From a virus, in IMG/VR virus record IMGVR_UViG_3300048999_000191: a stretch of DNA of 64,000 nucleotides. One strand, given 5' to 3'. The translations under genes were made by a program, and so were the position numbers. Shown here piece after piece: positions 1-64,000 of the stretch. The notes beneath the pieces are model-generated. The model saw only the letters and a list, made by a program, of their open reading frames with translations, ran no database searches and was not told the DNA's origin. Positions within the stretch are counted from its first letter, which is position 1; each line of letters begins with the position of its first letter.

Positions 1-389
1 CCACCGCGTGGGCGATCCTCATGGGCGAGACCAAGCCGGAGACCATCGAGGGCGAGGTCATCGCGGAGGAGACCTTCGGTCCCGAGTACGCGGTCCTGGA
101 GTACCTCCGGGTCGAGGCCCAGGACGGCGCGAAGGTGGAGACCATCTCCGACGTCCTGACCAAGGCCAAGGAGGAGACCGGCGGGTCCGGTCCCGGGACC
201 AGCCGGGCGACGATCTACCGGCACCTGGAGAAGCTGGAGAAGGGCGAGCTGGTCGTCCGCAACGGCGGCGGCGAGGGCTTCTGGAAGGCGGCCCCCGTCA
301 CGGCCACCACGCCAGTGCCCGAGCCCCGCACGGAGACGGACGGGCCGGTGGTCATCGCCAGCATCCAGGGCGAGGCAGTGTCGAAGTAG
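1..389 (+). CDS. C-terminal end of a winged-helix protein, possibly a TraB/FtsK-like DNA translocase (5' truncated by the window)
   Basis: Frame is open back to the window edge (TAWAILMGE...). The wHTH signature SRATIYRHLEKLEKGELVVR...GFW resembles C-termini of actinomycete TraB/FtsK-like proteins. No ATPase domain is visible. Confidence 0.4.
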   Translation, partial: TAWAILMGETKPETIEGEVIAEETFGPEYAVLEYLRVEAQDGAKVETISDVLTKAKEETGGSGPGTSRATIYRHLEKLEKGELVVRNGGGEGFWKAAPVTATTPVPEPRTETDGPVVIASIQGEAVSK

Positions 390-403
390 GCTTCGAGTAG
401 GGC

Positions 404-716
404 CGTTTGCGCAGGTCAGCGACCCTACGAGCGGTTTAGAGTACAGCGAAGCCCCCGGGTGTCCGACCACCCGGGGGCCTTCTGCTGTCCCACTCCCAAG
501 AGGAACCAGGTCAGGCTAGCACGCGTCTGACCTGCGCAAACGCGCCCCGCGCGCCTGCGAACACGTACGTACGTACTGCATGTGCACACGCTATGTGCGC
601 GCTCGGGGGCGCTGCGCGTCTCATGTCGCACGTCTCACGTCATGCGTAACGTGCGCAGGCGCGGGGGCTGCGAGAACGCGAGATCGATCATGTTTGCCCA
701 GGTCACTGACCTGCGG
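404..716. repeat. Non-coding region with nested inverted repeats and an alternating purine-pyrimidine tract
   Basis: GTTTGCGCAGGTCAG (405-419) is inverted as CTGACCTGCGCAAAC (527-541). CGCGCCTGCG (550-559) and CGCAGGCGCG (654-663) flank ACACGTACGTACGTACTGCATGTGCACACG. Confidence 0.7.
451..478 (+). terminator. Intrinsic terminator hairpin
   Basis: Stem GCCCCCGGGTG / CACCCGGGGGC followed by CTTCT, downstream of the plus-strand gene. Confidence 0.7.
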
Positions 717-778
717 AAACTCTCAGAGGCCGTCCTGGGGGTCTCGACCCGTCTCATCCTGGGTCGCGATCATGAACG

Positions 779-805
779 AGCCCCCGGCAGGTGCTCCCGG
801 GGGCT
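779..805 (-). terminator. Terminator hairpin ending the minus-strand operon
   Basis: Stem AGCCCCCGG / CCGGGGGCT just past the stop at 825. Confidence 0.6.
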
Positions 806-824
806 TTCATTCGACACAGCGTGA

Positions 825-1163
825 CTAGTTCTGGTCGTCCCAGCGGAACAGCCAGCGGCCGTTGCCGTGGTCCTGGACGACGCCCGGGATCCCGCATCGC
901 CGGTGGGTCTCGTTGAGGATCCGGGTCACCTCGGGACCGGCCACCTGCTCGACGAACTGATCGAGCCCATGGGCCCAGACCCAGGCGAGGATCCCAGCCG
1001 GGTCCCGGTGCGGCTCGAAGGTCACGTGGAACAGCACATCCCGCAGAGACCCGGAGTCGCTCTGGTCTCGGATGGTGTCCCGCGCGGCTCCGAGTTCCAT
1101 GATGAGGTGTCCCACGCTCGGCGCGAGACCCAGGCTGGGCCCGGTCTCGGTCCCAGCACTCAC
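825..1163 (-). CDS. Hypothetical protein
   Basis: GTG start overlaps the upstream stop (GTGA); part of the operon chain. Confidence 0.6.
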   Translation of the reverse strand: MSAGTETGPSLGLAPSVGHLIMELGAARDTIRDQSDSGSLRDVLFHVTFEPHRDPAGILAWVWAHGLDQFVEQVAGPEVTRILNETHRRCGIPGVVQDHGNGRWLFRWDDQN

Positions 1164-1519
1164 GGCATGGTCCCGACCCAGCGGAGCTGGAACCGCTCGG
1201 GACTCGCCTGGGTCACGGTACCGTCGAGATCCAGGTCCACCGAGGCCGTCGTGAGGACCTCCTGGGCCAGGTCCGTGTGGGCCCAGCCGTACTCGTCGGC
1301 CGGGACCGCCGCCTCGATCGCGGTCCCGTCGACCCCGGTGAGGCACAGTTCCGAGATCACCCAGTGCCGGTCCCGGTCCCGACGGTCCTGCTCGTTCAGC
1401 ACGCCGTCCATCGTGACGCGCGGCTGTGGCATCACCTGGACGAGCCGATCCTTCACCGCCTGCGCTGCCGCGAGCACCTCCGCCATCGCGGGCGGCGCCT
1501 CGATCTTCGTGTTCGCCAT
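1160..1519 (-). CDS. Hypothetical protein
   Basis: AAGGGAGAG RBS; coupled to the next gene. Confidence 0.65.
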   Translation of the reverse strand: MANTKIEAPPAMAEVLAAAQAVKDRLVQVMPQPRVTMDGVLNEQDRRDRDRHWVISELCLTGVDGTAIEAAVPADEYGWAHTDLAQEVLTTASVDLDLDGTVTQASPERFQLRWVGTMP

Positions 1520-1556
1520 CTCTCTCCCTTCTCAGCTCCCGGCTGTCCGGGAACTG

Positions 1557-2261
1557 TCAATTGGTCAGAAGCTGGACGATCTCCCACCACGGCCTTCCGG
1601 CCGTCATCAGCGTGGCGGTGCCCAGCAGGCCGACCCCCACGGCCAGGCTCATCGTCACGGCGCCCTCGCCGAGATTCACCCACGACCAGCGGGACAGGGT
1701 CTTGATCCGGCCCTTCTCCCGGTGGCCGCCGACGCGGAAGCGGGCGATCTCGGGGCAGGTCCAGACCGAGAACCAGCGCTTGCCGTTGCGCTCGACGAAG
1801 GGGGCCCAGAGCGGGATCCCGCTCAGCGTGATGCTGTCGCCCCACAGGTGCGCGAAGTGGCCCAGGGTCATGGCCAGGGAGGCCCACAGGGCCCAGTCGG
1901 ATGCGGGACTGGCCGAGATCCCGAAGTAGGTCCCGAGACCCACCAGGAGGCCCCAGACGGCCGTGTGGGTCAGGGTCCGGTGACCCGGGAACCGGCCCAT
2001 CCGGTCCTTGCTGGTCCGGGTGGCCTCCCAGACGATGATCGAGACCTTGTTGATCAGCCAGGCCAGGCCCCAGGTGATGGGTCCCAGCAGCTTCGCGGCC
2101 TTCGCCTTCGGCATGTCCAGGTCCGGCAGCAGGGCGCCGATCCCGACGATCCCGACGAAGACCAGGGTCACCACCGCGTTGGCGGGACCCGGGTGCGGGA
2201 CCAGCGGGGCCACGGCGAGCGCGACTGCGTACCCAGAGAGTTGGTGTCCGGTGTGTTCCAC
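1557..2261 (-). CDS. Membrane metal-dependent hydrolase (YdjM/DUF457-like)
   Basis: Motifs GH, GALLPDLD, GHRTLTHT, HLWGDSIT; several TM helices. Confidence 0.85.
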   Translation of the reverse strand: MEHTGHQLSGYAVALAVAPLVPHPGPANAVVTLVFVGIVGIGALLPDLDMPKAKAAKLLGPITWGLAWLINKVSIIVWEATRTSKDRMGRFPGHRTLTHTAVWGLLVGLGTYFGISASPASDWALWASLAMTLGHFAHLWGDSITLSGIPLWAPFVERNGKRWFSVWTCPEIARFRVGGHREKGRIKTLSRWSWVNLGEGAVTMSLAVGVGLLGTATLMTAGRPWWEIVQLLTN

Positions 2262-2489
2262 TCAGCCCTCCCGGGTCAGTTCTTCGCGCCGGAACGGCAG
2301 GATCTGCCCGGTCTCGTCCAGCCGGACCTGGAACGGCCAGCCGAACCAGGTGATCGCCGAGTCGATCGCCACGATCTCGCCGGAACGGCGGACCTGGGTG
2401 GCGGCCAGGCTGGAGTACAGCTGCGGGTGCTGATGCTCCTCGACCCAGACCTCGACCCGGTCCCCGACGGCGGGGTGCCAGAACTCCAT
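2262..2489 (-). CDS. Hypothetical protein
   Basis: GGAGGG RBS; operon coupling. Confidence 0.55.
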   Translation of the reverse strand: MEFWHPAVGDRVEVWVEEHQHPQLYSSLAATQVRRSGEIVAIDSAITWFGWPFQVRLDETGQILPFRREELTREG

Positions 2490-2890
2490 CAGCCCTCCTG
2501 GTCCATGACGGCGCGCGCCACGTCCGGGTCCATCCGGAATCGGATGGACCCCTTCCAGGCCTGACGCTCGAAGAGCCGGTCGTCCCGGATCGCCTTCCGG
2601 ACTCCGCCGAGAACCCCGGACGCCTGGCGTGAGTCGAGCCCCATGGCGTTGCGCAGCGCGGGCCAGCTGATCCACGTCGCGTCGTGAGCCAAGGTCAGTT
2701 CGGCCAGCGCTCGCAGCAACACGCGGCCCGAGGTACCGAGCTTGATCCAGGCGCGATCCACGCGATCTTCAGCGGGCTCTGGTGGCTGGTTCTGCGCGAC
2801 GACTCGGGCAGTCACCTCGGCGACGTAGCGCGCCAGCTCGGGCATGACGGACTCCGGCACGGTGGCCTGGAACGAAACCCAGGTGGTCAC
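2489..2890 (-). CDS. Hypothetical, possible winged-helix DNA-binding protein
   Basis: ISWPALRNAMGLDSRQASGVLGGVR is HTH-like; GTG start is coupled. Confidence 0.5.
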   Translation of the reverse strand: MTTWVSFQATVPESVMPELARYVAEVTARVVAQNQPPEPAEDRVDRAWIKLGTSGRVLLRALAELTLAHDATWISWPALRNAMGLDSRQASGVLGGVRKAIRDDRLFERQAWKGSIRFRMDPDVARAVMDQEG

Positions 2891-3363
2891 GATCCCTCCC
2901 GGGTCTCGCGCTGCTTCGCGGCGTCTCGCAACTCGGCGAGGTACTGCGCCACCTGACGGCAGGCCCAGGCCTCGGCGGACATGGACTTCTCGCTGCGCAG
3001 CTGATCCGCCTTGCCGTAGGTCTCGGCCGCCCGCTCGTACTTGCGCTGCGTGGCCAATACGGCGTTGCGCGCCTTGTTCAGCGCCAGGACGTGCTCCGGT
3101 CCCAGCTCGATGCTCATGAGCGCACCTTTCAACGGGCCGCAGGGGCCGAGATGCGGGTGGCCGGTGCCCTGGCAGTCCCAGCACCGCCCGCCGGTGGACT
3201 CGTCGTAGACCTCGCCGGTGCCGTCGCAACGCGGGCAGCAGCCCTCGCACGAACGGACGTGCAGCTGCACCACGCGCCGGTATCGCCAGTGCGCCAGGGT
3301 CGCGAAGAAAGCGGATCCGAGCGCCAGCAGGACCGCGATGCCGTCGAGCAGGTAGTGGATCAT
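2887..3363 (-). CDS. Membrane-anchored protein with DnaJ-type CxxCxGxG zinc-finger repeats
   Basis: N-terminal TM helix; CPRCDGTG and CWDCQGTG. Confidence 0.55.
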   Translation of the reverse strand: MIHYLLDGIAVLLALGSAFFATLAHWRYRRVVQLHVRSCEGCCPRCDGTGEVYDESTGGRCWDCQGTGHPHLGPCGPLKGALMSIELGPEHVLALNKARNAVLATQRKYERAAETYGKADQLRSEKSMSAEAWACRQVAQYLAELRDAAKQRETREGS

Positions 3364-3719
3364 GAGTCGTGCTCCTTCAGCTTGGCCGCGACCACGCCGG
3401 GCCGGTTGGGCTCGCGGTAGGAAGAGCTGTGCCGGAAGCAGTAGGCCCGCATGTCGCACATGCATGGCCTGCGGCCGGGGCGCCAGACCCGGTAGAGCAC
3501 CCAGCGGTAGATCCCGCTGTAGGACAGCGTCAAATTCCACAGGACGAAGGCGCCGGTGGCCATGCCCAGGTAGGCGAACAACGCCGCCCAAGTGAAATCT
3601 TTCGGCCAGATGGGCAGGAGCGAGACCGCGAGAAGCGGGCTCCAGACGCTCACGCTGAAGAAGGCGGCCGACTTCAGCGTGGCGCCGAGTCCGTCGAGGA
3701 GCAGCTTCCTGCTGATCAT
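3360..3719 (-). CDS. Hypothetical membrane protein
   Basis: Two hydrophobic segments; ATGA coupling. Confidence 0.55.
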   Translation of the reverse strand: MISRKLLLDGLGATLKSAAFFSVSVWSPLLAVSLLPIWPKDFTWAALFAYLGMATGAFVLWNLTLSYSGIYRWVLYRVWRPGRRPCMCDMRAYCFRHSSSYREPNRPGVVAAKLKEHDS

Positions 3720-4066
3720 GAAACTTCGTCTCCGATCACGAAGACGCCGTACTGATCCAGGTGGCAGTAGAAGTCGCCCTCGCCGAGGGATTGCTGGAGC
3801 TGCATCGTGGCCGCGCGGGTCATCGGGCAGTCCCGCAGGTTCGGACGGCAGGCCAGCGGATGCTTGATCGTCCAGCTCTCCGGGGCCAGGCTGATCACGT
3901 GCTGGCCGTTGTCCTCGACCGGCATCAGCCGGACGGCGTCCTCGGGCAGCAGGTCGGGATCCTCGTTGTTCACCAGAGGGCCGTTGGTCAGCAGCCAGCA
4001 GAGCCCGGCATCGACCTTGATCAAACCGTGGGTGGGTGACCACCACAGCTCGGGCATCTCAGGCAT
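3716..4066 (-). CDS. Hypothetical protein
   Basis: Coupled ORF with GGAG RBS. Confidence 0.6.
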   Translation of the reverse strand: MPEMPELWWSPTHGLIKVDAGLCWLLTNGPLVNNEDPDLLPEDAVRLMPVEDNGQHVISLAPESWTIKHPLACRPNLRDCPMTRAATMQLQQSLGEGDFYCHLDQYGVFVIGDEVS

Positions 4067-4448
4067 CTCGCTCCGCCTCCAGCTCGCCGATGCGCTCGCG
4101 TAGCCGCTCGTTCTCCTCGCAGACCCGCCAGAAAGCAGCCTCGGCGGAGTGCTCCTCGCTCAGCATCCCGCCCGCGACGAAGACGTCCCAGGTGCGCTCG
4201 GGGAAACTGTCGGCGAAGTCGTGAGCAGCCGTGGCGAGCATCTCGAAGAGCCTGTCCAGCTGCTCGCCGCCGAGCGCCGCCGGGACCTCGATGGTCATCT
4301 GGAAGTCCTCGATCTCCTTGCCCGCACGCGCGGCCGACCACATGGCCGTCTCGACGGTGTTCACCAGGGCTTCCAATTCCCAGCCCTTCTCCAGACTCAT
4401 GTCCTTGGGGACGTAGATCCGGAGGAAATCCTCGAAATCCTCGCTCAT
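4059..4448 (-). CDS. Hypothetical protein
   Basis: MSEDFEDF start; ATGA overlap with upstream gene. Confidence 0.6.
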   Translation of the reverse strand: MSEDFEDFLRIYVPKDMSLEKGWELEALVNTVETAMWSAARAGKEIEDFQMTIEVPAALGGEQLDRLFEMLATAAHDFADSFPERTWDVFVAGGMLSEEHSAEAAFWRVCEENERLRERIGELEAERDA

Positions 4449-5224
4449 GAGAACAGGTCCAGCATCGAGAGACCGTGGCCGAAGCCGTTGCGCAGGGTTT
4501 CCGGGCTCATCGCTTCCATCCCCTTCTGCTGGCGCAGGCCAGCCATAGCCAGGTCCCAGCGCTCGTCGTCGGTGTGGTCGTCGTACCAGGCGTCCTCGTT
4601 GAGCGGCTCGCCCTCGTCGTCCCGGGGGCCGACCCACCCGGCGACGTACTGGTTCGGGAAGCCGTCGGTCACCGAGTAGGAGGTGACCACGGGGTGCTCG
4701 GCGCCGGAGCGCAGCAGCTCCTGCACCTTGTCCCAGCCCATCCCGTCGCGGCAGAGACCGGCGTCGAGACCCTGCTGGATCACGTCGGCCAGCCAGGCCC
4801 GGTCCGGGCCCTCGACCCAGGCGTGGATCTCGCACTGGGCATGCAGCCGGGCGAAGAGGCACAGCGGGTTGCTGCCGAGGGCCAACACGGTGTTGAGTTG
4901 GAGTTCGAAGTTGTCCAGCGGCTTGTCCTCGTGCTGGAAGATCTTCTCGCCGTTGATCGCGAAGCTCGTCCGCAGGTGGTCTTTGGCCAGCATGGGCCCC
5001 TGCTTGGCAAACGTGACCGGGTCCATCGGGACGCCGTTGGGGTAGGTCTCGACCGCGAACTTCCGCCGGGCGGCCGGAGTCATCAGCGCGAACACCTCCC
5101 GGTCGCTGTAGCTCGGGATCAGGGCCGCACTCAGGTCCGAGGTCAGCAGGCCCATATGCGCCCGCTCGGAGCCCAGCACCTCCGCCTCGCCCTCGTGCTG
5201 GGTGTGGAAGTAGATGCGGCTCAT
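4445..5224 (-). CDS. Hypothetical phage protein
   Basis: 259 aa; GGAGGGG RBS; protein-like composition. Confidence 0.7.
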   Translation of the reverse strand: MSRIYFHTQHEGEAEVLGSERAHMGLLTSDLSAALIPSYSDREVFALMTPAARRKFAVETYPNGVPMDPVTFAKQGPMLAKDHLRTSFAINGEKIFQHEDKPLDNFELQLNTVLALGSNPLCLFARLHAQCEIHAWVEGPDRAWLADVIQQGLDAGLCRDGMGWDKVQELLRSGAEHPVVTSYSVTDGFPNQYVAGWVGPRDDEGEPLNEDAWYDDHTDDERWDLAMAGLRQQKGMEAMSPETLRNGFGHGLSMLDLFS

Positions 5225-5424
5225 CGGCCCCTCCGGAGGTCGGTCTCGGCGCAGTCGTAGCTGTCGCCGTCGGGAGTGGTGCAGTCGATGACCTCGTACC
5301 AGCGTTCACCGCCCTCGGTGGCGATCCAGGTGTCCACCGCCTGGCCATCGACCTCTTGGCCGTAGCGGTTTCGGAAGATCAGGGTGTCCTTGTAAAGCGT
5401 GAACAGCTGCGGGACGTCGCTCAT
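5221..5424 (-). CDS. Hypothetical protein
   Basis: Coupled small ORF. Confidence 0.55.
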   Translation of the reverse strand: MSDVPQLFTLYKDTLIFRNRYGQEVDGQAVDTWIATEGGERWYEVIDCTTPDGDSYDCAETDLRRGR

Positions 5425-5816
5425 TGGGCTTCCTTCCGGAAACGGGTGCGTTCGATCACTTCGTCGATCTCGTCGCGCAGTTCTTGAGGGAGCTGCGGGA
5501 AGGCCTTGTCCGAGGACTGCACGTCGCGCAACAGACCCATGGCCTGATAGCGCTCGGTGATGGCTTGCTGAGCCCGGTCGACCAGGTCGGCATCGCTGCC
5601 TCCGGCCGTCAGCTCGCGGCGGTCCATCGAGGTCATCAGCAGGCGCTCCAGCCGCGCCGATTCACGCTCGGCCTGCTTGGCCCGCCTCACGGCAGCCGCA
5701 GCCTTGCGGCGCCCGTCGAAAACCTTGGAAAGACCCTCCATCAGGCCCCCGCCGAAGAGCACGCCGAAGAGCACCATCCAGAAGATGTTGTCGTTCAGGA
5801 ATTGCCAGAAGGTCAT
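5421..5816 (-). CDS. Hypothetical membrane protein
   Basis: N-terminal TM helix; preceded by CCGCACTGGAGG and a promoter. Confidence 0.65.
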   Translation of the reverse strand: MTFWQFLNDNIFWMVLFGVLFGGGLMEGLSKVFDGRRKAAAAVRRAKQAERESARLERLLMTSMDRRELTAGGSDADLVDRAQQAITERYQAMGLLRDVQSSDKAFPQLPQELRDEIDEVIERTRFRKEAQ

Positions 5817-5853
5817 GGCCTTCATCCTCCAGTGCGGATGCGTTGTGGATGGG

Positions 5854-5882
5854 ATACTACCCGATTGGGTAGGTGATCACAA
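5854..5882 (-). promoter_or_regulatory. SigA-like promoter with palindromic operator
   Basis: -35 TTGTGA, 17 bp, -10 TAGTAT; operator CTACCC-GATT-GGGTAG at 5857-5872. Confidence 0.7.
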
Positions 5883-5983
5883 GCGTTTCCGGCGACGATC
5901 CTGCCGTATCGAGCGCTCGCGGTTGGACAGCTTCGCCTCGCGGACGGCATGGATGAGACGCTGCACGAGACGTGCGAAGCCGA

Positions 5984-6178
5984 TCACAGCGGCCACGACC
6001 AGTTCATCGGCGCCATCTCGCGCAGCTTGGTCAGATGGGTCTCGACCGAGAACCCCGCGAGCGGGACGAACCGGCCGCGCCAGGTGAAGCCGCCCTGCTT
6101 GCTCGCGCGGTGGCGGGCGAGGGTGGGCGGGGTTCTCAGCGGCAGGCTGCACACGCGGTACAGCAGCTCCTTCAGCAT
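5984..6178 (-). CDS. Hypothetical protein
   Basis: CCGCCCTGGAGG RBS precedes the ATG. Confidence 0.5.
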   Translation of the reverse strand: MLKELLYRVCSLPLRTPPTLARHRASKQGGFTWRGRFVPLAGFSVETHLTKLREMAPMNWSWPL

Positions 6179-6205
6179 GATGTCTTCCTCCAGGGCGGAG
6201 ACGGG

Positions 6206-6247
6206 CCGAGCCCGGCAACTGACGGTCACACCAGTTGCCGGGCTCGG
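6206..6247 (-). terminator. 16-bp stem hairpin downstream of whiB
   Basis: CCGAGCCCGGCAACTG / CAGTTGCCGGGCTCGG. Confidence 0.6.
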
Positions 6248-6264
6248 GTTCGGGGATGAACAGC

Positions 6265-6516
6265 TCAGACGCAGGAGCGGGTGAGCTTGCGGCGCTCGTC
6301 GGGGGTCGTGCCGCCGAAGATGCCGTGGTCGAGACCCTCGTCCAGGGCGAAGCCCAGGCAGACCTCGCGGACGGGGCAGCGGGCGCAGACCGCCTTCGCC
6401 TGCGCGACCTGCCGCTCGCCTGGGCCGACCTCGGAGATCGGGAAAAACAGCTCAGGATCCTCGTCCTTGCACGCGGCGAAGTCGCTCCACGCGAACTGCT
6501 CGATGCGCTCGTTCAT
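6265..6516 (-). CDS. whiB: WhiB-family Fe-S transcriptional regulator
   Basis: Four Cys (ACKDEDPELFFP...CARCPVREVC) and GIFGG-TTPDER. Confidence 0.95.
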   Translation of the reverse strand: MNERIEQFAWSDFAACKDEDPELFFPISEVGPGERQVAQAKAVCARCPVREVCLGFALDEGLDHGIFGGTTPDERRKLTRSCV

Positions 6517-6579
6517 GATCGGCCTCCTCTCAGGCCTTGGTACGAAGTGAAACGGAATGGAATGCTCTGGAACAGCGGA

Positions 6580-6753
6580 TTACCGCTGGACTTCGCCACG
6601 GTCGACGACCGCCGACATCGTGTTGAGTGCGTTCTGGGCCTCGTCGAGCAGGTCGGTCTTGCTCAGGTCCTGTCCCACCATGGCGGGGTCGAAGACGAAC
6701 TTCACCGGGACGGTGATCTCGTACAGGCCATGTTCGTTCTTCGGGGCGGTCAT
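6580..6753 (-). CDS. Hypothetical protein
   Basis: ATG 5 nt after CCGCACTGGAGG. Confidence 0.55.
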   Translation of the reverse strand: MTAPKNEHGLYEITVPVKFVFDPAMVGQDLSKTDLLDEAQNALNTMSAVVDRGEVQR

Positions 6754-6789
6754 CGTGGCCTCCAGTGCGGCGTGGCCGGTGTACTGATC

Positions 6790-6819
6790 ACAGTACCCGA
6801 ATGGGTAGGGTAGGCGCAA
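6790..6819 (-). promoter_or_regulatory. Promoter with operator
   Basis: -35 TTGCGC, -10 TACTGT; GTACCC-GAAT-GGGTAG at 6793-6808. Confidence 0.65.
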
Positions 6820-6936
6820 CCCCCTACTTCCGGCGGCGCTTCCGGCGCCAGCGCCGGAACAACGGCTCGAAGCCGAGCCAGAGGAATGCCACGCCCGCGA
6901 CCGCAGCGCCGGACACGCCGACGTAGCCCAGCGTGG

Positions 6937-7179
6937 TCACGAGGCCAGCTCGCGCAGCTCGGTCAGCACGTCCTCGGGGATGACCTCGGTCAGGCCGAGC
7001 ATGTCGGCCAGCTCCAGGTAGTCCTCCGGATCGGTGGAGAGCCGCAGGAGGTTCCTGGCCGCCTGCACCCGCTCCCCGCGCCGGTAGGCCTGCTCGGCCT
7101 CGCGCATCTCGACGTCGGTCTTGCCGAGCCGGGTGGTCAGCGGGTTCCAGGTGCCGTTGTTGGTGATCGTGCTGCGCAT
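6937..7179 (-). CDS. Hypothetical protein
   Basis: GGAGG RBS; coupled. Confidence 0.55.
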   Translation of the reverse strand: MRSTITNNGTWNPLTTRLGKTDVEMREAEQAYRRGERVQAARNLLRLSTDPEDYLELADMLGLTEVIPEDVLTELRELAS

Positions 7180-7397
7180 CAGGCGGCCACCTCCTCGATG
7201 TCGGTGTGGATGACCCCGGTGGCCTCGAAGCCGCCGCGCTCGTCGAAGGGCTCGCCGTGCCAGCCGCGCTGCCAGGCGCGGTAGGAGACGGTGGTCGGGT
7301 GGTAGGGGTTGTCCAGGTCGGGCTGGGCTTCCAGGTGGGCGGTGTCGCCCTGGCGCCAGGCCAGGTAGGTCTGCTCGGTACGCGGAATGGCACTCAT
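7179..7397 (-). CDS. Small RMF/CrpP-fold-like protein
   Basis: AWRQGDTA...NPY...RAWQRGW matches the G-x-x-A...PY...W-x-x-GW spacing of ribosome modulation factor. Confidence 0.45.
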   Translation of the reverse strand: MSAIPRTEQTYLAWRQGDTAHLEAQPDLDNPYHPTTVSYRAWQRGWHGEPFDERGGFEATGVIHTDIEEVAA

Positions 7398-7482
7398 CTC
7401 CGCTCCCTTCGGTGTGGGAATGGAGCAACCCCTACCCGGCGGCCCTAGGGCATCCGCCGGGCGGGGGTTGCTGGCTCTTCAT

Positions 7483-7848
7483 CTATTGACGGTGCTTGAG
7501 AGGGCCAACGGACCGCTCGAAGGCATCCAGCACCGGCGCCGGGATCTTGCCCCGGCTGCTGACCCTCATCCCCTGCTGGGCGGCCCAGGCGCGGACGTCG
7601 GCCAGCTCGGCGCGCTTGGCCTGCGCCGGAGTCATGTCCCGGCGGGTCTCCACGTCGATCAGCGGCCGGGCCGCCGTGACGTACTCGATCAGCGCCGCGC
7701 GCAGGTCCTTCGCGTTGCGGTCGGAGAGGTCGATGACGTAGCTCGTGCCGTCGATGCCGAAGACGATCTCCTCGTCCGCCGCGACATCGAGGTTGCCGCG
7801 CTGGCGCTCCAGGTCGTCGACCCGGCGACGGATCACTTGTTCCGCCAT
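7483..7848 (-). CDS. lsr2: Lsr2-family nucleoid-associated protein
   Basis: VDDLE...FGIDGTSYVIDLS dimerisation domain; VRAWAAQQGMRVSSRGKIP AT-hook domain. Confidence 0.95.
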   Translation of the reverse strand: MAEQVIRRRVDDLERQRGNLDVAADEEIVFGIDGTSYVIDLSDRNAKDLRAALIEYVTAARPLIDVETRRDMTPAQAKRAELADVRAWAAQQGMRVSSRGKIPAPVLDAFERSVGPLKHRQ

Positions 7849-7960
7849 TACGGCCTCCCTTTCCGTCGGATTCTGCTGGACATTGCGCAGAGTTCTGAGG
7901 GTATTCAAGCGTATATCACTCACCTCTTTCGATCAATAAGTGCGAGACTTCGATACGAGA

Positions 7961-7992
7961 AGAGCCGGGAGAGCGGTGGCTCTCCCGGCTCT
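7961..7992 (-). terminator. Intrinsic terminator
   Basis: AGAGCCGGGAGAGC / GCTCTCCCGGCTCT just after the stop at 7998. Confidence 0.75.
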
Positions 7993-7997
7993 GTTGC

Positions 7998-8564
7998 TCA
8001 GAATTTGCTTGCGCAAACGGGGCCAATACCCCTGGCGCGGGACTCCTCGTTGGTCAGCGTCCGGTGGCAGACCCCGCAAACACCCAGCTCCTTGCCGTAC
8101 CGGATCGCGGCGGCCTTCGGGTCCTTTTCGATCTTGGCCAGCACGCTCTTGGCGGTCGGCCAGGGCAGCTTGTGCAGCTCGTCGGAGGCCTGGAGCGAGA
8201 CGGTGTAGAAGCCCTTGGGCGAGACCTCGACCTGGTAGAAGGCCAGGTGGCCTTCGTCGGTGTTGACGGCGTAGCTGCCGTCGATCACCTGGGGGCGCGG
8301 CGGGACGGGCTCGACGACCCGGGTGGCGATCGCGAGGTCGCGCAGGTGGCCACGCTCGATCTTGAGCAGGTCGATCTGAACGGAGGCGTGGGAGAAGGTG
8401 AGCAGGCCCGCGTCGTCGGCGACCCGCATCTGCTCCCACAGCTCGACGCCGCGCGAGCGGTTGTAGGCCGCGATCTGCGTGATCAGGTCCCGCAGGAACT
8501 TCAGCTGGCCCTCGGTGCGCTGGCGGGGCTGGTTGCGGGGGATGTTCGAGATCGTCGCGTTCAT
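7998..8564 (-). CDS. DUF6011-like zinc-finger protein
   Basis: C-terminal CGVCHRTLTNEESRARGIGPVC. Confidence 0.75.
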   Translation of the reverse strand: MNATISNIPRNQPRQRTEGQLKFLRDLITQIAAYNRSRGVELWEQMRVADDAGLLTFSHASVQIDLLKIERGHLRDLAIATRVVEPVPPRPQVIDGSYAVNTDEGHLAFYQVEVSPKGFYTVSLQASDELHKLPWPTAKSVLAKIEKDPKAAAIRYGKELGVCGVCHRTLTNEESRARGIGPVCASKF

Positions 8565-8601
8565 CTCTGCCTCCGGTGCGGCTCTCGTGCTGACGAGATG
8601 A

Positions 8602-8631
8602 ACACTACCCGTTCGGGTAGGGTGACGTCAA
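8602..8631 (-). promoter_or_regulatory. SigA-like promoter with operator
   Basis: -35 TTGACG, 18 bp, -10 TAGTGT; CTACCC-GTTC-GGGTAG at 8605-8620. Confidence 0.75.
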
Positions 8632-9059
8632 CCCTCGTCCTCGGCCTCGATGATGATGATCGCGTTCGGCAGAGGCAGGAGGGCGCGGTCGATCTCCTTG
8701 ATCAGGAAGCCGTCCGGCTCGATGCCCTGCTCGCGGCACACGCGGTTCTGAACGACGTCCACCCAGACCCAGAAGGCGGCCCAGTCGACGCGCTGGCGGC
8801 CGAAGGCGGCCCGGGGAAGCTGGAGCCCCGCCAGCCACGGGTGCTGCCGGTGCAGCTCCTCGCGGAGGCACTCGACCACCGGCGGCGGGTAGAAAGTTAG
8901 CGCGGGCAGCCCGATGCCCGAGATCCGCCACATCAGCGGCAGCAGGCCCTGGTTCTCGGGGATGTCCAGCCGGGCGCGCACGTGCAGGCTGAGCAGGTCG
9001 ACGAAGTGGAACCTCTCCGGGATGTCGAAGAGGCTCACTCCGCCGCCGGGCTCGCTCAT
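8628..9059 (-). CDS. Hypothetical protein
   Basis: ATGA-coupled ORF, 143 aa. Confidence 0.6.
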   Translation of the reverse strand: MSEPGGGVSLFDIPERFHFVDLLSLHVRARLDIPENQGLLPLMWRISGIGLPALTFYPPPVVECLREELHRQHPWLAGLQLPRAAFGRQRVDWAAFWVWVDVVQNRVCREQGIEPDGFLIKEIDRALLPLPNAIIIIEAEDEG

Positions 9060-9424
9060 GACGCTGGCGGAGTCGCGAAATCTTCGAGGTCGATGCCCGG
9101 CGGCGGGGCGAAGCCGTTGCCGATCTCGGCGACCTTCTGCCGGAAGTTGCCCAGCAGGTCCTTGACGGTCTCACGCGCGTAGGCCTCGTCCACACCCGCC
9201 GAGATGAAGACCGTGTTGGCCAGCCGCTGGAGGCCGTTGCCGGTCGGGATCTCGGCGTAGAGCACCAGCGAGCTGACCATCCGCTCCTTCTCCGTCGGGT
9301 GCGGGAGAGTGCACAAGCCCAGCTCCCAGCGGACGTCGAGTCCCGGGCCGTGCTCGGCGAAGGCCTCCTCGAACCACGGCTCGACGGTCGCGAACAGCCG
9401 CTGGGGGCCAGACGTGGCGGTCAT
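9056..9424 (-). CDS. Hypothetical protein
   Basis: GAGGAGGG RBS; MTATSG start. Confidence 0.6.
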   Translation of the reverse strand: MTATSGPQRLFATVEPWFEEAFAEHGPGLDVRWELGLCTLPHPTEKERMVSSLVLYAEIPTGNGLQRLANTVFISAGVDEAYARETVKDLLGNFRQKVAEIGNGFAPPPGIDLEDFATPPAS

Positions 9425-9774
9425 TCGCCCTCCTCGGGGATCAGGTCGAGCAGCTTGAACATGTCGTCGAAGGACAGCCGGACGTACCCGCGCCCGTCCT
9501 TCGTCGGCGCCACCTTCTCCGGCGTGACGCCGAACTCCTCCAGCTCCTGCGTGAGCTGGAGGGTCTCCAGGAACATCTCGCGGTTGCGCTCGGTGTTCGG
9601 GATGTGGTTCTGCTCGAAGTCGTAGAGCATTTTCTGGTAGACGTCCGGAGGCATGTCCTCCGGGAGCTTCAGGTCCAGGAAGTCGGTCTCGGAGATCAGC
9701 CGGGCCACCTTGCGTTCGAACTGCCAGTCCCGGGCTGCGGGATCGTAGCGAGCGCTCACCTTCGAATACGGCAT
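9421..9774 (-). CDS. Hypothetical protein
   Basis: Preceded by CCGCACTGGAGG. Confidence 0.6.
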   Translation of the reverse strand: MPYSKVSARYDPAARDWQFERKVARLISETDFLDLKLPEDMPPDVYQKMLYDFEQNHIPNTERNREMFLETLQLTQELEEFGVTPEKVAPTKDGRGYVRLSFDDMFKLLDLIPEEGE

Positions 9775-9850
9775 TTCCCTCGCTCCTCCAGTGCGGATCG
9801 GTTGGCCTCATGGTCTCATACCGTTGGCCGCCCGCCAGCATCTGTGATGA

Positions 9851-11548
9851 TCACCGGGCTGGAGCCGGGCTGTTACTCCAGTCTGCCGGAGCGGCGAGGG
9901 AACCGGGGTCTTCCGTGGCCCGGCGGTGACAGTCGAAGAGCTTTTGCATCAAGCCTTTCTGGTCTAGTGCTTTATCGATCACATTGCGTGGATCCCACCA
10001 GCCCTCGCCGTTCGGGCCGAAGGCGTCGGAGCGGTTGACGTGCACGAACTCCCAGAGGGCCGCACCGTTCTGGGTCCGGTAGGGCTCCGGCATGGCCAGG
10101 ATGCCCTCGGCTGCTTCGACCATGCCCCGGACCTCCTCGGCCAGCCCCGGACCCTCGGGGAAACTGGCCATGGACCAGCCCGGCAGGTCCGGCGGCTTCA
10201 CGATCCACTCGTCGCCTGCCACGTCGTAGGCCGCGTAGGGCCGGATCTCGGCGATGTCCCAACCCTGGAGGTTGCAGAACCAGGTCTCGTCAAACGTGCC
10301 CGGCACGCCGGGGAAGACGTGCTGCGGATCGTTCAGCTCGGCGTGCAGCTGCTGGGTGAACTCGGCCGCGATGATCTCGTCGGCGATCCCGTCGAAACCG
10401 GGCACGGCAGCCCGCAGCGTCGAGTAGTGGAGCCCGATCGAGAGATCGAAGTCGCCATTGCCGACGCGGGCGCGGCTGGTCCAATTGCTCGCCTCTGATC
10501 CAAAGAAAACGATCTTCGCCCAGCTGGCCCAGCCCTTGTAGCCATGTCGGCGGCAGAAGTCATCGAACTGCGTGATGACGTCCATCCGGATCGAATCGCG
10601 CAGGCAGTCGTCCTCGTCGAAAAGCCGGGTGTCCAGGCCATAGGTCGGACCGAACAGACGGTCTCGGGGAGCGGTGTAGCGCGCCGTGATGGTGGTGCCG
10701 TCGGGTCGCTTCGGCAGACGACCGAGGTCCACCAGGTCCGAGACCGAGTAGTGTGCGAGGTCACCTTCATGGCTGATCGAGCCGTCAGCGTGTTGCCAAC
10801 CGTCCTGGGGGTCGTACGCCATCGGCAGCCCGCAGGGGCAGCGAGGCTGCTCCTGGGCGGCGTACCGGGGTATCCTGGCCAGCTCGTGCTCGGGTACCTC
10901 ACGCAGTACCCGGAACCCGTGCGGGCTCATCATGTCGGCGTCGTAACGAGGCTCGTTGACGTCCTCTTCCAGGGCGTGCTCTGGGCCGTTGTGCCTGACC
11001 TCGTAGACGCGCGGACGGCCGCCGGTGTCGACAGAGGACATCTCGGCATAGCTGCGCGCCATCTGCGGGTCGTGCGTCGCGTAGGCCCGGTCGGTCCGGG
11101 TCAGGCCGGTGGACACTTCTCCCTGGCCGTGCCGATCGGCGGGCACCACGCTGGTGAGATCGCGCGAGGTTCCGTGGTAGAGCGGCCGAGCCGCCGCCCT
11201 AAAATCCAGGCGGCTCCCGAGAGTCCGGCCGCGCGAGACGGACTTGCCTCGGGTGTAGCTGTTCCACCAGGCCTGCCCCTCATCCGTCCGGTCGCCGTGG
11301 TCAATCGGCGTGCGGGGGTGGCGTTCCTGGAGGTGATCCATCATCTGGCCGCCGTAGCCGTTGCCCTGGTGCTGGGGCTCGACCTCCAGCCGATCGATCT
11401 GGATCTTGTCCTTGGAGCGGCGCGGCGTTCGGTACTTCAGGAAGCCCACTCGCTCGCCGGTCTCCGGGTGGACGCCGTGGATGGTGTGGCTGCTCGGCCA
11501 CGTCGAGCCGCCGTTTTCCCGCTCTTCGTGGTGGAAGTCCAGATCCAC
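9851..11548 (-). CDS. Multidomain enzyme: GNAT acetyltransferase + Arr-like ADP-ribosyltransferase + Pol-beta-type nucleotidyltransferase
   Basis: GNAT motif A (LEVEPQHQGNGYG); ART motifs (LYHGT, AYAT, PRVYEV, FRVLREV); NTase motifs (FFGS...GDFD, PYAAYD); GAGGAGG RBS. Confidence 0.75.
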   Translation of the reverse strand: MDLDFHHEERENGGSTWPSSHTIHGVHPETGERVGFLKYRTPRRSKDKIQIDRLEVEPQHQGNGYGGQMMDHLQERHPRTPIDHGDRTDEGQAWWNSYTRGKSVSRGRTLGSRLDFRAAARPLYHGTSRDLTSVVPADRHGQGEVSTGLTRTDRAYATHDPQMARSYAEMSSVDTGGRPRVYEVRHNGPEHALEEDVNEPRYDADMMSPHGFRVLREVPEHELARIPRYAAQEQPRCPCGLPMAYDPQDGWQHADGSISHEGDLAHYSVSDLVDLGRLPKRPDGTTITARYTAPRDRLFGPTYGLDTRLFDEDDCLRDSIRMDVITQFDDFCRRHGYKGWASWAKIVFFGSEASNWTSRARVGNGDFDLSIGLHYSTLRAAVPGFDGIADEIIAAEFTQQLHAELNDPQHVFPGVPGTFDETWFCNLQGWDIAEIRPYAAYDVAGDEWIVKPPDLPGWSMASFPEGPGLAEEVRGMVEAAEGILAMPEPYRTQNGAALWEFVHVNRSDAFGPNGEGWWDPRNVIDKALDQKGLMQKLFDCHRRATEDPGSLAAPADWSNSPAPAR

Positions 11549-11582
11549 AGAATCCTCCTCGGGTTCGCTCGTTGGGGAGCGA

Positions 11583-12191
11583 TCAGTCGCGGCTGAACAG
11601 CCAGATCAGCAGGACGGTGGCGCCCAGGGTGACCACGTTGGCGATCAAGCGCTGGCGGCGCTTGCGCTTCTCCTCGTCGGAGACGAACACGTCGAAGCGG
11701 ATGTCGGTCAGCTTCTCGTAGCGCGGCAGCACCATACGGTTCAGCGCGTGCCGGTAGGCCACCACGATGAAGGGCAGCGCGACCCAGATCCAGGGGATCA
11801 CGTCCGGCGCCAGCCCGAGCAGCATCAGCGAGAGGAAGGCGAACATGCCGGTGGCGTAGTGCACCCGCTTGACCGACGCTCGGCGGGCCTCACCGCGCCA
11901 GTTCGCGTGCATGACGCGCTCGTTCTCCCGGCGGACCAGGTCGATGTCGGGCATGCCATAGAGCCGGTCGTCGCGGGTGTCGCGGTACCAGTAGACGCCG
12001 TCGCTGACGTCGATCTGCACCAGGTACTTGCGGGCGTCGGACTCGCGCTGCGGGTAGCTCAGGGCCCAGACGTCCCAGGCCGGGCCGATCTGGTCGTCGT
12101 AGGTGACGTCGAACTCGACGTCCTCGGCCGGGGGCTGCTCGCGGTAGTCACGGCGGACCTCTTCCCAGCTCAGGGGCTCGAAGTCGGTCAT
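11583..12191 (-). CDS. Hypothetical membrane protein
   Basis: Three hydrophobic helices; GGAGG RBS. Confidence 0.7.
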   Translation of the reverse strand: MTDFEPLSWEEVRRDYREQPPAEDVEFDVTYDDQIGPAWDVWALSYPQRESDARKYLVQIDVSDGVYWYRDTRDDRLYGMPDIDLVRRENERVMHANWRGEARRASVKRVHYATGMFAFLSLMLLGLAPDVIPWIWVALPFIVVAYRHALNRMVLPRYEKLTDIRFDVFVSDEEKRKRRQRLIANVVTLGATVLLIWLFSRD

Positions 12192-12224
12192 GGCAGCCTC
12201 CAGGTGGTGGACGGAACACCACTC

Positions 12225-12253
12225 ATACTACCCAAATGGGTAGGGTAAGTCAA
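12225..12253 (-). promoter_or_regulatory. SigA-like promoter with operator
   Basis: -35 TTGACT, 17 bp, -10 TAGTAT; CTACCC-AAAT-GGGTAG at 12228-12243. Confidence 0.8.
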
Positions 12254-12564
12254 CGAGGCATCCGGACACCGGCGCGCTGGTGCGTCCGCTCGAAGGCCGA
12301 CCGGCTCATCCCGAGCTTGGTGATGATCTCCATCCGCTTCAGGCCCTGCTCGGCAAGGAAGGCGGCATCTTCGATGACCTCGGCGGCGCGGCGGTAGACC
12401 CTCGGGTACTGGTCCAGCTGGCCGAAGTGCCGGGCGTGGGCGAAGCAGCGGCGGCAGAGGTGCCGGGACTTGTGCACGACGAAGCCCGGGGGCGGTCGAG
12501 TTTCGACCGTCCCCGGGACCATCGGCCAGTCGCACCTCTTGCAAGGCGGCAGGCTGGATTTCAC
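12250..12564 (-). CDS. Zinc-finger + HTH protein
   Basis: CKRC...CRRC; C-terminal GLKRMEIITKLGMSRSAFER. Confidence 0.6.
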   Translation of the reverse strand: MKSSLPPCKRCDWPMVPGTVETRPPPGFVVHKSRHLCRRCFAHARHFGQLDQYPRVYRRAAEVIEDAAFLAEQGLKRMEIITKLGMSRSAFERTHQRAGVRMPR

Positions 12565-12767
12565 TCGCTCGGCGCCTCGGCCTGGACCGCGTAGCGCTCG
12601 TCGAGTGCTTCCGCCACGAGGTCGAGCAGCTCCGCACGCTGAGCCGCACGGACGGAGCGACGGCTCTTGGCCTTCACCCCGGCCGGGGCCGAGGCCAGGC
12701 AGTCGATCTTGTAGTGGCAGCTGTGGCGAGCAACGCGGTCCCGGCGCGGGGTAACGGTGACGTCCAT
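12561..12767 (-). CDS. Hypothetical protein
   Basis: ATG 7 nt after CCGCACTGGAGG. Confidence 0.55.
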   Translation of the reverse strand: MDVTVTPRRDRVARHSCHYKIDCLASAPAGVKAKSRRSVRAAQRAELLDLVAEALDERYAVQAEAPSE

Positions 12768-12806
12768 GACTTTGCCTCCAGTGCGGCGGTGTTCCTTGAC
12801 CTCTCT

Positions 12807-12836
12807 CACACTACCCAACCGGGTAGTGTGTGTCAA
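12807..12836 (-). promoter_or_regulatory. Consensus SigA promoter with extended palindromic operator
   Basis: -35 TTGACA, 17 bp, -10 TAGTGT; CACACTACCC-AACC-GGGTAGTGTG. Confidence 0.8.
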
Positions 12837-12900
12837 GGCTGATCTTCATCCGCTGATAGGTAGTTGAACTTACCTAGCAACACTGTTCTAAACTTCTCGC

Positions 12901-13437
12901 ATGCCACGACGGATCTTCACCGCAGAAGAGCGCTATCTTGCGAAGGTAGACAAGTCAGCTGGACCAGATAAGTGCTGGCCATGGACCGGTCACCGGCTCA
13001 AGAAGGGGTACGGGCTGTTCTGGGATGGAACGCGCAATGCCAGCGGGAACAACCACCTTGTAGTCGCAAGTAGGTGGGGTTACGAACATTTCGTCGCCCC
13101 GATCCCGGCAGGGCTCTTCGTACTGCATCGATGCGACAGCCCTCCTTGCCAGAACCCAAAGTGCTGGTTCCTTGGCACTAACCAGGACAACGTCAACGAT
13201 CGAGTGATCAAAGGGCGCGGTGCCAAGGGCGAGCGCAGTGCCTTCAAGCTTCACCCCGAGCTATATCGAGGCGAGAACCACTACAAGGCGACTCTGACCG
13301 AAGACGATGTCCGCGAGATCCGTAGGCGCTACGCGGCTGGCGGGATCACCCAGCAGGCGCTAGGTGATGAATTCGGGCTCCACAACGTCACCATTTCCAA
13401 GATCATCACCAAGCAGCGCTGGGCTCACGTCGACTAA
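12901..13437 (+). CDS. Free-standing HNH homing endonuclease with C-terminal HTH
   Basis: CWPWTG...VLHRCDSPPCQNP...GTNQDN; KATLTEDDVREIR; opposite strand and visibly less GC-rich. Confidence 0.9.
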   Translation: MPRRIFTAEERYLAKVDKSAGPDKCWPWTGHRLKKGYGLFWDGTRNASGNNHLVVASRWGYEHFVAPIPAGLFVLHRCDSPPCQNPKCWFLGTNQDNVNDRVIKGRGAKGERSAFKLHPELYRGENHYKATLTEDDVREIRRRYAAGGITQQALGDEFGLHNVTISKIITKQRWAHVD

Positions 13438-15407
13438 CGTCGCCGCCGGTGAGGGTTCCGTGCAGGGTTGAGCCCTCCTGCGCGGACCATCGTCCTCTTG
13501 CTCGGGGACAGTCGATTGAGCACATCCTGATCGGGTGACTCCATGTTGCGGTACGGGTTGAAGCCGCCCTGCTGGCCGGTCACGATGTTCATCTCGCGCA
13601 GCATGCCCGCCTGCCAGTTCCGGACCTGCTCGCCGAGGATGGTCCAGACCACTTCCATCATGCACTTGGCCACGTCGTCATGGACCACGGGACCGGTGTC
13701 CTGGTGCACGACGCGGTTGGTGGTCGCGGTGGTCTTCAGCTGGAGGAACTTCAGCTCCAGTTCGGCGGTCTCGTACCAGGGCGCCTCGACCCAGCCCTGG
13801 TTGATCGCGACCTTGAAGCACTCGGCCACCTGCCAGTTGTGCTTGGCGTCGGACTTCTGCTCGAAGATCGTCATGCGCTTCGGCGCGCGATTCTGCCGGA
13901 CCTTGCGGTTGAGCCGCTGGATCGGCATGGCCGAGTTGTGCTGGTCGAAGGTGAACTCGTCGATCTTGAAGCCCCAGATGATCTCCCACAGCTCGACGTC
14001 CACAACCTGGATGTAGTCGATCGTGTGGTCGGGGAACTCGGCCGGATCCCAATGATGGAGCAGGTCGAAGCGGCAGCGGAGAAAGCCGTCCTCGTGCTCT
14101 TCGGCGTGGCCGACGGCGAGACCGAAGTTGTCGTTGACCTTCGAGGGGTCCGCGTGTCCCTTGTAGAACGTCGTGAGGTTCTTGGCCGTGCGGGTCATTA
14201 CGAGGTCGTTCTGGAAGATCGCCTCGACCTTCTTCGGGTCCAGGTAGGCATCCACCACCGACTGCCAATGCGAGCGGCGCTCGACGGAGAAGGTGTCGGG
14301 GTTGGCCCGCTCCAGCTTCTCCATCCGCTCGTCGTACTCCTGGATGGCGCCCTTGAGCCGCTGGAACTTCGGGTGCGGCCGCTCCAGGTACTCGTTCAGA
14401 TCGCCGGTGAAGTCCTCCGGGAAGACGGGCAGCATGTGCGCGTCTTTCCAGTCGTAGTAGATCTCCCAGCTGGCCAGCTGGAGCATCATCATCTCGGGGT
14501 ACTCGGGGTTGCCGTCCTCGTCGAAAGCCAGCGCCATCTCCCAGTTCGCGTAGAACTGGCCGATCATCTGCCAGGGACTCGACGGGTCGATGATGAAGCC
14601 GTCCATCTTGAATTGATCAAGAGATGGAGTCGCTGAGCCATACACCTCTTCGGCGGAACGACCGGCACCCGAGGGCACCACGTGCGCCATCTCGTCGAAG
14701 CCGAGCCCGAAGGAGGCCGGGCCACGCGCGGACATCAGCGTGGCCTCCTTCGGCTGGATCGTGAAGGTGGCCATGTCCCGCGCGGTGGTGACCCCGCGCT
14801 GATTCTGCCGCCGCAACCGGACGAAGTCGTGCGGTGCGTAGATGGTCAGGTTCTCCCCGAGCGACCGGGAGATGTACTTGGCGAAGCACGGGGCGCCCTG
14901 GATGACGTTGACGACGTCCTTCCAGAGGTTCTCCCGGGCCTGCTGCTTCTTCCCGGCGTAGATGAACATCGCCAGCTGCTTGTCGCGGTCGATCCCGTAG
15001 TACTCCTGGGGATCACCCTTGGCCATGAAGCGCCAGAGCACGTAGGCCATGGCCAGCGCCGAGACGTAACCCTTCCCGGCGCGGCGGCCGAGGACCAGCA
15101 GGACCTCGCGGAAGTAGAAGTAGCCCTTGAGCCGGAGCGCGGCCATGCGCTGGCGGATCTTCGGCACGATGCCGTTGTTCCCGTGCCGCTCGAAGGAGGC
15201 CTCCCACTCGTCGATGACCATGTGGTCGTACTCGGTGAGGAGGTCGTTGCGCAAGAAGATGACCTTGAGCAGGGTTGCCTGACGCGGGTAGAGCTGCCCC
15301 CGGCCACACCAGCGCGGGTTGATCGCAAAGGTGATGGGGTCAGGAACCGGCAGCCCCGTGAACGCTGCGAAGTCCACGGGGCTGAAGGCCGGAGGCGAGA
15401 GGGTCAT
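13434..15407 (-). CDS. terL: Terminase large subunit
   Basis: LYPRQ motif, Walker A VLGRRAGKG, Walker B GFDEMAH, nuclease HADPS and HDD. Confidence 0.85.
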   Translation of the reverse strand: MTLSPPAFSPVDFAAFTGLPVPDPITFAINPRWCGRGQLYPRQATLLKVIFLRNDLLTEYDHMVIDEWEASFERHGNNGIVPKIRQRMAALRLKGYFYFREVLLVLGRRAGKGYVSALAMAYVLWRFMAKGDPQEYYGIDRDKQLAMFIYAGKKQQARENLWKDVVNVIQGAPCFAKYISRSLGENLTIYAPHDFVRLRRQNQRGVTTARDMATFTIQPKEATLMSARGPASFGLGFDEMAHVVPSGAGRSAEEVYGSATPSLDQFKMDGFIIDPSSPWQMIGQFYANWEMALAFDEDGNPEYPEMMMLQLASWEIYYDWKDAHMLPVFPEDFTGDLNEYLERPHPKFQRLKGAIQEYDERMEKLERANPDTFSVERRSHWQSVVDAYLDPKKVEAIFQNDLVMTRTAKNLTTFYKGHADPSKVNDNFGLAVGHAEEHEDGFLRCRFDLLHHWDPAEFPDHTIDYIQVVDVELWEIIWGFKIDEFTFDQHNSAMPIQRLNRKVRQNRAPKRMTIFEQKSDAKHNWQVAECFKVAINQGWVEAPWYETAELELKFLQLKTTATTNRVVHQDTGPVVHDDVAKCMMEVVWTILGEQVRNWQAGMLREMNIVTGQQGGFNPYRNMESPDQDVLNRLSPSKRTMVRAGGLNPARNPHRRRR

Positions 15408-15991
15408 CCCTGGACGGTCTCGGAACCCCGGAAGCGCCGCGCGTCGTCCGGGAACCGCTCGCTGTAGGCACTGGTCGACATCCGCTCGCCCGAGGGCCAC
15501 AGCTCGACCATGTCGCCGTCGTCGGTGGCCCAGCTGACGAACGCGGGCTCGTTGCCGGTCAGCTTCGCCTTCTGGAGCGCGTAGACCCGGGCCTTGTCCG
15601 GCGAGTCCTCCTCGGCGGCGACCTCGGGCAGATCGCGGTTCGTGAAGCACACGAACGCGCCGTACACAGCCATGCTCTGCTCCTTTGTGGATTTGCGGAG
15701 GATCAGGTTGTACTCGACCCGGTCGCCCTCCGCCTTGCGTCCCCACCGGCTCGTAAGGACGTCGAACTGGTCACCGTTGACCTCCAGCGCCGAACCGACC
15801 TCGGGAAGGTCGAAGGGGAACACCCCGAAGCCGCTGATGCCGCGATAGTCGTCCTGGCTCGCGGCATGACGCCACGCGAGGAAGGCAGCACGCACGTCCA
15901 GGACGCTGGACTCCCGGGGCACAGGAAGACCGGCCACCACGCACCCGGCGAGCAGCGCGGCCAGCTCCTCGGTGGTCTTCCGCTCGCTCAC
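15404..15991 (-). CDS. Hypothetical protein
   Basis: GTG start with GGAGG RBS; coupled to terL. Confidence 0.55.
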   Translation of the reverse strand: MSERKTTEELAALLAGCVVAGLPVPRESSVLDVRAAFLAWRHAASQDDYRGISGFGVFPFDLPEVGSALEVNGDQFDVLTSRWGRKAEGDRVEYNLILRKSTKEQSMAVYGAFVCFTNRDLPEVAAEEDSPDKARVYALQKAKLTGNEPAFVSWATDDGDMVELWPSGERMSTSAYSERFPDDARRFRGSETVQG

Positions 15992-16263
15992 TTGACCTCC
16001 GACGGCTCCACGGCGAAGCCCTCGTCCTTCAGGCCCTTGCTGGCCAGGAACTCGTCCCAGCTCAGTTCGGTGTCGTCGATCAGCCGGACGTGGCGGGTGT
16101 CGCCGATGTCGTAGCCGATGCCGACCGGCTCGCGTCCGGCCTTGGCGAGATTCCGGCAGACACGGTTGGCGCGCTCTCGGGCAGCCTCCACGGTCTCGGC
16201 ACGCACCTCGGTGAAGACCAGGGTGCCCCTGTCGTCGTTGATCGCGGTCGCCTGCACGCTCAT
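15988..16263 (-). CDS. Hypothetical protein
   Basis: Coupled ORF. Confidence 0.6.
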   Translation of the reverse strand: MSVQATAINDDRGTLVFTEVRAETVEAARERANRVCRNLAKAGREPVGIGYDIGDTRHVRLIDDTELSWDEFLASKGLKDEGFAVEPSEVK

Positions 16264-16466
16264 GCGCGCTCACCTCGTTCCTTCAGATACCACCGAACAG
16301 CGAAGTGCCAGGCCACGCCCATGGCGATGAGAACTACTCCACCGCCGACGTGATGCAGACGTTCATCCAGGCCGGAGTCGATGAAGGCTGCTTGGACCAG
16401 GAACCAGATCCCGACTGAGATGAGGAACTGCTGGCCTCGCGGTAGCAGCTTGAGAAACGTTTCCAT
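16260..16466 (-). CDS. Small 2-TM membrane protein
   Basis: Two hydrophobic helices. Confidence 0.55.
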   Translation of the reverse strand: METFLKLLPRGQQFLISVGIWFLVQAAFIDSGLDERLHHVGGGVVLIAMGVAWHFAVRWYLKERGERA

Positions 16467-16885
16467 CAGTGGCTGTGTCCCTTCGTGTACTGCTGGACGA
16501 TCTCGTCGAGGTTGCGTTCGGCCTTGATCACGCTCGGGCCGTCGTTCTTCAGCCCGAGCAGGTTGGACTGGACCTCGTGCGCCATCCGGTCATGGTCGAA
16601 CTCGTGCGCATCGACGCGTCCTTGGATCTCCACGTCGAAGCTCCACAGGTCCGGGACGTGCTCGACCATCGGCTCACCGGTGAGCGGATGGTGGCCCTTG
16701 ACCTCGCCGGTGGCGTAGGTCTTGACGTCCACGATCAGGCCGATCTTGGCGAACTGCTCGATCACGTCGTCGACCAGGTCCTGCGGGTTGACCCGGGCGT
16801 CCTGGTACTTCTCCTGGAGCCGGAACAGCAGGTCCCGGCCAGCAGCCACCTCGCTGTCGTACGGGGTGCTGATGCTGTGCGTCAT
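16466..16885 (-). CDS. Hypothetical phage protein
   Basis: AAGGAG RBS; coupled. Confidence 0.65.
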   Translation of the reverse strand: MTHSISTPYDSEVAAGRDLLFRLQEKYQDARVNPQDLVDDVIEQFAKIGLIVDVKTYATGEVKGHHPLTGEPMVEHVPDLWSFDVEIQGRVDAHEFDHDRMAHEVQSNLLGLKNDGPSVIKAERNLDEIVQQYTKGHSH

Positions 16886-17583
16886 TCCGGCGCTCCTTCG
16901 GTGAACTCGGCGTCGATCGGTTCTTCCTCGGCGGCGGCGTCGATCCGCCGTTTGATCGCCCGCAGGACGGGATCAGTAGTTAGGCGCGCACCCAGCGCTT
17001 CCCACATGTCGTCGGGCATGAGGTCGCGGGTGATCTCGAAGTACCGGACGAAGGCCTCGGCCCAGATCGCCGAGTCCACGTCGCCACCGGCGTCACTCTC
17101 GAAGTCCTTGATCAGCTTCGCGGCGGCGAGGCCGTCCTGGATCGAGGGCTGGAGAAGGCCGGTTGCGAGGCGCTCCTGGCTCCGCTGGAGCACCTGCTGG
17201 GCGAACCCGAACCCATCGACGATCCGCTCCGTCTCCTCCTCGTAGTGCTCGCTGAGGGCTCGGGTGCGGTCGTCCAGGATCCGCCGGGCTACGGCGGCTT
17301 CCAGGGGCATGTGGTTGTTCTTGACGTGCTGGAAGATCGACATCCAGCTCAGGTCGGGGAAGGTGCGCGTTTCGCTGCCCACCTGGTACTCCGTGCCGGA
17401 GTACTGCTGGGCGATGTCGCGGTAGCTGTGCGCGCTCAGGATGCGCTTCTCGATGTCGATCCGGGCGGGGTGCATGCAGGTGTGGCAGCGCGGCTCGCGG
17501 ACCGCGTCGTAGATCTGGCCGCCGATCTCGACCTGGATCAGGGCTCCGCGCAGCTGCTCGACTTCGGTACCGGCTTCAGCCAT
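16882..17583 (-). CDS. Zn-binding HTH protein, candidate terminase small subunit
   Basis: CHTCMH...HVKNNH plus HTH and helical C-terminus; upstream of terL in the same operon. Confidence 0.45.
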   Translation of the reverse strand: MAEAGTEVEQLRGALIQVEIGGQIYDAVREPRCHTCMHPARIDIEKRILSAHSYRDIAQQYSGTEYQVGSETRTFPDLSWMSIFQHVKNNHMPLEAAVARRILDDRTRALSEHYEEETERIVDGFGFAQQVLQRSQERLATGLLQPSIQDGLAAAKLIKDFESDAGGDVDSAIWAEAFVRYFEITRDLMPDDMWEALGARLTTDPVLRAIKRRIDAAAEEEPIDAEFTEGAPE

Positions 17584-18049
17584 CCGCCGGGCCCGAGTCA
17601 GTGCCGGTGTGCAGCCTCAGCGCGATGGTGTGCTCGGAGCGCGCCGCCGCACGGGCAAGACCGTCCCGGCTGTTGAGGTTCGGATTGGCCCGGTTGAGGA
17701 CCCGGTTGAACATGCCCTGCCGGATGGACGGATCCGGATAGCCGCTGGCGTTGTAGACCTCGTGGCCGATCCTGTTCTTGATCTTCCAGGGAGTCAGGAC
17801 GTCCGACTTCTCTTCACGCGAGGTAATGCCCCGTAGCTGACCGTAGATCAGCTCGTCGGCGGCCTCCTCCAGCGTCGGGTTCACCCCGTAGCGCACCCGG
17901 CGGCCGACCAGCGTCCCGATGCCTTCACGCCTCATCAGATGCCACTCGTCGTACTCGATCTGCTCCCAGGGCGTCAGCTGTTCGCCGTCCTGGACTTTTT
18001 CCCAGTGGGGAGGCTGATCCATGTGGAACAAGTCGCGCGTGTCGGTCAT
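17576..18049 (-). CDS. Hypothetical phage protein
   Basis: GGAGGAGG RBS. Confidence 0.65.
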   Translation of the reverse strand: MTDTRDLFHMDQPPHWEKVQDGEQLTPWEQIEYDEWHLMRREGIGTLVGRRVRYGVNPTLEEAADELIYGQLRGITSREEKSDVLTPWKIKNRIGHEVYNASGYPDPSIRQGMFNRVLNRANPNLNSRDGLARAAARSEHTIALRLHTGTDSGPADG

Positions 18050-18753
18050 GCTGACCTCCTCCAGCTGATGCTTCTGCGGGCCAGGCGCGCGTGCTCGTAG
18101 TTCACGCAGGCCAGATGGCAGGCACGGTAGTCGGGCAGGCGGTACCTGTGCTGGACGGCGTAACCCATGGGCACCAGGCCGACATGAGCCACGTACATGA
18201 TCTCCAGGGGGTTGACATAGAAAAATCCCGCTGCCGAAGCGCGGGATTTCAGACGGATGCGGGGGACGTGGCCACCCGGGGTCGGCACGTAGCGGAGGCA
18301 GTGGTTGACCATGACCTCGGACTGATCCTTGATCAATCCTGCCAGCTGCTGGACGGCCCCGAGGGCCATCCGGTAGTGATCTTGAGCCCAGTCCTCGCGG
18401 CGGGAGCGGAAGCGGTCCAGGCCCCCGGCATCTACGAACTCGACCAGCTTCGAGAGCCCGAGTGCGGCGTACATGCCGATGGGGTTGGTCCGGGAGACGC
18501 CCATCAGCTCGGCGGCGTCGGCTTCCTTGTGATCTTCGACCAGGAACAGCCGGATCGCCGTGAACTGGGACTCGGTGAGCAGGCTGGCGGCCTTCTCGTA
18601 GAGGTACTCCAGATCCCAGATGGACCAGGTCACGCCGCGCGGAGTGGTGACCTCGTCGATCCCTTCCTGCTCGTAGAGGGACCTGAACTCCTGGAGGTAG
18701 CGCAGTAGTGACCTGAGTTCTGCCACCTCGGGAGATGCTTGTATCGACGTCAC
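18046..18753 (-). CDS. Sigma-70 region-4-like regulator fused to a degenerate HNH domain
   Basis: LTESQFTAIRLFLVEDHKEADAAELMGVS (region-4 HTH); C-terminal VQH...CVNYEH. Confidence 0.6.
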   Translation of the reverse strand: MTSIQASPEVAELRSLLRYLQEFRSLYEQEGIDEVTTPRGVTWSIWDLEYLYEKAASLLTESQFTAIRLFLVEDHKEADAAELMGVSRTNPIGMYAALGLSKLVEFVDAGGLDRFRSRREDWAQDHYRMALGAVQQLAGLIKDQSEVMVNHCLRYVPTPGGHVPRIRLKSRASAAGFFYVNPLEIMYVAHVGLVPMGYAVQHRYRLPDYRACHLACVNYEHARLARRSISWRRSA

Positions 18754-18906
18754 GTAGCCCGAGCCCCTATCGAACCCTTAGTGGCCTCGGCAAACACCGA
18801 GGCGGGCGACCTAGTGGGCCGCCCGCCTCATCGTGACTCAACGTGATCCTTTTTGGCAAGGAGATCGTCCTATTAGGTCACGAGTTCGCATCTACTTTCG
18901 CGGTTA

Positions 18907-19596
18907 CTAACCCACGTGAATGTCCTTGAGTCGCTGAGCAATTCGCTCCATCGAGCGGACGAGAGCCTCCGCCTTGCGGCTGTAGTAGGTGCTCAGGATC
19001 GCGAAGAAGTGATCTTCCCGGGCGACCAGCTTGCCGCGCGCGGTGCGGGCCTCGACGGTGTCTTTCATCGTGCCCTCAAGACGTTCGAACCCGTCGGAGA
19101 AGCTCATCTCCCAGGTGACCTTGGCGTACATCGACTCGTACCAGGCCTCGGTGGCCCGCTGTTCCCAGATCGCCAGCCGGGTCGTGAGCTGGTAGAGGAA
19201 GCGCTCTCGCTCGCGGACGTTGAGCTTGCCCCAGTCCTCGATGTATCCCCCGGACGGGGTACGTCGCCACTCCGGCATCCCGGTCATCTTGTCCCGGAGC
19301 ACCTCGCCGTCGACCCGCACCGGCTCGCGCACGAGCGACCACAGCTCGACCAGCAGAGCGAAGGCGTCGGCGAAGTTGTCGGTCAGCCGCCGCTGCACGA
19401 CCAGGTGCATCTGATTCAGCTCGGAGCGCTGTTCCGGACGCCAGTCAACCCGCATCCGGGACTGCCCGGCGGTGGCGAACTTGCGCTTGCGCTCGTCCGG
19501 CAGCTCGGGCTCGATCGGCTTGTCCAGCTCGGCGCCCAGGTCGCGAGCGGTCTCCTCGGCAGCAGTCTTACCGCTCGCGCGGGTGTTGTTGGTCAT
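18907..19596 (-). CDS. Hypothetical helical phage protein
   Basis: 229 aa; ATGA coupled. Confidence 0.65.
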   Translation of the reverse strand: MTNNTRASGKTAAEETARDLGAELDKPIEPELPDERKRKFATAGQSRMRVDWRPEQRSELNQMHLVVQRRLTDNFADAFALLVELWSLVREPVRVDGEVLRDKMTGMPEWRRTPSGGYIEDWGKLNVRERERFLYQLTTRLAIWEQRATEAWYESMYAKVTWEMSFSDGFERLEGTMKDTVEARTARGKLVAREDHFFAILSTYYSRKAEALVRSMERIAQRLKDIHVG

Positions 19597-20282
19597 GATC
19601 CACTCTCTTTCTGCGCGCAGACCTTGCAGCCGAACGTCGCGGTCATCCGGTCGTGGGGGAGTCGCTTGCGGGAGACGGGGCTCTTGTGGCCGCACTCCAG
19701 CCGGGCGACCAGGCGGGTGATGTCACGGCCGGTCATGGTCTGAGCCACCACGACCTCCTCGAACCTCGCCACCGAGCGCCGGGGCGGCCCCTCGCCCTTG
19801 GCCGCCCGGCGGCGGCGCTCGGCGCCCAGCTTGTCCAGCTCTTCCCGGATGCGCTTCTCGCCGACGCCCAGGGTCCGGGCCATCTGGGCCAGGGTCAGCC
19901 CGTTGCGGGCCATTGGCAGCAGGAGGTGGGGTGGCAGGTACGCGGCCCGGCGGCCGCCGGTCTTCCGGAGCGGGATCCCATGGTGCTCCAGCGAGGACTT
20001 CACCCGCATCTGCCCGACCTTCAGCACGGCGGCGATCTCGGTCATCGTCCGCCCCTGCCGGACGTACATCCGCTCCAGGACGGCCTTGCTCAGCGGCGGG
20101 GCCTTGCGGGAGGGCCTGATCCGGGATGCCTGCTGGTGGCTGCGCAGGGGGATCTCGTAGACGACCAGCCAGCGCCGGACGGTGTCCTTGGCCACCCCAT
20201 ACCGGACGCAGAGGCGCCGGACGGACACCTGTTCATCCAGGTAGAGGCGCCGCAGCTCGTCCTTCGGGGGCAGCTCATACAC
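19593..20282 (-). CDS. Tandem HTH DNA-binding protein with C-terminal zinc ribbon
   Basis: Three HTH-like units (two ending IPLR); LECGH...CKVC. Confidence 0.65.
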   Translation of the reverse strand: MYELPPKDELRRLYLDEQVSVRRLCVRYGVAKDTVRRWLVVYEIPLRSHQQASRIRPSRKAPPLSKAVLERMYVRQGRTMTEIAAVLKVGQMRVKSSLEHHGIPLRKTGGRRAAYLPPHLLLPMARNGLTLAQMARTLGVGEKRIREELDKLGAERRRRAAKGEGPPRRSVARFEEVVVAQTMTGRDITRLVARLECGHKSPVSRKRLPHDRMTATFGCKVCAQKESGS

Positions 20283-20928
20283 CGGGCACCGGCCTCGACA
20301 GCTGGACCAGGCCGACCGAGAACGCGTCGCGCTGATCCTGGTTCTTGATCAGATCCATGCCGGTGATCCCCAGCTGGACGGCCAGCTTCTTCAGCTCGGC
20401 GTGGTGCTGGGCCTTGGTCACTTTGTCCGTGCCGCAGACGAACCGCTTGTGGGTCTGCGGGGTGACCATGCGCTGAGTCGACAGCCGGAGATCGCGCGCG
20501 GCGACGCGCACGGCCATGCTGCCGAGGATTGAGGCTTCGGGCCGGATGATGCGGCCGCCGCCCGCCGGGGGCGCCTCGTGCACGATCTCCTGAGCGATGA
20601 GGCTGAATCCGGACGTGACCTCCAGCACCCAGTCCTTGAACTCCCCGGCGAGCTGCATGGCCCGCTGGAAGTTCGCCTCCCAGCCGGAGACCTCGCCTTC
20701 CTCGGTGCTGAACTTGCGCGCGGCGAGCACGCAGATCTGAGGGCTGCCCATCACCCAGGCATTGATCATGAAGACGGCGGCGAACTTGCGCAGCGACTGG
20801 TCGACGGCGATCACCTGGCGCGGGAAGTACTCGCGCATCGGGAGATCGTCCAGCGTCGGCGACCGCCACTCGTCCTTCGTCTTGCTCGGCCGACCGGCCG
20901 CGAAGGCCTCCAGGGCGTCGGTGTTCAT
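20275..20928 (-). CDS. RuvC-like Holliday junction resolvase
   Basis: IAVDQS, IVHE, K-x-x-x-G, DQRDA motif pattern. Confidence 0.7.
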   Translation of the reverse strand: MNTDALEAFAAGRPSKTKDEWRSPTLDDLPMREYFPRQVIAVDQSLRKFAAVFMINAWVMGSPQICVLAARKFSTEEGEVSGWEANFQRAMQLAGEFKDWVLEVTSGFSLIAQEIVHEAPPAGGGRIIRPEASILGSMAVRVAARDLRLSTQRMVTPQTHKRFVCGTDKVTKAQHHAELKKLAVQLGITGMDLIKNQDQRDAFSVGLVQLSRPVPGV

Positions 20929-22772
20929 CGAGCGATCCCTCCCATCGGGCAGAACTCGCGGACGGGGCAGCTACTCGCCCTGGCCGAGCCGAGCACACAG
21001 CAGGGCTCGGGCAGCCAGCCCTCCTGGGTGGCGACGATCGCCTCGCGGTACTTCGCCCGCTGCCTGGCTTGGAACTCGGGGTCGGCGTGGACCACGAACT
21101 CCTGCATCGGGAACGGGCTGGCCATCGAGACGATGAAGTACCGGCTCTTCGCCTTGCCCGAGATCATCAGGTAGTCCTGGGTCTGCTCCCAGTAACCGAA
21201 CGGGTTCAGCTCGCGCAGCACGTCCTCGGACGTGTACTTCTTGATCTTCATGTCGTTCATGGTGTTGTGCGTGACGATCCCAGCGGTCACGTGGTTACCG
21301 CCCTCGACCTGCATGGCTACCGTCGGCCGGTGCAGCGGCAGTACTCGCACTTCGGCGATCCTGTCCCACCCGAGCTTGCCGACCTGGTGCTGGTTCGGCT
21401 TGGTGATCGCAGGGACGTTCAGGTCACGTAGCTGCGCCGCTTTGCCCGAGACCAGGGGGATCTGCTCGCGGAAGCGGGTCACCGACACGCGGTCGCGTAC
21501 GAACAGCACGTAGGAGATGTGCTCCTCGCCCTTGTAGGTGCCTCGCGCCGTGCTGATCGAAGAGCGGATGCCGAGGTAGCCCAGCAAGATCTGGCACTCT
21601 TCCAGCAGGCGCCGATTCACGCTGGCGTACTTCAGCTGCGCGTAGGGCGAACGCACCACCGAGCCATCTGCATCGAAGTAGCCTCCGAGGAACCCGGCCC
21701 AGCTCTCCGGGCCGCCGCGCCACACCGAGTCCGGCACGAACTTGGTCCGCGACTTGGTACCGGCGAGCCCGTTTTCTCGCACCAGATTGAGCACTCGGTT
21801 GACATGATGACTGCCGCGTCGCTCAGTGCCCGCAAAGCGCCAGGTGATGTCCTTCGACAAGTGCATCTCCGCGTTCAGGGTGGCGGCATATGCGCGCATC
21901 CAGTCCAGGAAGGCCGAATCCTTCTTGGTGATGTAGATGCAGTTCGCGTGTAACGTGCCGTCGCCGACGAGCATGCCCAGGAACCGCGCTTGATCGGCGT
22001 CCCCGCCTCCCGCGTGCCATCCAGCGTCGAAGGCCACCCGAACCAAATCCTTCGGCAGCAGGTTCTCGGCCAGCACCCAGCCTCGATCGGTGAGGAACGG
22101 GTGGTTGACCGTGGTGATGATCCGTTTGCCTTCCTTGGTGATCACCTCACAGCACGGGGCGACTCCGTTGTCCCAGGACTCCTGCACCCGGCGCGGACGC
22201 AGGCTCTGCGACGCCTCGTCCCAGCCGAGGACCATGTCCCCGGCCTGGATCTTCCCTGCGGCCTTGAGCGTGCCGTCGGCCATCGAGACGGGGGTCTCGG
22301 GGTCAAGGCATTTCAGCTCGAACAGCTCGTCGTCGGCCGTGGCCATCTCACCGTCGGCGTGCCCGGTCAGGTTGTGGTACTCGTCCCGCAGCGGCACTTC
22401 CACCCGGGTCTCGATGTCGTCGGCCGCCGTGGTGCCGGGCTGCTCGCGCAGCAGGCCTTCCTGGAGCCCGATCTGCTGGATGATCCGGTGCCAGAACTTG
22501 CCCTGAGTGACCGCCATGACGAACTCCAGCGCGGGCGGCTCCTGAGGCACGTCGGCGCCGTGCTTGAGCAGGTAGGTCAGCTGGCGGGCAGTCCAGTCGC
22601 CGTGGGTGGACGGGTGGAAGTACCCGTCCCAGCCGCGCGTGCTCTCCGCCCAGCCTTCCACGTCGACTGTGAACCGCTTGAACTTCGGGTTGGCCATGGC
22701 CGCCCGCAGCACTGGGATGAAGAGCTGCTGCTTCTTCAGCCCGGACAGCGCACGGTTGAGGTTGAGCGCCAT
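20925..22772 (-). CDS. Cas4/RecB-like PD-(D/E)xK exonuclease interrupted by an intein
   Basis: HPS, GKFWH, GHADG, ELK|T, QTQDY, C-terminal Cys cluster CC...CP...C. Confidence 0.8.
   Translation of the reverse strand: MALNLNRALSGLKKQQLFIPVLRAAMANPKFKRFTVDVEGWAESTRGWDGYFHPSTHGDWTARQLTYLLKHGADVPQEPPALEFVMAVTQGKFWHRIIQQIGLQEGLLREQPGTTAADDIETRVEVPLRDEYHNLTGHADGEMATADDELFELKCLDPETPVSMADGTLKAAGKIQAGDMVLGWDEASQSLRPRRVQESWDNGVAPCCEVITKEGKRIITTVNHPFLTDRGWVLAENLLPKDLVRVAFDAGWHAGGGDADQARFLGMLVGDGTLHANCIYITKKDSAFLDWMRAYAATLNAEMHLSKDITWRFAGTERRGSHHVNRVLNLVRENGLAGTKSRTKFVPDSVWRGGPESWAGFLGGYFDADGSVVRSPYAQLKYASVNRRLLEECQILLGYLGIRSSISTARGTYKGEEHISYVLFVRDRVSVTRFREQIPLVSGKAAQLRDLNVPAITKPNQHQVGKLGWDRIAEVRVLPLHRPTVAMQVEGGNHVTAGIVTHNTMNDMKIKKYTSEDVLRELNPFGYWEQTQDYLMISGKAKSRYFIVSMASPFPMQEFVVHADPEFQARQRAKYREAIVATQEGWLPEPCCVLGSARASSCPVREFCPMGGIAR
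21264..22310 (-). mobile_element. Intein (349 aa) with LAGLIDADG endonuclease in the Cas4-like nuclease
   Basis: CLDPETPV...TVNHPF...FLGMLVGDG...FLGGYFDADG...VTHN; +1 Thr. Confidence 0.9.
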
Positions 22773-23062
22773 CAGATGCCGAACGCCTTGAGCAGGGCCT
22801 TCATGCTGTCCTTGCTCTGCGCCTTCTGGGCCAGCTCGACGAGCAACTTGGCGGCCGTCTTTTCGTCTTCGAGGCCTTCCGCGAGCCACTCCATGATCAC
22901 CGGAGCGGCCTTGGCCATCTGAGCGTGATGCTCCAGCCCGGCGAGGTCCTCGGCCTCCTTCGGAGTCAGGATCAGGGGCGTCTCGGTCAGCCCGTAGACG
23001 ATGACCCGACCCTCGCCGAGCACGTACGTCCACTGAGCCCGGATTTCTCGGTCCTCGCTCAC
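22772..23062 (-). CDS. Hypothetical protein
   Basis: GTG start; coupled. Confidence 0.55.
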   Translation of the reverse strand: MSEDREIRAQWTYVLGEGRVIVYGLTETPLILTPKEAEDLAGLEHHAQMAKAAPVIMEWLAEGLEDEKTAAKLLVELAQKAQSKDSMKALLKAFGI

Positions 23063-23586
23063 GCGACCACTCCGTTCAGTCGTTGCTCGGCCAGGTCGAG
23101 CAGGGCATCCCAAGTCAGGTCCCCCTCGGCGCCTAGCAGCACAGCCAGCCGGTGCCGGGCGTGGCGCTCCTCGTTCTGGACGTCCCGCAGCACCCCGGCC
23201 GCGCTGGCGGCCTCCAGGCCCCGGATCTGCGCCGCGCGGGCGTCCTCCAGGATCGCGGCGAAGTCGTTGGCCTCCAGCGCGATCAGGTCCAGCTCGGGCT
23301 TGAGCAGGAAGCCCTTGCTGTAGAAGCGGATCGCGATCGAAGGGATCAGGCCGCCGGACTGCTCGCAGGCCTTCGACCACATCTCCCGGCTGACCGATAC
23401 CGATGCGTGCTGGGTGGCCTTGCCGTCCCAGGCCAGCGCATGCGGCTGCTCGTGCTGGTTGTTCTTGCCGTCCATCTGATCCCGCCAGTGGCTACCCGAC
23501 CCCTTGGTCTTCCGGCCGTCGAGCAGCTCGGCCAGGAAGTCTTCGTGAAGGTCACTCATGTCGCGGGTGCTGGGCTTACTGACCAC
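23059..23586 (-). CDS. PD-(D/E)xK nuclease, Hjc-like resolvase
   Basis: HE...GSG...DG...WDGKAT pattern. Confidence 0.6.
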   Translation of the reverse strand: MVSKPSTRDMSDLHEDFLAELLDGRKTKGSGSHWRDQMDGKNNQHEQPHALAWDGKATQHASVSVSREMWSKACEQSGGLIPSIAIRFYSKGFLLKPELDLIALEANDFAAILEDARAAQIRGLEAASAAGVLRDVQNEERHARHRLAVLLGAEGDLTWDALLDLAEQRLNGVVA

Positions 23587-23992
23587 GGATGATCGCCTCC
23601 ACGTCGCCGGGTTGGCAGCTCATGCAGATCTGGAAGCTGTTCCCGACCGGCGCCAGCGTCTGCGGGTCGAGCAGCGGGGTGTCCCAGAAGAACTGCCCGC
23701 CGATCAGCTCGCGCCCGCAGGTCAGGCACTTCACGGAGCCCTGCTCGGGGTAGTCGGCAGGGTTGAACCGGCGCCGGATCGATCGGCCATAGACGTGCGC
23801 CGCGAGGTAGCGCGCCAGCTCGGGGTCGATCAGGCGACCAGCTATCTGGGCGTCCGGGTCGGGCTCCGAGGCGCGCTTGAGCCGCTCCCTCGACTCTCGC
23901 AGTTCGCGCAGCATCTTCCGCGTGGCGAAGCCGAGCACGACGAAGCCCCCCAGGATGACCAGGGAGACGGCGATGACCCAGATCTGCTCCAC
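23576..23992 (-). CDS. Membrane-anchored zinc-finger protein
   Basis: N-terminal TM helix; CLTC...CMSC. Confidence 0.55.
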   Translation of the reverse strand: MEQIWVIAVSLVILGGFVVLGFATRKMLRELRESRERLKRASEPDPDAQIAGRLIDPELARYLAAHVYGRSIRRRFNPADYPEQGSVKCLTCGRELIGGQFFWDTPLLDPQTLAPVGNSFQICMSCQPGDVEAIIRGQ

Positions 23993-23993
23993 G

Positions 23994-25061
23994 TCAGCCC
24001 TCCTTGATCGGGTCGGTGATGACCTCGTGTGTTCGGGTGGCCAGAACCTTCTCCCGGATGGCCTCGCGCGCCTTGACGTTCTCGCGCAGGTAGGCGACCA
24101 CCGAGTCCTCGCCGTTGTGCTTCGAGCCATCCGGCAGGTCGTACCAGGCGCTCCGGCGGCCGAAGACGCCTGGGATGTTGCGGGCGGTGTTGAAGACGTC
24201 CCGGGCTACATCCAGGCCCATCGGGCCGTACTTCTCGGTGGTCTGGTTCCAGAAGGTCGCCTTCGCGGTCCGGCGCGGCGGGGCCACCTTGTTCTTCTCG
24301 ATGAACATGGCGATCTCCTGGCCGACCTGCTCCTCCGCATCCTTGCCGCCGATCATGTAGGGCTTGGTGCCGGTGCGCTTGAACTGCACGCGGTGCGTGG
24401 TCACGTGGGAGAGCGCGAAGCCGCCGGTGCGGGTCAGGTCCCCGCCGTAGGCCAAGTTGGCGCGCACCTGGTTGATGATCGAGAGAATGGCGCCGGTTCG
24501 GCCCATGTCCGCCGAAGCGATCTTGACCATGCGGGTTACGACCTTGGCGTTGGCCGCCATCGTGACCTCGTCGGCGTCCTTGTCCTTCTCGGTCTGGGTG
24601 ATCATCGCACCCACCGAGTCGAGCGTGATGAAGCCGAACATCGGCTCGCCGCCATCGGTAGCGTTGATCAGCTCTTTGGTGAGATCGGCGACTTCCTCGG
24701 CATTGCCGGGCTGGATCAGGATGAACCGGCTCGGGTCCAGGTCCAGGCCGTGCCCCCGCGACCAGTCCAGGTCGAAGGTGCCCTCGACATCGATCCACGC
24801 GGCCATCCGGTCCGGCACCTGCTTCTGAAACTCGGCGGCGGAGATCGTCAGCATGGTGGACTTGCCGGTCTGTTCCCGGCCCCACAGCTCGACGACACGG
24901 CCCTTCACCCAGCCACCGCAGCCGAGGGCGTAGTCCAGGGAGAGCGAGCCCGTGGGGACGACCTCCGGCGGGCCCTCGCTCAGGTCACGGATCGAGGCAC
25001 CCTCGTGGCGCTTTTCCAGGTCTTCGGTGAATTTCTTCAGCGCTGCCTTGCTCGGGCTCAT
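23994..25061 (-). CDS. recA: RecA-family recombinase
   Basis: PTGSLSLDYALG, GREQTGKST, DSVGAM, INQVR, TGGFAL. Confidence 0.95.
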   Translation of the reverse strand: MSPSKAALKKFTEDLEKRHEGASIRDLSEGPPEVVPTGSLSLDYALGCGGWVKGRVVELWGREQTGKSTMLTISAAEFQKQVPDRMAAWIDVEGTFDLDWSRGHGLDLDPSRFILIQPGNAEEVADLTKELINATDGGEPMFGFITLDSVGAMITQTEKDKDADEVTMAANAKVVTRMVKIASADMGRTGAILSIINQVRANLAYGGDLTRTGGFALSHVTTHRVQFKRTGTKPYMIGGKDAEEQVGQEIAMFIEKNKVAPPRRTAKATFWNQTTEKYGPMGLDVARDVFNTARNIPGVFGRRSAWYDLPDGSKHNGEDSVVAYLRENVKAREAIREKVLATRTHEVITDPIKEG

Positions 25062-28000
25062 GCGGTCACTCCTTGGATCGGGATGAAGGTGTCCAGGCGG
25101 CAGCCCCGGTCTCCCTTGGTGACCAGTGCGTACGCCAGGCTCCCCTTCACGAATTGGTCGCCCTGCTGCTCCCAGAGGGAGGGGAAGGCGGCGGTGGTGA
25201 ACGACCCACGAGGGGTGGAGAGGGTGACGATCGCCATGGCGTCACCCTTCTTCGTCTGGATCTTGCGGACGCCCTGGATCACGGCGGCGACCATGTAGTT
25301 GCCGAGGCCGCCGCTCTCGATGTCGTCGGCGGTCGCGAACTGCTCCATGTCCTCGGCCGGGATGACGTCGAACGGAGTGGAGGAGAGATAGGTCCCGAGC
25401 AGCTCCTGCTCGATCGCGCGGATCTCGGCGGCCGAGTAGGGCGCCACGGTGACGTCGCCGAGCCCGGCCGCCTCGGTCCACTGGCGGCAGCCCTTCGAGC
25501 AGGTCTTCGGGGGCGCCTTCCGGCGCTCCAGCTTGCCCGTGCGCTCGCTGGTCGTCTCCGGCTCACTCAGCCAGTCGAATCCGCACGGGAGCGTCCAGGA
25601 GGCCGTCTCAGGTGCCATGGGGACACCGCGCTTCGGCGAGGGGAGCCAGACCAGCTTCCGATCGTCCTCGGCGCGGTGTGCGCAGCGCTGGGCGGCCGGG
25701 AGCGAGTCGAACGCCAGCCGCTCCTCCAGCACCCGCCGGTTGGGCTCCAGCGAGTCGAACACCCCGAGCTTGACCATGGTGGCGATGTGGCCCTTGTTCA
25801 CCTTCGAGCCCCGGCGCTCCAGGAAGTCCTCCCAGGAGGCATAGGGCTGCCCGGCGATGATCGATTCGACGGCGATCGGCCCGAGCCCCTTGATCGCGTC
25901 CATCCCGTAGCGGATGTCCAGCCCGGTGTCGCCGATGGAGAAGCCACGCCCGGAGAGGTTGATGTCCGGCGAGAGGACCTTGTACCCCATCCGCCGCGTC
26001 TCTTCCACATAGGACACACGCACGTCGTCGTCCTTGGCGGTGGAGAGCGCGCCACACATGAAGTAGAGCGGGTAGTGGAATTTGAACCAGGCCGTCCAAA
26101 CACCCAGAATGGCGTAGGCGAGCGCGTGGGCGAAGCCGAAGCTGTACCGCGCGAACTCCTCCATCTGCGCCCACAGCTCGCGCGTGACGGCCTCGTCGGT
26201 GCCATTGGCCATGGCCCGCTCGATGAAGCGCGCGCCCTCCTTCTTCGCCTCCTCGACCTTTTTCTTGCCGAGGATCTTCCGGACCTTGTCGGCCTCGACG
26301 TCGTCGTACTGCGCGAGCACCATGCACAGCTTCATGAGCTGCTCCTGGTAGATCATGGAGTTGCCCGTGAGGATGTTGTCCTCCAGCACGAAGGCGTGCG
26401 TCTCCGGCACGACCGCGCAGAACACCTCTTCGACCCGGTCGGTCTCCTCGACCGACACGACGGCCCATTGGACTCGGTCCGCCTTCTGCCGTATTGCCCG
26501 CGCGGCGCTGAACCGGCGGCGGTGCTCCTCGATCAGGAAGAAGTCCTCGGCGAGCGTGGAGGCGACCAGGCCCAGGTCGTAAACGACGGCTTCGCGAGGC
26601 TCCGTTGATCCCGGCAGCGGCGATCGCGTTACTTTCTGGGTGATGCCATAGGTGCCGATGCCCACTAGTTGCGCTACCGTCCGGAAGCGCTCCAGATCCT
26701 CCCTGCGGGCGCTGGTGATCAAGGGCACCCCCTTGGCGGTCACCTGTCCGTCGGCTGCGAAGTACCCGGCCAGCCAGCCGTAGAGGTAGCTGGTTCCCTC
26801 ATCCAGGCGGGGTGCTTCGCGCCAGGACCTCGGCAGGTCGATGACCTCGATGTAAGGCACCGCGTTCGGACCCCCGTGCGGGGCGTAAGACCTCGTGCGC
26901 GAGTTCGGGAAGTACTTCAGCAGCTGTGCGTCCTTCTCGCCGTACAAACGCACACTGGCCTGGTTCTCGGTGCGCGTCCCATCACCGAAGACGATCCCGG
27001 CGGTGATCCCGAAGGGAGACGGGGTACTTCGGCTGGCCACGCGGCGCGGCAGCTGCGCAGCAAGCACCATGCCGGACCGCAGCTCGGTGGTCAGCAACTC
27101 CTTGACCTTGCTCTTGCTGTCGCTCCAACGTCCGAACCAGCGGTGGTTCGACGTCGCATAGATGACCTTCTCCTGCTTGTTGCGCCGCAGGCTCACCTTC
27201 ATGAGCGGCTGCACACCGAAGCTGCGCACTTCTGCATTGGTCCAGACCCCGCCCGTGGTCATGAGGTCGTGCTTCGACCCGACGAGATCACCGATCTCGC
27301 GCACGCCCTGCTTGGTTGTCACCCGAGTCTCGGCGGCAAAGCAGCCCCAGGTCTTGCCGAGGACCTCGCGCATCCGCTCGTCGGGGTAGTAGACCTCCTC
27401 CTCGCCCTTGCGCCGGGCCAGGTAGCGGTCGGTCAGCCCCGAGCGCGCCGGGCCGGGCCGGACCAGGGTCACCATGTCGGCCAGCTCGTGCAGGCCGCCG
27501 GGCTTCATCCGCCGGGACATCGCGGTGCCGATCGCCGAGCCGATCTGGAACAGGCCGAGACAATGGCCCTTCCCGATCTGGTCGTACAGCAGCGGGTCTT
27601 CCAGCTCCTCGGTCCAGGCGTAGGGGTTGATGCGCTTGCCGGTGTGCTCGAAGATCAGGTCCATCGCGGTCTGGATCATGTCCAGGTTGGCGATGTTGAG
27701 CAGGTCGAACTTCACGTACCCGAGTAGCTCCAGCACCTTCAGGTCGAATTGGGCGATCATCGTGCCGTCCTCGCCCATCCGCAGCGGCAGGTTCTCCGTC
27801 AGCGGATGATCCGGGTCGATGATCACGCCCGCCGGGTGCTTGCCGTAGGCCTTCAGCCGCCCGTGGAAGCGCTTGGCGTAGAGGAAGACGTCGGGGTATC
27901 GGTCGGCGTAGGGCTGGAGCAGGTCCCCGGCGCGGTCCCACAGTTCGTCCCAGGACAGCCCCAGACCGGCCGTGTCACCCTCGGCCGCCTCGATGATCTT

Positions 28001-29464
28001 CGAGCACTCCATCATGTCGGTCCAGTGGCCCTCGGGCAGGGTGTCCTTCAGCGCGCGAGCCACCGACTGGATGACGCTCTTGGACTTCAGCCGCATGTGC
28101 GTGCCGACGGTGGCCACGTTGGACTCGCCCCAGCGCTTCGCGACGTAGCCGTACATCTCGGCCTTCTTCGAGCTGGGGAAGTCGATGTCGAAGTCCGGCA
28201 GCTCCGTGCGACCCTTGGTCATGAAGCGCTCGAAGAGGACGTCGTGCTCGACCGGGTCGATCTCCGTGATGCCGAGCAGGTAGGCCACCAGCGAACCGCC
28301 GCCGGATCCGCGCCCGGGGCCGACCAGGATGCCGGTCCCCTTCGCGTAGCCGACGAGGTCGGCCACCATGAGGAAGTAGCCCGCGAAGCCCTTCGCCGCG
28401 ATCATCGTGAATTCGTTCTCGAACCGTCGCATGTAGGCGGTCGAGCCGTGCTTCTTCCCACTGGTGCGCTCGTCCCAGCGGTCCATGCATTGGGTCAGCA
28501 GCCGCTCGATGTCGTGCTTCGCGGGGTCGGGGTGGTCCTGGGTCTTGCGCGAGTAGACCGGGGTGTGGCTCGACAGCTCGATCTTTGCCGAGCACCTGTC
28601 GGCGATCGTCTGGGTGTTGGTGAAGGCGCGCTCCAAGATCTCGACCAGATAATCTGGACACCCACCGTGCTCTTCGGCGTAGTCCCGGTTCGCACCGAGA
28701 TAGCCGCGCACCTCGATGCCGGGCATGACGTGGTAGTCCTCGTCGCCCTCGAACATCGAGGAGTCGGCCAACTCATCGAGCGTCTTGCCGATGGCCGACG
28801 CCAGCCAGACCTTGTGTGCAGCCTTCTCTTGCGGTGTCGAGTAGTGCGAGTCGCAGGTGATGACCGGTTCGATCTTGTACCGCCAGGCCTCCTCCAGCAG
28901 CCAGGCGTTGCCCCGGAGCTGGTCCTCCTGCATGCCGGTCTGGATCTCCGCATAGAGCCGGTCGCCGAAGATTTCCTTGAGTCGCAGGAGGTTCGAGACG
29001 GCCAACTCCTCGTCGCCCTTGATGAAGGGGTTCAGCACCGGGCCGCCGAGGCACGCCGTCGAACACATGACGCCCTTGTTCAGGCGCTGCAAGGTGTCCC
29101 AATCGAGGCGCGCGTACTTGCCCCACAGACCGTCCCGATAGGATTCGGTGCTCATGGCCCAGAGGTTCTTCAAGCCCTCGTCGTCCATGGCCCACAGGAT
29201 CAGGTGCCAGTAGTCGGTGACCTTGCCCTCGCGGGAGAACCGGTCATCGACGAAGTAGGCCTCCAGGCCGAAGATCGGCTTGACACCCTCGGCCTCGCAG
29301 ATGATCTGAGCGTCCGGGTGCGCGGCGCAGTTGCCGTGGTCGGTGAACGCGACGGCGGTCTGCCCGTCGGCCTTGACCGCCGCGACGATCTCCTTCGTGG
29401 TTGAGAGACCGTCGAGTGGAGAATACTCAGTGTGAGTATGTAGGTGCACAAAGTTGCCAGACAT
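25058..29464 (-). CDS. dnaE: DNA polymerase III alpha subunit with intein
   Basis: PHP domain HLHTHTEYSPLDG, TDHG; GPGRGSGGGSLVAY; PDFDIDF; KFDLL; YQEQ; OB fold. Confidence 0.95.
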   Translation of the reverse strand: MSGNFVHLHTHTEYSPLDGLSTTKEIVAAVKADGQTAVAFTDHGNCAAHPDAQIICEAEGVKPIFGLEAYFVDDRFSREGKVTDYWHLILWAMDDEGLKNLWAMSTESYRDGLWGKYARLDWDTLQRLNKGVMCSTACLGGPVLNPFIKGDEELAVSNLLRLKEIFGDRLYAEIQTGMQEDQLRGNAWLLEEAWRYKIEPVITCDSHYSTPQEKAAHKVWLASAIGKTLDELADSSMFEGDEDYHVMPGIEVRGYLGANRDYAEEHGGCPDYLVEILERAFTNTQTIADRCSAKIELSSHTPVYSRKTQDHPDPAKHDIERLLTQCMDRWDERTSGKKHGSTAYMRRFENEFTMIAAKGFAGYFLMVADLVGYAKGTGILVGPGRGSGGGSLVAYLLGITEIDPVEHDVLFERFMTKGRTELPDFDIDFPSSKKAEMYGYVAKRWGESNVATVGTHMRLKSKSVIQSVARALKDTLPEGHWTDMMECSKIIEAAEGDTAGLGLSWDELWDRAGDLLQPYADRYPDVFLYAKRFHGRLKAYGKHPAGVIIDPDHPLTENLPLRMGEDGTMIAQFDLKVLELLGYVKFDLLNIANLDMIQTAMDLIFEHTGKRINPYAWTEELEDPLLYDQIGKGHCLGLFQIGSAIGTAMSRRMKPGGLHELADMVTLVRPGPARSGLTDRYLARRKGEEEVYYPDERMREVLGKTWGCFAAETRVTTKQGVREIGDLVGSKHDLMTTGGVWTNAEVRSFGVQPLMKVSLRRNKQEKVIYATSNHRWFGRWSDSKSKVKELLTTELRSGMVLAAQLPRRVASRSTPSPFGITAGIVFGDGTRTENQASVRLYGEKDAQLLKYFPNSRTRSYAPHGGPNAVPYIEVIDLPRSWREAPRLDEGTSYLYGWLAGYFAADGQVTAKGVPLITSARREDLERFRTVAQLVGIGTYGITQKVTRSPLPGSTEPREAVVYDLGLVASTLAEDFFLIEEHRRRFSAARAIRQKADRVQWAVVSVEETDRVEEVFCAVVPETHAFVLEDNILTGNSMIYQEQLMKLCMVLAQYDDVEADKVRKILGKKKVEEAKKEGARFIERAMANGTDEAVTRELWAQMEEFARYSFGFAHALAYAILGVWTAWFKFHYPLYFMCGALSTAKDDDVRVSYVEETRRMGYKVLSPDINLSGRGFSIGDTGLDIRYGMDAIKGLGPIAVESIIAGQPYASWEDFLERRGSKVNKGHIATMVKLGVFDSLEPNRRVLEERLAFDSLPAAQRCAHRAEDDRKLVWLPSPKRGVPMAPETASWTLPCGFDWLSEPETTSERTGKLERRKAPPKTCSKGCRQWTEAAGLGDVTVAPYSAAEIRAIEQELLGTYLSSTPFDVIPAEDMEQFATADDIESGGLGNYMVAAVIQGVRKIQTKKGDAMAIVTLSTPRGSFTTAAFPSLWEQQGDQFVKGSLAYALVTKGDRGCRLDTFIPIQGVTA
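26360..27343 (-). mobile_element. Intein (328 aa) with LAGLIDADG endonuclease in DnaE
   Basis: TWG|CFAAET...ATSNHRW...AGIVFGDG...LAGYFAADG...LTGN|SMIYQEQ. Confidence 0.9.
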
Positions 29465-29495
29465 GCGGTCCCTGTGATTCCTCTGGTACGGGAGG

Positions 29496-29551
29496 GATAC
29501 GCACTCGACGGGGTCAAGCCCTGGGTATGACCCCGTCGAGGCGTGCGTATC
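29496..29551 (-). terminator. Long hairpin between ssb and dnaE
   Basis: GATACGCAC-TCGACGGGGTCA...TGACCCCGTCGA-GGC-GTGCGTATC. Confidence 0.55.
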
Positions 29552-29571
29552 TTAGCTGATCGATCGAGCGA

Positions 29572-30672
29572 TCAGGCGTCGGCGTTCTCTTCCGCGCCCG
29601 AGTAGTTGCCCATCATGCCCGCCTGCTGGAACAGCCGGTCACGCATCGCGGCGACGTCTTCGGCGTCCACGTCCTCTTCGGCGGGTGCCGCAGCCGGGGC
29701 CTGCGTGCCCACGCCGCTCTCGCGGTCGGCCTTGGCGTCGTCACGCTTCTCGTCGTTCTTCTTGCTCGCCGGGTGCTCGTGACCCGGCCGGGTGTCGAAG
29801 AAGGTGTCGAAACGCTGGTCGGAGGCCTGCTCGGAGATGATCTCCTCCAGGTTCACGAACCCGTCGTACTTGGCCTTGATCTCCGGGTCCTCCAGGGACC
29901 AGCGGACGACCTCGAACTCGCCGGTCTCGGCGCCGGTCTCGTCCAGGATCGGCTTCTTGTAGTCCATCGGGTCCATGGCCACGATGTCATACTCGGTCTC
30001 CAGGCCCTCACCGCGACGGGTGATCTTGAAGTCCCGGTCGAGCACCGTGTCCCAGGTGTCCCAGACAGCCTGGATGGCGCCGAAGAAGTTCGACGAGGAC
30101 TGGTTGATGACGATGATCTCCGGCACCTTCCTGGTCCCGGTGACCTTGCCCTCGGAGTCGGTCTGCTCCTCGTCGATGATCTTGTCCCGGAAGCCGATGA
30201 TCTTGCCGATCTTGCTGGCCGGGCAGAGACCCTTGTCGACGGCGGCCTGGGTCCCCCGGACCTCTTCGCGCACCAGCGCTCGCGCCCAGAGCTTCACGGA
30301 CGGGAAGTACTTGCCGCGCTTGTTCTTCTGGTTCTCCATGTGGTCGCAGATGAAGCACTCCCCGTCGTACTCGGGAAAGACCAGCTCCCCGTTCTCGGGG
30401 TTCTTCTGCTTGCGGCACACCGCGCCCATGGCGGTCGGCCACTTCTTCTTGTCCGCGTCCTTGACGTCCTTCTGCCAGTCCGGCGGCGCGCCCTTGGTGG
30501 GAACGAAGGAGTGCTGGTAGACGTACGGCCACTCGTCCGAGTCGTCGATCAGCCGGATGGTGATCGACTCCTTGTCCTTGAGGGACAGGTACTTGACCTT
30601 CTTGAAGCTGCCGAACTGCTTCTTACCGGCCTCTTCGCGGGCGGCTTCGCCACCCCTACCGAAATTGGGCAT
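29572..30672 (-). CDS. Single-stranded DNA-binding protein (gp32-like)
   Basis: IRLIDD...QH, Cys (AVC...CFIC), DFKITRRGEGLETEY, acidic tail; replisome context. Confidence 0.7.
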   Translation of the reverse strand: MPNFGRGGEAAREEAGKKQFGSFKKVKYLSLKDKESITIRLIDDSDEWPYVYQHSFVPTKGAPPDWQKDVKDADKKKWPTAMGAVCRKQKNPENGELVFPEYDGECFICDHMENQKNKRGKYFPSVKLWARALVREEVRGTQAAVDKGLCPASKIGKIIGFRDKIIDEEQTDSEGKVTGTRKVPEIIVINQSSSNFFGAIQAVWDTWDTVLDRDFKITRRGEGLETEYDIVAMDPMDYKKPILDETGAETGEFEVVRWSLEDPEIKAKYDGFVNLEEIISEQASDQRFDTFFDTRPGHEHPASKKNDEKRDDAKADRESGVGTQAPAAAPAEEDVDAEDVAAMRDRLFQQAGMMGNYSGAEENADA

Positions 30673-30730
30673 TCGTTTTCCTGTTCTCGTCTTTTTCGTT
30701 TCTTGGGTCTGGCGGTCGTGGGTCTTCGTG

Positions 30731-31549
30731 TTATTCAGTTAGGTCTGCGATCAGCGCGTCCGCCGCAGCTGTGGCCATCTCCCTGTCCGGCTCCATGTCC
30801 TCGCGCAGGTAGACGGTGCGGACACCATACGTGCGAGCTACGACAAAACGGGAGTCCGTGCGTCCGCGCCCGATGTAGCCGACGCAGATCTTGGTCGTCA
30901 CCTCCAGTGCGGCGAGCTGGCTGACCAGCAGTTCTTGCCAGTGACCGAGCCGAGTGACCTCGGTGCACCCGGTCCCCCAGCGGTAGTAGCCCCACCGCCA
31001 GAAGGTCTCGATCAGCAGATCTTCATCCTTGCACGGATCCTGCCCATCTGGGTACTGCTCGTTTGGGTAGTGTTCGCTGTCCGTGTTCGGCAGGTTGAAG
31101 CCCATCTGCTTCAGGATCTCACGCTGAGTGGCCCGCGTGTCATTGCTCGGCTTGACGGCGGCCGCCATTCTTTTGACCATGTCCATCAGCGCATCGATCT
31201 GGATCTGGTCCATGTGCTGATGGCCGAATTGCGCCATGTCGTATTTCCGGCGCTCCGCCTCGTTCAGCAGCAGCTTGAACACCCGGGTCAGGTAGACGCT
31301 CTTCTCGCCGTCGACTCGGTGGTAGGCCAGCCGGAGCGCCTTCTTCGTGATGCCGGTGAAGGGCCATTCGAAGCCCAGCGCCCGGTAGTAGCCGTTCACG
31401 TCCCAGATGACCTCGGGCGTGACGGCGAGGACCATGCAGCTGGACGCCTCCAGCGGCCCCGTGCCGCCGCGCTCGGGCAGGTCGCGACGGCGATCCGGCT
31501 CCTGATCGGGGACCAGGAAGCCGGAGACGTCCAGCTGCCGGAAGCTCAC
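30731..31549 (-). CDS. J-domain-like protein lacking HPD
   Basis: YYRALG...LRLAYHR...LLNEAERRKYD. Confidence 0.55.
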   Translation of the reverse strand: MSFRQLDVSGFLVPDQEPDRRRDLPERGGTGPLEASSCMVLAVTPEVIWDVNGYYRALGFEWPFTGITKKALRLAYHRVDGEKSVYLTRVFKLLLNEAERRKYDMAQFGHQHMDQIQIDALMDMVKRMAAAVKPSNDTRATQREILKQMGFNLPNTDSEHYPNEQYPDGQDPCKDEDLLIETFWRWGYYRWGTGCTEVTRLGHWQELLVSQLAALEVTTKICVGYIGRGRTDSRFVVARTYGVRTVYLREDMEPDREMATAAADALIADLTE

Positions 31550-31725
31550 TCACCCTCCGGGCTGGCTTCGTCGGCCTCAGCGGCTCCCTCCGTCGCCGGA
31601 ACGGCCTCGGCGGGCTCCTCGGCGGCCAGGTGCCTCATCGCGGTCCTGGAGAGGCCCTGGGGGTCGTTCCGGTCCACTTCGACGGTTCCGCGCTCAACGC
31701 CGAACTTGCGCAGCGGCATGATCAT
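31546..31725 (-). CDS. Small hypothetical protein
   Basis: ATGA overlap with the primase stop. Confidence 0.45.
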   Translation of the reverse strand: MIMPLRKFGVERGTVEVDRNDPQGLSRTAMRHLAAEEPAEAVPATEGAAEADEASPEGE

Positions 31726-32873
31726 CCTTTCCACTTCATCAGGCTCTCGTATCCCGGCCACTTCCAGAGCGACCAGGGCATCGCGTTGGCAACCCGCTCA
31801 GCCACCACATCGTCGGGAAGATCAGCAGGGTCAGTGTCACGGTACTTCCAGTCCACCACCCGTAGGGGTACGTACCGGCGAAGCTCCGCGATCGCGCGCT
31901 GGGTGCCCTTCCATCCGGCGGCGTCCGGGTCGAACCACAGGGTGATGGACTTCGCCTTGTGCAGGATCCGCAGCTGGGGGTCGGTGAGCTGCTTGCCGAA
32001 GCTGGCCACCATCGGCTGGTGGTGGCAGTGCCGCAGCACGCTCATCGGGCTCTCCACGAGCACGATGTCCTTGCCGGGCTCCCAGCCGTAGAGCACCCGG
32101 TCGCGGGGGAACTTCACGCTGTTCTTGTACTTCGGCTCGTCCTCGCCCCGGATGGCGCGCGCCTGCCAGCCGAGCAGCTTGCCGTCCCAGAACAGCGGAA
32201 TGACGATCCGCTCCTGCGGCGGCAGCGGGATCATCTCGCCGTCGTCGTCCAGGACCAGCTCGCCGTCCTCATCGCGCTGCCAGCCCATCGGGTACTTCTC
32301 GGCGTAACCGATGCGGAACCGCTGACAGTTCTCCTCGGGGATCCCCCGGCACTTGATCTTGCCGAAGCTACCCTCGTGGGTCATGTACGGGTGGGTGACC
32401 GGGAAGGTCCACGGCGCCAGCGCGCTCTCGGGGTAGACGTTCATCGGCTCGGGCCGGTTCTCCTGCTTGGCGAAGATCGCCTCCAGGATCTCGACCACCC
32501 GCTTGCCGTCCATCGACCGGCCGCCGACGCCGGTCTGGTCACCCAGCCAGCGGAAGGCCTCGTCGGTCTCCACGCCCCGGGTGACCGCGATGAACCAGAG
32601 CAGGCCGCCCTGGGCTCCGCAGCCGAGGCAGTTGAAGGCCAGCCGCTGGTAGTTCAGGCTCGCCGACGGGTTGCGGTCGCCGTTGCGATGCGCGTTGGGG
32701 ATCGGGCAGGAGTGAATGATCTCGTGCTTCGAGTTCGGCGGCCGGACGTTGCTCGCGCCGATCTCGTTGAGCAGGTCCTGGCACAGCTGGAGCTTGATCA
32801 CGTCGGGCAGCAGCGAGGCCTCGAAGAAGGGCGTCGTGGGGGCCTTGCCGAAGCCCCGGCCGTAGTTAGGCAC
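31722..32873 (-). CDS. dnaG: DNA primase (zinc finger + TOPRIM)
   Basis: CPIPNAH...D..PS...CLGC; PKYKNS; LVES; FDPDAAG; DPAD. Confidence 0.85.
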   Translation of the reverse strand: MPNYGRGFGKAPTTPFFEASLLPDVIKLQLCQDLLNEIGASNVRPPNSKHEIIHSCPIPNAHRNGDRNPSASLNYQRLAFNCLGCGAQGGLLWFIAVTRGVETDEAFRWLGDQTGVGGRSMDGKRVVEILEAIFAKQENRPEPMNVYPESALAPWTFPVTHPYMTHEGSFGKIKCRGIPEENCQRFRIGYAEKYPMGWQRDEDGELVLDDDGEMIPLPPQERIVIPLFWDGKLLGWQARAIRGEDEPKYKNSVKFPRDRVLYGWEPGKDIVLVESPMSVLRHCHHQPMVASFGKQLTDPQLRILHKAKSITLWFDPDAAGWKGTQRAIAELRRYVPLRVVDWKYRDTDPADLPDDVVAERVANAMPWSLWKWPGYESLMKWKG

Positions 32874-34185
32874 TGAGAGCCACCTCCCGCATCACCCGGA
32901 TGTCGCCGACGCCGAGGCGCCAGACCATCTCCCAGGCCTCGGGCCGCTCTTCGACACGGCGCCCCTTGAGCTTCTGGAGCAGCGCGCCGTCCTCGTTGGT
33001 CTCGGTCGGCTGGCGCAGCAGGCTGAAGACGAAGTCCGGCGTCCGCTCCATCTCGGAGGACTCGGCCAGGTGCTCCATGTCGTAGCGGCCGAGCCGCGCG
33101 GCCGCGTCCTTGCCCTCGCGGTTGATCTGTGCGAGCACGAGGGCGGCGATCTTCTCCTTGCCCTCGGAGATCAGGACATACAACTCCTTCATGATCTCCA
33201 TGACGATCTCGTTGCGCTTGTGCGTGCGGGTGCCGATCACCGCTTCGATGTGGGACAGCTGGTCGATGATCACCGATTCGCCGCCGAGGGCGAACACCCG
33301 GCGGACGAGCGAGACCGGATCGCGGTCGCCGCGCTCGGGCATGATGATGATCGGCGCGTGCTCGGTCTGCTGGATCCGGTCCTTGGCCACGTGGAAGCGC
33401 TCCAGCGGCGCGCCTTCCACGGTGCCCTTCTGCCAGCGGGCGTAATCGAGCCCGGCCATCATGCAGGCCATCCGATCGATGATCATCTCAACGCTGTTCT
33501 CCAGCGTGTAGAGCACCGATCGGCGGCCGCGCCGCCACTCGGCCAGTGCCGTCTTGATCGCCATCCAGGTTTTGCCGGACCCGGCATAGCCCGCGAAGAC
33601 GGCCATCTCGCCGTCCCGGACGCCCATGGTGTGTGCGTCGATCTCCGGTAAGCCGAAGGTCAGCCCCTGGATGTGCATCCGCGCGATGGCACGTTCCTGG
33701 TACCGAGCCCAGGCCTGATCCAGGCCGATGTCCAGCGGCATCTCGTCGTAGTGGCTGATCAGCTTGTTCGTCAGGGCGTGGAACCGCCCCGAGTACTCCT
33801 TCACCACCGAGGTCTTGTCCGGCGGTGCGGCGTTGGTCAGCTCGTTGGCCAGCTGGATCGTCAGCTCGTTCACCTGGTCCTCGGCGAACTGGGTGCGCAG
33901 CTGGGTGACGGCCCACTCGATCGAGTCCGTCTCGTACTGGTCCTCGATGACGAGGTCGATCTTCTCCATCCGGTCGCCCCAGGTCTCCAGGATCCCTTCC
34001 CTGGTGGGGGCGACGCTCCGGCCGGAGCGGAAGTAGACGTCGAGGACCCAGCCCACGATCTCGGGAGCCAGGTCGCCGGGGATGCACTCGCGGATCGTGG
34101 AGCTGGAGAAGCCCTCGCGCACGAGGTAGTCAAGGCTGTCTGCGTTGGTGAGGTGGCTGAAGAGAACCTCTTCGGCGTGATTCAA
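32866..34185 (-). CDS. dnaB: DnaB-like replicative helicase
   Basis: GYAGSGKT, TLE, IIDQL, LAQINR; TTG start. Confidence 0.9.
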   Translation of the reverse strand: MNHAEEVLFSHLTNADSLDYLVREGFSSSTIRECIPGDLAPEIVGWVLDVYFRSGRSVAPTREGILETWGDRMEKIDLVIEDQYETDSIEWAVTQLRTQFAEDQVNELTIQLANELTNAAPPDKTSVVKEYSGRFHALTNKLISHYDEMPLDIGLDQAWARYQERAIARMHIQGLTFGLPEIDAHTMGVRDGEMAVFAGYAGSGKTWMAIKTALAEWRRGRRSVLYTLENSVEMIIDRMACMMAGLDYARWQKGTVEGAPLERFHVAKDRIQQTEHAPIIIMPERGDRDPVSLVRRVFALGGESVIIDQLSHIEAVIGTRTHKRNEIVMEIMKELYVLISEGKEKIAALVLAQINREGKDAAARLGRYDMEHLAESSEMERTPDFVFSLLRQPTETNEDGALLQKLKGRRVEERPEAWEMVWRLGVGDIRVMREVALSA

Positions 34186-34233
34186 TTTCGGCTCCGGTGC
34201 GCCAGGAAGTGGATCAGGTCAGGAGACCATACA

Positions 34234-34256
34234 GCCCCCGTCAGGTGGACGGGGGC
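34234..34256 (-). terminator. Hairpin
   Basis: GCCCCCGTC / GACGGGGGC. Confidence 0.5.
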
Positions 34257-34272
34257 CATACGGCCGTGATCT

Positions 34273-34698
34273 TCAGAGCAGCGCGGCGATCTTCGCGGCG
34301 AAGACGCGGTCCGATGCCCGGTCGAAGCGGGCGACGCTCATCGGCGCGCCGAGCCACTCGCCACCGGCCTCCTGGAAGGCGTACCGGGCGATGGCCATGG
34401 CCTGATCGCCCCAGCGGTCCTGGAAGCCCATGAAGATCGTGTTCTCCCGGCGGGGCTCGCGCGGGAACGGCGCAATCTCCTCCAGCTGGCTGATCACGTA
34501 GTTCCGGACCGCCTCCCACTCCGAGTGGGGCGCGAAGTCGTTCCGGTTCGTCGGGATGCGGGACGGGGTGGCGGGGGCAGGAGCGGGCTCCGAGATGGGG
34601 GTCACGGTGACCCGCTCCTGCACCGCCGGAACCTCGTCCCGATGGGCCTGGACAGCCGTTCCGGTGTCCTCGTCCAGGTCCTCGGTGAAGTTCAGCAC
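34273..34698 (-). CDS. Hypothetical protein
   Basis: GTG start with GAGAGG RBS. Confidence 0.6.
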   Translation of the reverse strand: MLNFTEDLDEDTGTAVQAHRDEVPAVQERVTVTPISEPAPAPATPSRIPTNRNDFAPHSEWEAVRNYVISQLEEIAPFPREPRRENTIFMGFQDRWGDQAMAIARYAFQEAGGEWLGAPMSVARFDRASDRVFAAKIAALL

Positions 34699-34750
34699 GG
34701 GTTCTTCCTCTCGCGGTAAATTCTGACATCTGCCCAGGTCAGAGCAGTTT

Positions 34751-35110
34751 TTACGAACGCCTCTCAAGGACGTTCCGGTCGACCCATGTCCGAAATGGGA
34801 TCACGATCGCGTCCATGCTCTTGCGCAGGGGTTCTTGATCGTAAGTCGCTTCGGAGTGGATCTCCAGCACCCGGGTTCCGGGACGGTTTACCAGCAGCTT
34901 CCGTACCGTGTCTTCACCCGGCTGGAGGATGAACCAGCACTCGGCATCCGCTCCGGCCAGATAGCCGGTCACGTACTCGATCTGCTCGTTGATAACGATC
35001 GTCGCGGTGACCTTCTGGCCGAACTTCACGCTGCGGGCGGCCTGCATGAGCGTCACGGTCGCACGCTCAGCTAGGACCTCCCTCGGCATGTTCGTCGGCG
35101 TGCTTCGCAC
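34751..35110 (-). CDS. Hypothetical protein
   Basis: GTG start after AGGAGG. Confidence 0.6.
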   Translation of the reverse strand: MRSTPTNMPREVLAERATVTLMQAARSVKFGQKVTATIVINEQIEYVTGYLAGADAECWFILQPGEDTVRKLLVNRPGTRVLEIHSEATYDQEPLRKSMDAIVIPFRTWVDRNVLERRS

Positions 35111-35173
35111 GTGGTCCTCCTGATGTCCTCCCTGGGGCACACATTGGGGTGCGGCCCCGAGGAAATGGGCAGG

Positions 35174-36121
35174 TTAGGGAGTCGTCCTCCCTTCCGCCGC
35201 GCGCGGCCGGAACGGACGGCCGACCGCGCTGGCCTGGGTCCAGAGAGCGTTGCGCCGGAAACTGGCCTGAATTCCGGCCAGCTCGTACCGGGTCAGGAAG
35301 GCGTCGAGCACGGCGCCGTCGGGGCTGTCGCACGGCGCGGGCCGGAACCGCCGAATGTGGTTTCCGTAATCCGGGATCGGGTCGGCGGTCAGGTCCATCA
35401 GCCGGACGTTGCGCCGCACCAGCTCGACGTGCTCGGGGTACTTCTCCTGGATCGCCTTGGCGATATTCCAGTCGAAGTCGTTCAGGAGCTTCAGCGCCCG
35501 CTTCGGCCCGACGCCCTTGATCCCCTCGATGTTGTCCGACGTGTCGCCGGTGAGCGCTCCCACCAGGGCCCATAGATGCGGCTCGAAGCCGTTCTTCTCC
35601 ACGAAGCGCTCGTGGGTCCACTTCTCGTAGATCCCGCCGCCGACCGGCTTGCGCGCGGTCGTGTTGATGGCCCAGGGGCTCGGACCGAGCAGCTGGTAGA
35701 GGTCCTTGTCGCCGGAGAGGATGATGATCTCTTCGGCCTGATGGATCTTCCACCACCAGGTGGCCACCAGGTCGTCGGCCTCGAACTCGGCCAGCCGCTG
35801 CTGAAAGATCCCGGCGGCGTCCAGGAACTCCCGCATCAGCGGGAACGCGGCGGTGTAGTCCTTCCCGGGCTCAGGTACGGCCGTCTTGCGGTTCGCCTTG
35901 TAGGTGGGCAGCAGGCGGTGCCGGAACTCGCTCTTGCCGTCCCAGGCCACCGCGACGTGGGTCGGGTGCTCCTCGCCGATGACCTTGGCCAGCGAGTTAA
36001 TGAAGAACATCAGCGCGGCGGTCGGGACGCCGTCGTCGGTCGAGAGGGTGTTCGTCGCCCAGGAGGCGTGGGCGGCCCTGGCCGCGATGTTGTTGCCGTC
36101 GACCAGCAGGTACTTGGTCAC
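35174..36121 (-). CDS. 5'-3' exonuclease / flap endonuclease (PolA N-terminal-like)
   Basis: LLVDGNN, YKANR, FEADD, SGDKDLYQL, GDTSDNIEGIKGVGPK. Confidence 0.92.
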   Translation of the reverse strand: MTKYLLVDGNNIAARAAHASWATNTLSTDDGVPTAALMFFINSLAKVIGEEHPTHVAVAWDGKSEFRHRLLPTYKANRKTAVPEPGKDYTAAFPLMREFLDAAGIFQQRLAEFEADDLVATWWWKIHQAEEIIILSGDKDLYQLLGPSPWAINTTARKPVGGGIYEKWTHERFVEKNGFEPHLWALVGALTGDTSDNIEGIKGVGPKRALKLLNDFDWNIAKAIQEKYPEHVELVRRNVRLMDLTADPIPDYGNHIRRFRPAPCDSPDGAVLDAFLTRYELAGIQASFRRNALWTQASAVGRPFRPRAAEGRTTP

Positions 36122-36525
36122 GAGGTCTCACCTTCGAGTCGAGCCATTCCGGCGAGCACCTTCATGGCAATGTGGTTGGACAGGCCGCGCCAGATCTGCG
36201 CGGCCGCGTCCCGGCGCTGAGGGCCGGTGCTGGGCAGTACCTCGGTGGCGCTGAGCTGCTCCAGGATCAGCTCGACCGCCCGGCTCATCTCCTCGTCCAC
36301 CACGTCGCGCGGGTTCGGCCGGGGGCCGTGCTGGTTACCGGAGATGTGCTCGCAGGCTTCGCACAGCATCATCCCGTCGCCGTGCAGGCACTCGTGGGTG
36401 GCCTCGCGCTTACGGCAGCCGTTGCACGTCAGGCTCTCGTGGTGCTCACAGCGCAGCCCCGTGCGTTCGGTGACGCACATCGAGCCATCGGCCAGGCCGA
36501 AGCCGCAGATCGGTGCCTCGGTCAC
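36118..36525 (-). CDS. Cys/His-rich zinc-finger protein
   Basis: Multiple CxxC and CxH motifs. Confidence 0.55.
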   Translation of the reverse strand: MTEAPICGFGLADGSMCVTERTGLRCEHHESLTCNGCRKREATHECLHGDGMMLCEACEHISGNQHGPRPNPRDVVDEEMSRAVELILEQLSATEVLPSTGPQRRDAAAQIWRGLSNHIAMKVLAGMARLEGETS

Positions 36526-37076
36526 GAGACCTCCCAGTGCAGCATCTCGCCGCGCCGGATCGCCTGCGTAGCCTCCTCGATCGCCTGCTCGTACTGCGGG
36601 TTCTGGAAAGCGGCCGGTTCCCGGCCCGCATCCAGCTCCTCCAGCCGCTGGAGGACCAGCAGGACCATCTGTCGCCGGGAGGCCAGCTGGCCGTTCCAGT
36701 GCTCCAGCAGGAAGCCGGTGTCGCCCAGCGTGTAGCCGTGCTGGAGCGCCGAGGCCTTGACGTGCCGGATGATCATCGCGAACTCCGGCGGCTTCAGCGC
36801 GCGCTCACGCAGCAGCAGGTGCGCGAGGTCCTCGATCTGGGACAGGTTGAATCGGCGGTGCCCGGCATCGGTGCGGTCCGGTTCCCAGTCCTCTCGGTAT
36901 CCGAAGAGCCGCTTGCGCAGCCAGTTCGTCGACTTGCCGAAGAAGACCTCGGCAACCTCCTTGGTGGCGTACGTGGGGCCCTTGGCGGCCATCTCGGGGG
37001 TCACCCAGCGATCGCGGTCGGGTGGTTCTAGTACCCCCTCGCCACTGATCACGAAGGGTTCGGTCGTTTCGAGCAT
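36522..37076 (-). CDS. MerR-like HTH regulator
   Basis: YATKEVAEVFFGKSTNWLRK...RTDAGHRRF. Confidence 0.7.
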   Translation of the reverse strand: MLETTEPFVISGEGVLEPPDRDRWVTPEMAAKGPTYATKEVAEVFFGKSTNWLRKRLFGYREDWEPDRTDAGHRRFNLSQIEDLAHLLLRERALKPPEFAMIIRHVKASALQHGYTLGDTGFLLEHWNGQLASRRQMVLLVLQRLEELDAGREPAAFQNPQYEQAIEEATQAIRRGEMLHWEVS

Positions 37077-37095
37077 GAGCGCCTCCAGGGCGGAA

Positions 37096-37132
37096 GAGGA
37101 GACCCGGCGTCGCGGGGGCGCCGGGTCTCCTC
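37096..37132 (-). terminator. Terminator hairpin
   Basis: GAGGAGACCCGGCG / CGCCGGGTCTCCTC. Confidence 0.65.
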
Positions 37133-37136
37133 GGGA

Positions 37137-37838
37137 TCAGTCGTTCTTGCGCAGGTACAGCGACGCGCGAGCCGAACCGGTCTTCGTGCCCTCCAGGAGC
37201 AGGTGCGCGCGGACCGGGTTCTTCCGGAGCCACTCCAGCGCGCGGCCCTCGTCGACCACGCGGATCTGGCGGGTCATGGCCAGGAAGTCCTCGTTGCTGA
37301 GGATCTCGTCCTCGACGAGGTCACGCAGGCGGTCCAGATCCAGCTCGGTCTTGCCGCCGGACACCTCGCGGGTCAGCTTGACGTCCAGACCCGGCACGAC
37401 GGCCGACTCCTTGTCCGCGACGATCGCCCAGCCCTCCTTGGTGTGCTGGGTGTCCACGTCAATCTTGCCGTCGTGCGCGGCGATCGCGTCGAAGTGGTTG
37501 AAGATCGCGGCCTTGATCTGCTCGCGCGAGCGGTCGAGGCCCTTCGAGGCCTTGTCCCAGAACACGTAGGTGCGGGTGAGCGTCTCCAGCTCGGCCTGGG
37601 TCAGCATCCGGCGCCGGTCCGGCAGCTCCAACTCGGCGAGCAGCTTGGCGACCTGGGAGACCGCCTCTTCGGCGTCCTCGTTGAGCGCGGCGTTCTGCGG
37701 GATCGGCGTCTCGGCCAGCTGGACAAGGTCCTTCTCCGGCTTCGCGGCCTGGAGGACGTCGGCGACGGTGGCCCGGACCTTGGACAGCGCGGCGCGCACG
37801 CCGTTCAGCTGCGGGGTGACCTCGATGGAATCGGACAT
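37137..37838 (-). CDS. Hypothetical phage protein
   Basis: 233 aa; GGGAGGG RBS. Confidence 0.7.
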   Translation of the reverse strand: MSDSIEVTPQLNGVRAALSKVRATVADVLQAAKPEKDLVQLAETPIPQNAALNEDAEEAVSQVAKLLAELELPDRRRMLTQAELETLTRTYVFWDKASKGLDRSREQIKAAIFNHFDAIAAHDGKIDVDTQHTKEGWAIVADKESAVVPGLDVKLTREVSGGKTELDLDRLRDLVEDEILSNEDFLAMTRQIRVVDEGRALEWLRKNPVRAHLLLEGTKTGSARASLYLRKND

Positions 37839-37916
37839 GAGCCCTCCCGGGGGCGGTAGGTGATCCAGTGACTTCGGTGGTCGACTGGTTCAGAATACCG
37901 TACCCGGATCAGGATT

Positions 37917-39530
37917 TCAACCCCTCTGGCCGATCCCGAGGAACTCGCGCCGGTCGGCGGCAGTGACGTAGCCGTCGTCGGAGTCGCCACCCACCAGGTC
38001 GTCGTGGGCCTGGTTCCGCTTGATCATCTTGCGGATGATGCCCTCTTCGACGGTGCCCTCGGCGATCATGGTGTAGCAGGTGACCAGGTCGTGGACCGAG
38101 CCGATCCGGTGTGCGCGGTTGATCCGCTGGGTCCGCCGGGCGAAGCTCAGCGCGCTCTCGTACTCGAAGACGTACTGGGCGTTCTGGAGGTTCAGGCCCT
38201 GGCTGGCCGCATCCGAGGCCAGCAGGATCTCGGCCTGGCCGGTGACGAAGGTGTTCTTGCTCCGCTCGTTCTCCTCCAGCGAACGGCCGCCGTGGTACTC
38301 GACCACGGCGAAGCCCGCCTTGCGCAAGTCGTCGCCGAGCGCACGCAGCACCGAGCGGCCGAAGAAGGAGAAGACGATCGCCTGGGCGCCCTGGCCCTTG
38401 ACGATCGGGGTCAGCCGCGAGATGAGGTCGATCGACTTCGACGAGGGCATCTCGCACAGCGTCTGCGCGCCGACGATGTCCACGATCGTCTGGGAGATCT
38501 TGTTTCCGGCGTAGAGGTGGCTGGCCGGATGCCCGGCGGTCATCCGCTGCACGGTGAAGGCGAGGTCCGCGATACTCTGCGGCACCTCCTCGCCCTCCGG
38601 GAAGATCATCTCATTGATCGCCGTGTAGAGCTTCTTGTGCGCGGGCTCCAGTGGCACCCACAGCGACTTCTCGACCTGCTTCGGGAACTGGGCTCGGACG
38701 TCCTCGTCGGTTTTGTGCTTGATCAGGCAGATCGGCCGGAAGGTGTCGGCGAAGCGCTCGGCGGCGTGCGCCTGGTAGATGTAGTGGCCGTAGAGATCTC
38801 GGCCCCGGGTGAACTGCTCCTCGAAGCTGGCCACGGTCATCATCCGGGCGGGCGTGAGGATCCGGCCGACGTTGTAGCTGTCCTCGATGTCGCGCTCGAC
38901 CGGCGTGGCCGTCAGGCCGACGGCGCGCTGGTGCGTGGTCTTGCGCAGCTCCTTCAGCACGTACTCGAAGGCCTTGTGCCGCTGGCTGCCGCGCGAGCGC
39001 AATGCGGTGACCTCGTCGAGGATCCAGAGCACCCGCTTCCCGCGCAGGCCCAGGGCCTCCATCAGCGGGCCGTCCACGATCTTCTTCGACTTGCGACCCT
39101 CGATCTCGACCTGGTTCACCAGGTCGGTGCGCAGGGTGTCGTAAGTGGACACCAGGACGTGCGGGATGCCGTTCTTGGTCAGGCGCTTCTGTCGACCCTG
39201 GCCGTGGTAGACGGCTGCCGAGAGGGTGGTGAAGCGCTCGAACTCCTCGCGCCAGTCGACGATCTTGTTCTTCTCGGCGGCCACGATGACCTGGTCGATC
39301 CGGCCGTCCTCGATCAGCAGTGAGGCAAGTGCCATGCCGAAGATCGTCTTGCCGAGCCCGGTATTCCAGCCGACGAGCTGGCCCTGCTGGCTACCTTCCT
39401 CGGTGCGCAGGTAGGCCTTGGCCACATCCTCCGCCTGGAACTGGTAGAGGCCGCGCGGCGAGTAGAAGTTCTTGCCGTTCGGCAGCTCCCGCACTGGGAT
39501 GAAAGCGGGAGCTGCCGCGACGGCGGTCAC
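37917..39530 (-). CDS. SNF2-like SF2 helicase
   Basis: LYQFQ, TGLGKT, ILDE, LTATP, QGLNLQ, QRINRAHRIG. Confidence 0.9.
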   Translation of the reverse strand: MTAVAAAPAFIPVRELPNGKNFYSPRGLYQFQAEDVAKAYLRTEEGSQQGQLVGWNTGLGKTIFGMALASLLIEDGRIDQVIVAAEKNKIVDWREEFERFTTLSAAVYHGQGRQKRLTKNGIPHVLVSTYDTLRTDLVNQVEIEGRKSKKIVDGPLMEALGLRGKRVLWILDEVTALRSRGSQRHKAFEYVLKELRKTTHQRAVGLTATPVERDIEDSYNVGRILTPARMMTVASFEEQFTRGRDLYGHYIYQAHAAERFADTFRPICLIKHKTDEDVRAQFPKQVEKSLWVPLEPAHKKLYTAINEMIFPEGEEVPQSIADLAFTVQRMTAGHPASHLYAGNKISQTIVDIVGAQTLCEMPSSKSIDLISRLTPIVKGQGAQAIVFSFFGRSVLRALGDDLRKAGFAVVEYHGGRSLEENERSKNTFVTGQAEILLASDAASQGLNLQNAQYVFEYESALSFARRTQRINRAHRIGSVHDLVTCYTMIAEGTVEEGIIRKMIKRNQAHDDLVGGDSDDGYVTAADRREFLGIGQRG

Positions 39531-39829
39531 GCAGCTACCTCGGCGGGCAGGGTCAGCGTCACCTGGTACTGAAAGGCCTGGTCGCTGCCGGACACCGGCG
39601 TCAATGCGCGGATTTCGTCGGCGAGGCAGCGCAGGATCGGCACGGCGCCGTCGAGCGCGTGGGGGAACTGGGCGATGAAGAGCACCTCCAGCGCCTCCTC
39701 GCGGACCTCACGCTCGGCGTGGGCCACGTAACCGTCCAGCTCGATGAACCAGGGGCCGGGGTCGTGCAGCGCCCGCTCCAGGGCGTGCGCCATCGTGACC
39801 GCTCGGGAAACCGCGAGGTCGAACGACAT
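39527..39829 (-). CDS. Hypothetical protein
   Basis: Coupled to the helicase; AAAGGG RBS. Confidence 0.6.
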   Translation of the reverse strand: MSFDLAVSRAVTMAHALERALHDPGPWFIELDGYVAHAEREVREEALEVLFIAQFPHALDGAVPILRCLADEIRALTPVSGSDQAFQYQVTLTLPAEVAA

Positions 39830-39990
39830 GACGAGCCCTTTCTGAGGTTGCTCTCTGCGATCATTGTCGCAGGTCAGGACGAATAGCTCAATAATTAAGG
39901 CCGAATGGCTCGCTTATTGCGGCCCTTTGGGGTAAGAAGAGCGGCACTTTGTCCTTCGAATGCAGACAGAACCCCAGGTCAAGACGGCAA

Positions 39991-40022
39991 ACGGGCCGCC
40001 CTCCCGGAGGAAGACGGCCCGT
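39991..40022 (-). terminator. Terminator after holin
   Basis: ACGGGCCG / CGGCCCGT stem. Confidence 0.55.
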
Positions 40023-40035
40023 GCTGAGCTGAAGA

Positions 40036-40425
40036 TCAGGCGTCGACCGAGGTCACCGGCGTGACGACCGGCTTCGCCGCCGGTGCGAACACCTGAGTCC
40101 TCAGATACCAGGCCACCCCGGCCTCGACGAACACCATGACACCGGACTGCACCTCGATCGAGAGGTTGAACCGCAGTGCGAGCGCGAGTGCGATGAGGGC
40201 CTTGAGCAGACCGGCCACCAGCGGGGCCGCCTTCTCCTTGGACACCGCCAGCGCGGTGAGCAGACCGAACGCGGCGGTCAGCACGGCCAGGATCGCGCCG
40301 TTGAGACCTTCGCTCAGATGCAGGAACGGCGTGAGGAGTACCAGCACGCCCGAGGCGAGCTGAAGCCACTGGGCCGGTTCACGACCGAGGAAAATGACCG
40401 GCTTGGCCGGTTCGAGTGTCGTCAT
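40036..40425 (-). CDS. Holin-like membrane protein
   Basis: IFLGREPA N-terminus, four TM helices, ..RTQV..P end; follows the lysin. Confidence 0.75.
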   Translation of the reverse strand: MTTLEPAKPVIFLGREPAQWLQLASGVLVLLTPFLHLSEGLNGAILAVLTAAFGLLTALAVSKEKAAPLVAGLLKALIALALALRFNLSIEVQSGVMVFVEAGVAWYLRTQVFAPAAKPVVTPVTSVDA

Positions 40426-40442
40426 GATCGATTTCTCCTTTG

Positions 40443-41411
40443 TCAGCCGACGATGTCGATGTCGAACGGCTCGGCCGCGCTGTAGTTGACGTCCGCCCAG
40501 ACCCCGCCCGGCAGGTCGTACCGCCGGTGGCTGGTGAGCCGGTTGTTGTAGCCCGGGGTTTGAGTCGGGTTGTGGCCGATGCCGTTGTGGTCGTTACCCC
40601 AGGCGAAGATGTCGCCGACCCACATCGGCTTCGAGAAGCCGGTGCCATCGATACGCGGCCGGACGACGATCGCGGCGCCCGCGCTGCCCGAGAGGTTGAC
40701 CCGCACCGTGTTCTGCCCGGCGTTGGGCGGGGTGACGGTGATGCGCTCCATGATCTCTACTCCTGCCTGATTGGGCTGTGACGCCGGAGCGCTGGGCACG
40801 CCGGGTCCGAACGCGTTGAGGATCAGCACACGGTCGGTCGAGATGCCGCCGACCTTCGGCTGGACGTTGTTGTCCTGCCAGCCGTTGACCCACGAGCGCA
40901 CGGCCGAGCGCGATCCACACTGGACGGCGAAATCCACATGCCCGCGTGCCGCGTCGATGGCGTCGGCGAAGCCGTAGCCGCCCGCGACCGCCCGGCCGAG
41001 CACGCTCACCGCGCCGTCGAGGTAGTCCTGCCAGGACTTCGCCGGGATCGTGGTGCGCCCGGTGCTGGTGAACCAGCGATCGCAGCAGAACAGGATCTTG
41101 CCCTGCCAGCCGAGGTAGTTCATGCCCGCCTGAGCCCGCCGGGCATTGGCCTGCCCAGCGGCGTAGCCGCCCAGTGGATCGTCGACCCCGACCTCCATGT
41201 ACATCGCGTCCATCGCGATGCCCGCCGCCTTCAGGCTGGCGTACTCGGCCCTGGTGACGTGCTTGGTGCGCACCAGCGCCGGGTTCGAGATGTCGTCGAT
41301 GTAGCGGATCGCGCCGGTGGCGTACTCGCCTTTCGGGCCGACCTGCGTTTGCGCGATGGTCCTCCCGTCCAGCTGCGTGGCGCTGTAGTCGATGTGCCAG
41401 GTGTCGGCCAT
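40443..41411 (-). CDS. Endolysin, DUF1906/GH25-like glycoside hydrolase
   Basis: IDYS, GAIRY, YME, ILFCCD, GGYG TIM-barrel motifs; C-terminal binding-like domain. Confidence 0.7.
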   Translation of the reverse strand: MADTWHIDYSATQLDGRTIAQTQVGPKGEYATGAIRYIDDISNPALVRTKHVTRAEYASLKAAGIAMDAMYMEVGVDDPLGGYAAGQANARRAQAGMNYLGWQGKILFCCDRWFTSTGRTTIPAKSWQDYLDGAVSVLGRAVAGGYGFADAIDAARGHVDFAVQCGSRSAVRSWVNGWQDNNVQPKVGGISTDRVLILNAFGPGVPSAPASQPNQAGVEIMERITVTPPNAGQNTVRVNLSGSAGAAIVVRPRIDGTGFSKPMWVGDIFAWGNDHNGIGHNPTQTPGYNNRLTSHRRYDLPGGVWADVNYSAAEPFDIDIVG

Positions 41412-42343
41412 CACAGCCCCTTCGCGGCCAGCCAGGCCCGCAGCGCGTCGGAGACGAGGTGACCCTGCCCGTAGTGGTGCTCGTTCACCCACGGCCGGAG
41501 ATGCGTTGCCAGAGCGCGATCAGCGTCGTCCACAGACGGCGCCACAGGCTGGGGCTGCTCGCCGGGGGCGGGCTGGGGGACGGGGACGGGGCTGGGAAAC
41601 GGGCGGCCCGTGAGGTCGGTGTAGGCCGACGCCAGGGCTTGCTTGTCCACCCCCTGCTGGAAGGCGGCGGTACCCAGATGCTCGGGCCAGATGACGCCCC
41701 AGGCCTCCTCGGCCTGGTGGCTCCAGAAGCTCGGCGTGGTCTCGAACTTCTCCGCCCAGGAGATCAGCTCGGGATTCGGGTCGTAGCCGCCGACGAAGAC
41801 GGCATGGCCGCCCCACTCGCCGGAGCGCTCGTAGTTCCAGGTGCCCTGCTGACTGCGCTGGGCCGTCAGCAGGTTCACGCCGAGCAGCAAGCCGCCGAAG
41901 ATGGCCGTCCAGGCCCGGACCTCCTCGACGTTCTGCACGTCGATCTTGGCGAAGGCCACGCACTTCTTACCGCCGATGCCGTTGTGCTGGACCTCCTCCA
42001 GCATCGTCTGCATGTCCACGCCACTGTCTCCGGGACCACCCGGGTCGGCCGGGTCGAACGCGGGGTTGCCGGAGCGGCGGTAGAGGTCGAAGACGTCGTT
42101 CTGGCTCGGGGTCTCCTGCGTGCCGGTCAGGTACGCGGTGACCTGACGCCGCTGGTTGGCCACCGAGGTGGGCCCGCAGACGCCGTAGGTGTCGTTGTCG
42201 TAGAGCCCGTAGGTGGCCTTCGAGAGGTTGTCGGCCGCTGCCGGGTGCTTCGGGATGACCCCGGTGAGGAACCGCGAGGCGCGCAGAGCGGGCGCGTTCT
42301 TCGGTGCGCGCCGCCCGAGCATGCGGGCGGAGGTGTTCGGCAT
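41411..42343 (-). CDS. Papain-like (C1/C39-type) cysteine peptidase in the lysis cassette
   Basis: NDTYGVCG (catalytic Cys), GGHAVFVGGYD (His), ISW. Confidence 0.7.
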   Translation of the reverse strand: MPNTSARMLGRRAPKNAPALRASRFLTGVIPKHPAAADNLSKATYGLYDNDTYGVCGPTSVANQRRQVTAYLTGTQETPSQNDVFDLYRRSGNPAFDPADPGGPGDSGVDMQTMLEEVQHNGIGGKKCVAFAKIDVQNVEEVRAWTAIFGGLLLGVNLLTAQRSQQGTWNYERSGEWGGHAVFVGGYDPNPELISWAEKFETTPSFWSHQAEEAWGVIWPEHLGTAAFQQGVDKQALASAYTDLTGRPFPSPVPVPQPAPGEQPQPVAPSVDDADRALATHLRPWVNEHHYGQGHLVSDALRAWLAAKGL

Positions 42344-42466
42344 GGTGATGCTCCCTTCCGCAGGTTGGGCGCGGAGAGGGGGCCGTGGGCAGGGCTACCC
42401 AGGAAGGTAGGGCTGCTGATCTTTCCTGACTAGCCGTGGTTCGTCGGCCTGTGTTACCTTTTGTCC

Positions 42467-42676
42467 ATGGAGATTGTCCAGCCACCAGAGATCGAGTTCT
42501 GGACTCGGCAAGAGGTCGCGAAGTTCCTGCGCGTAACGACCAGAACCGTCCAGCGCATGGGACACGAAGGCCGCTTGACCGAGTACCGGAACGGCAACAT
42601 CGTTCGCTACGACCAGGCCGAGGTCCGGAACTTGCTCCAGCCCGTCGCTCCCTCGGCAGTCGAGGAGCAGGCCTAA
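42467..42676 (+). CDS. Excisionase-like HTH protein, probably leaderless
   Basis: WTRQEVAKFLRVTTRTVQR...G.L...R.G..VRY; TGTTACCTT extended -10 ends 6 nt before the ATG. Confidence 0.75.
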   Translation: MEIVQPPEIEFWTRQEVAKFLRVTTRTVQRMGHEGRLTEYRNGNIVRYDQAEVRNLLQPVAPSAVEEQA

Positions 42677-42679
42677 CTC

Positions 42680-43885
42680 ATGGCGACCTTCTACGAGCGA
42701 CCGGAGAGGGGGTGGACCCCCATCCCCGACGAACTCATTCAGGCCGCCGAGCTGTCTCCCGTCGCGCGGCTCGTGCTGATGCACGCGATGTCCAACCGCG
42801 CCGACTGGGAAGAGCCCGCCTGGAAGATCGCGCAGCGCCTCGGATTCTCTCGCGAGCGTGTGATCAATGCTCTGGCCGAGTTGAAGAAGACCGGCCACGC
42901 GCGCAAGACCGCCACCGTCACGGTGCCGGGCCGACCTCCCCGGCAGGGCTGGGACTTCGCCTGGCCTGCGTTCGTCGAGGCCACCGGCCATCGTCGGGTT
43001 TCGCCATCGTCGGAAAACCCGACGATGGCAGAGGATCTCCAGGTGGAGCCCAAAGTCGGATTTCACCACGATGGCGTTTCCCATCGTCGGGTTTTGCCAT
43101 CGTCGGATTTCCCGACGTCGGGAAATCCGACTCCATTACTAGACCAAGGTTCTAACGAGACTGTTGATCCACTAGACCAACCCACGAACAAGACGAAAGA
43201 ACACATCGCTAAGCCCGACCCCGCACCGGAGGAGGCCCCTGTGGCCCTGCTGAACCTGAACGACTTCGAGGACCTGCCCTCGGCCCCGACCAAGCCCCGG
43301 CGCCAGCGCCCCAGCCCAACGACCGATGACCCGAACTTCGACAAGGCCTGGGTGGCCTACGGCCACAAGGTGGACCGCGTGCAAGCCCGGAAGGCCTGGA
43401 CCCGGGCGCTGAAGAAAACCTCGGCAGAGACCATCCTGGCCGCCATTCCGGCCTACGTGGCCGTCACCGCAGCCAAGGGCGAGCCGGAGGGCACCGGCGC
43501 CGCCTGGAAGCCCCGGCGGAAGAACCTGGCCACCTGGCTGAACAACGAGGGCTGGACCGAGGTGATCGAGGCGCCGAAGAAGGGCTACCAGGGCAACGCG
43601 GGCTCAGACGTGAAGACCATGGAGGGCGCGCTGGAGCGCACCATGGCCCGGCCGATCTGCAAGCTCATGCGCACCGGTCCGATGACGGGTGACCTGGACT
43701 GGAACCGGGCCTGGTACTACCACTGGAACGTCGCTGAGCAGCGCGATTGGACCGCAGAGCAGCTGCTGGCCACCGGCAACACTCCCGAGGACGTGGAGTG
43801 GCTGCTGGAGGCCTACGCCGACGGGATCGACCTGGAGATCTACGACCGGATGAAGCGCGACATGAACATCACCGAGGAAGCCTGA
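42680..43885 (+). CDS. Replication initiator (lambda O/DnaD-like architecture)
   Basis: N-terminal HTH (WTPIPDELIQ...LSPVAR), repeat-rich linker, C-terminal FDKAWVAY...ARKAW...ATWLN..GW. Confidence 0.75.
   Translation: MATFYERPERGWTPIPDELIQAAELSPVARLVLMHAMSNRADWEEPAWKIAQRLGFSRERVINALAELKKTGHARKTATVTVPGRPPRQGWDFAWPAFVEATGHRRVSPSSENPTMAEDLQVEPKVGFHHDGVSHRRVLPSSDFPTSGNPTPLLDQGSNETVDPLDQPTNKTKEHIAKPDPAPEEAPVALLNLNDFEDLPSAPTKPRRQRPSPTTDDPNFDKAWVAYGHKVDRVQARKAWTRALKKTSAETILAAIPAYVAVTAAKGEPEGTGAAWKPRRKNLATWLNNEGWTEVIEAPKKGYQGNAGSDVKTMEGALERTMARPICKLMRTGPMTGDLDWNRAWYYHWNVAEQRDWTAEQLLATGNTPEDVEWLLEAYADGIDLEIYDRMKRDMNITEEA
42987..43200. repeat. Iteron array and A-rich tract: probable replication origin inside the initiator gene
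   Basis: CCATCGTCGG at 42988, 43004, 43081, 43097 and inverted at 43019; perfect 30-bp palindrome 43102-43131; ACTAGACCAA at 43138 and 43171. Confidence 0.75.
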
Positions 43886-44601
43886 TGCTGGATTTCAACA
43901 AGATCCTTACCCCGCTGGACTTGATCCGGCCGGAGGACCTCTACGAGGGCTTCGACGTCGACAATCCGCCGGACCCGGCGAACTACTGGGACGCCGAGGC
44001 TATGGCGCCCAGCGAGGAGTGGAACCAGCTGCGGGCGATCTGGGTCAAGGTCAAGGTCTATCAGGCGCTGCACTCCCCGAAGTACGTCGCCGCGCCGGAC
44101 ACCTACGAGATCCCGCGTCCGCTCAAGAACTGGGCCGATCGGATCATCGCCGGAGAAGTCCCGCATCCGCTGCTGGTCTTCGGCAATGTCGGCGTGGGCA
44201 AGACCTGGGGTGTGAGCGCCATGGCCTGCTACCTGGCCGCCTTCTGGGACCGGAAGGTCTGGGTGGAGGCGCCGCCGATCGCCTTCCGCAAGGCGTCCCG
44301 GATGGTCAGCCAGCTGAAGAACTTCGGCAGCGGCGAGGCTCGTGAGCAGGCGCACTTCGAGGTCGTCCACGCCAAGGTCTTGGTCGTGGACGACCTGACC
44401 CGAGCCAAGCTCACCGACTTCGACATGGAGACCATCGGCGAGCTGGTCGACGCGCGCCAGGACGCGAAACTGCCAACGATCTTCACGGTGAATCACGACG
44501 CGGACACGGAGCTGACCGATCTGATGCCCGCCTTCCTGGCCAGCCGTCTCGGCCAGGGTCAGCAGGTCATCATCCTGGGCCCGGACCGACGGGCGGCGTA
44601 G
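43885..44601 (+). CDS. DnaC/IstB-like ATPase (helicase loader)
   Basis: GNVGVGKT, LVVDDL, VDAR...PTIFTVN, ASRL, GPDRR. Confidence 0.85.
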   Translation: MLDFNKILTPLDLIRPEDLYEGFDVDNPPDPANYWDAEAMAPSEEWNQLRAIWVKVKVYQALHSPKYVAAPDTYEIPRPLKNWADRIIAGEVPHPLLVFGNVGVGKTWGVSAMACYLAAFWDRKVWVEAPPIAFRKASRMVSQLKNFGSGEAREQAHFEVVHAKVLVVDDLTRAKLTDFDMETIGELVDARQDAKLPTIFTVNHDADTELTDLMPAFLASRLGQGQQVIILGPDRRAA

Positions 44602-44631
44602 TTGTGCCGACACTACCCATTCTGGTACTGT
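44602..44631 (+). promoter_or_regulatory. Promoter with operator upstream of dinG
   Basis: -35 TTGTGC, 18 bp, -10 TACTGT; CTACCC-ATTC-TGGTAC at 44613-44628. Confidence 0.6.
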
Positions 44632-44662
44632 TCCAGCATCACCCGCACCGGAGGGACATCAC

Positions 44663-46615
44663 ATGTTGACCTGGACTGAAGCGGAGCAGCGCCTTGCTGA
44701 GTCGCTGCCCGCCTACGAGTCGCGTCCCCAGCAGAAGATGCTGGCCGAGGCCATCGAGATCGCCCTGGGCGAGTGCAAGGTCGTGATCGGCCAGGGCGGC
44801 TGCGGCGTGGGCAAGTCCTTCGCCCTGCTCATCCCGCTGATCATGCACGCGCGGCGCACCGGTCTCCCGGCCGCCGTCTCCACGGCGACCAAGAGCCTCC
44901 AGGACCAGTACATCAACAAGGACCTGCCCTTCCTGCTCCAGCACCTGGGCGAGCCCTTCACGTACGCCGTGGTCAAGGGCCGGGGCAACTACGTCTGCAA
45001 GGCCAAGATGCAGGAGCTGAAGCCGGGCGACATCCAGTACCGCGAGGCGCTGGTGCAGGAGCTGGCGGCCGACCCGACCCACTCCGGCGACCTCACCGAC
45101 CTGGTCACTCCGATCGAGCCCGCCGAGAAGCGCTTCATCGTCTCGACCTCCGACGAGTGCCCCGGCAAGAGCGAGTGCCCGTTCGGCGACAAGGGCTGCT
45201 ACGCCGAGGTGGCCAAGGACCGGGCGAAGCGCTCGAACATCGTGGTCGTCAATCACGCAGCGCTGATCACCGACCTGAAGATCAAGCAGGAGGGTGGTTT
45301 CGGCCTGCTGCCGGAGTTCGGCGCCATCGGGGTCGACGAAAGCCACGAGCTGGAGAGCTACGCGACCAACGCGCTCGGCGCCGAGGTCACCCAGCGCGGG
45401 ATCGAGAACCTGGCGAACGAGGCCATCAACCTGCTCTCCGCCACCGTGTCGGCCGAGACCTCGGCCCTGCTGGGCGCGGCAGAGCGGCTGTTCTTCCACC
45501 TGAAGAAGCTGCTCAAGGAGGCCAAGGAGCGCACGGTCAAGTTCGGCGACCGCGAGGCCCTGGAGGCCGAGAAGCAGCTGGGTGACATCCTGCGCGCGCT
45601 GCTGACGCTGAAGAAGGCCGCCGAGGCGGCCTATGTGACCGAGGACGCCGAGCGGATGCGCCTCAAGCGGCTGAAGAAGCGCATCAACTCGATGTTCGAC
45701 AAGTTCAAGGCGGTGGTCTTCTCGACCTCGGCCGAGCTGGTCCGCTGGATCGAGTCGGACGACAAGCGCGGCGTCGTGCTGAAGTACGCGCCGCTCTACG
45801 TCGGCGAGTTCCTCAACGAGATGATCTGGGAGCGCGGCCCGGCGGCGCTGGTCTCGGCCACGGTGGCCATCGGCAACGACTTCTCGTTCGTCGCCGAGCG
45901 GCACGGCATTCCGGCCGGGTACGACCACGTGGACGCGGGCAGCCCGTTCGACTTCGAGAAGCAGGCCAGCCTCTACATCCCGGATAAGTGCGACCCGTCG
46001 GCCGACCCGGCGAACTGGCGCTCGAAGGTGCGGATGCAGAGCCTGGAGCTGATCCGCAAGGCGGGCGGCCGGGCGCTGCTGCTGTTCAGCTCGCGGGCGA
46101 ACATGCAGGCCATGCACGACTCGATGAAGGAATCGCTGGAGGACATGGGCTTGACCGTGCTCATCCAGGGTCAGGGCACCGTGAAGCAGCTCGGCGAGAA
46201 GTTCAAGTCGGACGAGACCAGCGTCCTGTTCGGCCTGAAGTCCTTCGCCACCGGGTTCGATGTGCCGGGCGATGCGCTGCGGGTCGTGATCATCGACAAG
46301 ATGCCGTTCCCGGTCCCGAGCGACGTGATCTTCGCGGCACGCGCCGAGGCGATCGACAAGGCGGCCACGAACAAGTGGGTCGACGGTGCCTTCCCGAAGC
46401 TCTCGGTGCCGAGCATGGCCCTGGACCTGCTCCAGGAGGCCGGGCGGCTGATCCGTACGACCAGCGACGAGGGCCTGATCGCGATCTTCGACTCGCGACT
46501 GGTCGAGAAACGCTACGGCAAGCAGATCCTGAAGGCGCTGCCCCCGGCGCGCCGAGTGGGTACCTTCCAGGAGGCCAGCTCTTACCTCGAAGACCTCTCC
46601 TCCCGTCGCGGGTAG
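44663..46615 (+). CDS. dinG: DinG/YoaA-family Fe-S helicase
   Basis: RPQQ, GCGVGKS, KGRGNYVC, C..C..C cluster, DESH, SAT, GFDVPG, QEAGRLIR. Confidence 0.92.
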   Translation: MLTWTEAEQRLAESLPAYESRPQQKMLAEAIEIALGECKVVIGQGGCGVGKSFALLIPLIMHARRTGLPAAVSTATKSLQDQYINKDLPFLLQHLGEPFTYAVVKGRGNYVCKAKMQELKPGDIQYREALVQELAADPTHSGDLTDLVTPIEPAEKRFIVSTSDECPGKSECPFGDKGCYAEVAKDRAKRSNIVVVNHAALITDLKIKQEGGFGLLPEFGAIGVDESHELESYATNALGAEVTQRGIENLANEAINLLSATVSAETSALLGAAERLFFHLKKLLKEAKERTVKFGDREALEAEKQLGDILRALLTLKKAAEAAYVTEDAERMRLKRLKKRINSMFDKFKAVVFSTSAELVRWIESDDKRGVVLKYAPLYVGEFLNEMIWERGPAALVSATVAIGNDFSFVAERHGIPAGYDHVDAGSPFDFEKQASLYIPDKCDPSADPANWRSKVRMQSLELIRKAGGRALLLFSSRANMQAMHDSMKESLEDMGLTVLIQGQGTVKQLGEKFKSDETSVLFGLKSFATGFDVPGDALRVVIIDKMPFPVPSDVIFAARAEAIDKAATNKWVDGAFPKLSVPSMALDLLQEAGRLIRTTSDEGLIAIFDSRLVEKRYGKQILKALPPARRVGTFQEASSYLEDLSSRRG

Positions 46616-46623
46616 GAGGCCCC

Positions 46624-46664
46624 GAAGCCGCCCCAGGTGACCGGTAAGCACCTGGGGCGGCTTC
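46624..46664. terminator. Bidirectional terminator between convergent genes
   Basis: GAAGCCGCCCCAGGTG / CACCTGGGGCGGCTTC. Confidence 0.8.
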
Positions 46665-46670
46665 CTGATG

Positions 46671-48317
46671 TCAGGACACCCCGAACCAGGGGGCGTTCGC
46701 GGTGTTGACCATCGACGCCAGCGTGATCGAGGACGGCATGGCGGTCTGGCCGCTTCCGTACTGCGCCATGCGCTTCGCAGAGACCGCCAGGCGGCTGTTT
46801 CCCAGTCCGGTGATGTTCGGGCCGCCACGGGCCAGCTGGGGCGGCGTAGTGCCGTTCACCAGCAGACCGGCGTAGACGAAGCCGGGACTGGCGATCGTCG
46901 GCGGGGTCGTCATCGCGTGCGTGGTCTCGCCGACGGCGCCGAACGCGCCGGAGAGGTCGGCCGTGATGGCGAGCCGGGCGCCGGTCGTCGCGTCGAAGAA
47001 GGCGCCGAAGCACTGGGCCGCCGTCATGCCGCTGCCCGCGACGAACACGCCGGTGTGGAGGTTCGTCAGCACCTGCCCGGCGGTCCGGATGGGCAGCTTC
47101 CAGAGGTAGAGCACGCCCGCCGTGATGGTGACCGCTGCCGAGACGGCGGCCGGGTCGCCGGACCAGCTGACGTAGCCGAAGTCGGCCGGTTGCGGCGCGC
47201 TGCGCGTCTCCAGAACGGTGATCCGGTCGAGGGTGGCCTGGCGTTCCCGGTGGACGTGATCCGTGCGTGCCCAGCTCAGCGCCGTCCCCACCGTGTTCGC
47301 CGTGCCGATCGTCTGCGGGAAGTCCACTCCGGCCCGCGCCGGGTAACCGCCATCGGCGTTGTCCAGGTGCCGGGCGTCGGCGCCGTAGACCGCCTGGACG
47401 GCCTTCGCGCGCGTCGCCGTGTCCCCGGCCGTGGTGAGGTTGTTCTCGATGTGGATCCAGGTGGCGCCCTTCGCGGCCGCGTCGATCCCCTGGACGTTCG
47501 TGACGGCCGTCAGGGAGGTTCCGGACCCGGAGGAGTCCCAGGCGTTGCCCACGGTGAAGCCAGCGGCCGCCAGCTCGGTGCTGACGCGCCGCACTGCCGC
47601 TCCGGCGTTCCCGGTGCCCGCCGAGACGACCTGGGTCAGCCCCGGCGCGGTCGCGTCGCTGTAGACGTGCCACTGGATCTGCCCGATCTTGCGCGAGGCG
47701 TAGGAGGCGGCCAGCTGGTGGAAGACGTTGTTCGTCTGGAGGGAGACGTTGGCCAGCGCCGAGGCCGAGTCCTTGTGCGCCCCGGCCACCATGAGCAGCG
47801 CGCCCCGGCGCTTCTGCCAGTGCGCGAAAGCCATCTGCTCGGAGGACGGATCCGCGATCGGGTGCGGGGCCTCGATGATGATGTCGATCGGCGCCGAGAG
47901 GTCGAACAGGAAGAAGCCCCAGCCGCGCAGGTCGGTCGGCGGGGCCGAGTAGGCCAGCGCGAAGGACCGCTTCGTCACCGCCTCGACACCGGTGACGATC
48001 GTGAAGCCCAGCGGCGTGAGCAGTGTGGCGGCGTCGACCGTGGACGTGAGCATCTTCCCGAGCCCGGCCAGGGCGTTGGTCAGCTCGGTGCCGGTCGGCT
48101 CCCGGTAACCCTGGACGGCGGCGAGCGGCGCGACAAAGTTGTTCAGCAGGGCCAGCACGTCGGTGCCGACCGGAGGGATCAGCGCGGCGGCCGCGTTGGC
48201 CGTCAGGCTGGCGTTGTGGACCCCGTCCTCGATGTGCGCGAGGCGGGTGTCCGTGATCGGGGTGTTTCCGGCCTCGCCGTTCACCCAGGTCTGGGGGTCG
48301 TAGATCGGGGTGCTCAT
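46671..48317 (-). CDS. Tail fibre/spike-like protein with a central hydrolase-like domain
   Basis: N-terminus YDPQTWVNG..GNTPITDTRLAHIEDGV typical of fibre anchors; EAPHP...VAGAH...QWH central domain; ARTDHVH repeat-type motif. Confidence 0.6.
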   Translation of the reverse strand: MSTPIYDPQTWVNGEAGNTPITDTRLAHIEDGVHNASLTANAAAALIPPVGTDVLALLNNFVAPLAAVQGYREPTGTELTNALAGLGKMLTSTVDAATLLTPLGFTIVTGVEAVTKRSFALAYSAPPTDLRGWGFFLFDLSAPIDIIIEAPHPIADPSSEQMAFAHWQKRRGALLMVAGAHKDSASALANVSLQTNNVFHQLAASYASRKIGQIQWHVYSDATAPGLTQVVSAGTGNAGAAVRRVSTELAAAGFTVGNAWDSSGSGTSLTAVTNVQGIDAAAKGATWIHIENNLTTAGDTATRAKAVQAVYGADARHLDNADGGYPARAGVDFPQTIGTANTVGTALSWARTDHVHRERQATLDRITVLETRSAPQPADFGYVSWSGDPAAVSAAVTITAGVLYLWKLPIRTAGQVLTNLHTGVFVAGSGMTAAQCFGAFFDATTGARLAITADLSGAFGAVGETTHAMTTPPTIASPGFVYAGLLVNGTTPPQLARGGPNITGLGNSRLAVSAKRMAQYGSGQTAMPSSITLASMVNTANAPWFGVS

Positions 48318-51300
48318 GGCGTAGCCACTCCTGGGTAGACGTTGAGGCCGGGGAAGACCGCCTCGCCCGGGTAGCCGGGCTGAACGGGGATCGGGGCCGT
48401 GCTGGGACCGGGTGTGGGCACCCGCTCCAGAATCTGGAATCGGTACCACCAGCTGCGGGGGACCGGCAGATTCCAGGTCTGGAAGCGCGCATCCTTGCGA
48501 ATATCGCCGTACTGGTCGTAGGGCATCAGGTTCGGGCTCACCGGTGTCAGTGCCGCGCGGTGATCGATCCCGGAGAACATGCCGCCGTACCAGGGCCGGA
48601 TGGTCACCGAAGACACCGTGGCGCCGGGCCGGTAGCTCACCGCTCGCCAGACCAGCGCGTTGCCCGGCTTCTGCACCAGGTTCACGGCGCTGATCTGCGG
48701 AAAGACCAGCACACCGGACGGGTTGTTGCGGATTTCGTAGGCGGGGATGAACGTGGTGCCGCCGTCGTTGGAGAACGACCAGATGATCGGTTCGGCGTAG
48801 AGCGAGATGTTGTCGACGTCCCAGACGTCCTTGGTGGCGCCCTGCTGCACCACCCGGGCGTAGACGTTCAGGTGCTCGGTGTCCTTCTGTGCCAGCACCT
48901 CGTCATAGGTCAGCGTTCCGTTGCGGGTGGCCGAGGCCCAGGTGGGCTTGTTCACCGCGAGCGAGATCAGCTTCGCGTTCGGGCTCCAGTGGAAGTCCTG
49001 GAAGGACGTGTCGATCGTGTAGTTCGCCCCGCCCGGCCGCGTTCCGCTGTAAACCGACCCCGCCAGCCCGCGCTTGGTGCCCTGCATCAGGTTCACCGCG
49101 CTCGGCGCCGCAGTGCCCTGAAGAACGCTGTCGTAGAGCACGTAGACCTGACGCCCGGAGGTCGCGGCGGGATTGAACAGCTTCGAGTCGGCGAAGACGA
49201 TCGTTACGTTCTTGTTCAGCGGGATGCCGCCCGGTAGGAAGCCTGTCTGGAGGACGGCACCGTTCTGCACCAGGTTGCCCAGCGCATCGAGGTAGATCCC
49301 GTGGTCGAAGTCGAGGCAGGCCACCATCCCGCGTCGCCCGTTGGGGTCGACCTGACCTGCCGTGCCCGCGATCGCGCGCGCCCGGAAGGTCAGGTTGCCA
49401 TTCCACTCCTCGGTGTCGGTCCAGAAGACCGCGTTGTCCGTGGAGGCCACCAGCGTCGCCCCCACCTCGTCGTGGTTGGCGGACTCGGGGTTGTTCGTGG
49501 TGTCCCAGGTGGCCAGGGGTGTCGTCGTGGCGTTCGAGGTGCCGACGTTCCAGTGACGCCCGGCGGAGTCCACCCAGGACTGCTGGACGGTCGCGTCGAT
49601 CCAGGCGCCGTTGCCCTTGCGCGGCATTCCGGCGATGGTCGGGCCCGGGATGCGGCCGTAGGGCGCGGGCGTCCAGCTGAACTTGGTGAACTTCTGATTC
49701 AGGTGGCCCTTGATGCCCTTGGTGACCTGCGCGCCGAAGTTGTGCGTCCGGGTCGACTTCCAGACCCCGTTGACCCAGAACATCATCGCGTACTGGTCGT
49801 ACGGGCTGCCGGTCGGATCGACCTTGTCCGAGGGGACGTAGTCGGCCGGGAGGAAGTCGACACTGATCACATCGCCGGACTGCACGGTGTAGGAGGTGTT
49901 GTTCGCGCCGAGCACCAGGCCGCGCGAGGCCGGAAGGTCGGCACCGAACAGGGCCAGCGCGCCGACCTCGGTGATGAAGAACGGGTCGAGGCGCAGCAGG
50001 GCGAAGGTACCCGGCGTGGCGCTGCCCATGGTGCCCACGGTGACCGACAGCGTGCCCCAAGGGCTCCCGGTGTCCACCCAGTCCGTCTGCCCGTCCGCCG
50101 TGACCGTGGCGGCGGCCGAGACGATGTCCAGGCTCTGCTCGTTCCCGCTGCCGTCGACCGGCCACTGCCACAGCTGACCACTGTCGAGCACGGGCAGGGT
50201 GGTCGCGTTCGGCCCGCCGAAGGTCGCACTCAGGCCCTGACTGCTGTATCCGCTGCTGGCGAAGTCGCTCCAGACCCAGGGAGCCGGGCTGGTCCCCTCG
50301 CCGATGGTGTAGCTGGCGTACCACTCGGTGATCTGGCCCGCCTTCACCTGGGCCTCGGCGTCGGCCAGTACCCGGCCGTCGGCCACATTGACCAGCTGGA
50401 CCGAGAGGGGCAGCGACAGGTCCGCGTCCGCGATCGCGCGCGCGGCGACGTGTACCCGGCCGCCGAGCGGCAGGGAGATCGGCTTCGAGCTGATGCCGCC
50501 GACCTCGCCGGGGATCTGCGAACCGATGGTCACCGCGCCCCAGGTGGCGTTCAGCCCGGTGATACCGCCCCAGGTGTGATAGCCCAGGGAGACCCGGCCC
50601 CAGGTGAGCGGCGGCTGGGAGCGGTTGATTCGCTTCGTCGAGGCCAGCGTGGGCTCCTGGCCGGAGGAGTCGGAGAGCACGGCGTCGCCGACCGAGGTCC
50701 AGCTGGCGATCTCGGGATCGCTCAGATCCGGATCGGGCAGCAGCTGGTCCGGATCGCTCTGCTGGGTCGCGAACTGCACGGCGGTGACGACCCGGTTGGA
50801 CGGGAAGACCTTGCTCTGCACCTGCGCGTAGGCCGCGTCCCCGGAGGTGAGCTGGTGGTCCTGTGGCAGGATCCAGTTGCCACCGTCGGCCACATTGGAC
50901 AGATCGTAGAACAGATCCACGTACTGGTTGGTGTCGTCGGTGTTCAGGTAGCTCAGCTTGTAGGCCGCGATCGAGCGCAGGCCCACGAAGTAGCCGATCT
51001 TCGTGACCTGCGAGTAGTTGATCACCTGGTAGTTGTGGACACCGGTCGACTCCCAGGACGGCGTCGAGCCGGTGGCGTGCATGGGCAGGAACGACCAGGC
51101 CCAGTAGGCGTCGGCCACCTTGGCCCGCACCGCGTTGTCGTAGATCACCCGGGCCGTGGTGTTCGACTTCGGCGCCTTCGTCCCGACGATCGCCGTGCGG
51201 TTGTTGTCCAGCGACTGCGTCAGCGTGTTGACGACGTAGACGTTGTCCCGCCCAGGCAGCAGCTCCGCGAGACCGGCTGCCGAGGTCGGCGCCGAGCCGG

Positions 51301-53203
51301 AGGGAACGGACTTACGCCACTGCTCCGAGGGGAAGACGTTCACCGTCTTGTCGACCGGCCGGTAGACCTCGTAGGTCTGCGGGGAGAGATTGGTGAACTC
51401 CAACTTCCAGTACTTGGCCCGCGTCGGCGGGAAATACAGATATCCCTTGCGCAGCACATAATCCCGGGCGACCGGGTGCCACTCCATGAACGCGTAGCGA
51501 TCCGGGGCGCCGCCGATGAACGCGGACGGCGAGTTGGCGCTGAAGAAGCTGGGATGGTAGCGCAGCAGCGCGTTGTCGGTGCGTGGGTCGTTCTGCCCCA
51601 AGTAGACGCTGTTGAGCACGTAGGGGAACGGGTCGGCGAGGAACTGCTCGACCTCCTCGGGGGTCGGCGAGTCGTCCACCTTGAGGATGAGCGCCTTCAT
51701 CCGCGAGCGCGCCGCGCCCGGAGAGGCGCCCATGAAGGCACCCACGCGCATGGTTTTCACCGGACCGAGGGGGACGCTCAGCGGCAGCGTCCCGGCGAAC
51801 TCGCTGTTGCCGAAACGGATGGCCAGCCCGAGGGTCGTCCCATCGCTCCAGATGATGAAGTTGACCGGCGTTGCCGGGTCGAAGCCGACGAAGACCGGGC
51901 TGTCCGGCGTGGTGTAGATCGGCTGGCCATCGACGTCCACCGAGCCCGTGTAGATGCCCTGCGGCTCGGTCTCGGTCGGCACCAGCAGGCTGTCCCCGGC
52001 CGTGGTGGTGAGCCGGGGGCCGAGCGGGGTCCAGGCCAGGTTGAACTGGTCGCAGGAGAAGATCGGGCAGTCGTAGGCCTGCGTGCCGTGCTTGAACTTG
52101 AAGTTCAGCTGGCCGCCGAAGGACCACGGGCGCGAGGGGTCGAAGGCGATGCCCGCGTTGTTCAGCTCGATGAAGGCGATCGCGGTGTCGAAGGCCGGGT
52201 CGTCGAAGTTGAGCACGTTGCCGGTGACGCCCGCCGAGTTGTTGACGCTGGCGACCACCGGCGGCAGCGGGTCCGAGTTGGATCGGAACGCATTGGTGGG
52301 CTCGGAGTCCGACCAGTACAGGTTGCAGGTCGGGCCGTCATAGAGCGGATCCAGGTAGAACCGGTCGAGGATCTGGCCGTTACCCAGGCCGTCGCGGGCG
52401 TCCACGTAGAAGTTGACCACGGCCCAGGGGATCGGCTGCGGCTCGCTCTTCCAGACCGTGGTGAGGCTGTTCGCGCCGGTAGTCTCACCGATCGCGTTGG
52501 TCGCGGAGTTGACGCGCACCTGGAAGTCCACCGGCGAGCCGAACAGGTCCGTCGTGGTGGCGAAGGTGTCCCGCACCTCTCCCTGGGCGGGCTGGGTGTA
52601 GGGGACGTCGGAGAGCTTCCGGATCGAGTACGAGATCTTGAGGTTCCGGATGGCCAGCGAGTAGGGCATGAGCGCGCCCTGGCTGTTCGTCGGCGGCGTG
52701 CCGCGCTCGGAGCGCGAGAGGACCAGGCGCAGCAGCTTCGTGGAGATCGGCCTGATCTTGAAGGTGACCGTCCGCCAGTGGCCGGTGAAGCTGTGCTGCG
52801 GATGCAGGTGACCGATGATCGCGCTGGCGGGCGGGAGCACCGTGGGCACCGAATCCCGGACGCTGAAGGAGACCGGCGCCGGGCTGCCGGGCAGATCCTC
52901 CAGGCAGGGCGACCAGGCGCCGGTCTGCTCGTCGTAGAACTCGGCGTAGATGTCCTGAGGGAAGGCCGCCGCGTCGAACTCGATCTCGTTCAGCCGCCGG
53001 GCGCTGGTCAGTGTCAGCTGCATGACCTCGCGTGCGGTCGAGCTGGCGTCCCGGGACGGGCTGGCCCAGAACCGCTGGGTGTCCACGCTCTGCTGTGTCG
53101 ATCCGACGCTGTTCAGCCGGATGCCCTCAACGAGGTTCGACAGCGGCATGCCGCCGACCCAGGCCGGGGCCACCGAGGAGCCGGGGAGCTGCGGGGAGGT
53201 CAT
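48314..53203 (-). CDS. Large minor tail/baseplate protein
   Basis: 1629 aa, beta-rich; follows the baseplate wedge genes. Confidence 0.7.
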   Translation of the reverse strand: MTSPQLPGSSVAPAWVGGMPLSNLVEGIRLNSVGSTQQSVDTQRFWASPSRDASSTAREVMQLTLTSARRLNEIEFDAAAFPQDIYAEFYDEQTGAWSPCLEDLPGSPAPVSFSVRDSVPTVLPPASAIIGHLHPQHSFTGHWRTVTFKIRPISTKLLRLVLSRSERGTPPTNSQGALMPYSLAIRNLKISYSIRKLSDVPYTQPAQGEVRDTFATTTDLFGSPVDFQVRVNSATNAIGETTGANSLTTVWKSEPQPIPWAVVNFYVDARDGLGNGQILDRFYLDPLYDGPTCNLYWSDSEPTNAFRSNSDPLPPVVASVNNSAGVTGNVLNFDDPAFDTAIAFIELNNAGIAFDPSRPWSFGGQLNFKFKHGTQAYDCPIFSCDQFNLAWTPLGPRLTTTAGDSLLVPTETEPQGIYTGSVDVDGQPIYTTPDSPVFVGFDPATPVNFIIWSDGTTLGLAIRFGNSEFAGTLPLSVPLGPVKTMRVGAFMGASPGAARSRMKALILKVDDSPTPEEVEQFLADPFPYVLNSVYLGQNDPRTDNALLRYHPSFFSANSPSAFIGGAPDRYAFMEWHPVARDYVLRKGYLYFPPTRAKYWKLEFTNLSPQTYEVYRPVDKTVNVFPSEQWRKSVPSGSAPTSAAGLAELLPGRDNVYVVNTLTQSLDNNRTAIVGTKAPKSNTTARVIYDNAVRAKVADAYWAWSFLPMHATGSTPSWESTGVHNYQVINYSQVTKIGYFVGLRSIAAYKLSYLNTDDTNQYVDLFYDLSNVADGGNWILPQDHQLTSGDAAYAQVQSKVFPSNRVVTAVQFATQQSDPDQLLPDPDLSDPEIASWTSVGDAVLSDSSGQEPTLASTKRINRSQPPLTWGRVSLGYHTWGGITGLNATWGAVTIGSQIPGEVGGISSKPISLPLGGRVHVAARAIADADLSLPLSVQLVNVADGRVLADAEAQVKAGQITEWYASYTIGEGTSPAPWVWSDFASSGYSSQGLSATFGGPNATTLPVLDSGQLWQWPVDGSGNEQSLDIVSAAATVTADGQTDWVDTGSPWGTLSVTVGTMGSATPGTFALLRLDPFFITEVGALALFGADLPASRGLVLGANNTSYTVQSGDVISVDFLPADYVPSDKVDPTGSPYDQYAMMFWVNGVWKSTRTHNFGAQVTKGIKGHLNQKFTKFSWTPAPYGRIPGPTIAGMPRKGNGAWIDATVQQSWVDSAGRHWNVGTSNATTTPLATWDTTNNPESANHDEVGATLVASTDNAVFWTDTEEWNGNLTFRARAIAGTAGQVDPNGRRGMVACLDFDHGIYLDALGNLVQNGAVLQTGFLPGGIPLNKNVTIVFADSKLFNPAATSGRQVYVLYDSVLQGTAAPSAVNLMQGTKRGLAGSVYSGTRPGGANYTIDTSFQDFHWSPNAKLISLAVNKPTWASATRNGTLTYDEVLAQKDTEHLNVYARVVQQGATKDVWDVDNISLYAEPIIWSFSNDGGTTFIPAYEIRNNPSGVLVFPQISAVNLVQKPGNALVWRAVSYRPGATVSSVTIRPWYGGMFSGIDHRAALTPVSPNLMPYDQYGDIRKDARFQTWNLPVPRSWWYRFQILERVPTPGPSTAPIPVQPGYPGEAVFPGLNVYPGVATP

Positions 53204-54504
53204 CGAGCCGCCACCACCGTGTTCACGTTCAGGGAGCTGCGTGCCGAGGCGTAGGGCGCCGAGGTCATCACGCCGTCGGAGACCAGCTGGGTGGCGGCCG
53301 CCTGCGCGGCGGTCATCAGCCCGTTCTTCGCCTCATAGGATCGCGTCGTGCCGTCGCTGTAGGCGATCAAGTCGTCGTCACCCGGGGTCCGGGCGTCGTC
53401 CTCGTTGAGGGTGTAGCTCGTCACGGCCGCCACGTCGCCGTTGAGCGTCCATTCCTCGCCCTGGTACCCCGAGAACGCCGGACGCGCCTGCGGGGCCGCC
53501 ACGGCGAAGGTGGGGTCGAAAGACAGCGCCTTGACGTAGGGGTTGTAGTTCAGGTTGGGATGCGGCGTGACCGAGGAGATGATCTCCCAGTGCTCCGAGC
53601 TGGCCGAGACGTTCCGGATCTCGACCGGCTGGTGGATGTTCAGGCCCTTGTTGAAGACCGTGAATTGCGTCCCCACCGGCTTGAACGTGTTGAGCACCCG
53701 CATCAGCTGGAATTGCTCCCAGGTGGCCAGTGGGCGCTTCGGGACCAGCATCCAGTCCGACCGGGTGCGCTGGCTCGTCCGGCCGGTGAACAGCTGCCCG
53801 GCGCCCGCCCAGTCGCCCCAGGTACGCGCGGTCATGCCCTGGTACGTCCGGACGGTGTTGAGCAGGAAGTTGTAGGTGTAGTTCAGGACGTTGGGCTGGA
53901 AGCGCCCCGCGTCCTGCTCGTCGATCCACGTCCATGACTCGTAGATCTCGCACTCGGCGCCGATCAGCGACTCGGCCATGAGCTTCATGCCGGTGTAGCT
54001 GCCGCCGTTCGGGATCGAGCGCGCGAACTTGATCAATCGATCGCGGTAGCTCGCGTCGCGCGAGTGGATGTCGTCCCACTCGGCCGCCGAGGCGCCATCG
54101 CTGTAGGGGTCGAAATTGCCCGGCAGCAGCTCGGCCTGCGTGCGCCGGATGCCGAACAGCGCGCCGTAGAACCGGTCCAGGTCCAGGAAGTGCATGCCGG
54201 TGAAGCTGTTCTGCATCCGGGCCACGGCCAGCTGCTTGCGCAGCCCTCCGGAGCCGGACCCGCCCAGCATGACCTTGAGCAGCTTCATCAGGTGCGAGGT
54301 GTCGCGCAAGTCGTAGATCTCGGGGTCGAAATGCGCAAGTCGCTCGCTGGTGATCCGGTCCGGCACGATCGGATCGGAGGCGGTGAAGATGCCCTCGGTG
54401 GTATTCGGCTGGCCGGGCGCCAGCTGCATGGACATCAGGTCGGCGGCCGCCGCCGCGTCGAAGTTCTGGAAGAAGGACGGATTCTCGACGAGGGTATCGG
54501 CCAT
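53200..54504 (-). CDS. Baseplate wedge subunit (gpI-like)
   Basis: LDRFYGALFGIRR...DASYRDRL, FKPVGT; directly after baseplate J. Confidence 0.65.
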   Translation of the reverse strand: MADTLVENPSFFQNFDAAAAADLMSMQLAPGQPNTTEGIFTASDPIVPDRITSERLAHFDPEIYDLRDTSHLMKLLKVMLGGSGSGGLRKQLAVARMQNSFTGMHFLDLDRFYGALFGIRRTQAELLPGNFDPYSDGASAAEWDDIHSRDASYRDRLIKFARSIPNGGSYTGMKLMAESLIGAECEIYESWTWIDEQDAGRFQPNVLNYTYNFLLNTVRTYQGMTARTWGDWAGAGQLFTGRTSQRTRSDWMLVPKRPLATWEQFQLMRVLNTFKPVGTQFTVFNKGLNIHQPVEIRNVSASSEHWEIISSVTPHPNLNYNPYVKALSFDPTFAVAAPQARPAFSGYQGEEWTLNGDVAAVTSYTLNEDDARTPGDDDLIAYSDGTTRSYEAKNGLMTAAQAAATQLVSDGVMTSAPYASARSSLNVNTVVAAR

Positions 54505-54505
54505 C

Positions 54506-57421
54506 TCACGCCCCGATCATGAAGGTGTTCGGCGCCTTGGCAATGATGCGCGAGGAGTGGAACACGGGGTACTCGCTGTTGCCGAAGGTCGCATCGATCG
54601 CCCGGCCGCCGGAGGCGTAGAGCGAGAGCTGGCTGTTCGCCGTCCACGGCGACATCTGGGCCATGGCGTAGTTGGTCCCATCGTCGGTGGAAGTCAGGAA
54701 CCGGACGTTGTCCACGCCAGGTACATTGTGGACAGTCTGGAGAACATCGGAAACCTGAAGTGACGCGCCGAAGCCGAGGCTGGAGCACAGGGCGCTCAGC
54801 GCGATATCGATGTTCGTGTTCACCGAGCTGGCCTCGTACGCGCGGTCATAGACGATGGCGAAGTGGAATTTGACCATGCGGCGCAGCCCGCAATGGGTCT
54901 GCGCGTCGGTGCCGACCAGCCGCCACAGAGCGATGTTGTCCTGCACATCGCGGGCGATCCGGTTGTAGTTGTAGGTGATCGCGAACACCGCGTTGTTCGG
55001 CGGTACCCGGGTGGTCTGCCAGGACAGGCCGAACAACGATCCCGGGCTCATCCCGAAGGCGTCTTCGCGCTGGGTGATCCAGTAGTCCGAGCCCTCGGTG
55101 TAGGTCACGCCGTTGATCACCAGGGTGTCCGGCACGGCCAGCACCGGGCCGTAGGCCAGCGGGATGAAGATATTGCCCACCGGAGGCACGGGTGTAGCGG
55201 CGCTGGCCTGGGAGAAGGCCTGGTTGTAGTACGGGTCGTTGAACCCGGAGGTGAACAGCCGTGAGTTCGAGAAGCTCACGCTCTGCGTGGCGACATCGGC
55301 GATCGTGCCGTTGATCCACACGTCGACCCGGTTGTTGATCCCGCCCTTGGCGAAGCGGGTGTTGGCCGGGTCGTTGCGTGAGGCTCTCGGCACGTACTCG
55401 AAGTCGAGATCGTAGATCCCGTCCGGCATGCCGGTCAGCGCGGTCAGTGCCGCAGTGGCGCTGGTCCCGTTGGTCGGGTTCGACGGCGTGAAGGTGAAGT
55501 TCGTGCCCTGGGTGAGCAGGTTCCCCGCGTCGATGTCGGCGCCGCAGTAGACGTTGTCCGGGAAGATGTAGGCCGCCCGGAGCACGGTGCTCGCCGCCGT
55601 CCCCGCCACCACCTGGATCTGCTCGCGGTAGCGCTTCGAGGACCCGAGCACGTTCACCTGCGTCACCGCGCGGGTGTTCGGCATCGTGGGGTCCTGGGGC
55701 GTTGCCAGGGCGATCGCCTGGTACATGCTCTGGGTCCCCGCCAGCGAGCGGAAGACGGTGTTCCGGAAGCGCGTGCGCAGGTCGGCGTCGGACTCCTGGT
55801 TCGAGCCGCCGGAGAGCGGGCCCGCGTTCACCACCTTGGCGATGCCGGAGACGGCCGTGGCCACGGTGACCAGCATCCCGGCCGCGACGTTGCCGCTCGT
55901 GCCCGCCACGACCGCCTGAACCGGCACGTCGGCGGTCAGCTGCCCGGGGCTCATCACGGCGGACACGGTGGTCATCACGTAGATGATCGGGTTCGTCTGG
56001 GCGACCACCTGCGTGCCGGGCGGGATGACCAGGGCCGTGGTGGCGGCGAACTGGTCGTTCGGCCGGGTGAAGGTGACCACGCCCTGCGACCGGGACGACG
56101 GGATCCGCGTGATGCCGAACAGTGCGCAGTTGTGTGCCGCCATGCCGCCGAGCAGCGTGTAGGAGTTGTCCACGTCGACTTCGAGGTTGTGAACGGTCCC
56201 CTGGTAGGCGACCAGCCTGTGCTCGGCGATAGCGTGGCCCAGCATCCCGTCGAGGATTACCCCGGCAGGAGCGTATGCGCCGCGAGCCAGCTCCGGCGTC
56301 GTCTCCCTGGTGATTTCCGCGATGCGCCGCGCGTACTCGCCCCGCGCCGTGAGCCGGTAGGCGGTCCGCTTGCCTGCGCCGCCTTCCTTCACGTCCATCC
56401 GCGTGAAGATCTTCTTCCGCAGCAGCAGCGCACGGATCTGGTAGACGAGTGCCGGGGACGTCGTGACGAAGTCGGCGACGGTGTCTGTGGTCGAGACGTG
56501 GCCGTCGCCTTGCCAGACGGCGGCCAGCAGGTCGGTGAGGTCGCTGCCGGACCAGAACACTTCCCAGGGGATGTGCTTGTCCGCGCAGCCGTGGCCCAGT
56601 AAGCTCCGCAGTTTTGCGGCGAACTTCTTGCTGAAGACCGTCAGCTGCCGCTCGCCGGAGTTGGGCTTGCTGTGGCTGACCCGGGCGAAGCCCCATTCGC
56701 TCTTGATCAGCTCTTCGATCGTCTCGTGGTACTCGGTCTCGTGTTCGGCCAGCGAAAAGACGATGCGCCCGCACTCAGTGGTCGAGCCCTCGGCGAGAAA
56801 CCAGCCGTAGAGCCGCTGAAGGTTCTTGTTCAGCTGCGAGCGCTTCGCCGGTTCCGGGGCTGCGCCCCAGACCACATCGCCCTTCCGCAGCTCTCCGGCG
56901 GCGATCCATTCTCGGCGGACGTGCTCCGTGGACCACCGGGCCCGCGAGCCCGTCCCGCGCAGCGCGAAAGAGCGCACGCCCTTAGCCGGGATGAGCCATT
57001 CCCGCTTGGTGGCGAGCAGCGGATGGTTGCCCGTCATGGACACCGATGGCTGGCCCAGCGGGCGCATCGTCACGATGTCCTCGTCCACGCAGCGGACCGA
57101 CGAAGCAAGCACCGTCCGGTGCTTGCCCGTGTGCGAGATCACCGTCTCACCAGGCCCGACCTCTTCGATCGGACGCGGGCCGTCGGCAGTCACGACAAGC
57201 GTGCCCGGGACGAAGCAGAAGTCGTCGAGATCGCCGCCGGATTTCGAGTCGATGTCGTACTGGTACTGGATCAGGTGCGAGTCCGAGTAGGCCTCGGCGA
57301 TCGACTCCGAGACGGCGTCGATCAGCTTCCGGGCCACGGTGCCTACGGAGACATCCAGGTCCGGCTCGGCGGCGTTGAGCGCAGCGACCATCTTGGCCGC
57401 CACGTCGCCGGTCGAAGTCAT
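54506..57421 (-). CDS. Baseplate J-like wedge protein with intein
   Basis: LDDF|CALFGITR, GNVAAG, SGGSNQESDADLRTR, C-terminal VPGVDNV. Confidence 0.88.
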   Translation of the reverse strand: MTSTGDVAAKMVAALNAAEPDLDVSVGTVARKLIDAVSESIAEAYSDSHLIQYQYDIDSKSGGDLDDFCFVPGTLVVTADGPRPIEEVGPGETVISHTGKHRTVLASSVRCVDEDIVTMRPLGQPSVSMTGNHPLLATKREWLIPAKGVRSFALRGTGSRARWSTEHVRREWIAAGELRKGDVVWGAAPEPAKRSQLNKNLQRLYGWFLAEGSTTECGRIVFSLAEHETEYHETIEELIKSEWGFARVSHSKPNSGERQLTVFSKKFAAKLRSLLGHGCADKHIPWEVFWSGSDLTDLLAAVWQGDGHVSTTDTVADFVTTSPALVYQIRALLLRKKIFTRMDVKEGGAGKRTAYRLTARGEYARRIAEITRETTPELARGAYAPAGVILDGMLGHAIAEHRLVAYQGTVHNLEVDVDNSYTLLGGMAAHNCALFGITRIPSSRSQGVVTFTRPNDQFAATTALVIPPGTQVVAQTNPIIYVMTTVSAVMSPGQLTADVPVQAVVAGTSGNVAAGMLVTVATAVSGIAKVVNAGPLSGGSNQESDADLRTRFRNTVFRSLAGTQSMYQAIALATPQDPTMPNTRAVTQVNVLGSSKRYREQIQVVAGTAASTVLRAAYIFPDNVYCGADIDAGNLLTQGTNFTFTPSNPTNGTSATAALTALTGMPDGIYDLDFEYVPRASRNDPANTRFAKGGINNRVDVWINGTIADVATQSVSFSNSRLFTSGFNDPYYNQAFSQASAATPVPPVGNIFIPLAYGPVLAVPDTLVINGVTYTEGSDYWITQREDAFGMSPGSLFGLSWQTTRVPPNNAVFAITYNYNRIARDVQDNIALWRLVGTDAQTHCGLRRMVKFHFAIVYDRAYEASSVNTNIDIALSALCSSLGFGASLQVSDVLQTVHNVPGVDNVRFLTSTDDGTNYAMAQMSPWTANSQLSLYASGGRAIDATFGNSEYPVFHSSRIIAKAPNTFMIGA
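56129..57217 (-). mobile_element. Intein (363 aa) with LAGLIDADG endonuclease in baseplate J
   Basis: CFVPGTLV...TGNHPL...YGWFLAEG...LAAVWQGDG...VHNLEVDVDNSY...AHN; +1 Cys. Confidence 0.9.
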
Positions 57422-57789
57422 CCGCGTTCCTCTTCAGCTCGGTTGTTCGGCCAGTTCCGGTGATCAGAGGAGGAACCCGGCGGCCGGTTGAAGTCGGCCG
57501 GGCACGGCAGCTCCTTCCTGGTGAAGCTGTAGCTCTCCCCGCCGATCTTCTCCGTCTTCGGCTCGTGGCCGGTGAACGCGATCCCCCACAACTCGCGGAG
57601 CTTCTGCCAGTCCGGGTACAGGTCACACGCCCAGCAGATGCCAGGTTCGTGCAAAATCCGCTGGTCACAGTGCGGCGCGAAGGACCGGCCGTCCTCCAGC
57701 GTCTGCCGGGCGGCGGCCAATTCCGAGGGCGCCACGGTGGTCCCGGGAGGAAGCTGTTCGGGCTGCTCAGCCCGCTTGAGAAACCTCAT
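57418..57789 (-). CDS. Cys/His-containing hypothetical protein inside the baseplate module
   Basis: PHCDQRILHEPGICWACD; ATGA-coupled on both sides. Confidence 0.6.
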   Translation of the reverse strand: MRFLKRAEQPEQLPPGTTVAPSELAAARQTLEDGRSFAPHCDQRILHEPGICWACDLYPDWQKLRELWGIAFTGHEPKTEKIGGESYSFTRKELPCPADFNRPPGSSSDHRNWPNNRAEEERG

Positions 57790-58220
57790 GAGGGAGTCAC
57801 CTGCCGGGAGATGGTCACGCTCTCGCGCGAGAGGGTGGTGAGGGTCGCCGTGATGTAGATCGTGTCGAGCACGGACCGGGCGGCCACGTTGTCGACGGAC
57901 TGGACGACGTCGGAGGTGTCGTAGCGTCCCTGCACGTCGACCACGGTGTCCCGGATGACCTCGTTCTGCTGGATGACCAGGTAGTTCTGGAGGACCCGGT
58001 TCACCTCCGCACGCACCAGCTGCATGATGTCCGCCGAAAGGACCTGGCCCAGGTAGGCCTGCACGATCGAGCCGTAGGTGGGGTGGAAGCGGTCGGTGCC
58101 GTACTCCTCGGTCAGCCCGAGCGTCAGGTCCTGCTTGATCCGCTGGGCGCCCGAGTACGTCAGATAGCCGCCATTGGTCCCGATGGCGAGATCCCCGTTG
58201 ATGAGAGCGATCGTCCTGAT
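57786..58220 (-). CDS. Baseplate wedge gp25/GPW-like protein with apparent ATC start
   Basis: (I)RTIALINGDL...RIKQDL...GTDRFHPTYGS; SD GGAAGGGAGG ends 6 nt before the ATC; first canonical in-frame start is only at 58064. Confidence 0.75.
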   Translation of the reverse strand: MRTIALINGDLAIGTNGGYLTYSGAQRIKQDLTLGLTEEYGTDRFHPTYGSIVQAYLGQVLSADIMQLVRAEVNRVLQNYLVIQQNEVIRDTVVDVQGRYDTSDVVQSVDNVAARSVLDTIYITATLTTLSRESVTISRQVTPS

Positions 58221-58276
58221 GGCGCACCTCCCTTCCCGGCTACTAGTTGGGCTGGAGGCGACGGGCCCCGACAGGC

Positions 58277-59119
58277 TTAAGGAGGCGTCAACCCGACGTC
58301 CTTCACGCTGAGATAGCGGCCCTGACCTCCGTAGAAGGTGATCGAGGCCGAAGTGGAGCCGGAGTTGGCAGCGATGCCGAATGCGCGGGTCTCCGTGGTC
58401 ACCGCGTCGAAGACCGCACTCAGGATGATGATCTCCTGGGTGGCGTTGTAGACCCGGATGCCCGAGCCTCGGATGCTCGGCGAGGCGTTGGTCACCGAGG
58501 TCGTCGCACTGAGGAGACTGGCCTGGCCGTTCGGCGGCCCGGCGGACAGCGACCCGGCCTGGTTGCAGTGCCAGTTGATCTCGTAGGAGCGCCCGGCCAC
58601 GACCGGCACGGCCAGCGACTCCAGCATGATGGGCGTGGGGCTGACGACGGTGACGTCCGTGGGAAACCGGACGATCTTCAACAGACCCCTGGGCAGGGCG
58701 TTCGCCTGCGTCTGGAGCGCGGCCACCTGTGCCTGGAGGGTCGTCACGCTGGGCGGGATGCGCTCGACCCAGGCCGAACCATTCCAGTACCAGATCGAGT
58801 AGGTGTCGAGCTGGTAGACGGCCAGGTTGACGAACGGGTTCTTGATCGCCAGTCGCTCGGCGGAGTTGCCCACCATGAGCACCGGATTAACCGGGTCGCC
58901 GCCGATGATCGCGGCGAAGGTCCAATCGGCCCCGTAGGCCATGTCGAGGATCCACCGCTCGCCGGGCATCGGGGGCAGCGCGTGCGCCCTGAGTACGTCC
59001 CTGGCGACCGGGAACGACTTGCCGGTGTGGTCGGACCGGACGTAGGCCGTGTTGCCGTCCACGGACAGCACGGTGACGGCCTGGATGCTCAGGCCCTGGA
59101 TCGGCATGGCGCCGGTCAC
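58277..59119 (-). CDS. Baseplate spike/tail protein
   Basis: OB-like N-terminus (PMPGERW), coiled coil, beta-sandwich C-terminus; follows the hub. Confidence 0.55.
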   Translation of the reverse strand: MTGAMPIQGLSIQAVTVLSVDGNTAYVRSDHTGKSFPVARDVLRAHALPPMPGERWILDMAYGADWTFAAIIGGDPVNPVLMVGNSAERLAIKNPFVNLAVYQLDTYSIWYWNGSAWVERIPPSVTTLQAQVAALQTQANALPRGLLKIVRFPTDVTVVSPTPIMLESLAVPVVAGRSYEINWHCNQAGSLSAGPPNGQASLLSATTSVTNASPSIRGSGIRVYNATQEIIILSAVFDAVTTETRAFGIAANSGSTSASITFYGGQGRYLSVKDVGLTPP

Positions 59120-61722
59120 GAGGCACCTCGCGGGGTCTTGTTGGCCGGTTCGAGATCCTGACGGACGACGTTGTAACGCTTCCCGCCCAGCGGCAGCAGA
59201 CCGAACACGTCGTTGGTCTTCTGGCTGATCCGGCTCGGCGCGCACACGCTGGCCGAGGTCCGGAAGTAGCCGTCCTCGCCGGTCTTGAAGCTGTGGTTCA
59301 CCTCGGTGATGTAGGCCTGGAAGTTGAACTCGGGCAGCCGCAGGATCATCCCCGGCCACAGCTCGGGCATCCAGGTCATCGGGATGTTCGCCGAGAACTG
59401 GTCAGCCCACTTGCGCATGAACAGAAACAGGGCCAGGAAGAACTCCGGCAGGCCCTGTTTCACGGTCGGCAGGGTGACGGTGTTCGGCCGGGCGCCGAAA
59501 CGGCCGAGGAACTCGTCCAGGAACTGCTGGCTGGCATCCTGGCCGAAGATCGCCCGGAAGATCTGCGGGAACTCCATGGTGGCGATGCCCGAGCTGGTCA
59601 GCTGCCAGGCGTATCCGCTGTTCGAGCCATTGGCGAAGGTCTGCCCGCTGGTGTTGATCGAGTTCGTGATGCCTGCCGGGACGCCAATGACGTACTGGTG
59701 GGTAACCGTCTGGAGGTCCGACCAGGTGACCGTGAAGTCCATCAGCTCGATCGAGCGGACGTCCATCTTCGCCGAGATGCCCCAGAGGTCGAAGTAGTCC
59801 GGGAACCAGGCCATGAAGTCGCCGTTGGGCGCCGAGCACCACGAGCGCATCGAGGCGGCCATGAGGTTGCCGAGGAAGGGCAGGATCGGCTGGTCGTTCA
59901 TCAGCGCACGCGGACCGACGAGGATCTGCCCGGCCAGGTCCGGCACATAGCCCCAGCTGTAGACGTTGATCAAGGCATTGAATACATCGAGCGCCGAGGT
60001 GTCACTGCCGCTGCCGCTGCCCTGCGCAGCGTCCACCGACGCGCCGTCCGGCTTGAATTCGTTCTGGTCGGTGATGTTCGCCGAGTAGCCCAGCTTGCTC
60101 TGGATGAACTGAGCGGCTGCCTGCGTGGTGGCCGCGTCCGAGTAGTTCACGCCGTTGATCAGGCCGCCGTCGGTGAACCCGTTCGCCTGGACGATCGAGA
60201 CCTGCTTCTCCAGCGGGATGCCATCGGTGTGCGCTCCGGCGGAGTAGCCGTTGCCCAGCGAGACCTCGACGTGGCCGGTGCCGACGAACAGCAGCGCGCC
60301 CTTGATCTGCTTGGCCATGTCGGTCGGGATGATGATGCACTTCGGTCGCTCGGTGGAGACCGTGGAGCGCGGATTGACCCAGGGCTTGCCCACTGCCCGG
60401 AAGTAGGCGACGTCCACAAAGGACGAACAGTCGAGCACCTTCGGGTCCGGTGAGTTGTAGGGGTCGTCGCCACCGAGGGAGTACCGGATGTGCCCGGCCG
60501 GGTTCCCCTTGATCAGGTTGTAGGCCTGCGCGGCCACGTTTCGGCCGGTGGCTCCCTGTGGTTTCCCGATGGCCGTCGTCGAGCCGATAGTGCTGCCCGC
60601 ACCGGAGCCCACGATGGCGTTCCCGGCTTCAGTGGAGGTCTTCTGGATCGCCGTCACGATCGCCTCGGCGGCCGTCTCCTGCTTGGCGTACTTGTCCGGG
60701 AAGGCCGAACGCTGAACGGCTTGGCAGGTCAGTCCGAAGTCGGCCGTCTTGTAGTTCGGCACCTTCACCAGCCGGTCAAAGAAGCTGCCCGACGCGTGCG
60801 CGACGTCCGTGCACTCGGCCACGGTGCCCCAGCCCTGACTCGGCCGCTGCTGGAAGACGCCCACCGAGTCGCGGTCGCCGCCCTGGAGGTTCTTCAGCCG
60901 GGACTCCACAATGCCGGTCGCGATCCCCTGGGCGGCCGCACGCGGCTCCAACCCTCGGTCGGCAGCCACGTTGTAGATGATCGAGGCGTTCTTCGCCTGG
61001 TCCGCGTCGAGCGCCATCCCACCGTAGGTGCCCGGCCCTACCTGGCCGTGCGCCAGGCTGCCGCCGGAGAGCCCCGAGCCGCCGGAGAGGCCGTTGCCCA
61101 TCGAGCCGATGAGGTTCGAGTAGTCGCTGGCCTTGATGATCTCGTCACCCACCTGGGTGGCGAAGGTGAACCAGTCGTCGGGGATCGCTCCAATGTGGAC
61201 CTTCTCTTTCGGCCAGCGCACCACCTCCGCCAGGATGCTCAGGGTGAGGTCGCGCATGCCGCCGTCGCCGGTGGGCTGGCCCGCGTTCGCCTGCTGGTCG
61301 CTCGCGATCCCCGAGGTCTTCGAGCCGACCTTCTGGATCAGGTTCGCCGACTCCTGGGCGCCGGAGTCCCAGTACCAGTACTGGAGCCGTTTCAGGGTGC
61401 AGCTGGCCGAGAGGTCGAGCACGCGCGGCCAGACGGAGAAGACCGGGCCGTTGTTCATGTACCCGGAGAACACGCGCAGCGGCTGCCCGATGCGCTGCAT
61501 GGACACGACGATCCGGTCCATCGGCCTGATCAGGCCGTCGTACTTCCGCTGGGTGTTCTGGAGCTGGAAGGCAAAGGTGTGCACGCCCTCGGTGCGCAGC
61601 TTCATGTCGCCGCCGGTGAGGTCCTCGGAGATGTCCAGGACCTGCTCGACGCCCTTCTTGTTAATCACGGAGATGAAGGCAAACACCCGGGGCTGATAAA
61701 TGAGAGTGGAAATCGTTATCAC
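59116..61722 (-). CDS. Baseplate hub fused to lysozyme-like and NlpC/P60 domains
   Basis: VES.L.NL.GGDRDSVGVFQQRPSQGWG; YSLGG...LDCSSFV...GHV; hub C-terminus MPELWPGMILR. Confidence 0.8.
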   Translation of the reverse strand: MITISTLIYQPRVFAFISVINKKGVEQVLDISEDLTGGDMKLRTEGVHTFAFQLQNTQRKYDGLIRPMDRIVVSMQRIGQPLRVFSGYMNNGPVFSVWPRVLDLSASCTLKRLQYWYWDSGAQESANLIQKVGSKTSGIASDQQANAGQPTGDGGMRDLTLSILAEVVRWPKEKVHIGAIPDDWFTFATQVGDEIIKASDYSNLIGSMGNGLSGGSGLSGGSLAHGQVGPGTYGGMALDADQAKNASIIYNVAADRGLEPRAAAQGIATGIVESRLKNLQGGDRDSVGVFQQRPSQGWGTVAECTDVAHASGSFFDRLVKVPNYKTADFGLTCQAVQRSAFPDKYAKQETAAEAIVTAIQKTSTEAGNAIVGSGAGSTIGSTTAIGKPQGATGRNVAAQAYNLIKGNPAGHIRYSLGGDDPYNSPDPKVLDCSSFVDVAYFRAVGKPWVNPRSTVSTERPKCIIIPTDMAKQIKGALLFVGTGHVEVSLGNGYSAGAHTDGIPLEKQVSIVQANGFTDGGLINGVNYSDAATTQAAAQFIQSKLGYSANITDQNEFKPDGASVDAAQGSGSGSDTSALDVFNALINVYSWGYVPDLAGQILVGPRALMNDQPILPFLGNLMAASMRSWCSAPNGDFMAWFPDYFDLWGISAKMDVRSIELMDFTVTWSDLQTVTHQYVIGVPAGITNSINTSGQTFANGSNSGYAWQLTSSGIATMEFPQIFRAIFGQDASQQFLDEFLGRFGARPNTVTLPTVKQGLPEFFLALFLFMRKWADQFSANIPMTWMPELWPGMILRLPEFNFQAYITEVNHSFKTGEDGYFRTSASVCAPSRISQKTNDVFGLLPLGGKRYNVVRQDLEPANKTPRGAS

Positions 61723-62330
61723 CTCGGCCCGTGAACGGGGGCGGACACATCGGTCGCCGGGGTGGGAACCAGGGTGGGCGCCGCGTCGTAGAAGGAGTTC
61801 GCCGTGGCGTTCGGGTCGTTGGTGCTCGCCGAGGCCGGGTAGAAGAACTTCGCCGCGTCGTCGGCCGCCGTCGAGCCCAGCGCGATGCCGGACACAGCCG
61901 GAACGCTCGTGTCGAGCGGGTCACTCACCGAGTCGAAGGTGATCTGCGGCATGAAGAGCATCGAGCCCGTCTGGTCCTGATCGACCACGCCGCCGGTCGG
62001 CACGCCCTGCCGCAGGAAGTTCCGCGACGGAACGTTCACCGTCATGGCCACCGAGCCGGTGTCTGCCACGGCGAGCATGTAGTTGATCAGGTACTTCGTC
62101 AGCAGTTGTAGATGTGAATAGCCCTTCATCATGAAGGTCACCGTGAACGGGTCCACCGCTCGCTGGTGCGGATAGAAGGCTCGGTACTTGCGACCGGCCG
62201 ACTCAGTGGCGATGACCGAAAACCCATGCGACACACCGTAAGCCCATGTCTTGAAGGCATAGTTCACTCCGCTCTTCGAGTACGAGAGCGTGCAGTTGGT
62301 CTGGGTGCCGACAACCCGGGTGGGCATCAC
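61719..62330 (-). CDS. Tail/baseplate-associated hypothetical protein
   Basis: Position and coupling within the tail module. Confidence 0.6.
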   Translation of the reverse strand: MMPTRVVGTQTNCTLSYSKSGVNYAFKTWAYGVSHGFSVIATESAGRKYRAFYPHQRAVDPFTVTFMMKGYSHLQLLTKYLINYMLAVADTGSVAMTVNVPSRNFLRQGVPTGGVVDQDQTGSMLFMPQITFDSVSDPLDTSVPAVSGIALGSTAADDAAKFFYPASASTNDPNATANSFYDAAPTLVPTPATDVSAPVHGPR

Positions 62331-62521
62331 TCACGCTCCGGCGTGTCCAGCGGCGAGAACGTCGGGTAGAGATAGGTCTCCAGGTCGGACTGCGTGAGGT
62401 CGTGCACGAGCCCGAAGCGCGAGAAGGCGAAGCCGGACGCCGCCGGGCGCACCGGCGTTTCGGCGGGCGGGACCGGCAGGGAGACCAGCGAGTCGGATCC
62501 CCAGGAAGTGTTGCCGTCCAC
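62327..62521 (-). CDS. Small hypothetical protein
   Basis: Overlapping start/stop on both sides. Confidence 0.45.
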   Translation of the reverse strand: MDGNTSWGSDSLVSLPVPPAETPVRPAASGFAFSRFGLVHDLTQSDLETYLYPTFSPLDTPERE

Positions 62522-63234
62522 TACTTTCCTCCCTGTCCGCTTGCCGCACTGGATCCAGGAACCGTGCCGGTGACGGAGTTCTGGTACTGCTGGAGGACGT
62601 AGCTGTGGATGTCGGCCGCGCCCTTGCTCTGGAGGTAGCTCGCCAGGTCGGCCGCCGTCATGAGGCCGTTGTACGGACCGCGCTTCCAGCCCAGACCCTT
62701 CGAGAGCCGGTCGATGAAGGCATTCTGGGCCACCTGGGCGAGCTTGCCGGTGTTGTCCTGCACGATGAACAGCGTCAGCGTGTAGCCGTAGGAGTACTTC
62801 CCGGTGGTGTGCGAGACCGTCGACTCACCCTCGATCTCCCGCAGGCTCTTGATGTAGACGTTGAAGTCCCAGTCGTGCACCGGGAGCCCGCGCCGGGTCG
62901 TGCTGTTCTGGTCGTTGTAGAGGAATCGCAGCGTCGGGTGCATCGGCGCCGGGTCGGTGCCGGTCAGCTGGGCCATGGTCGGCCGGGCGCTCTGCTTGTC
63001 CACAAGCTTGCCCACAGCTGTGGAGAAGTCTTCGGCCAGCTGCCAGGACTCCCGCCGGTTCGTCCGATCCTGACCGAACAGGCCCCGGATGGTCATGTCT
63101 CCGAAGGTCACGCCGTGCACCTGCACCACGCGACCACCGACGGTCGGGGTGACGGCGACGTTCATCTTGTAGGGAATCGACACCTGGGACGGGTCGATCC
63201 GGAACCGGACGCCGCCGATGCTCGCGCTGCCCAT
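62521..63234 (-). CDS. Tail tube initiator-like protein
   Basis: FRIDPSQV...TPTVGGRVVQ; immediately after the tape measure. Confidence 0.55.
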   Translation of the reverse strand: MGSASIGGVRFRIDPSQVSIPYKMNVAVTPTVGGRVVQVHGVTFGDMTIRGLFGQDRTNRRESWQLAEDFSTAVGKLVDKQSARPTMAQLTGTDPAPMHPTLRFLYNDQNSTTRRGLPVHDWDFNVYIKSLREIEGESTVSHTTGKYSYGYTLTLFIVQDNTGKLAQVAQNAFIDRLSKGLGWKRGPYNGLMTAADLASYLQSKGAADIHSYVLQQYQNSVTGTVPGSSAASGQGGK

Positions 63235-64000
63235 TACTTCGGTCCCGTCGACTGCGGGGACGGACGTCCGGCCGCCGCCGAGTTGTCCAGGTTCACGTCG
63301 CCGCTCGTATTGACCTGGAACAGCCGCTGCGCCTCCGGGGAGAGCGAGAGCGTGATCGAACCGCCGCCGGTGTTCCCGCTTGCACTGTCGCTGCTGGTGC
63401 CCGCACCGATCTCGCTGGCCACCTTGTCGAAGTCCGAGCCCTGCCAGTCGTTCTTGTCGGAGGTGACTTGCGCGCCGGTGCTTCCGGCGATGTCCTTGAC
63501 CTGCCTGTTGTTCAGGTCCTTGTTGGACGAGACGATGGATGCCTGTCCCGACGAGAGCTGGTCGGAGAAGTTCCGGATCGCCTCGCCGAAAGTGACGGCC
63601 TTGTCGCCGTTCTTCGTCTTGACCTTGAACCGGATGTTCGGGTCGGTGCCGTACTCGGAGATCAGTTTCTCGATCACCGGGTCGGACTTGCCGGTGCCCT
63701 TGGTCAGCTCGTTGTAGTAGTCGGAGTTGACCTGGAGCGTGTAGCCCTGCTCGGTCTGGTCGCCATTGAATAGGTTCGACCACATGCCCGCGTCGGACTG
63801 CATGTCCTTGCCGCGCTTGTTCTGGTCCCAGGCGAACTGGCCGAAGCCCTTGCCGGTCGGATCTCCTGTCTGGTTCGGGTTCTTGATCTTGTCGCGCTCG
63901 CCCTGGCCGATGTTCTTCGGCGTCATCGAGTCCTTCAGGGCGGCGGCCTGGTTCCCGGGGTTGTTGCCCGCCACGTAGTTCACGATGTACTGCGCGATGG
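63234..64000 (-). CDS. C-terminus of probable tape measure protein (5' truncated)
   Basis: Frame open to the window edge; G/S/N-rich end with ITLSLSPEAQRLF; first gene before the baseplate block. Confidence 0.5.
   Translation of the reverse strand, partial: IAQYIVNYVAGNNPGNQAAALKDSMTPKNIGQGERDKIKNPNQTGDPTGKGFGQFAWDQNKRGKDMQSDAGMWSNLFNGDQTEQGYTLQVNSDYYNELTKGTGKSDPVIEKLISEYGTDPNIRFKVKTKNGDKAVTFGEAIRNFSDQLSSGQASIVSSNKDLNNRQVKDIAGSTGAQVTSDKNDWQGSDFDKVASEIGAGTSSDSASGNTGGGSITLSLSPEAQRLFQVNTSGDVNLDNSAAAGRPSPQSTGPK

What the first reader, a model, noticed from the sequence alone, without database searches (positions are those of the whole stretch)
9851..11548. Three-enzyme fusion: acetyltransferase + ADP-ribosyltransferase + nucleotidyltransferase, possibly a virion-packaged polyprotein
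Seen: one 565-aa ORF carries a GNAT domain (about aa 1-100, VEPQHQGNGYG), an ART domain with Arr-like motifs (about aa 120-220), a small Cys/His unit (CPCG...WQH...H) and a Pol-beta NTase (GS...DFD, about aa 290-565). The domain junctions share short Arg/Ala linkers (FRAAA, RYAA, RYTA). The gene has a strong RBS and lies shortly downstream of terL. Known: T4 packages and injects the ART Alt, and MuF/polyvalent phage proteins fuse such enzyme domains. Inference: this is a host-takeover or anti-defence polyprotein that applies three different covalent marks (acetyl-CoA, NAD+, NTP donors), possibly cleaved at the linkers by a prohead protease and injected. This is the best candidate for a new system in the window.
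Basis: partly seen in the sequence, partly recalled or inferred. Interest (0 to 1): 0.85.

Follow-up and report, generated by a model that had tools for sequence, protein, structure and literature searches.

The report
Modular three-enzyme phage effector protein
A large Streptomyces-type phage encodes one 565-residue protein that joins an acetyltransferase, an Arr-like ADP-ribosyltransferase, a small zinc-knuckle unit and a phage-specific nucleotidyltransferase-like module; it is a small new member of the known "polyvalent protein" class, and nothing yet shows that it travels in the virus particle.

Summary
ORF 9851-11548 lies on the minus strand (GTG start, GAGGAGG five bases upstream) and has four modules.
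- aa 1-113: GNAT (Pfam hit; fold Z 10.9).
- aa 118-222: Arr-clade ART (Foldseek top hits Arr, Z 9.5; H125/Y156/D196 conserved).
- aa 228-274: CCHH unit.
- aa 289-565: a Pfam-less module (pLDDT 94.7) with invariant GS...DxD, whose structural matches are Pol-beta NTases but weak (Z up to 5.8).

Relatives shuffle these modules with RelE-like, 2H, NUDIX, ParB and SprT modules. All sit in one conserved slot after terL, in proteins of 159 to 3306 aa. This is the polyvalent-protein class of Iyer et al. 2017, and the scan has reported this family before on other DNA.

Packaging and cleavage remain unshown. The gene is second in a cassette driven by a SigA-like promoter with a palindromic operator, a signal absent from the window's tail and replication genes. 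None of about 75 homologues scanned in Pfam carries a MuF or portal domain. However, the joints carry a real recurring motif, [KR]-x-A-[AS], about 27-fold denser before module starts than inside modules. So a protease-site reading is not excluded.

Verdict: new member of a known kind, of moderate interest.

The parts
9851..11548 (-). Whole ORF, 565 aa plus stop, GTG start
   Evidence: the same product is called in an independent assembly
11554..11560 (-). Shine-Dalgarno GAGGAGG, 5 nt before the GTG
11210..11548 (-). Module A, aa 1-113: minimal GNAT acetyltransferase with motif Q59-x-x-G62-x-G64
   Evidence: PF00583 29.1 bits against a cut-off of 20.7. Fold Z 10.9-9 to Elp3, GCN5, YhhK and RibT GNATs. 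Conserved IDHGDRT..G..WW..Y in 61 copies
11189..11215 (-). Joint motif SRLDFRAAA (aa 112-120) between GNAT and ART
   Evidence: The strict pattern gives 16 hits in the family against 0 in shuffles, always at joints or termini
10883..11197 (-). Module B, aa 118-222: Arr-clade ADP-ribosyltransferase with H125, Y156, D196
   Evidence: Foldseek top hits 2hw2, 9iaf and 9iba, E 2e-4, prob 1.0. Z 9.5, rmsd 3.2 over 96 aa. Homologous modules hit PF12120. Triad at least 90% conserved in 37 copies
10727..10867 (-). Module C, aa 228-274: small C237-x-C239 ... H253 ... H260 unit, a candidate zinc knuckle; moves independently
   Evidence: model pLDDT only 52-70
9854..10684 (-). Module D, aa 289-565: phage-specific Pol-beta-NTase-like module with G350-S351 ... 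D366-x-D368. It has two subdomains: D1 289-412 and D2 416-565
   Evidence: pLDDT 94.7. Invariant residues in 176 copies. All leading fold matches are NTases, but E is only 1e-2 and Z at most 5.8. BFVD whole-fold matches reach E 1.6e-16. Atlas assigns it to viral NTase clusters. No Pfam match
12225..12253 (-). Cassette promoter TTGACT-17-TAGTAT with palindromic operator CTACCCAAATGGGTAG (12228-12243)
   Evidence: conserved before the same cassette in relative L001
11583..12191 (-). First gene of the cassette: a 202-aa protein with hydrophobic (likely membrane) segments, 34 bp upstream of the target
   Evidence: the same 202-aa gene precedes the polyvalent gene in L001 and L012
13434..15407 (-). 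terL-like gene (real start at M114 of the long ORF), flanking the polyvalent slot
   Evidence: phrog_2 E 8e-10; 94% identical to the 656-aa gene of L001
12901..13437 (+). HNH endonuclease gene on the opposite strand, between terL and the cassettes

Best explanation
This is a small polyvalent effector of a roughly 155-kb Streptomyces-type myophage. Independent enzyme modules are strung on one chain:
- a minimal GNAT (acetyl-CoA donor);
- an Arr-clade H-Y-D ADP-ribosyltransferase (NAD+ donor);
- a CCHH zinc-knuckle-like unit;
- a phage-specific Pol-beta-type nucleotidyltransferase-like module (NTP donor).

Shown here: the four-module anatomy; conservation of the catalytic motifs; free shuffling of the modules among relatives inside one conserved slot after terL; and a host-type operator-controlled promoter in front of the cassette.

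Inferred: the protein is made inside the infected cell by the host RNA polymerase, probably early. Each module then puts a different covalent mark on host macromolecules (proteins, or RNA/nucleotides) to take over the cell or disarm defences. The fast turnover of modules reflects an arms race. The targets are unknown.
For: Anatomy and folds.

Catalytic residues are conserved:
- GNAT Q-x-x-G-x-G;
- ART H125/Y156/D196, at least 90% conserved in 37 copies;
- NTase G350 and D366/D368, 100% conserved in 176 copies.

Shuffling. The 196 relatives show 33 different orders of modules A to D. Added modules include RelE/YafQ-like, 2H, NUDIX, ParB_N, SprT-like and ART-PolyVal.

Hypervariable slot in a conserved genome. 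terL is 94% identical to that of L001, yet the neighbouring polyvalent gene there has a 300-aa insert. The slot after terL is kept in relatives whose polyvalent genes are 3035+2262 aa and 2745 aa and in a Streptomyces sp. MH60 contig.

Expression signal. TTGACT-17-TAGTAT with the palindrome heads the two-gene unit. In the window, five such promoters lie only at 5.8-12.8 kb, and none lies in the tail (44-62 kb) or replication genes. The same promoters stand before the cassette in L001 and L002.

The class and its GNAT, ART and NTase modules are described in PMC5512222.
Against: No target or activity is known.

The NTase assignment is weak by fold score (Z at most 5.8), has no Pfam support, and its third catalytic carboxylate is not assigned.

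The module's own sequence does not reach Pfam Arr-ms or ART-PolyVal.

Early timing is inferred from promoter form only. In L001 the first cassette promoter overlaps the terL stop, so read-through from terL (late expression) is possible.

The conserved position next to terL and the joint motif fit the packaged-cargo reading as well.
Confidence: 0.6

Rival explanations
1. Virion cargo polyprotein. The chain is made late, loaded into the prohead, cut at the [KR]-x-A-[AS] joints by the head-maturation protease, and injected with the DNA, like T4 Alt and the internal proteins.
For: The joint motif is real. Both hits in the target lie on joints. Its density is 1.29 per 100 aa before module starts against 0.049 inside modules. 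In every module class it exceeds all within-zone shuffles.

A longer form occurs as an N-terminal leader (MTDISATSFFRQAG...) and once as a C-terminal end. This recalls cleavable capsid-targeting leaders of T4 internal proteins (own knowledge).

The slot next to terL is conserved over wide divergence. PMC9503650 argues that ARTs near terminase or portal genes are packaged.

Some relatives carry SprT-like zincin modules, which PMC5512222 proposes as processing peptidases.

An earlier unchecked note reports the same motif in this genome's capsid and scaffold.
Against: No MuF, portal or other virion domain appears in about 75 homologues scanned.

The cassette has its own host-type promoter with an operator, absent from the window's tail genes.

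terL here lies far from the head genes; in relative C169 the portal is at 21 kb and terL at 112 kb.

The target lacks the N-terminal leader form of the motif, and its third joint (C|D) has no exact motif.

The motif is found at only 12-33% of joints.

No head protein of this genome could be examined.
Confidence: 0.22
2. Small-molecule detoxifier. The three transferases inactivate diffusible anti-phage or antibacterial metabolites in Streptomyces communities, since each fold is best known from an antibiotic-modifying enzyme (AAC, Arr, ANT).
For: The only ART structures matched are rifamycin-modifying Arr enzymes. The first Foldseek hit of module D is ANT(4')-IIb, with AadA and AAD(9) close behind. 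Aminoglycoside acetyltransferases are among the tied GNAT matches.

PMC9503650 raises this idea for phage Arr homologues. Aminoglycosides act as anti-phage agents in Streptomyces (PMC9239200).
Against: Partner modules in relatives act on macromolecules or nucleotides: RelE-like RNase, ParB_N, SprT peptidase, 2H, NUDIX.

Fold ties do not single out the antibiotic enzymes; Elp3, GCN5 and CCA-adding enzymes score as well or better.

Known aminoglycoside modifications do not remove the anti-phage effect (PMC11350373).
Confidence: 0.06
3. Toxin-like modules with an in-cis regulator. GNAT, ART and (in relatives) RelE-like units act as translation- or nucleic-acid-directed toxins. The single-copy NTase module acts like an MNT-type nucleotidyltransferase that modifies and controls the other modules or a partner, for example for host shut-off or exclusion of rival phages.
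For: Module D is never duplicated in 176 proteins, while GNAT occurs up to four times and ART up to three times per protein. MNT antitoxin NTases are among the best structural matches (1no5, 8xeo, 8xeh). RelE/YafQ-like modules occur without an antitoxin.
Against: The single-copy pattern is partly an effect of searching with D. D also occurs alone as roughly 300-aa proteins in many phages. The Z scores to MNT tie with those to CCA-adding and other NTases.
Confidence: 0.07

Closest known systems
Polyvalent proteins of phages and conjugative elements (Iyer, Burroughs, Anand, de Souza, Aravind 2017, PMC5512222)
   Same: Several unrelated enzyme domains sit in one phage polypeptide. The H-Y-D type ART, GNAT and Pol-beta NTase are all listed there as protein-modifying modules, and GNAT next to ART is a described pairing. 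Relatives add 2H, ParB, NUDIX and zincin modules, and there is strong combinatorial shuffling.
   Different: The NTases described there are minimal versions from Firmicute conjugative elements fused to ArdC-N. Here the module is a 277-aa, two-subdomain, Pfam-less family of actinobacterial phages. The ART is nearer to Arr than to the N4-like ART-PolyVal family. No virion-linked domain is present, and the gene lies in a host-type promoter cassette.
Arr, rifampin ADP-ribosyltransferase (PDB 2hw2; Pfam PF12120)
   Same: The fold matches (Foldseek prob 1.0; Z 9.5, 21% identity), the size is about 105 aa, and the H-Y-D residues are conserved. Homologous modules in relatives pass the Pfam cut-off.
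   Different: The module is part of a multi-domain phage protein. Its own sequence does not reach the Pfam model, it has a 3-aa insert after the third catalytic strand, and its substrate is unknown.
T4 Alt and MuF-fused head-packaged effectors
   Same: A phage ART placed near packaging genes and thought to modify host factors.
   Different: Alt is an R-S-E ART with proven packaging and injection. Here the ART is of the H-Y-D type, there is no MuF domain, and packaging is not shown.
Earlier reports of this scan on the same family (e1-3414312, e1-5837285, e1-5837289)
   Same: The same NTase-like anchor module and the same slot in roughly 150-kb actinobacterial phages, with ParB, ART, RelE and zincin modules.
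   Different: This copy is one of the shortest, and it is the GNAT-ART-Zn-NTase combination.

Membership tests
Polyvalent proteins (Iyer et al. 2017) | Two or more domains of disparate biochemical activity in one polypeptide | tested here: met
   GNAT, ART, CCHH unit and NTase-like module
Polyvalent proteins (Iyer et al. 2017) | Encoded by a phage or conjugative element | tested here: met
   The window holds terL, baseplate, tail and replication genes. Relatives hold a portal and a head protease
Polyvalent proteins (Iyer et al. 2017) | Domains drawn from the shared polyvalent repertoire and recombined among relatives | tested here: met
   33 module orders; partners are 2H, NUDIX, ParB_N, SprT-like, ART-PolyVal and RelE-like
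Polyvalent proteins (Iyer et al. 2017) | Delivered with the DNA (virion-packaged or transferred) | not testable with these tools
   The context is mixed: terL-adjacent slot and joint motif on one side, host-type operator promoter and no virion domain on the other
GNAT superfamily | Profile match above the curated cut-off, and acetyl-CoA motif Q/R-x-x-G-x-G/A | tested here: met
   PF00583 29.1 bits against 20.7; Q59-H-Q-G62-N-G64
GNAT superfamily | GNAT fold | tested here: met
   Z 10.9 to 9.0 over aa 1-110 for more than 300 GNAT chains
Arr / rifampin ADP-ribosyltransferase (PF12120) | Profile match of the module itself | tested here: not met
   No PF12120 or PF18760 hit at E up to 1 for this protein. 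Homologous modules in P0062, P0065, L007 and P0177 do match
Arr / rifampin ADP-ribosyltransferase (PF12120) | Arr fold with H-Y-D catalytic residues | tested here: met
   2hw2, 9iaf and 9iba are the top Foldseek hits; Z 9.5; H125, Y156 and D196 are at least 90% conserved
Arr / rifampin ADP-ribosyltransferase (PF12120) | Rifamycin as substrate | not testable with these tools
   Needs an enzyme assay
Pol-beta nucleotidyltransferase superfamily | hG[GS] ... [DE]h[DE]h motif | tested here: met
   F-F-G350-S351, then 14 residues, then D366-F-D368-L; G and both D are invariant in 176 copies
Pol-beta nucleotidyltransferase superfamily | Third catalytic carboxylate on a later strand | tested here: inconclusive
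   Candidates D431 and D442 are only 70-90% conserved. The invariant strand residues are T422 and N426
Pol-beta nucleotidyltransferase superfamily | NTase fold | tested here: inconclusive
   All leading matches are NTases (ANT(4'), CdnD/E, AadA, CCA/A-adding, MNT, cGAS), but Foldseek E is at best 1e-2 and Z at most 5.8. BFVD and Atlas neighbours are labelled NTase in part
Pol-beta nucleotidyltransferase superfamily | Match to a curated NTase profile | tested here: not met
   No Pfam family for this module in the target or in 34 relatives at E up to 1; no PDB sequence match
MuF-fused / Alt-like head-packaged effectors | MuF or other head-associated domain in the same chain | tested here: not met
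   None in the target or in about 75 homologues scanned in Pfam

The most novel reading that the evidence does not exclude
The trio is a counter to chemical defence. On this reading, a phage-borne acetyltransferase, Arr-type ADP-ribosyltransferase and ANT-like nucleotidyltransferase inactivate diffusible anti-phage or host-poisoning antibiotics (rifamycin-, aminoglycoside- or similar compounds) made by neighbouring actinomycetes, and so keep the infected Streptomyces cell productive.
Probability: 0.06. Interest if true: 0.85.

Novelty: new member of a known kind. Interest (0 to 1): 0.38.

Why it matters
The protein gives a compact, four-module, experimentally tractable example of the polyvalent effectors that large actinobacterial phages keep in a fast-changing slot next to terL.

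Three points are useful beyond this gene.
- The last module defines a widespread phage family with no Pfam model: 461 representative clusters, single-copy in every chain, and also found free as roughly 300-aa proteins. Its NTase chemistry and target are unknown.
- The joints carry a short motif, [KR]-x-A-[AS], sometimes in the longer form SRL[DG]F[RK]xAA or FFRxAA. This can be tested directly as a processing or targeting signal.
- Related 152-157 kb contigs sit in three cultured Streptomyces isolates, so the biology could be studied at the bench.

If the modules hit transcription, translation or defence factors, they could become tools, as Alt, ModB and Arr have.

Tried and rejected
- Whole-genome search of the window's own genome: none is held.
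- Megablast of 20 kb against cultured phages: no match. Only distant free-standing copies of module D turned up in Borockvirus-like Streptomyces phages, next to the endolysin gene.
- Sequence searches of the PDB with the protein and with profiles of both halves: nothing useful.
- Pfam for module D: none in the target or 34 relatives.
- Reaching this genome's head genes to test the protease-site idea failed. Exact-product look-ups return only 5-17 kb contigs, and the records behind L001 and L002 are not held.
- As a substitute I read the whole related contig of Streptomyces sp. MH60. The motif pattern in its head region is only suggestive.
- PF05065 capsid search in that genome: no hit.
- The long joint motif is not found in any other ORF of the window.
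- One search compared the wrong reading frame of L006 with terL and found nothing. The right frame is 53% identical.
- Rejected: RYTA as a linker, since it is part of module D.
- Rejected: an operon with terL. An opposite-strand HNH gene and two promoters intervene.
- Rejected: assembly chimera. The product is confirmed independently.

Full report
**The ORF.** It lies on the minus strand at 9851-11548: 565 aa, GTG start, GAGGAGG at 11554-11560 five bases upstream. The window has about 67% G+C and no close match among cultured phages. An independent assembly encodes exactly the same product. Colinear homologues of 78% identity exist. The gene is therefore real and not a chimera.

**Modules.** Places where 65 close homologues stop aligning, plus phmmer with each piece against 196 relatives, give four units: A aa 1-113, B 118-222, C 228-274 and D 289-565. 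D itself has an insertion point between D1 (289-412) and D2 (416-565).

- **A is a minimal GNAT.** PF00583 scores 29.1 bits against a cut-off of 20.7. The motif Q59-x-x-G62-x-G64 is present. The fold gives Z 10.9 to 9 to Elp3, GCN5, YhhK, RibT and aminoglycoside acetyltransferases; these are ties, so no substrate can be read off.
- **B is an ART of the Arr clade.** The best Foldseek hits of the N-terminal half are Arr structures 2hw2, 9iaf and 9iba (E 2e-4, prob 1.0), and VIA-align gives Z 9.5, rmsd 3.2 over 96 aa, 21% identity. H125, Y156 and D196 are at least 90% conserved in 37 copies. The module's own sequence misses Pfam Arr-ms, but homologous modules in relatives pass it.
- **C has conserved C237, C239, H253 and H260** and moves on its own. 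The model is poor there (pLDDT 52-70), so "zinc knuckle" is an inference.
- **D folds with pLDDT 94.7**. In 176 copies G350, D366 and D368 are invariant and S351 is 95% conserved. Several other residues are also invariant (T422, P437, Y438, W448, H503, R506, F510, K526).
  - Every leading structural match is a Pol-beta NTase: ANT(4')-IIb, CdnD/E, AadA, CCA- and A-adding enzymes, MNT, cGAS.
  - The scores are weak, however: Foldseek E 1e-2 and Z at most 5.8 over the first 170 residues.
  - No Pfam model or PDB sequence matches.
  - Predicted viral structures share the whole two-subdomain fold (E 1.6e-16, TM 0.71), and some neighbours are labelled nucleotidyltransferase.
  - I read D as a divergent, phage-specific NTase with about 80% confidence. 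The third catalytic carboxylate is not assigned.

**Relatives.** An exhaustive HMMER search found 461 representative clusters, almost all through D, in proteins of 159 to 3306 aa.
- Orders of modules A to D take 33 forms. GNAT occurs up to four times and ART up to three times in one chain, but D never occurs twice.
- Added modules include RelE/YafQ-like, 2H/LigT, NUDIX, ParB_N, SprT-like zincin, ART-PolyVal, cupin and DnaJ-type zinc fingers.
- This is the architecture that Iyer et al. named polyvalent proteins. That paper lists H-Y-D ARTs, GNATs (often next to an ART) and Pol-beta NTases as their protein-modifying modules (PMC5512222). The NTases described there are a different, minimal family from Firmicute conjugative elements.
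- The scan has already reported this family on other DNA (e1-3414312, e1-5837285, e1-5837289).

**Genomic setting.** On the minus strand the window runs from tail and baseplate genes (44-62 kb) through replication genes (17-40 kb) to a terL-like gene, and then to small cassettes.
- The terL ORF is over-extended; its real extent is 13434-15407. It is 94% identical to the terL of relative L001, yet L001's neighbouring polyvalent gene (P0004) has a 300-aa insert. The slot is therefore a hotspot in an otherwise stable genome.
- The slot right after terL is kept in much more distant relatives. It holds 3035+2262 aa in L023, 2745 aa in L024, and GNAT-D plus an Arr/ART-PolyVal/2H gene in 152-157 kb contigs of three Streptomyces isolates. 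The host is thus very probably Streptomyces.
- In the MH60 contig the portal is at 21 kb and terL at 112 kb. Being next to terL therefore does not mean being in the head module.

**Expression signal.** A promoter TTGACT-17-TAGTAT, with the palindrome CTACCCAAATGGGTAG over its spacer and -10, lies at 12253-12225. It heads a two-gene unit: a 202-aa hydrophobic protein (11583-12191), then the target 34 bp later.
- Five such units lie at 5.8-12.8 kb. None lies in the tail or replication genes of the window; one degenerate copy at 42.4 kb lacks the hexamers.
- The same promoters precede the cassette in L001 and L002.
- An opposite-strand HNH gene separates terL from the cassettes here.
- A host-type promoter with an operator argues for synthesis by the host polymerase, probably early. 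In L001, however, the first promoter overlaps the terL stop, so late read-through cannot be excluded.

**Joints.**
- [KR]-x-A-[AS] occurs only twice in the protein, at R117 (A|B) and R228 (B|C).
- Family-wide it has 1.29 hits per 100 aa in the 16 residues before module starts, against 0.049 inside modules. Before each module type it exceeds every one of 200 within-zone shuffles: B 13/40, C 13/45, D 28/169, A 10/80.
- These counts come from related sequences, so they overstate independence.
- A longer form, SRL[DG]F[RK]xAA or FFRxA[AGS], gives 16 strict hits against 0 in shuffles. It lies at first joints, at N-termini and once at a C-terminus.
- RYTA is not a linker but the conserved start of D.
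- Whether the motif is a head-protease site could not be tested, because the head genes of this genome are out of reach. In the MH60 relative the pattern is only suggestive.

**Verdict.** The three-enzyme fusion is confirmed and belongs to a known class. The most likely working model is an intracellular, probably early, multi-transferase effector against host macromolecules (0.6). Head-packaged, protease-cut cargo stays a live rival (about 0.2). A small-molecule detoxifier reading is novel but unlikely, because of the partner modules and because known aminoglycoside modifications do not relieve the anti-phage effect (PMC11350373).

Noticed in passing
window 54506-57421 (-): The baseplate-J gene carries Hint_2 and LAGLIDADG_3 hits, so it holds an intein. 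An ARAGORN tRNA-Tyr call at 55197-55287 (+) lies inside it on the other strand and is probably spurious.
   Followed up: no
window 12901-13437 (+): An HNH endonuclease gene is inserted on the opposite strand between terL and the first cassette promoter. It is absent from relative L001, where the promoter overlaps the terL stop.
   Followed up: partly
window 5857, 6793, 8605, 12228, 12811 (palindrome starts): There are five promoter units: TTGAC -35, the CTACCC-N4-GGGTAG palindrome, and a TAGTAT/TAGTGT -10. Most have a CTGGAGG ribosome site, and each heads a small cassette. Other readers of this scan have noted them already.
   Followed up: partly
window 13434-15746 (-): The 770-aa ORF over-extends terL. 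The conserved protein starts at M114 (13434-15407, 657 aa), with a GRRAGKGY Walker-A-like motif.
   Followed up: yes
L006-L008 and L015-L022 (Streptomyces sp. MH60, A0642, NPDC021080): Three cultured Streptomyces assemblies contain 152-157 kb contigs colinear with the window; one has coverage 196. This suggests a carrier state or plasmid-like persistence of these phages.
   Followed up: partly
MH60 contig, 49781-50704 (L017:9781-10704): A structural-region ORF ends in an Arr-ms domain (PF12120, E 5e-7), so a second Arr-like ART sits among virion genes of a relative.
   Followed up: partly
MH60 contig, 35029-37467 (L016:15029-17467): The head-maturation protease domain (aa 113-306) is part of an 813-aa protein with about 500 further residues of unknown function. 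KAAS310 lies at the end of the protease domain.
   Followed up: no
L024:5861-9613: The terL-like gene of this relative is 1250 aa, with faint intein and LAGLIDADG hits.
   Followed up: no

Follow-up and report, generated by a model that had tools for sequence, protein, structure and literature searches.

The interrupted baseplate J gene

In the 64,000-nucleotide stretch of viral DNA that we analysed (IMG/VR record IMGVR_UViG_3300048999_000191, hereafter the window), which derives from a high-GC (66.5%) and uncultured carrier phage, a single uninterrupted open reading frame of 971 codons on the minus strand (54506..57421) encodes a baseplate J protein, that is, a wedge protein of the gp6/J/gp47 type as assigned by Pfam and PHROG, together with an intein. 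The N-extein (57218..57421, minus strand) is 68 aa long, ends in the motif DLDDF and pairs residue by residue with the opening 68 aa of intein-less homologues of 608 aa. It is followed by an intein of 363 aa (56129..57217, minus strand) that runs from Cys1 to Asn363 and consists, by homologue comparison and structural modelling, of a Hint splicing domain into which a LAGLIDADG homing endonuclease domain is inserted. The C-extein (54506..56128, minus strand) supplies the remaining 540 aa plus the stop codon and begins with Cys+1 in CALFGITR. Numbered on the reading frame, the intein occupies residues 69-431 and the insertion point falls between F68 and C69 of the wedge protein, such that the translated segment CFVPGTLVV...LLGGMAAHN is preceded by ...SGGDLDDF and followed by CALFGITR. 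A sequence-only reading of this DNA had placed a 363-aa class-1 intein after residue 68 of baseplate J, and our analysis reproduced those coordinates exactly and found every motif that it had named.

Within the one reading frame, Pfam detected Baseplate_J (PF04865; 1.4e-22, 80.6 bits vs a cutoff of 21.1), LAGLIDADG_3 (38.9 bits vs 22.5) and Hint_2 (31.5 bits vs 28.4), and the precursor matched PHROG 6, baseplate wedge subunit, at 8e-43; the C-extein alone matched the same two families (Baseplate_J at 9.9e-23, PHROG 6 at 8.7e-40). The same 971-aa protein is present on contigs of three other metagenomic samples, in one of which the DNA is identical too, and an assembly chimera is therefore excluded. 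The third-position GC content (GC3) of the intein is 0.87 vs 0.91-0.93 for the exteins, which puts its codon usage near that of its host gene. For annotation, this reading frame is best recorded as a 608-aa baseplate J plus an intein, with the intein excised before any phylogenetic or structural work.

As to the host protein, the structural model of the nearest homologue, the spliced-length P0001 (extein 95% identical to the window's; pLDDT 89.4), matches wedge chains of phiCD508, A-1(L), phi812, Pa193, Mu, T4 gp6 and TssF with E-values of 3e-17 to 3e-4, the global TM-scores to solved wedge chains being low (0.15-0.25) because domain orientations differ. By tblastn, the C-extein is 27-29% identical to baseplate J proteins of Mycobacterium cluster C, Rhodococcus E3/Finch and Gordonia phages, and a megablast search of the gene against 50,697 phage records gave no match.

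The splicing and endonuclease domains

The splicing domain has the residues of a class-1 intein. Block A (CFVPGTLVVTADG; 57179..57217, minus strand) opens with the nucleophile Cys1 in CFVPG, which is invariant among 26 aligned relatives; block B (VSMTGNHPLLA; 57011..57043, minus strand) contains T62-G-N-H65, with T62 and H65 both invariant in the same relatives; and blocks F and G (AYQGTVHNLEVDVDNSYTLLGGMAAHN; 56129..56209, minus strand) end in His362-Asn363, where N363 is invariant and H362 is shared by at least 90% of the 26, directly ahead of Cys+1 (AAHN/CALFG). At the position of block F where many class-1 inteins have an Asp, all four baseplate J inteins, the window's and three metagenomic ones that we describe below, have Asn instead. 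Class 3 inteins carry a Trp-Cys-Thr triad, usually without the Cys1 route. Features of classes 2 and 3 are absent from the window's intein, as block B (NHPLL) has no Trp after its His, block F has Asn rather than Cys, and block G (MAAHN) has no Thr and keeps the penultimate His.

Structure prediction points to the same assignment. The AF2 model of the intein (pLDDT 94.3, pTM 0.92) finds the TliVMA intein (7qsu) as its best Foldseek match (E 1e-18, TM 0.69), the top matches are all inteins with a probability of 1.00, and further matches include the endonuclease-bearing PI-SceI, PI-PfuI and PI-PkoII (1vde, 1dq3, 2cw7). At the sequence level, a profile of 26 sequences was needed to reach PI-PkoII among PDB sequences (2.4e-33), a single-sequence phmmer search of the same sequences with the intein having returned no match. 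From the catalytic residues and the predicted fold, we infer that the intein splices.

The inserted endonuclease domain carries two LAGLIDADG motifs, the first (LQRLYGWFLAEGST; 56780..56821, minus strand) with the core LYGWFLAEGS and the catalytic residue E143, the second (LTDLLAAVWQGDGHV; 56495..56539, minus strand) with the core LLAAVWQGDGH and the catalytic residue D238. Each LAGLIDADG helix ends in its acidic residue, and E143, G144, D238 and G239 are invariant in the 26 relatives, as is Lys214 of block D (GCADKHIPWEV; 56558..56590, minus strand). In the model the domain forms a pseudo-dimeric double alpha-beta-beta-alpha-beta-beta-alpha fold, each half of which is opened by a motif helix (half 1, H131-143/E/E/H161-175/E/E/H197-207; half 2, H228-238/E/E/H255-267/E/E/H294-302), and Foldseek matches this endonuclease half of the intein to I-DmoI and I-Tsp061I with target TM-scores of 0.63-0.69. 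These observations identify the domain as a monomeric two-motif LAGLIDADG homing endonuclease, which retains its catalytic residues and is predicted to be active.

The empty site and the distribution of the intein

The search for baseplate J homologues with and without inteins that the sequence-only reading had called for returned both kinds. Of 147 homologues, the best 120 were compared, and 119 of these have no intein segment, most of them being exactly 608 aa in length (971 minus 363); in all, approximately 146 metagenomic homologues are intein-less. Inteins are present in three other metagenomic baseplate J genes, P0060, P0122 and P0123. The 608-aa proteins run through the junction as DLDDF/C(V)ALFG; the uninterrupted form DLDDF/CALFGITR among them bears out the earlier claim that removing the intein restores baseplate J. 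The closest gene, that of P0001 (L001), has a length of 1827 nt, precisely 2916 minus 1089, and aligns gap-free and colinear at 89.6% nucleotide identity, with its empty site, near L001 position 10204, sharing 55 of 60 nt with the junction in the window; intein-less relatives were located on contigs of 136-157 kb. We looked for a co-conversion tract beside the junction and found nothing distinctive there, the adjoining 60-nt windows being 0.93-0.95 identical to L001 vs an average of 0.90. In L003, a cluster of SNPs starts 6 nt past the intein.

The insertion site is the most conserved N-terminal motif of baseplate J. L65, F68 and R76 are invariant in 119 homologues, and D64, D66, D67, F72 and G73 are conserved in at least 90% of them; in the extein model the site lies inside a predicted helix spanning residues 62-71. 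In the window's clade, 41 of the 42 intein-less proteins have Cys+1 as their native residue; Cys+1 is therefore no adaptation acquired together with the intein. Its occurrence follows the clades of the tree (8 changes vs approximately 39 after shuffling), which, along with its presence in those 41 proteins, leaves the idea that Cys+1 is a scar of former intein occupancy unsupported. The exception is P0060, whose clade has V, A or T at this position in all its other members; the Cys of P0060 was probably gained along with the intein or to accommodate it.

Homologous inteins (33-45% identity) occupy the identical site in the three deeply diverged metagenomic baseplate J genes P0060, P0122 and P0123, and the four baseplate J inteins fall in one clade with 99% support, whose other members reside in genes for a portal protein, a DinG-like helicase and a PD-(D/E)XK nuclease. 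Intein presence requires at least three changes on the extein tree. Both this patchiness and the occupation of one site by homologous inteins in three further lineages speak for mobility, and we conclude that the baseplate wedge protein of a large, uncultured phage is interrupted by a mobile, endonuclease-bearing intein. The baseplate J inteins form a lineage specialised on one invariant site (DLDDF/C) across four deeply diverged phage lineages, which is useful to the view that conservation of a site matters more to inteins than the particular function of the host protein. Other searches recovered little more: in a word-index search with the intein alone, P0060 was the only baseplate J relative, and an IMG/VR pattern scan with the four baseplate J inteins yielded one locus, a different intein in a non-J protein.

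Since the nearest other intein is just 40-45% identical and, exact copies of the window's intein aside, 5.8 billion clustered proteins contain none above 45%, a recent homing event is untraceable. Intein identity also tracks extein identity from pair to pair (44.5 vs 43.3, 37.7 vs 32.9, 32.7 vs 34.3 and 53.7 vs 42.0%), so that long vertical descent with many losses fits as well; in its pure form, however, vertical descent would call for roughly 10 or more independent and precise losses among the intein-less sister groups nested within the clade of the window. The intein is present in each of the four copies of the phage lineage that were sampled, so that no filled/empty polymorphism is seen within the lineage. 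The window itself contains at least three inteins, which we considered as copies of one another and rejected as such, because BLASTP relates them only through motifs (E 0.16 and 0.008) and they are otherwise unrelated.

Interpretation and comparison with known inteins

We think it likely that this element is a selfish class-1 homing intein lodged in the wedge protein J that must splice out before the wedge can assemble. A precursor of approximately 105 kDa would be translated, and its Hint domain would then carry out an N-S acyl shift at Cys1, trans-thioesterification to Cys+1, cyclisation of Asn363 and a final S-N shift, yielding a 608-aa baseplate J of approximately 65 kDa that reads DLDDF-CALFGITR across the rejoined junction, along with a free 40-kDa endonuclease; the junction peptide expected after ligation is SGGDLDDFCALFGITR. 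The freed endonuclease would recognise the uninterrupted allele in co-infecting relatives, where double-strand-break repair would copy the intein in. The sequence-only reading had likewise proposed that intein-less alleles of such relatives are cut, a plausible suggestion given the intact catalytic residues and the near-identical empty site in a relative of 90% nucleotide identity. It had also proposed that baseplate assembly depends on splicing, which the position of the insertion in the most conserved N-terminal motif, within a predicted helix, makes very probable: the best-conserved helix of the N-terminal helical region is disrupted by the insertion, and it is therefore unlikely that precursor still carrying the intein is incorporated into the wedge.

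Of the alternatives, the one that survives best holds that splicing is kept and that the endonuclease is inactive on the targets now available, the element being in a late phase of the homing cycle and persisting vertically because imprecise loss would kill an essential gene. We regard this as rather unlikely, although several observations lean towards it, namely the lack of any intein more than 45% identical in the clustered proteins beyond its own exact copies, the similar divergence of intein and extein in every pair, and the filled state of all four sampled copies of the lineage. Decaying endonucleases usually lose their catalytic residues and fold. The window's intein, by contrast, retains the complete double fold together with its two catalytic acidic residues and the Lys of block D, and these residues are invariant in 26 relatives.

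More speculative, and improbable in our estimation, is the proposal that J splicing serves as a checkpoint, where assembly waits on redox state or Zn, or as a weapon, where a structural host protein expressed late and in many copies would supply endonuclease in a burst, to cut the baseplate genes of co-infecting relatives that lack the intein and thereby exclude their alleles. The stricter form of the first idea is a conditional splicing switch, in which a Cys1-Cys+1 disulfide or bound Zn keeps J as an inert precursor and so makes tail assembly depend on the infected cell's redox or metal state; we give it very little credence. It draws on the Cys at positions 1 and +1, on three more Cys within the intein (positions 43, 149 and 211) and on the presence of at least three inteins in the window, and redox- and stimulus-dependent splicing has been described for other inteins (summarised in PMC7156551). 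Nothing at the J locus is specific to regulation, however, and the retained endonuclease points to a selfish element instead. The paired Cys1 and Cys+1 are the commonest class-1 arrangement, and with Cys+1 native to 41 of 42 intein-less clade members, the redox or metal gating suggested in the sequence-only reading found no specific support. Moreover, any regulation would be dispensable because 119 of the 120 best homologues lack the intein, and the mutual unrelatedness of the window's three inteins runs contrary to a coordinated system. Finally, non-splicing Hint domains typically have no Cys1, TxxH or terminal HN, and we can all but dismiss the notion that the insert is a non-splicing extra domain on the mature baseplate, or an assembly or annotation artefact, given that all residues for the four splicing steps are present, the insert disrupts an invariant helix and the identical reading frame occurs in three other samples.

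The selfish homing intein that we favour is ordinary as an intein; it is the host protein for which we found no published intein record. Kelley et al. 2016 reported that every phage intein host binds nucleic acid (PMC5050341), whereas baseplate J has no known nucleic-acid role. Portal, minor capsid and tape-measure proteins are already documented intein hosts, and a 2025 survey of actinobacteriophage inteins added a few virion proteins (bioRxiv 10.1101/2025.01.02.630785). When we considered CampHawk, IBB_35, TaPaz, L. plantarum phages, Mic1 and CBB as prior cases of baseplate inteins, they proved to have helicase, terminase, PhoH/RNR or polymerase inteins, or none. The novelty claimed for the locus was overstated in that inteins are published in other virion proteins, among them the DUF7297 protein of the wedge module that neighbours baseplate J in phage Pinkcreek, and that three metagenomic baseplate J genes share the site; for baseplate J itself, our literature search found no published intein. 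A baseplate J intein by itself reveals no new mechanism; it extends the list of intein-bearing virion proteins to the J/gp6 wedge protein, and the intein with its 60-bp target offers a candidate splicing tool or rare-cutting endonuclease from a high-GC source.

Against known systems, the window's extein belongs with baseplate J, T4 gp6, Mu gp47, P2 gpJ and TssF (PF04865), exceeding the Pfam threshold and having a like fold, and the window shares with its relatives a gene order of small upstream baseplate genes, J, DUF7297 and a large fibre-like protein; none of the solved or cultured PF04865 wedge proteins compared has an intein, unlike the window's J. The only published intein that we found in a baseplate module is that of Mycobacterium phage Pinkcreek gp135 (MZ958745), listed as a 'baseplate wedge domain protein' (bioRxiv 10.1101/2025.01.02.630785), which resembles the window's intein in being of class 1 with a LAGLIDADG domain and in residing, in a large actinophage myovirus, in a virion gene that belongs to the baseplate module. 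Yet gp135 is a DUF7297 protein (2e-246), a different gene from J that corresponds in the window to the gene at 53200..54504, which has no intein, and Pinkcreek's own baseplate J (gp131) is intein-less with Val at +1; the Pinkcreek intein was not among the tblastn matches to the window's intein.

Closer kin of the intein itself are the portal, Cas4/RecB-like exonuclease and helicase inteins of actinophages (Kelley et al. 2016, PMC5050341; bioRxiv 10.1101/2025.01.02.630785) and the metagenomic P0121, P0129/P0147/P0151 and P0140, which share the 99% clade with the four baseplate J inteins at 36-39% identity. The portal, exonuclease and helicase inteins have the same architecture and catalytic residues but differ in exteins and insertion sites, and the baseplate J intein lineage consequently implies a switch of extein. 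More distantly, the solved inteins TliVMA/PhoVMA (7qsu, 7qss, 7qst), PI-SceI (1vde, 1lws), PI-PfuI (1dq3) and PI-PkoII (2cw7) combine the same Hint domain of Cys1, TxxH and terminal His-Asn with a two-motif LAGLIDADG domain, and the window's intein, at 363 aa shorter than PI-SceI (454 aa), matches their fold with E-values of 1e-18 to 7e-13 and TM-scores up to 0.69 at an identity of just 10-15%. Their hosts are V-ATPase, ribonucleotide reductase and DNA polymerase, none of them a virion protein, unlike the baseplate wedge protein that hosts the intein of the window.

The baseplate J gene and its intein

We found that the baseplate J precursor of the window is encoded as a single ORF of 971 codons (54506..57421, minus strand) with a third-position GC of 0.91, a value typical of real genes in this 66.5% GC window. 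This ORF matched the Pfam family Baseplate_J at residues 432-574 (1.4e-22; 80.6 bits versus a cutoff of 21.1), Pfam LAGLIDADG_3 and Hint_2, and PHROGs family 6, baseplate wedge subunit (8e-43). The intein occupies residues 69-431 (56129..57217, minus strand), starts with CFVPGTLVV, ends with LLGGMAAHN and is flanked by ...SGGDLDDF before and CALFGITR after, and all of the motifs on which the sequence-only reading had based its call of an intein are present. The C-extein (the baseplate J portion after the intein) alone has 27-29% identity to the baseplate J proteins of myoviruses of Mycobacterium (cluster C), Rhodococcus (E3/Finch) and Gordonia. An ARAGORN call of a 91-nt tRNA-Tyr(GTA) at 55197..55287 on the plus strand, antisense to and wholly within the C-extein coding sequence, is most likely a false positive.

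Searching 5.8 billion clustered proteins yielded 147 homologues, and the comparison of intein-less and intein-bearing forms that the earlier reading had proposed recovered both, with the site empty in 119 of the best 120 homologues and filled in three metagenomic proteins (P0060, P0122 and P0123). Most of those 119 are exactly 608 aa, that is 971 minus 363, and the intein-less homologues align uninterrupted across DLDDF|CALFGITR. The nearest of all, P0001, is encoded on a 136-kb metagenomic contig and shares 95% extein identity; its 1827-nt gene aligns gap-free with the window gene minus 1089 nt (89.6% identical), and its empty site differs from the window junction at 5 of 60 nt, all silent. 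Identical 971-aa proteins were called on contigs of three other samples; in one of these the DNA is the same across 5 kb, and in another there are 10 SNPs in 6 kb. This excludes an assembly artefact.

Evaluating the intein against 25 relatives, we found C1, T62, H65, E143, G144, K214, D238, G239 and N363 invariant and H362 nearly so. These cover the N-terminal nucleophile, block B, the acidic residues of both LAGLIDADG motifs, the lysine of block D and the terminal His-Asn. Its features are those of class 1, given that Trp is absent after the block B His, Cys from block F and Thr from block G; the one departure is in block F, where all four baseplate J inteins have Asn at a position that many class-1 inteins fill with Asp. 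The AlphaFold2 model (pLDDT 94.3, pTM 0.92) has two consecutive alpha-beta-beta-alpha-beta-beta-alpha units separating the halves of a beta-rich domain, and its top Foldseek matches in the PDB were all endonuclease-bearing inteins, namely TliVMA (7qsu; E 1e-18, TM 0.69), PI-SceI, PI-PfuI, PhoVMA and PI-PkoII, with lower matches to free LAGLIDADG enzymes (e.g., I-DmoI, I-Tsp061I) covering the middle part. Against PDB sequences, the single intein sequence returned zero matches and the intein family profile matched PI-PkoII (2.4e-33). The intein is real, complete and of the homing kind, and it is probably active.

Insertion site and inferred splicing

A model of the homologue P0001, which represents the spliced form, was built with 119 sequences (pLDDT 89.4), and it matches TssF and wedge chains from solved baseplates (phiCD508, cyanophage A-1(L), phi812, Pa193, Mu and gp6 of T4). 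In this model the insertion point lies within helix 62-71, part of the helical region at the N-terminus, and the site is the best-conserved N-terminal motif of the baseplate J family (L65, F68 and R76 invariant; D64, D66, D67, F72 and G73 conserved at 90% or more). In T4 gp6 and Mu gp47 the helical region forms the wedge core bundle together with the neighboring gene product, and by analogy that of the window baseplate J would do likewise. We infer that a 40-kDa insert at this position should prevent wedge assembly before splicing, and the earlier claim that baseplate assembly depends on splicing is a reasonable one. Beyond the intein, an 868-aa virion protein (59116..61722, minus strand; PHROG 2810) has additional matches at residues 220-400 to lysin-like parts of endolysins and tape-measure proteins; it is probably the cell-wall hydrolase associated with the tail in this baseplate.

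The sequence-only reading had further proposed that cysteines at both junctions could make morphogenesis redox- or metal-sensitive, for which we found no specific support, as Cys1/Cys+1 is the default pair, the commonest among class-1 inteins, and the Cys+1 (the first C-extein residue) is native. Of the 119 intein-less homologues, 66 have Val and 47 have Cys at this +1 position. Within the window's own clade, 41 of the 42 intein-less proteins carry Cys there, which means that the cysteine was not brought in by the intein. Other inteins are documented to splice conditionally (see the references in PMC7156551), and we consider a regulatory reading of baseplate J splicing quite improbable here.

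Same-site inteins and possible mobility

The three further inteins, in P0060 (1013 aa; 145.5-kb contig, L005 8001-11042), P0122 (976 aa; seven contigs) and P0123 (982 aa), occupy the same residue boundary as that of the window. In an extein tree built with the columns around the insertion site left out, intein presence required at least three changes, and the window is nested deep in a clade of 42 members, the other 41 of which all lack an intein. The intein tree places the four baseplate J inteins inside one clade with 99% support, whose other six members reside in an SPP1-type portal, a DinG-like helicase, three PD-(D/E)XK nucleases and one small unannotated protein; a separate clade of just the four is compatible, with support of only 57%. 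Because pairwise identities are about equal for the inteins (33-54%) and the matching exteins (33-43%), the association of intein and baseplate J is old, and either repeated homing between relatives or inheritance accompanied by many losses has maintained it. In P0125, a metagenomic protein of 519 aa, a close relative of the window intein (36% identity) accounts for 379 residues, nearly three times as many as the host extein, for which there is no Pfam family.

Two small observations favor mobility. P0060 is the sole Cys+1 protein in a clade with Val, Ala or Thr at +1, and this residue is its only difference from its relatives across the 14-residue site motif; the nucleophile therefore seems either to have come with the intein or to have been selected for it. 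The second concerns L003, a second sample's copy of the locus with 10 SNPs in 6 kb versus the window, 8 of which form a silent cluster in 1.1 kb of the C-extein (L003 3299-4386, window gene nt 1299-2386) beginning 6 nt past the intein 3' end, with none in the intein, the N-extein or the 2.7 kb upstream. The chance of all eight gene SNPs landing in the C-extein is about 0.009, on small numbers, and we take the cluster as a lead: the junction of the intein may mark a boundary of recombination or homing. Attack on the intein-less alleles of co-infecting relatives, also raised by the earlier reading, is what one would normally expect of a homing endonuclease that is intact, and a 90%-identical relative offers a suitable target.

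Other inteins in the window and known phage inteins

Two more inteins lie in the window, both on the minus strand. One of about 328 aa (26360..27343) sits inside the DNA polymerase III alpha (DnaE) ORF (25058..29464), with boundaries KTWG|CFAAETRV ... ILTGN|SMIYQ, Ser at +1 and Gly replacing the penultimate His; it is unrelated to the one in baseplate J, which BLASTP matches at E 0.008 on the motif only. The other, of about 349 aa (21264..22310) and likewise unrelated, sits inside an exonuclease ORF (20925..23033; phrog_2506), with boundaries ELFELK|CLDPETPV ... IVTHN|TMNDMK and Thr at +1. This exonuclease has a four-Cys cluster at its C-terminus, and its GTG start at 23033 is probably too far upstream, with the ATG at residue 88 more likely.

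Full-text literature searches on inteins in baseplates and in baseplate J found papers on other hosts and none describing a baseplate J intein, and among 50,697 phage records the intein had tblastn hits only to methylase- and helicase-type inteins (19-29% identity). The intein is of an ordinary kind and no new mechanism is shown; what we did not find described in the literature is the host protein and insertion site, which broadens intein host range and makes a four-member site-specific intein lineage available for study. Among mycobacteriophages, Kelley et al. 2016 (PMC5050341) list terminase, portal, primase, methylase, helicase, nucleotidyltransferase, ThyX and one hypothetical protein as hosts, and state nucleic-acid binding for all phage intein hosts. 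A 2025 PhagesDB survey (about 800 inteins, 19 host proteins; bioRxiv 10.1101/2025.01.02.630785) adds, among others, minor capsid and tape-measure proteins and a single "baseplate wedge domain protein", the last being gene 135 of Mycobacterium phage Pinkcreek in the survey table. That gene encodes an intein-bearing DUF7297 protein and follows the Pinkcreek baseplate J (gene 131) at a distance of a few genes downstream; the Pinkcreek baseplate J has no intein and reads LELEQF|VGIFGFGR at the site. In the window, the DUF7297 gene adjoining baseplate J downstream (53200..54504, minus strand; PHROG 2813, virion structural protein), a homologue of Pinkcreek gp135, is intein-less.
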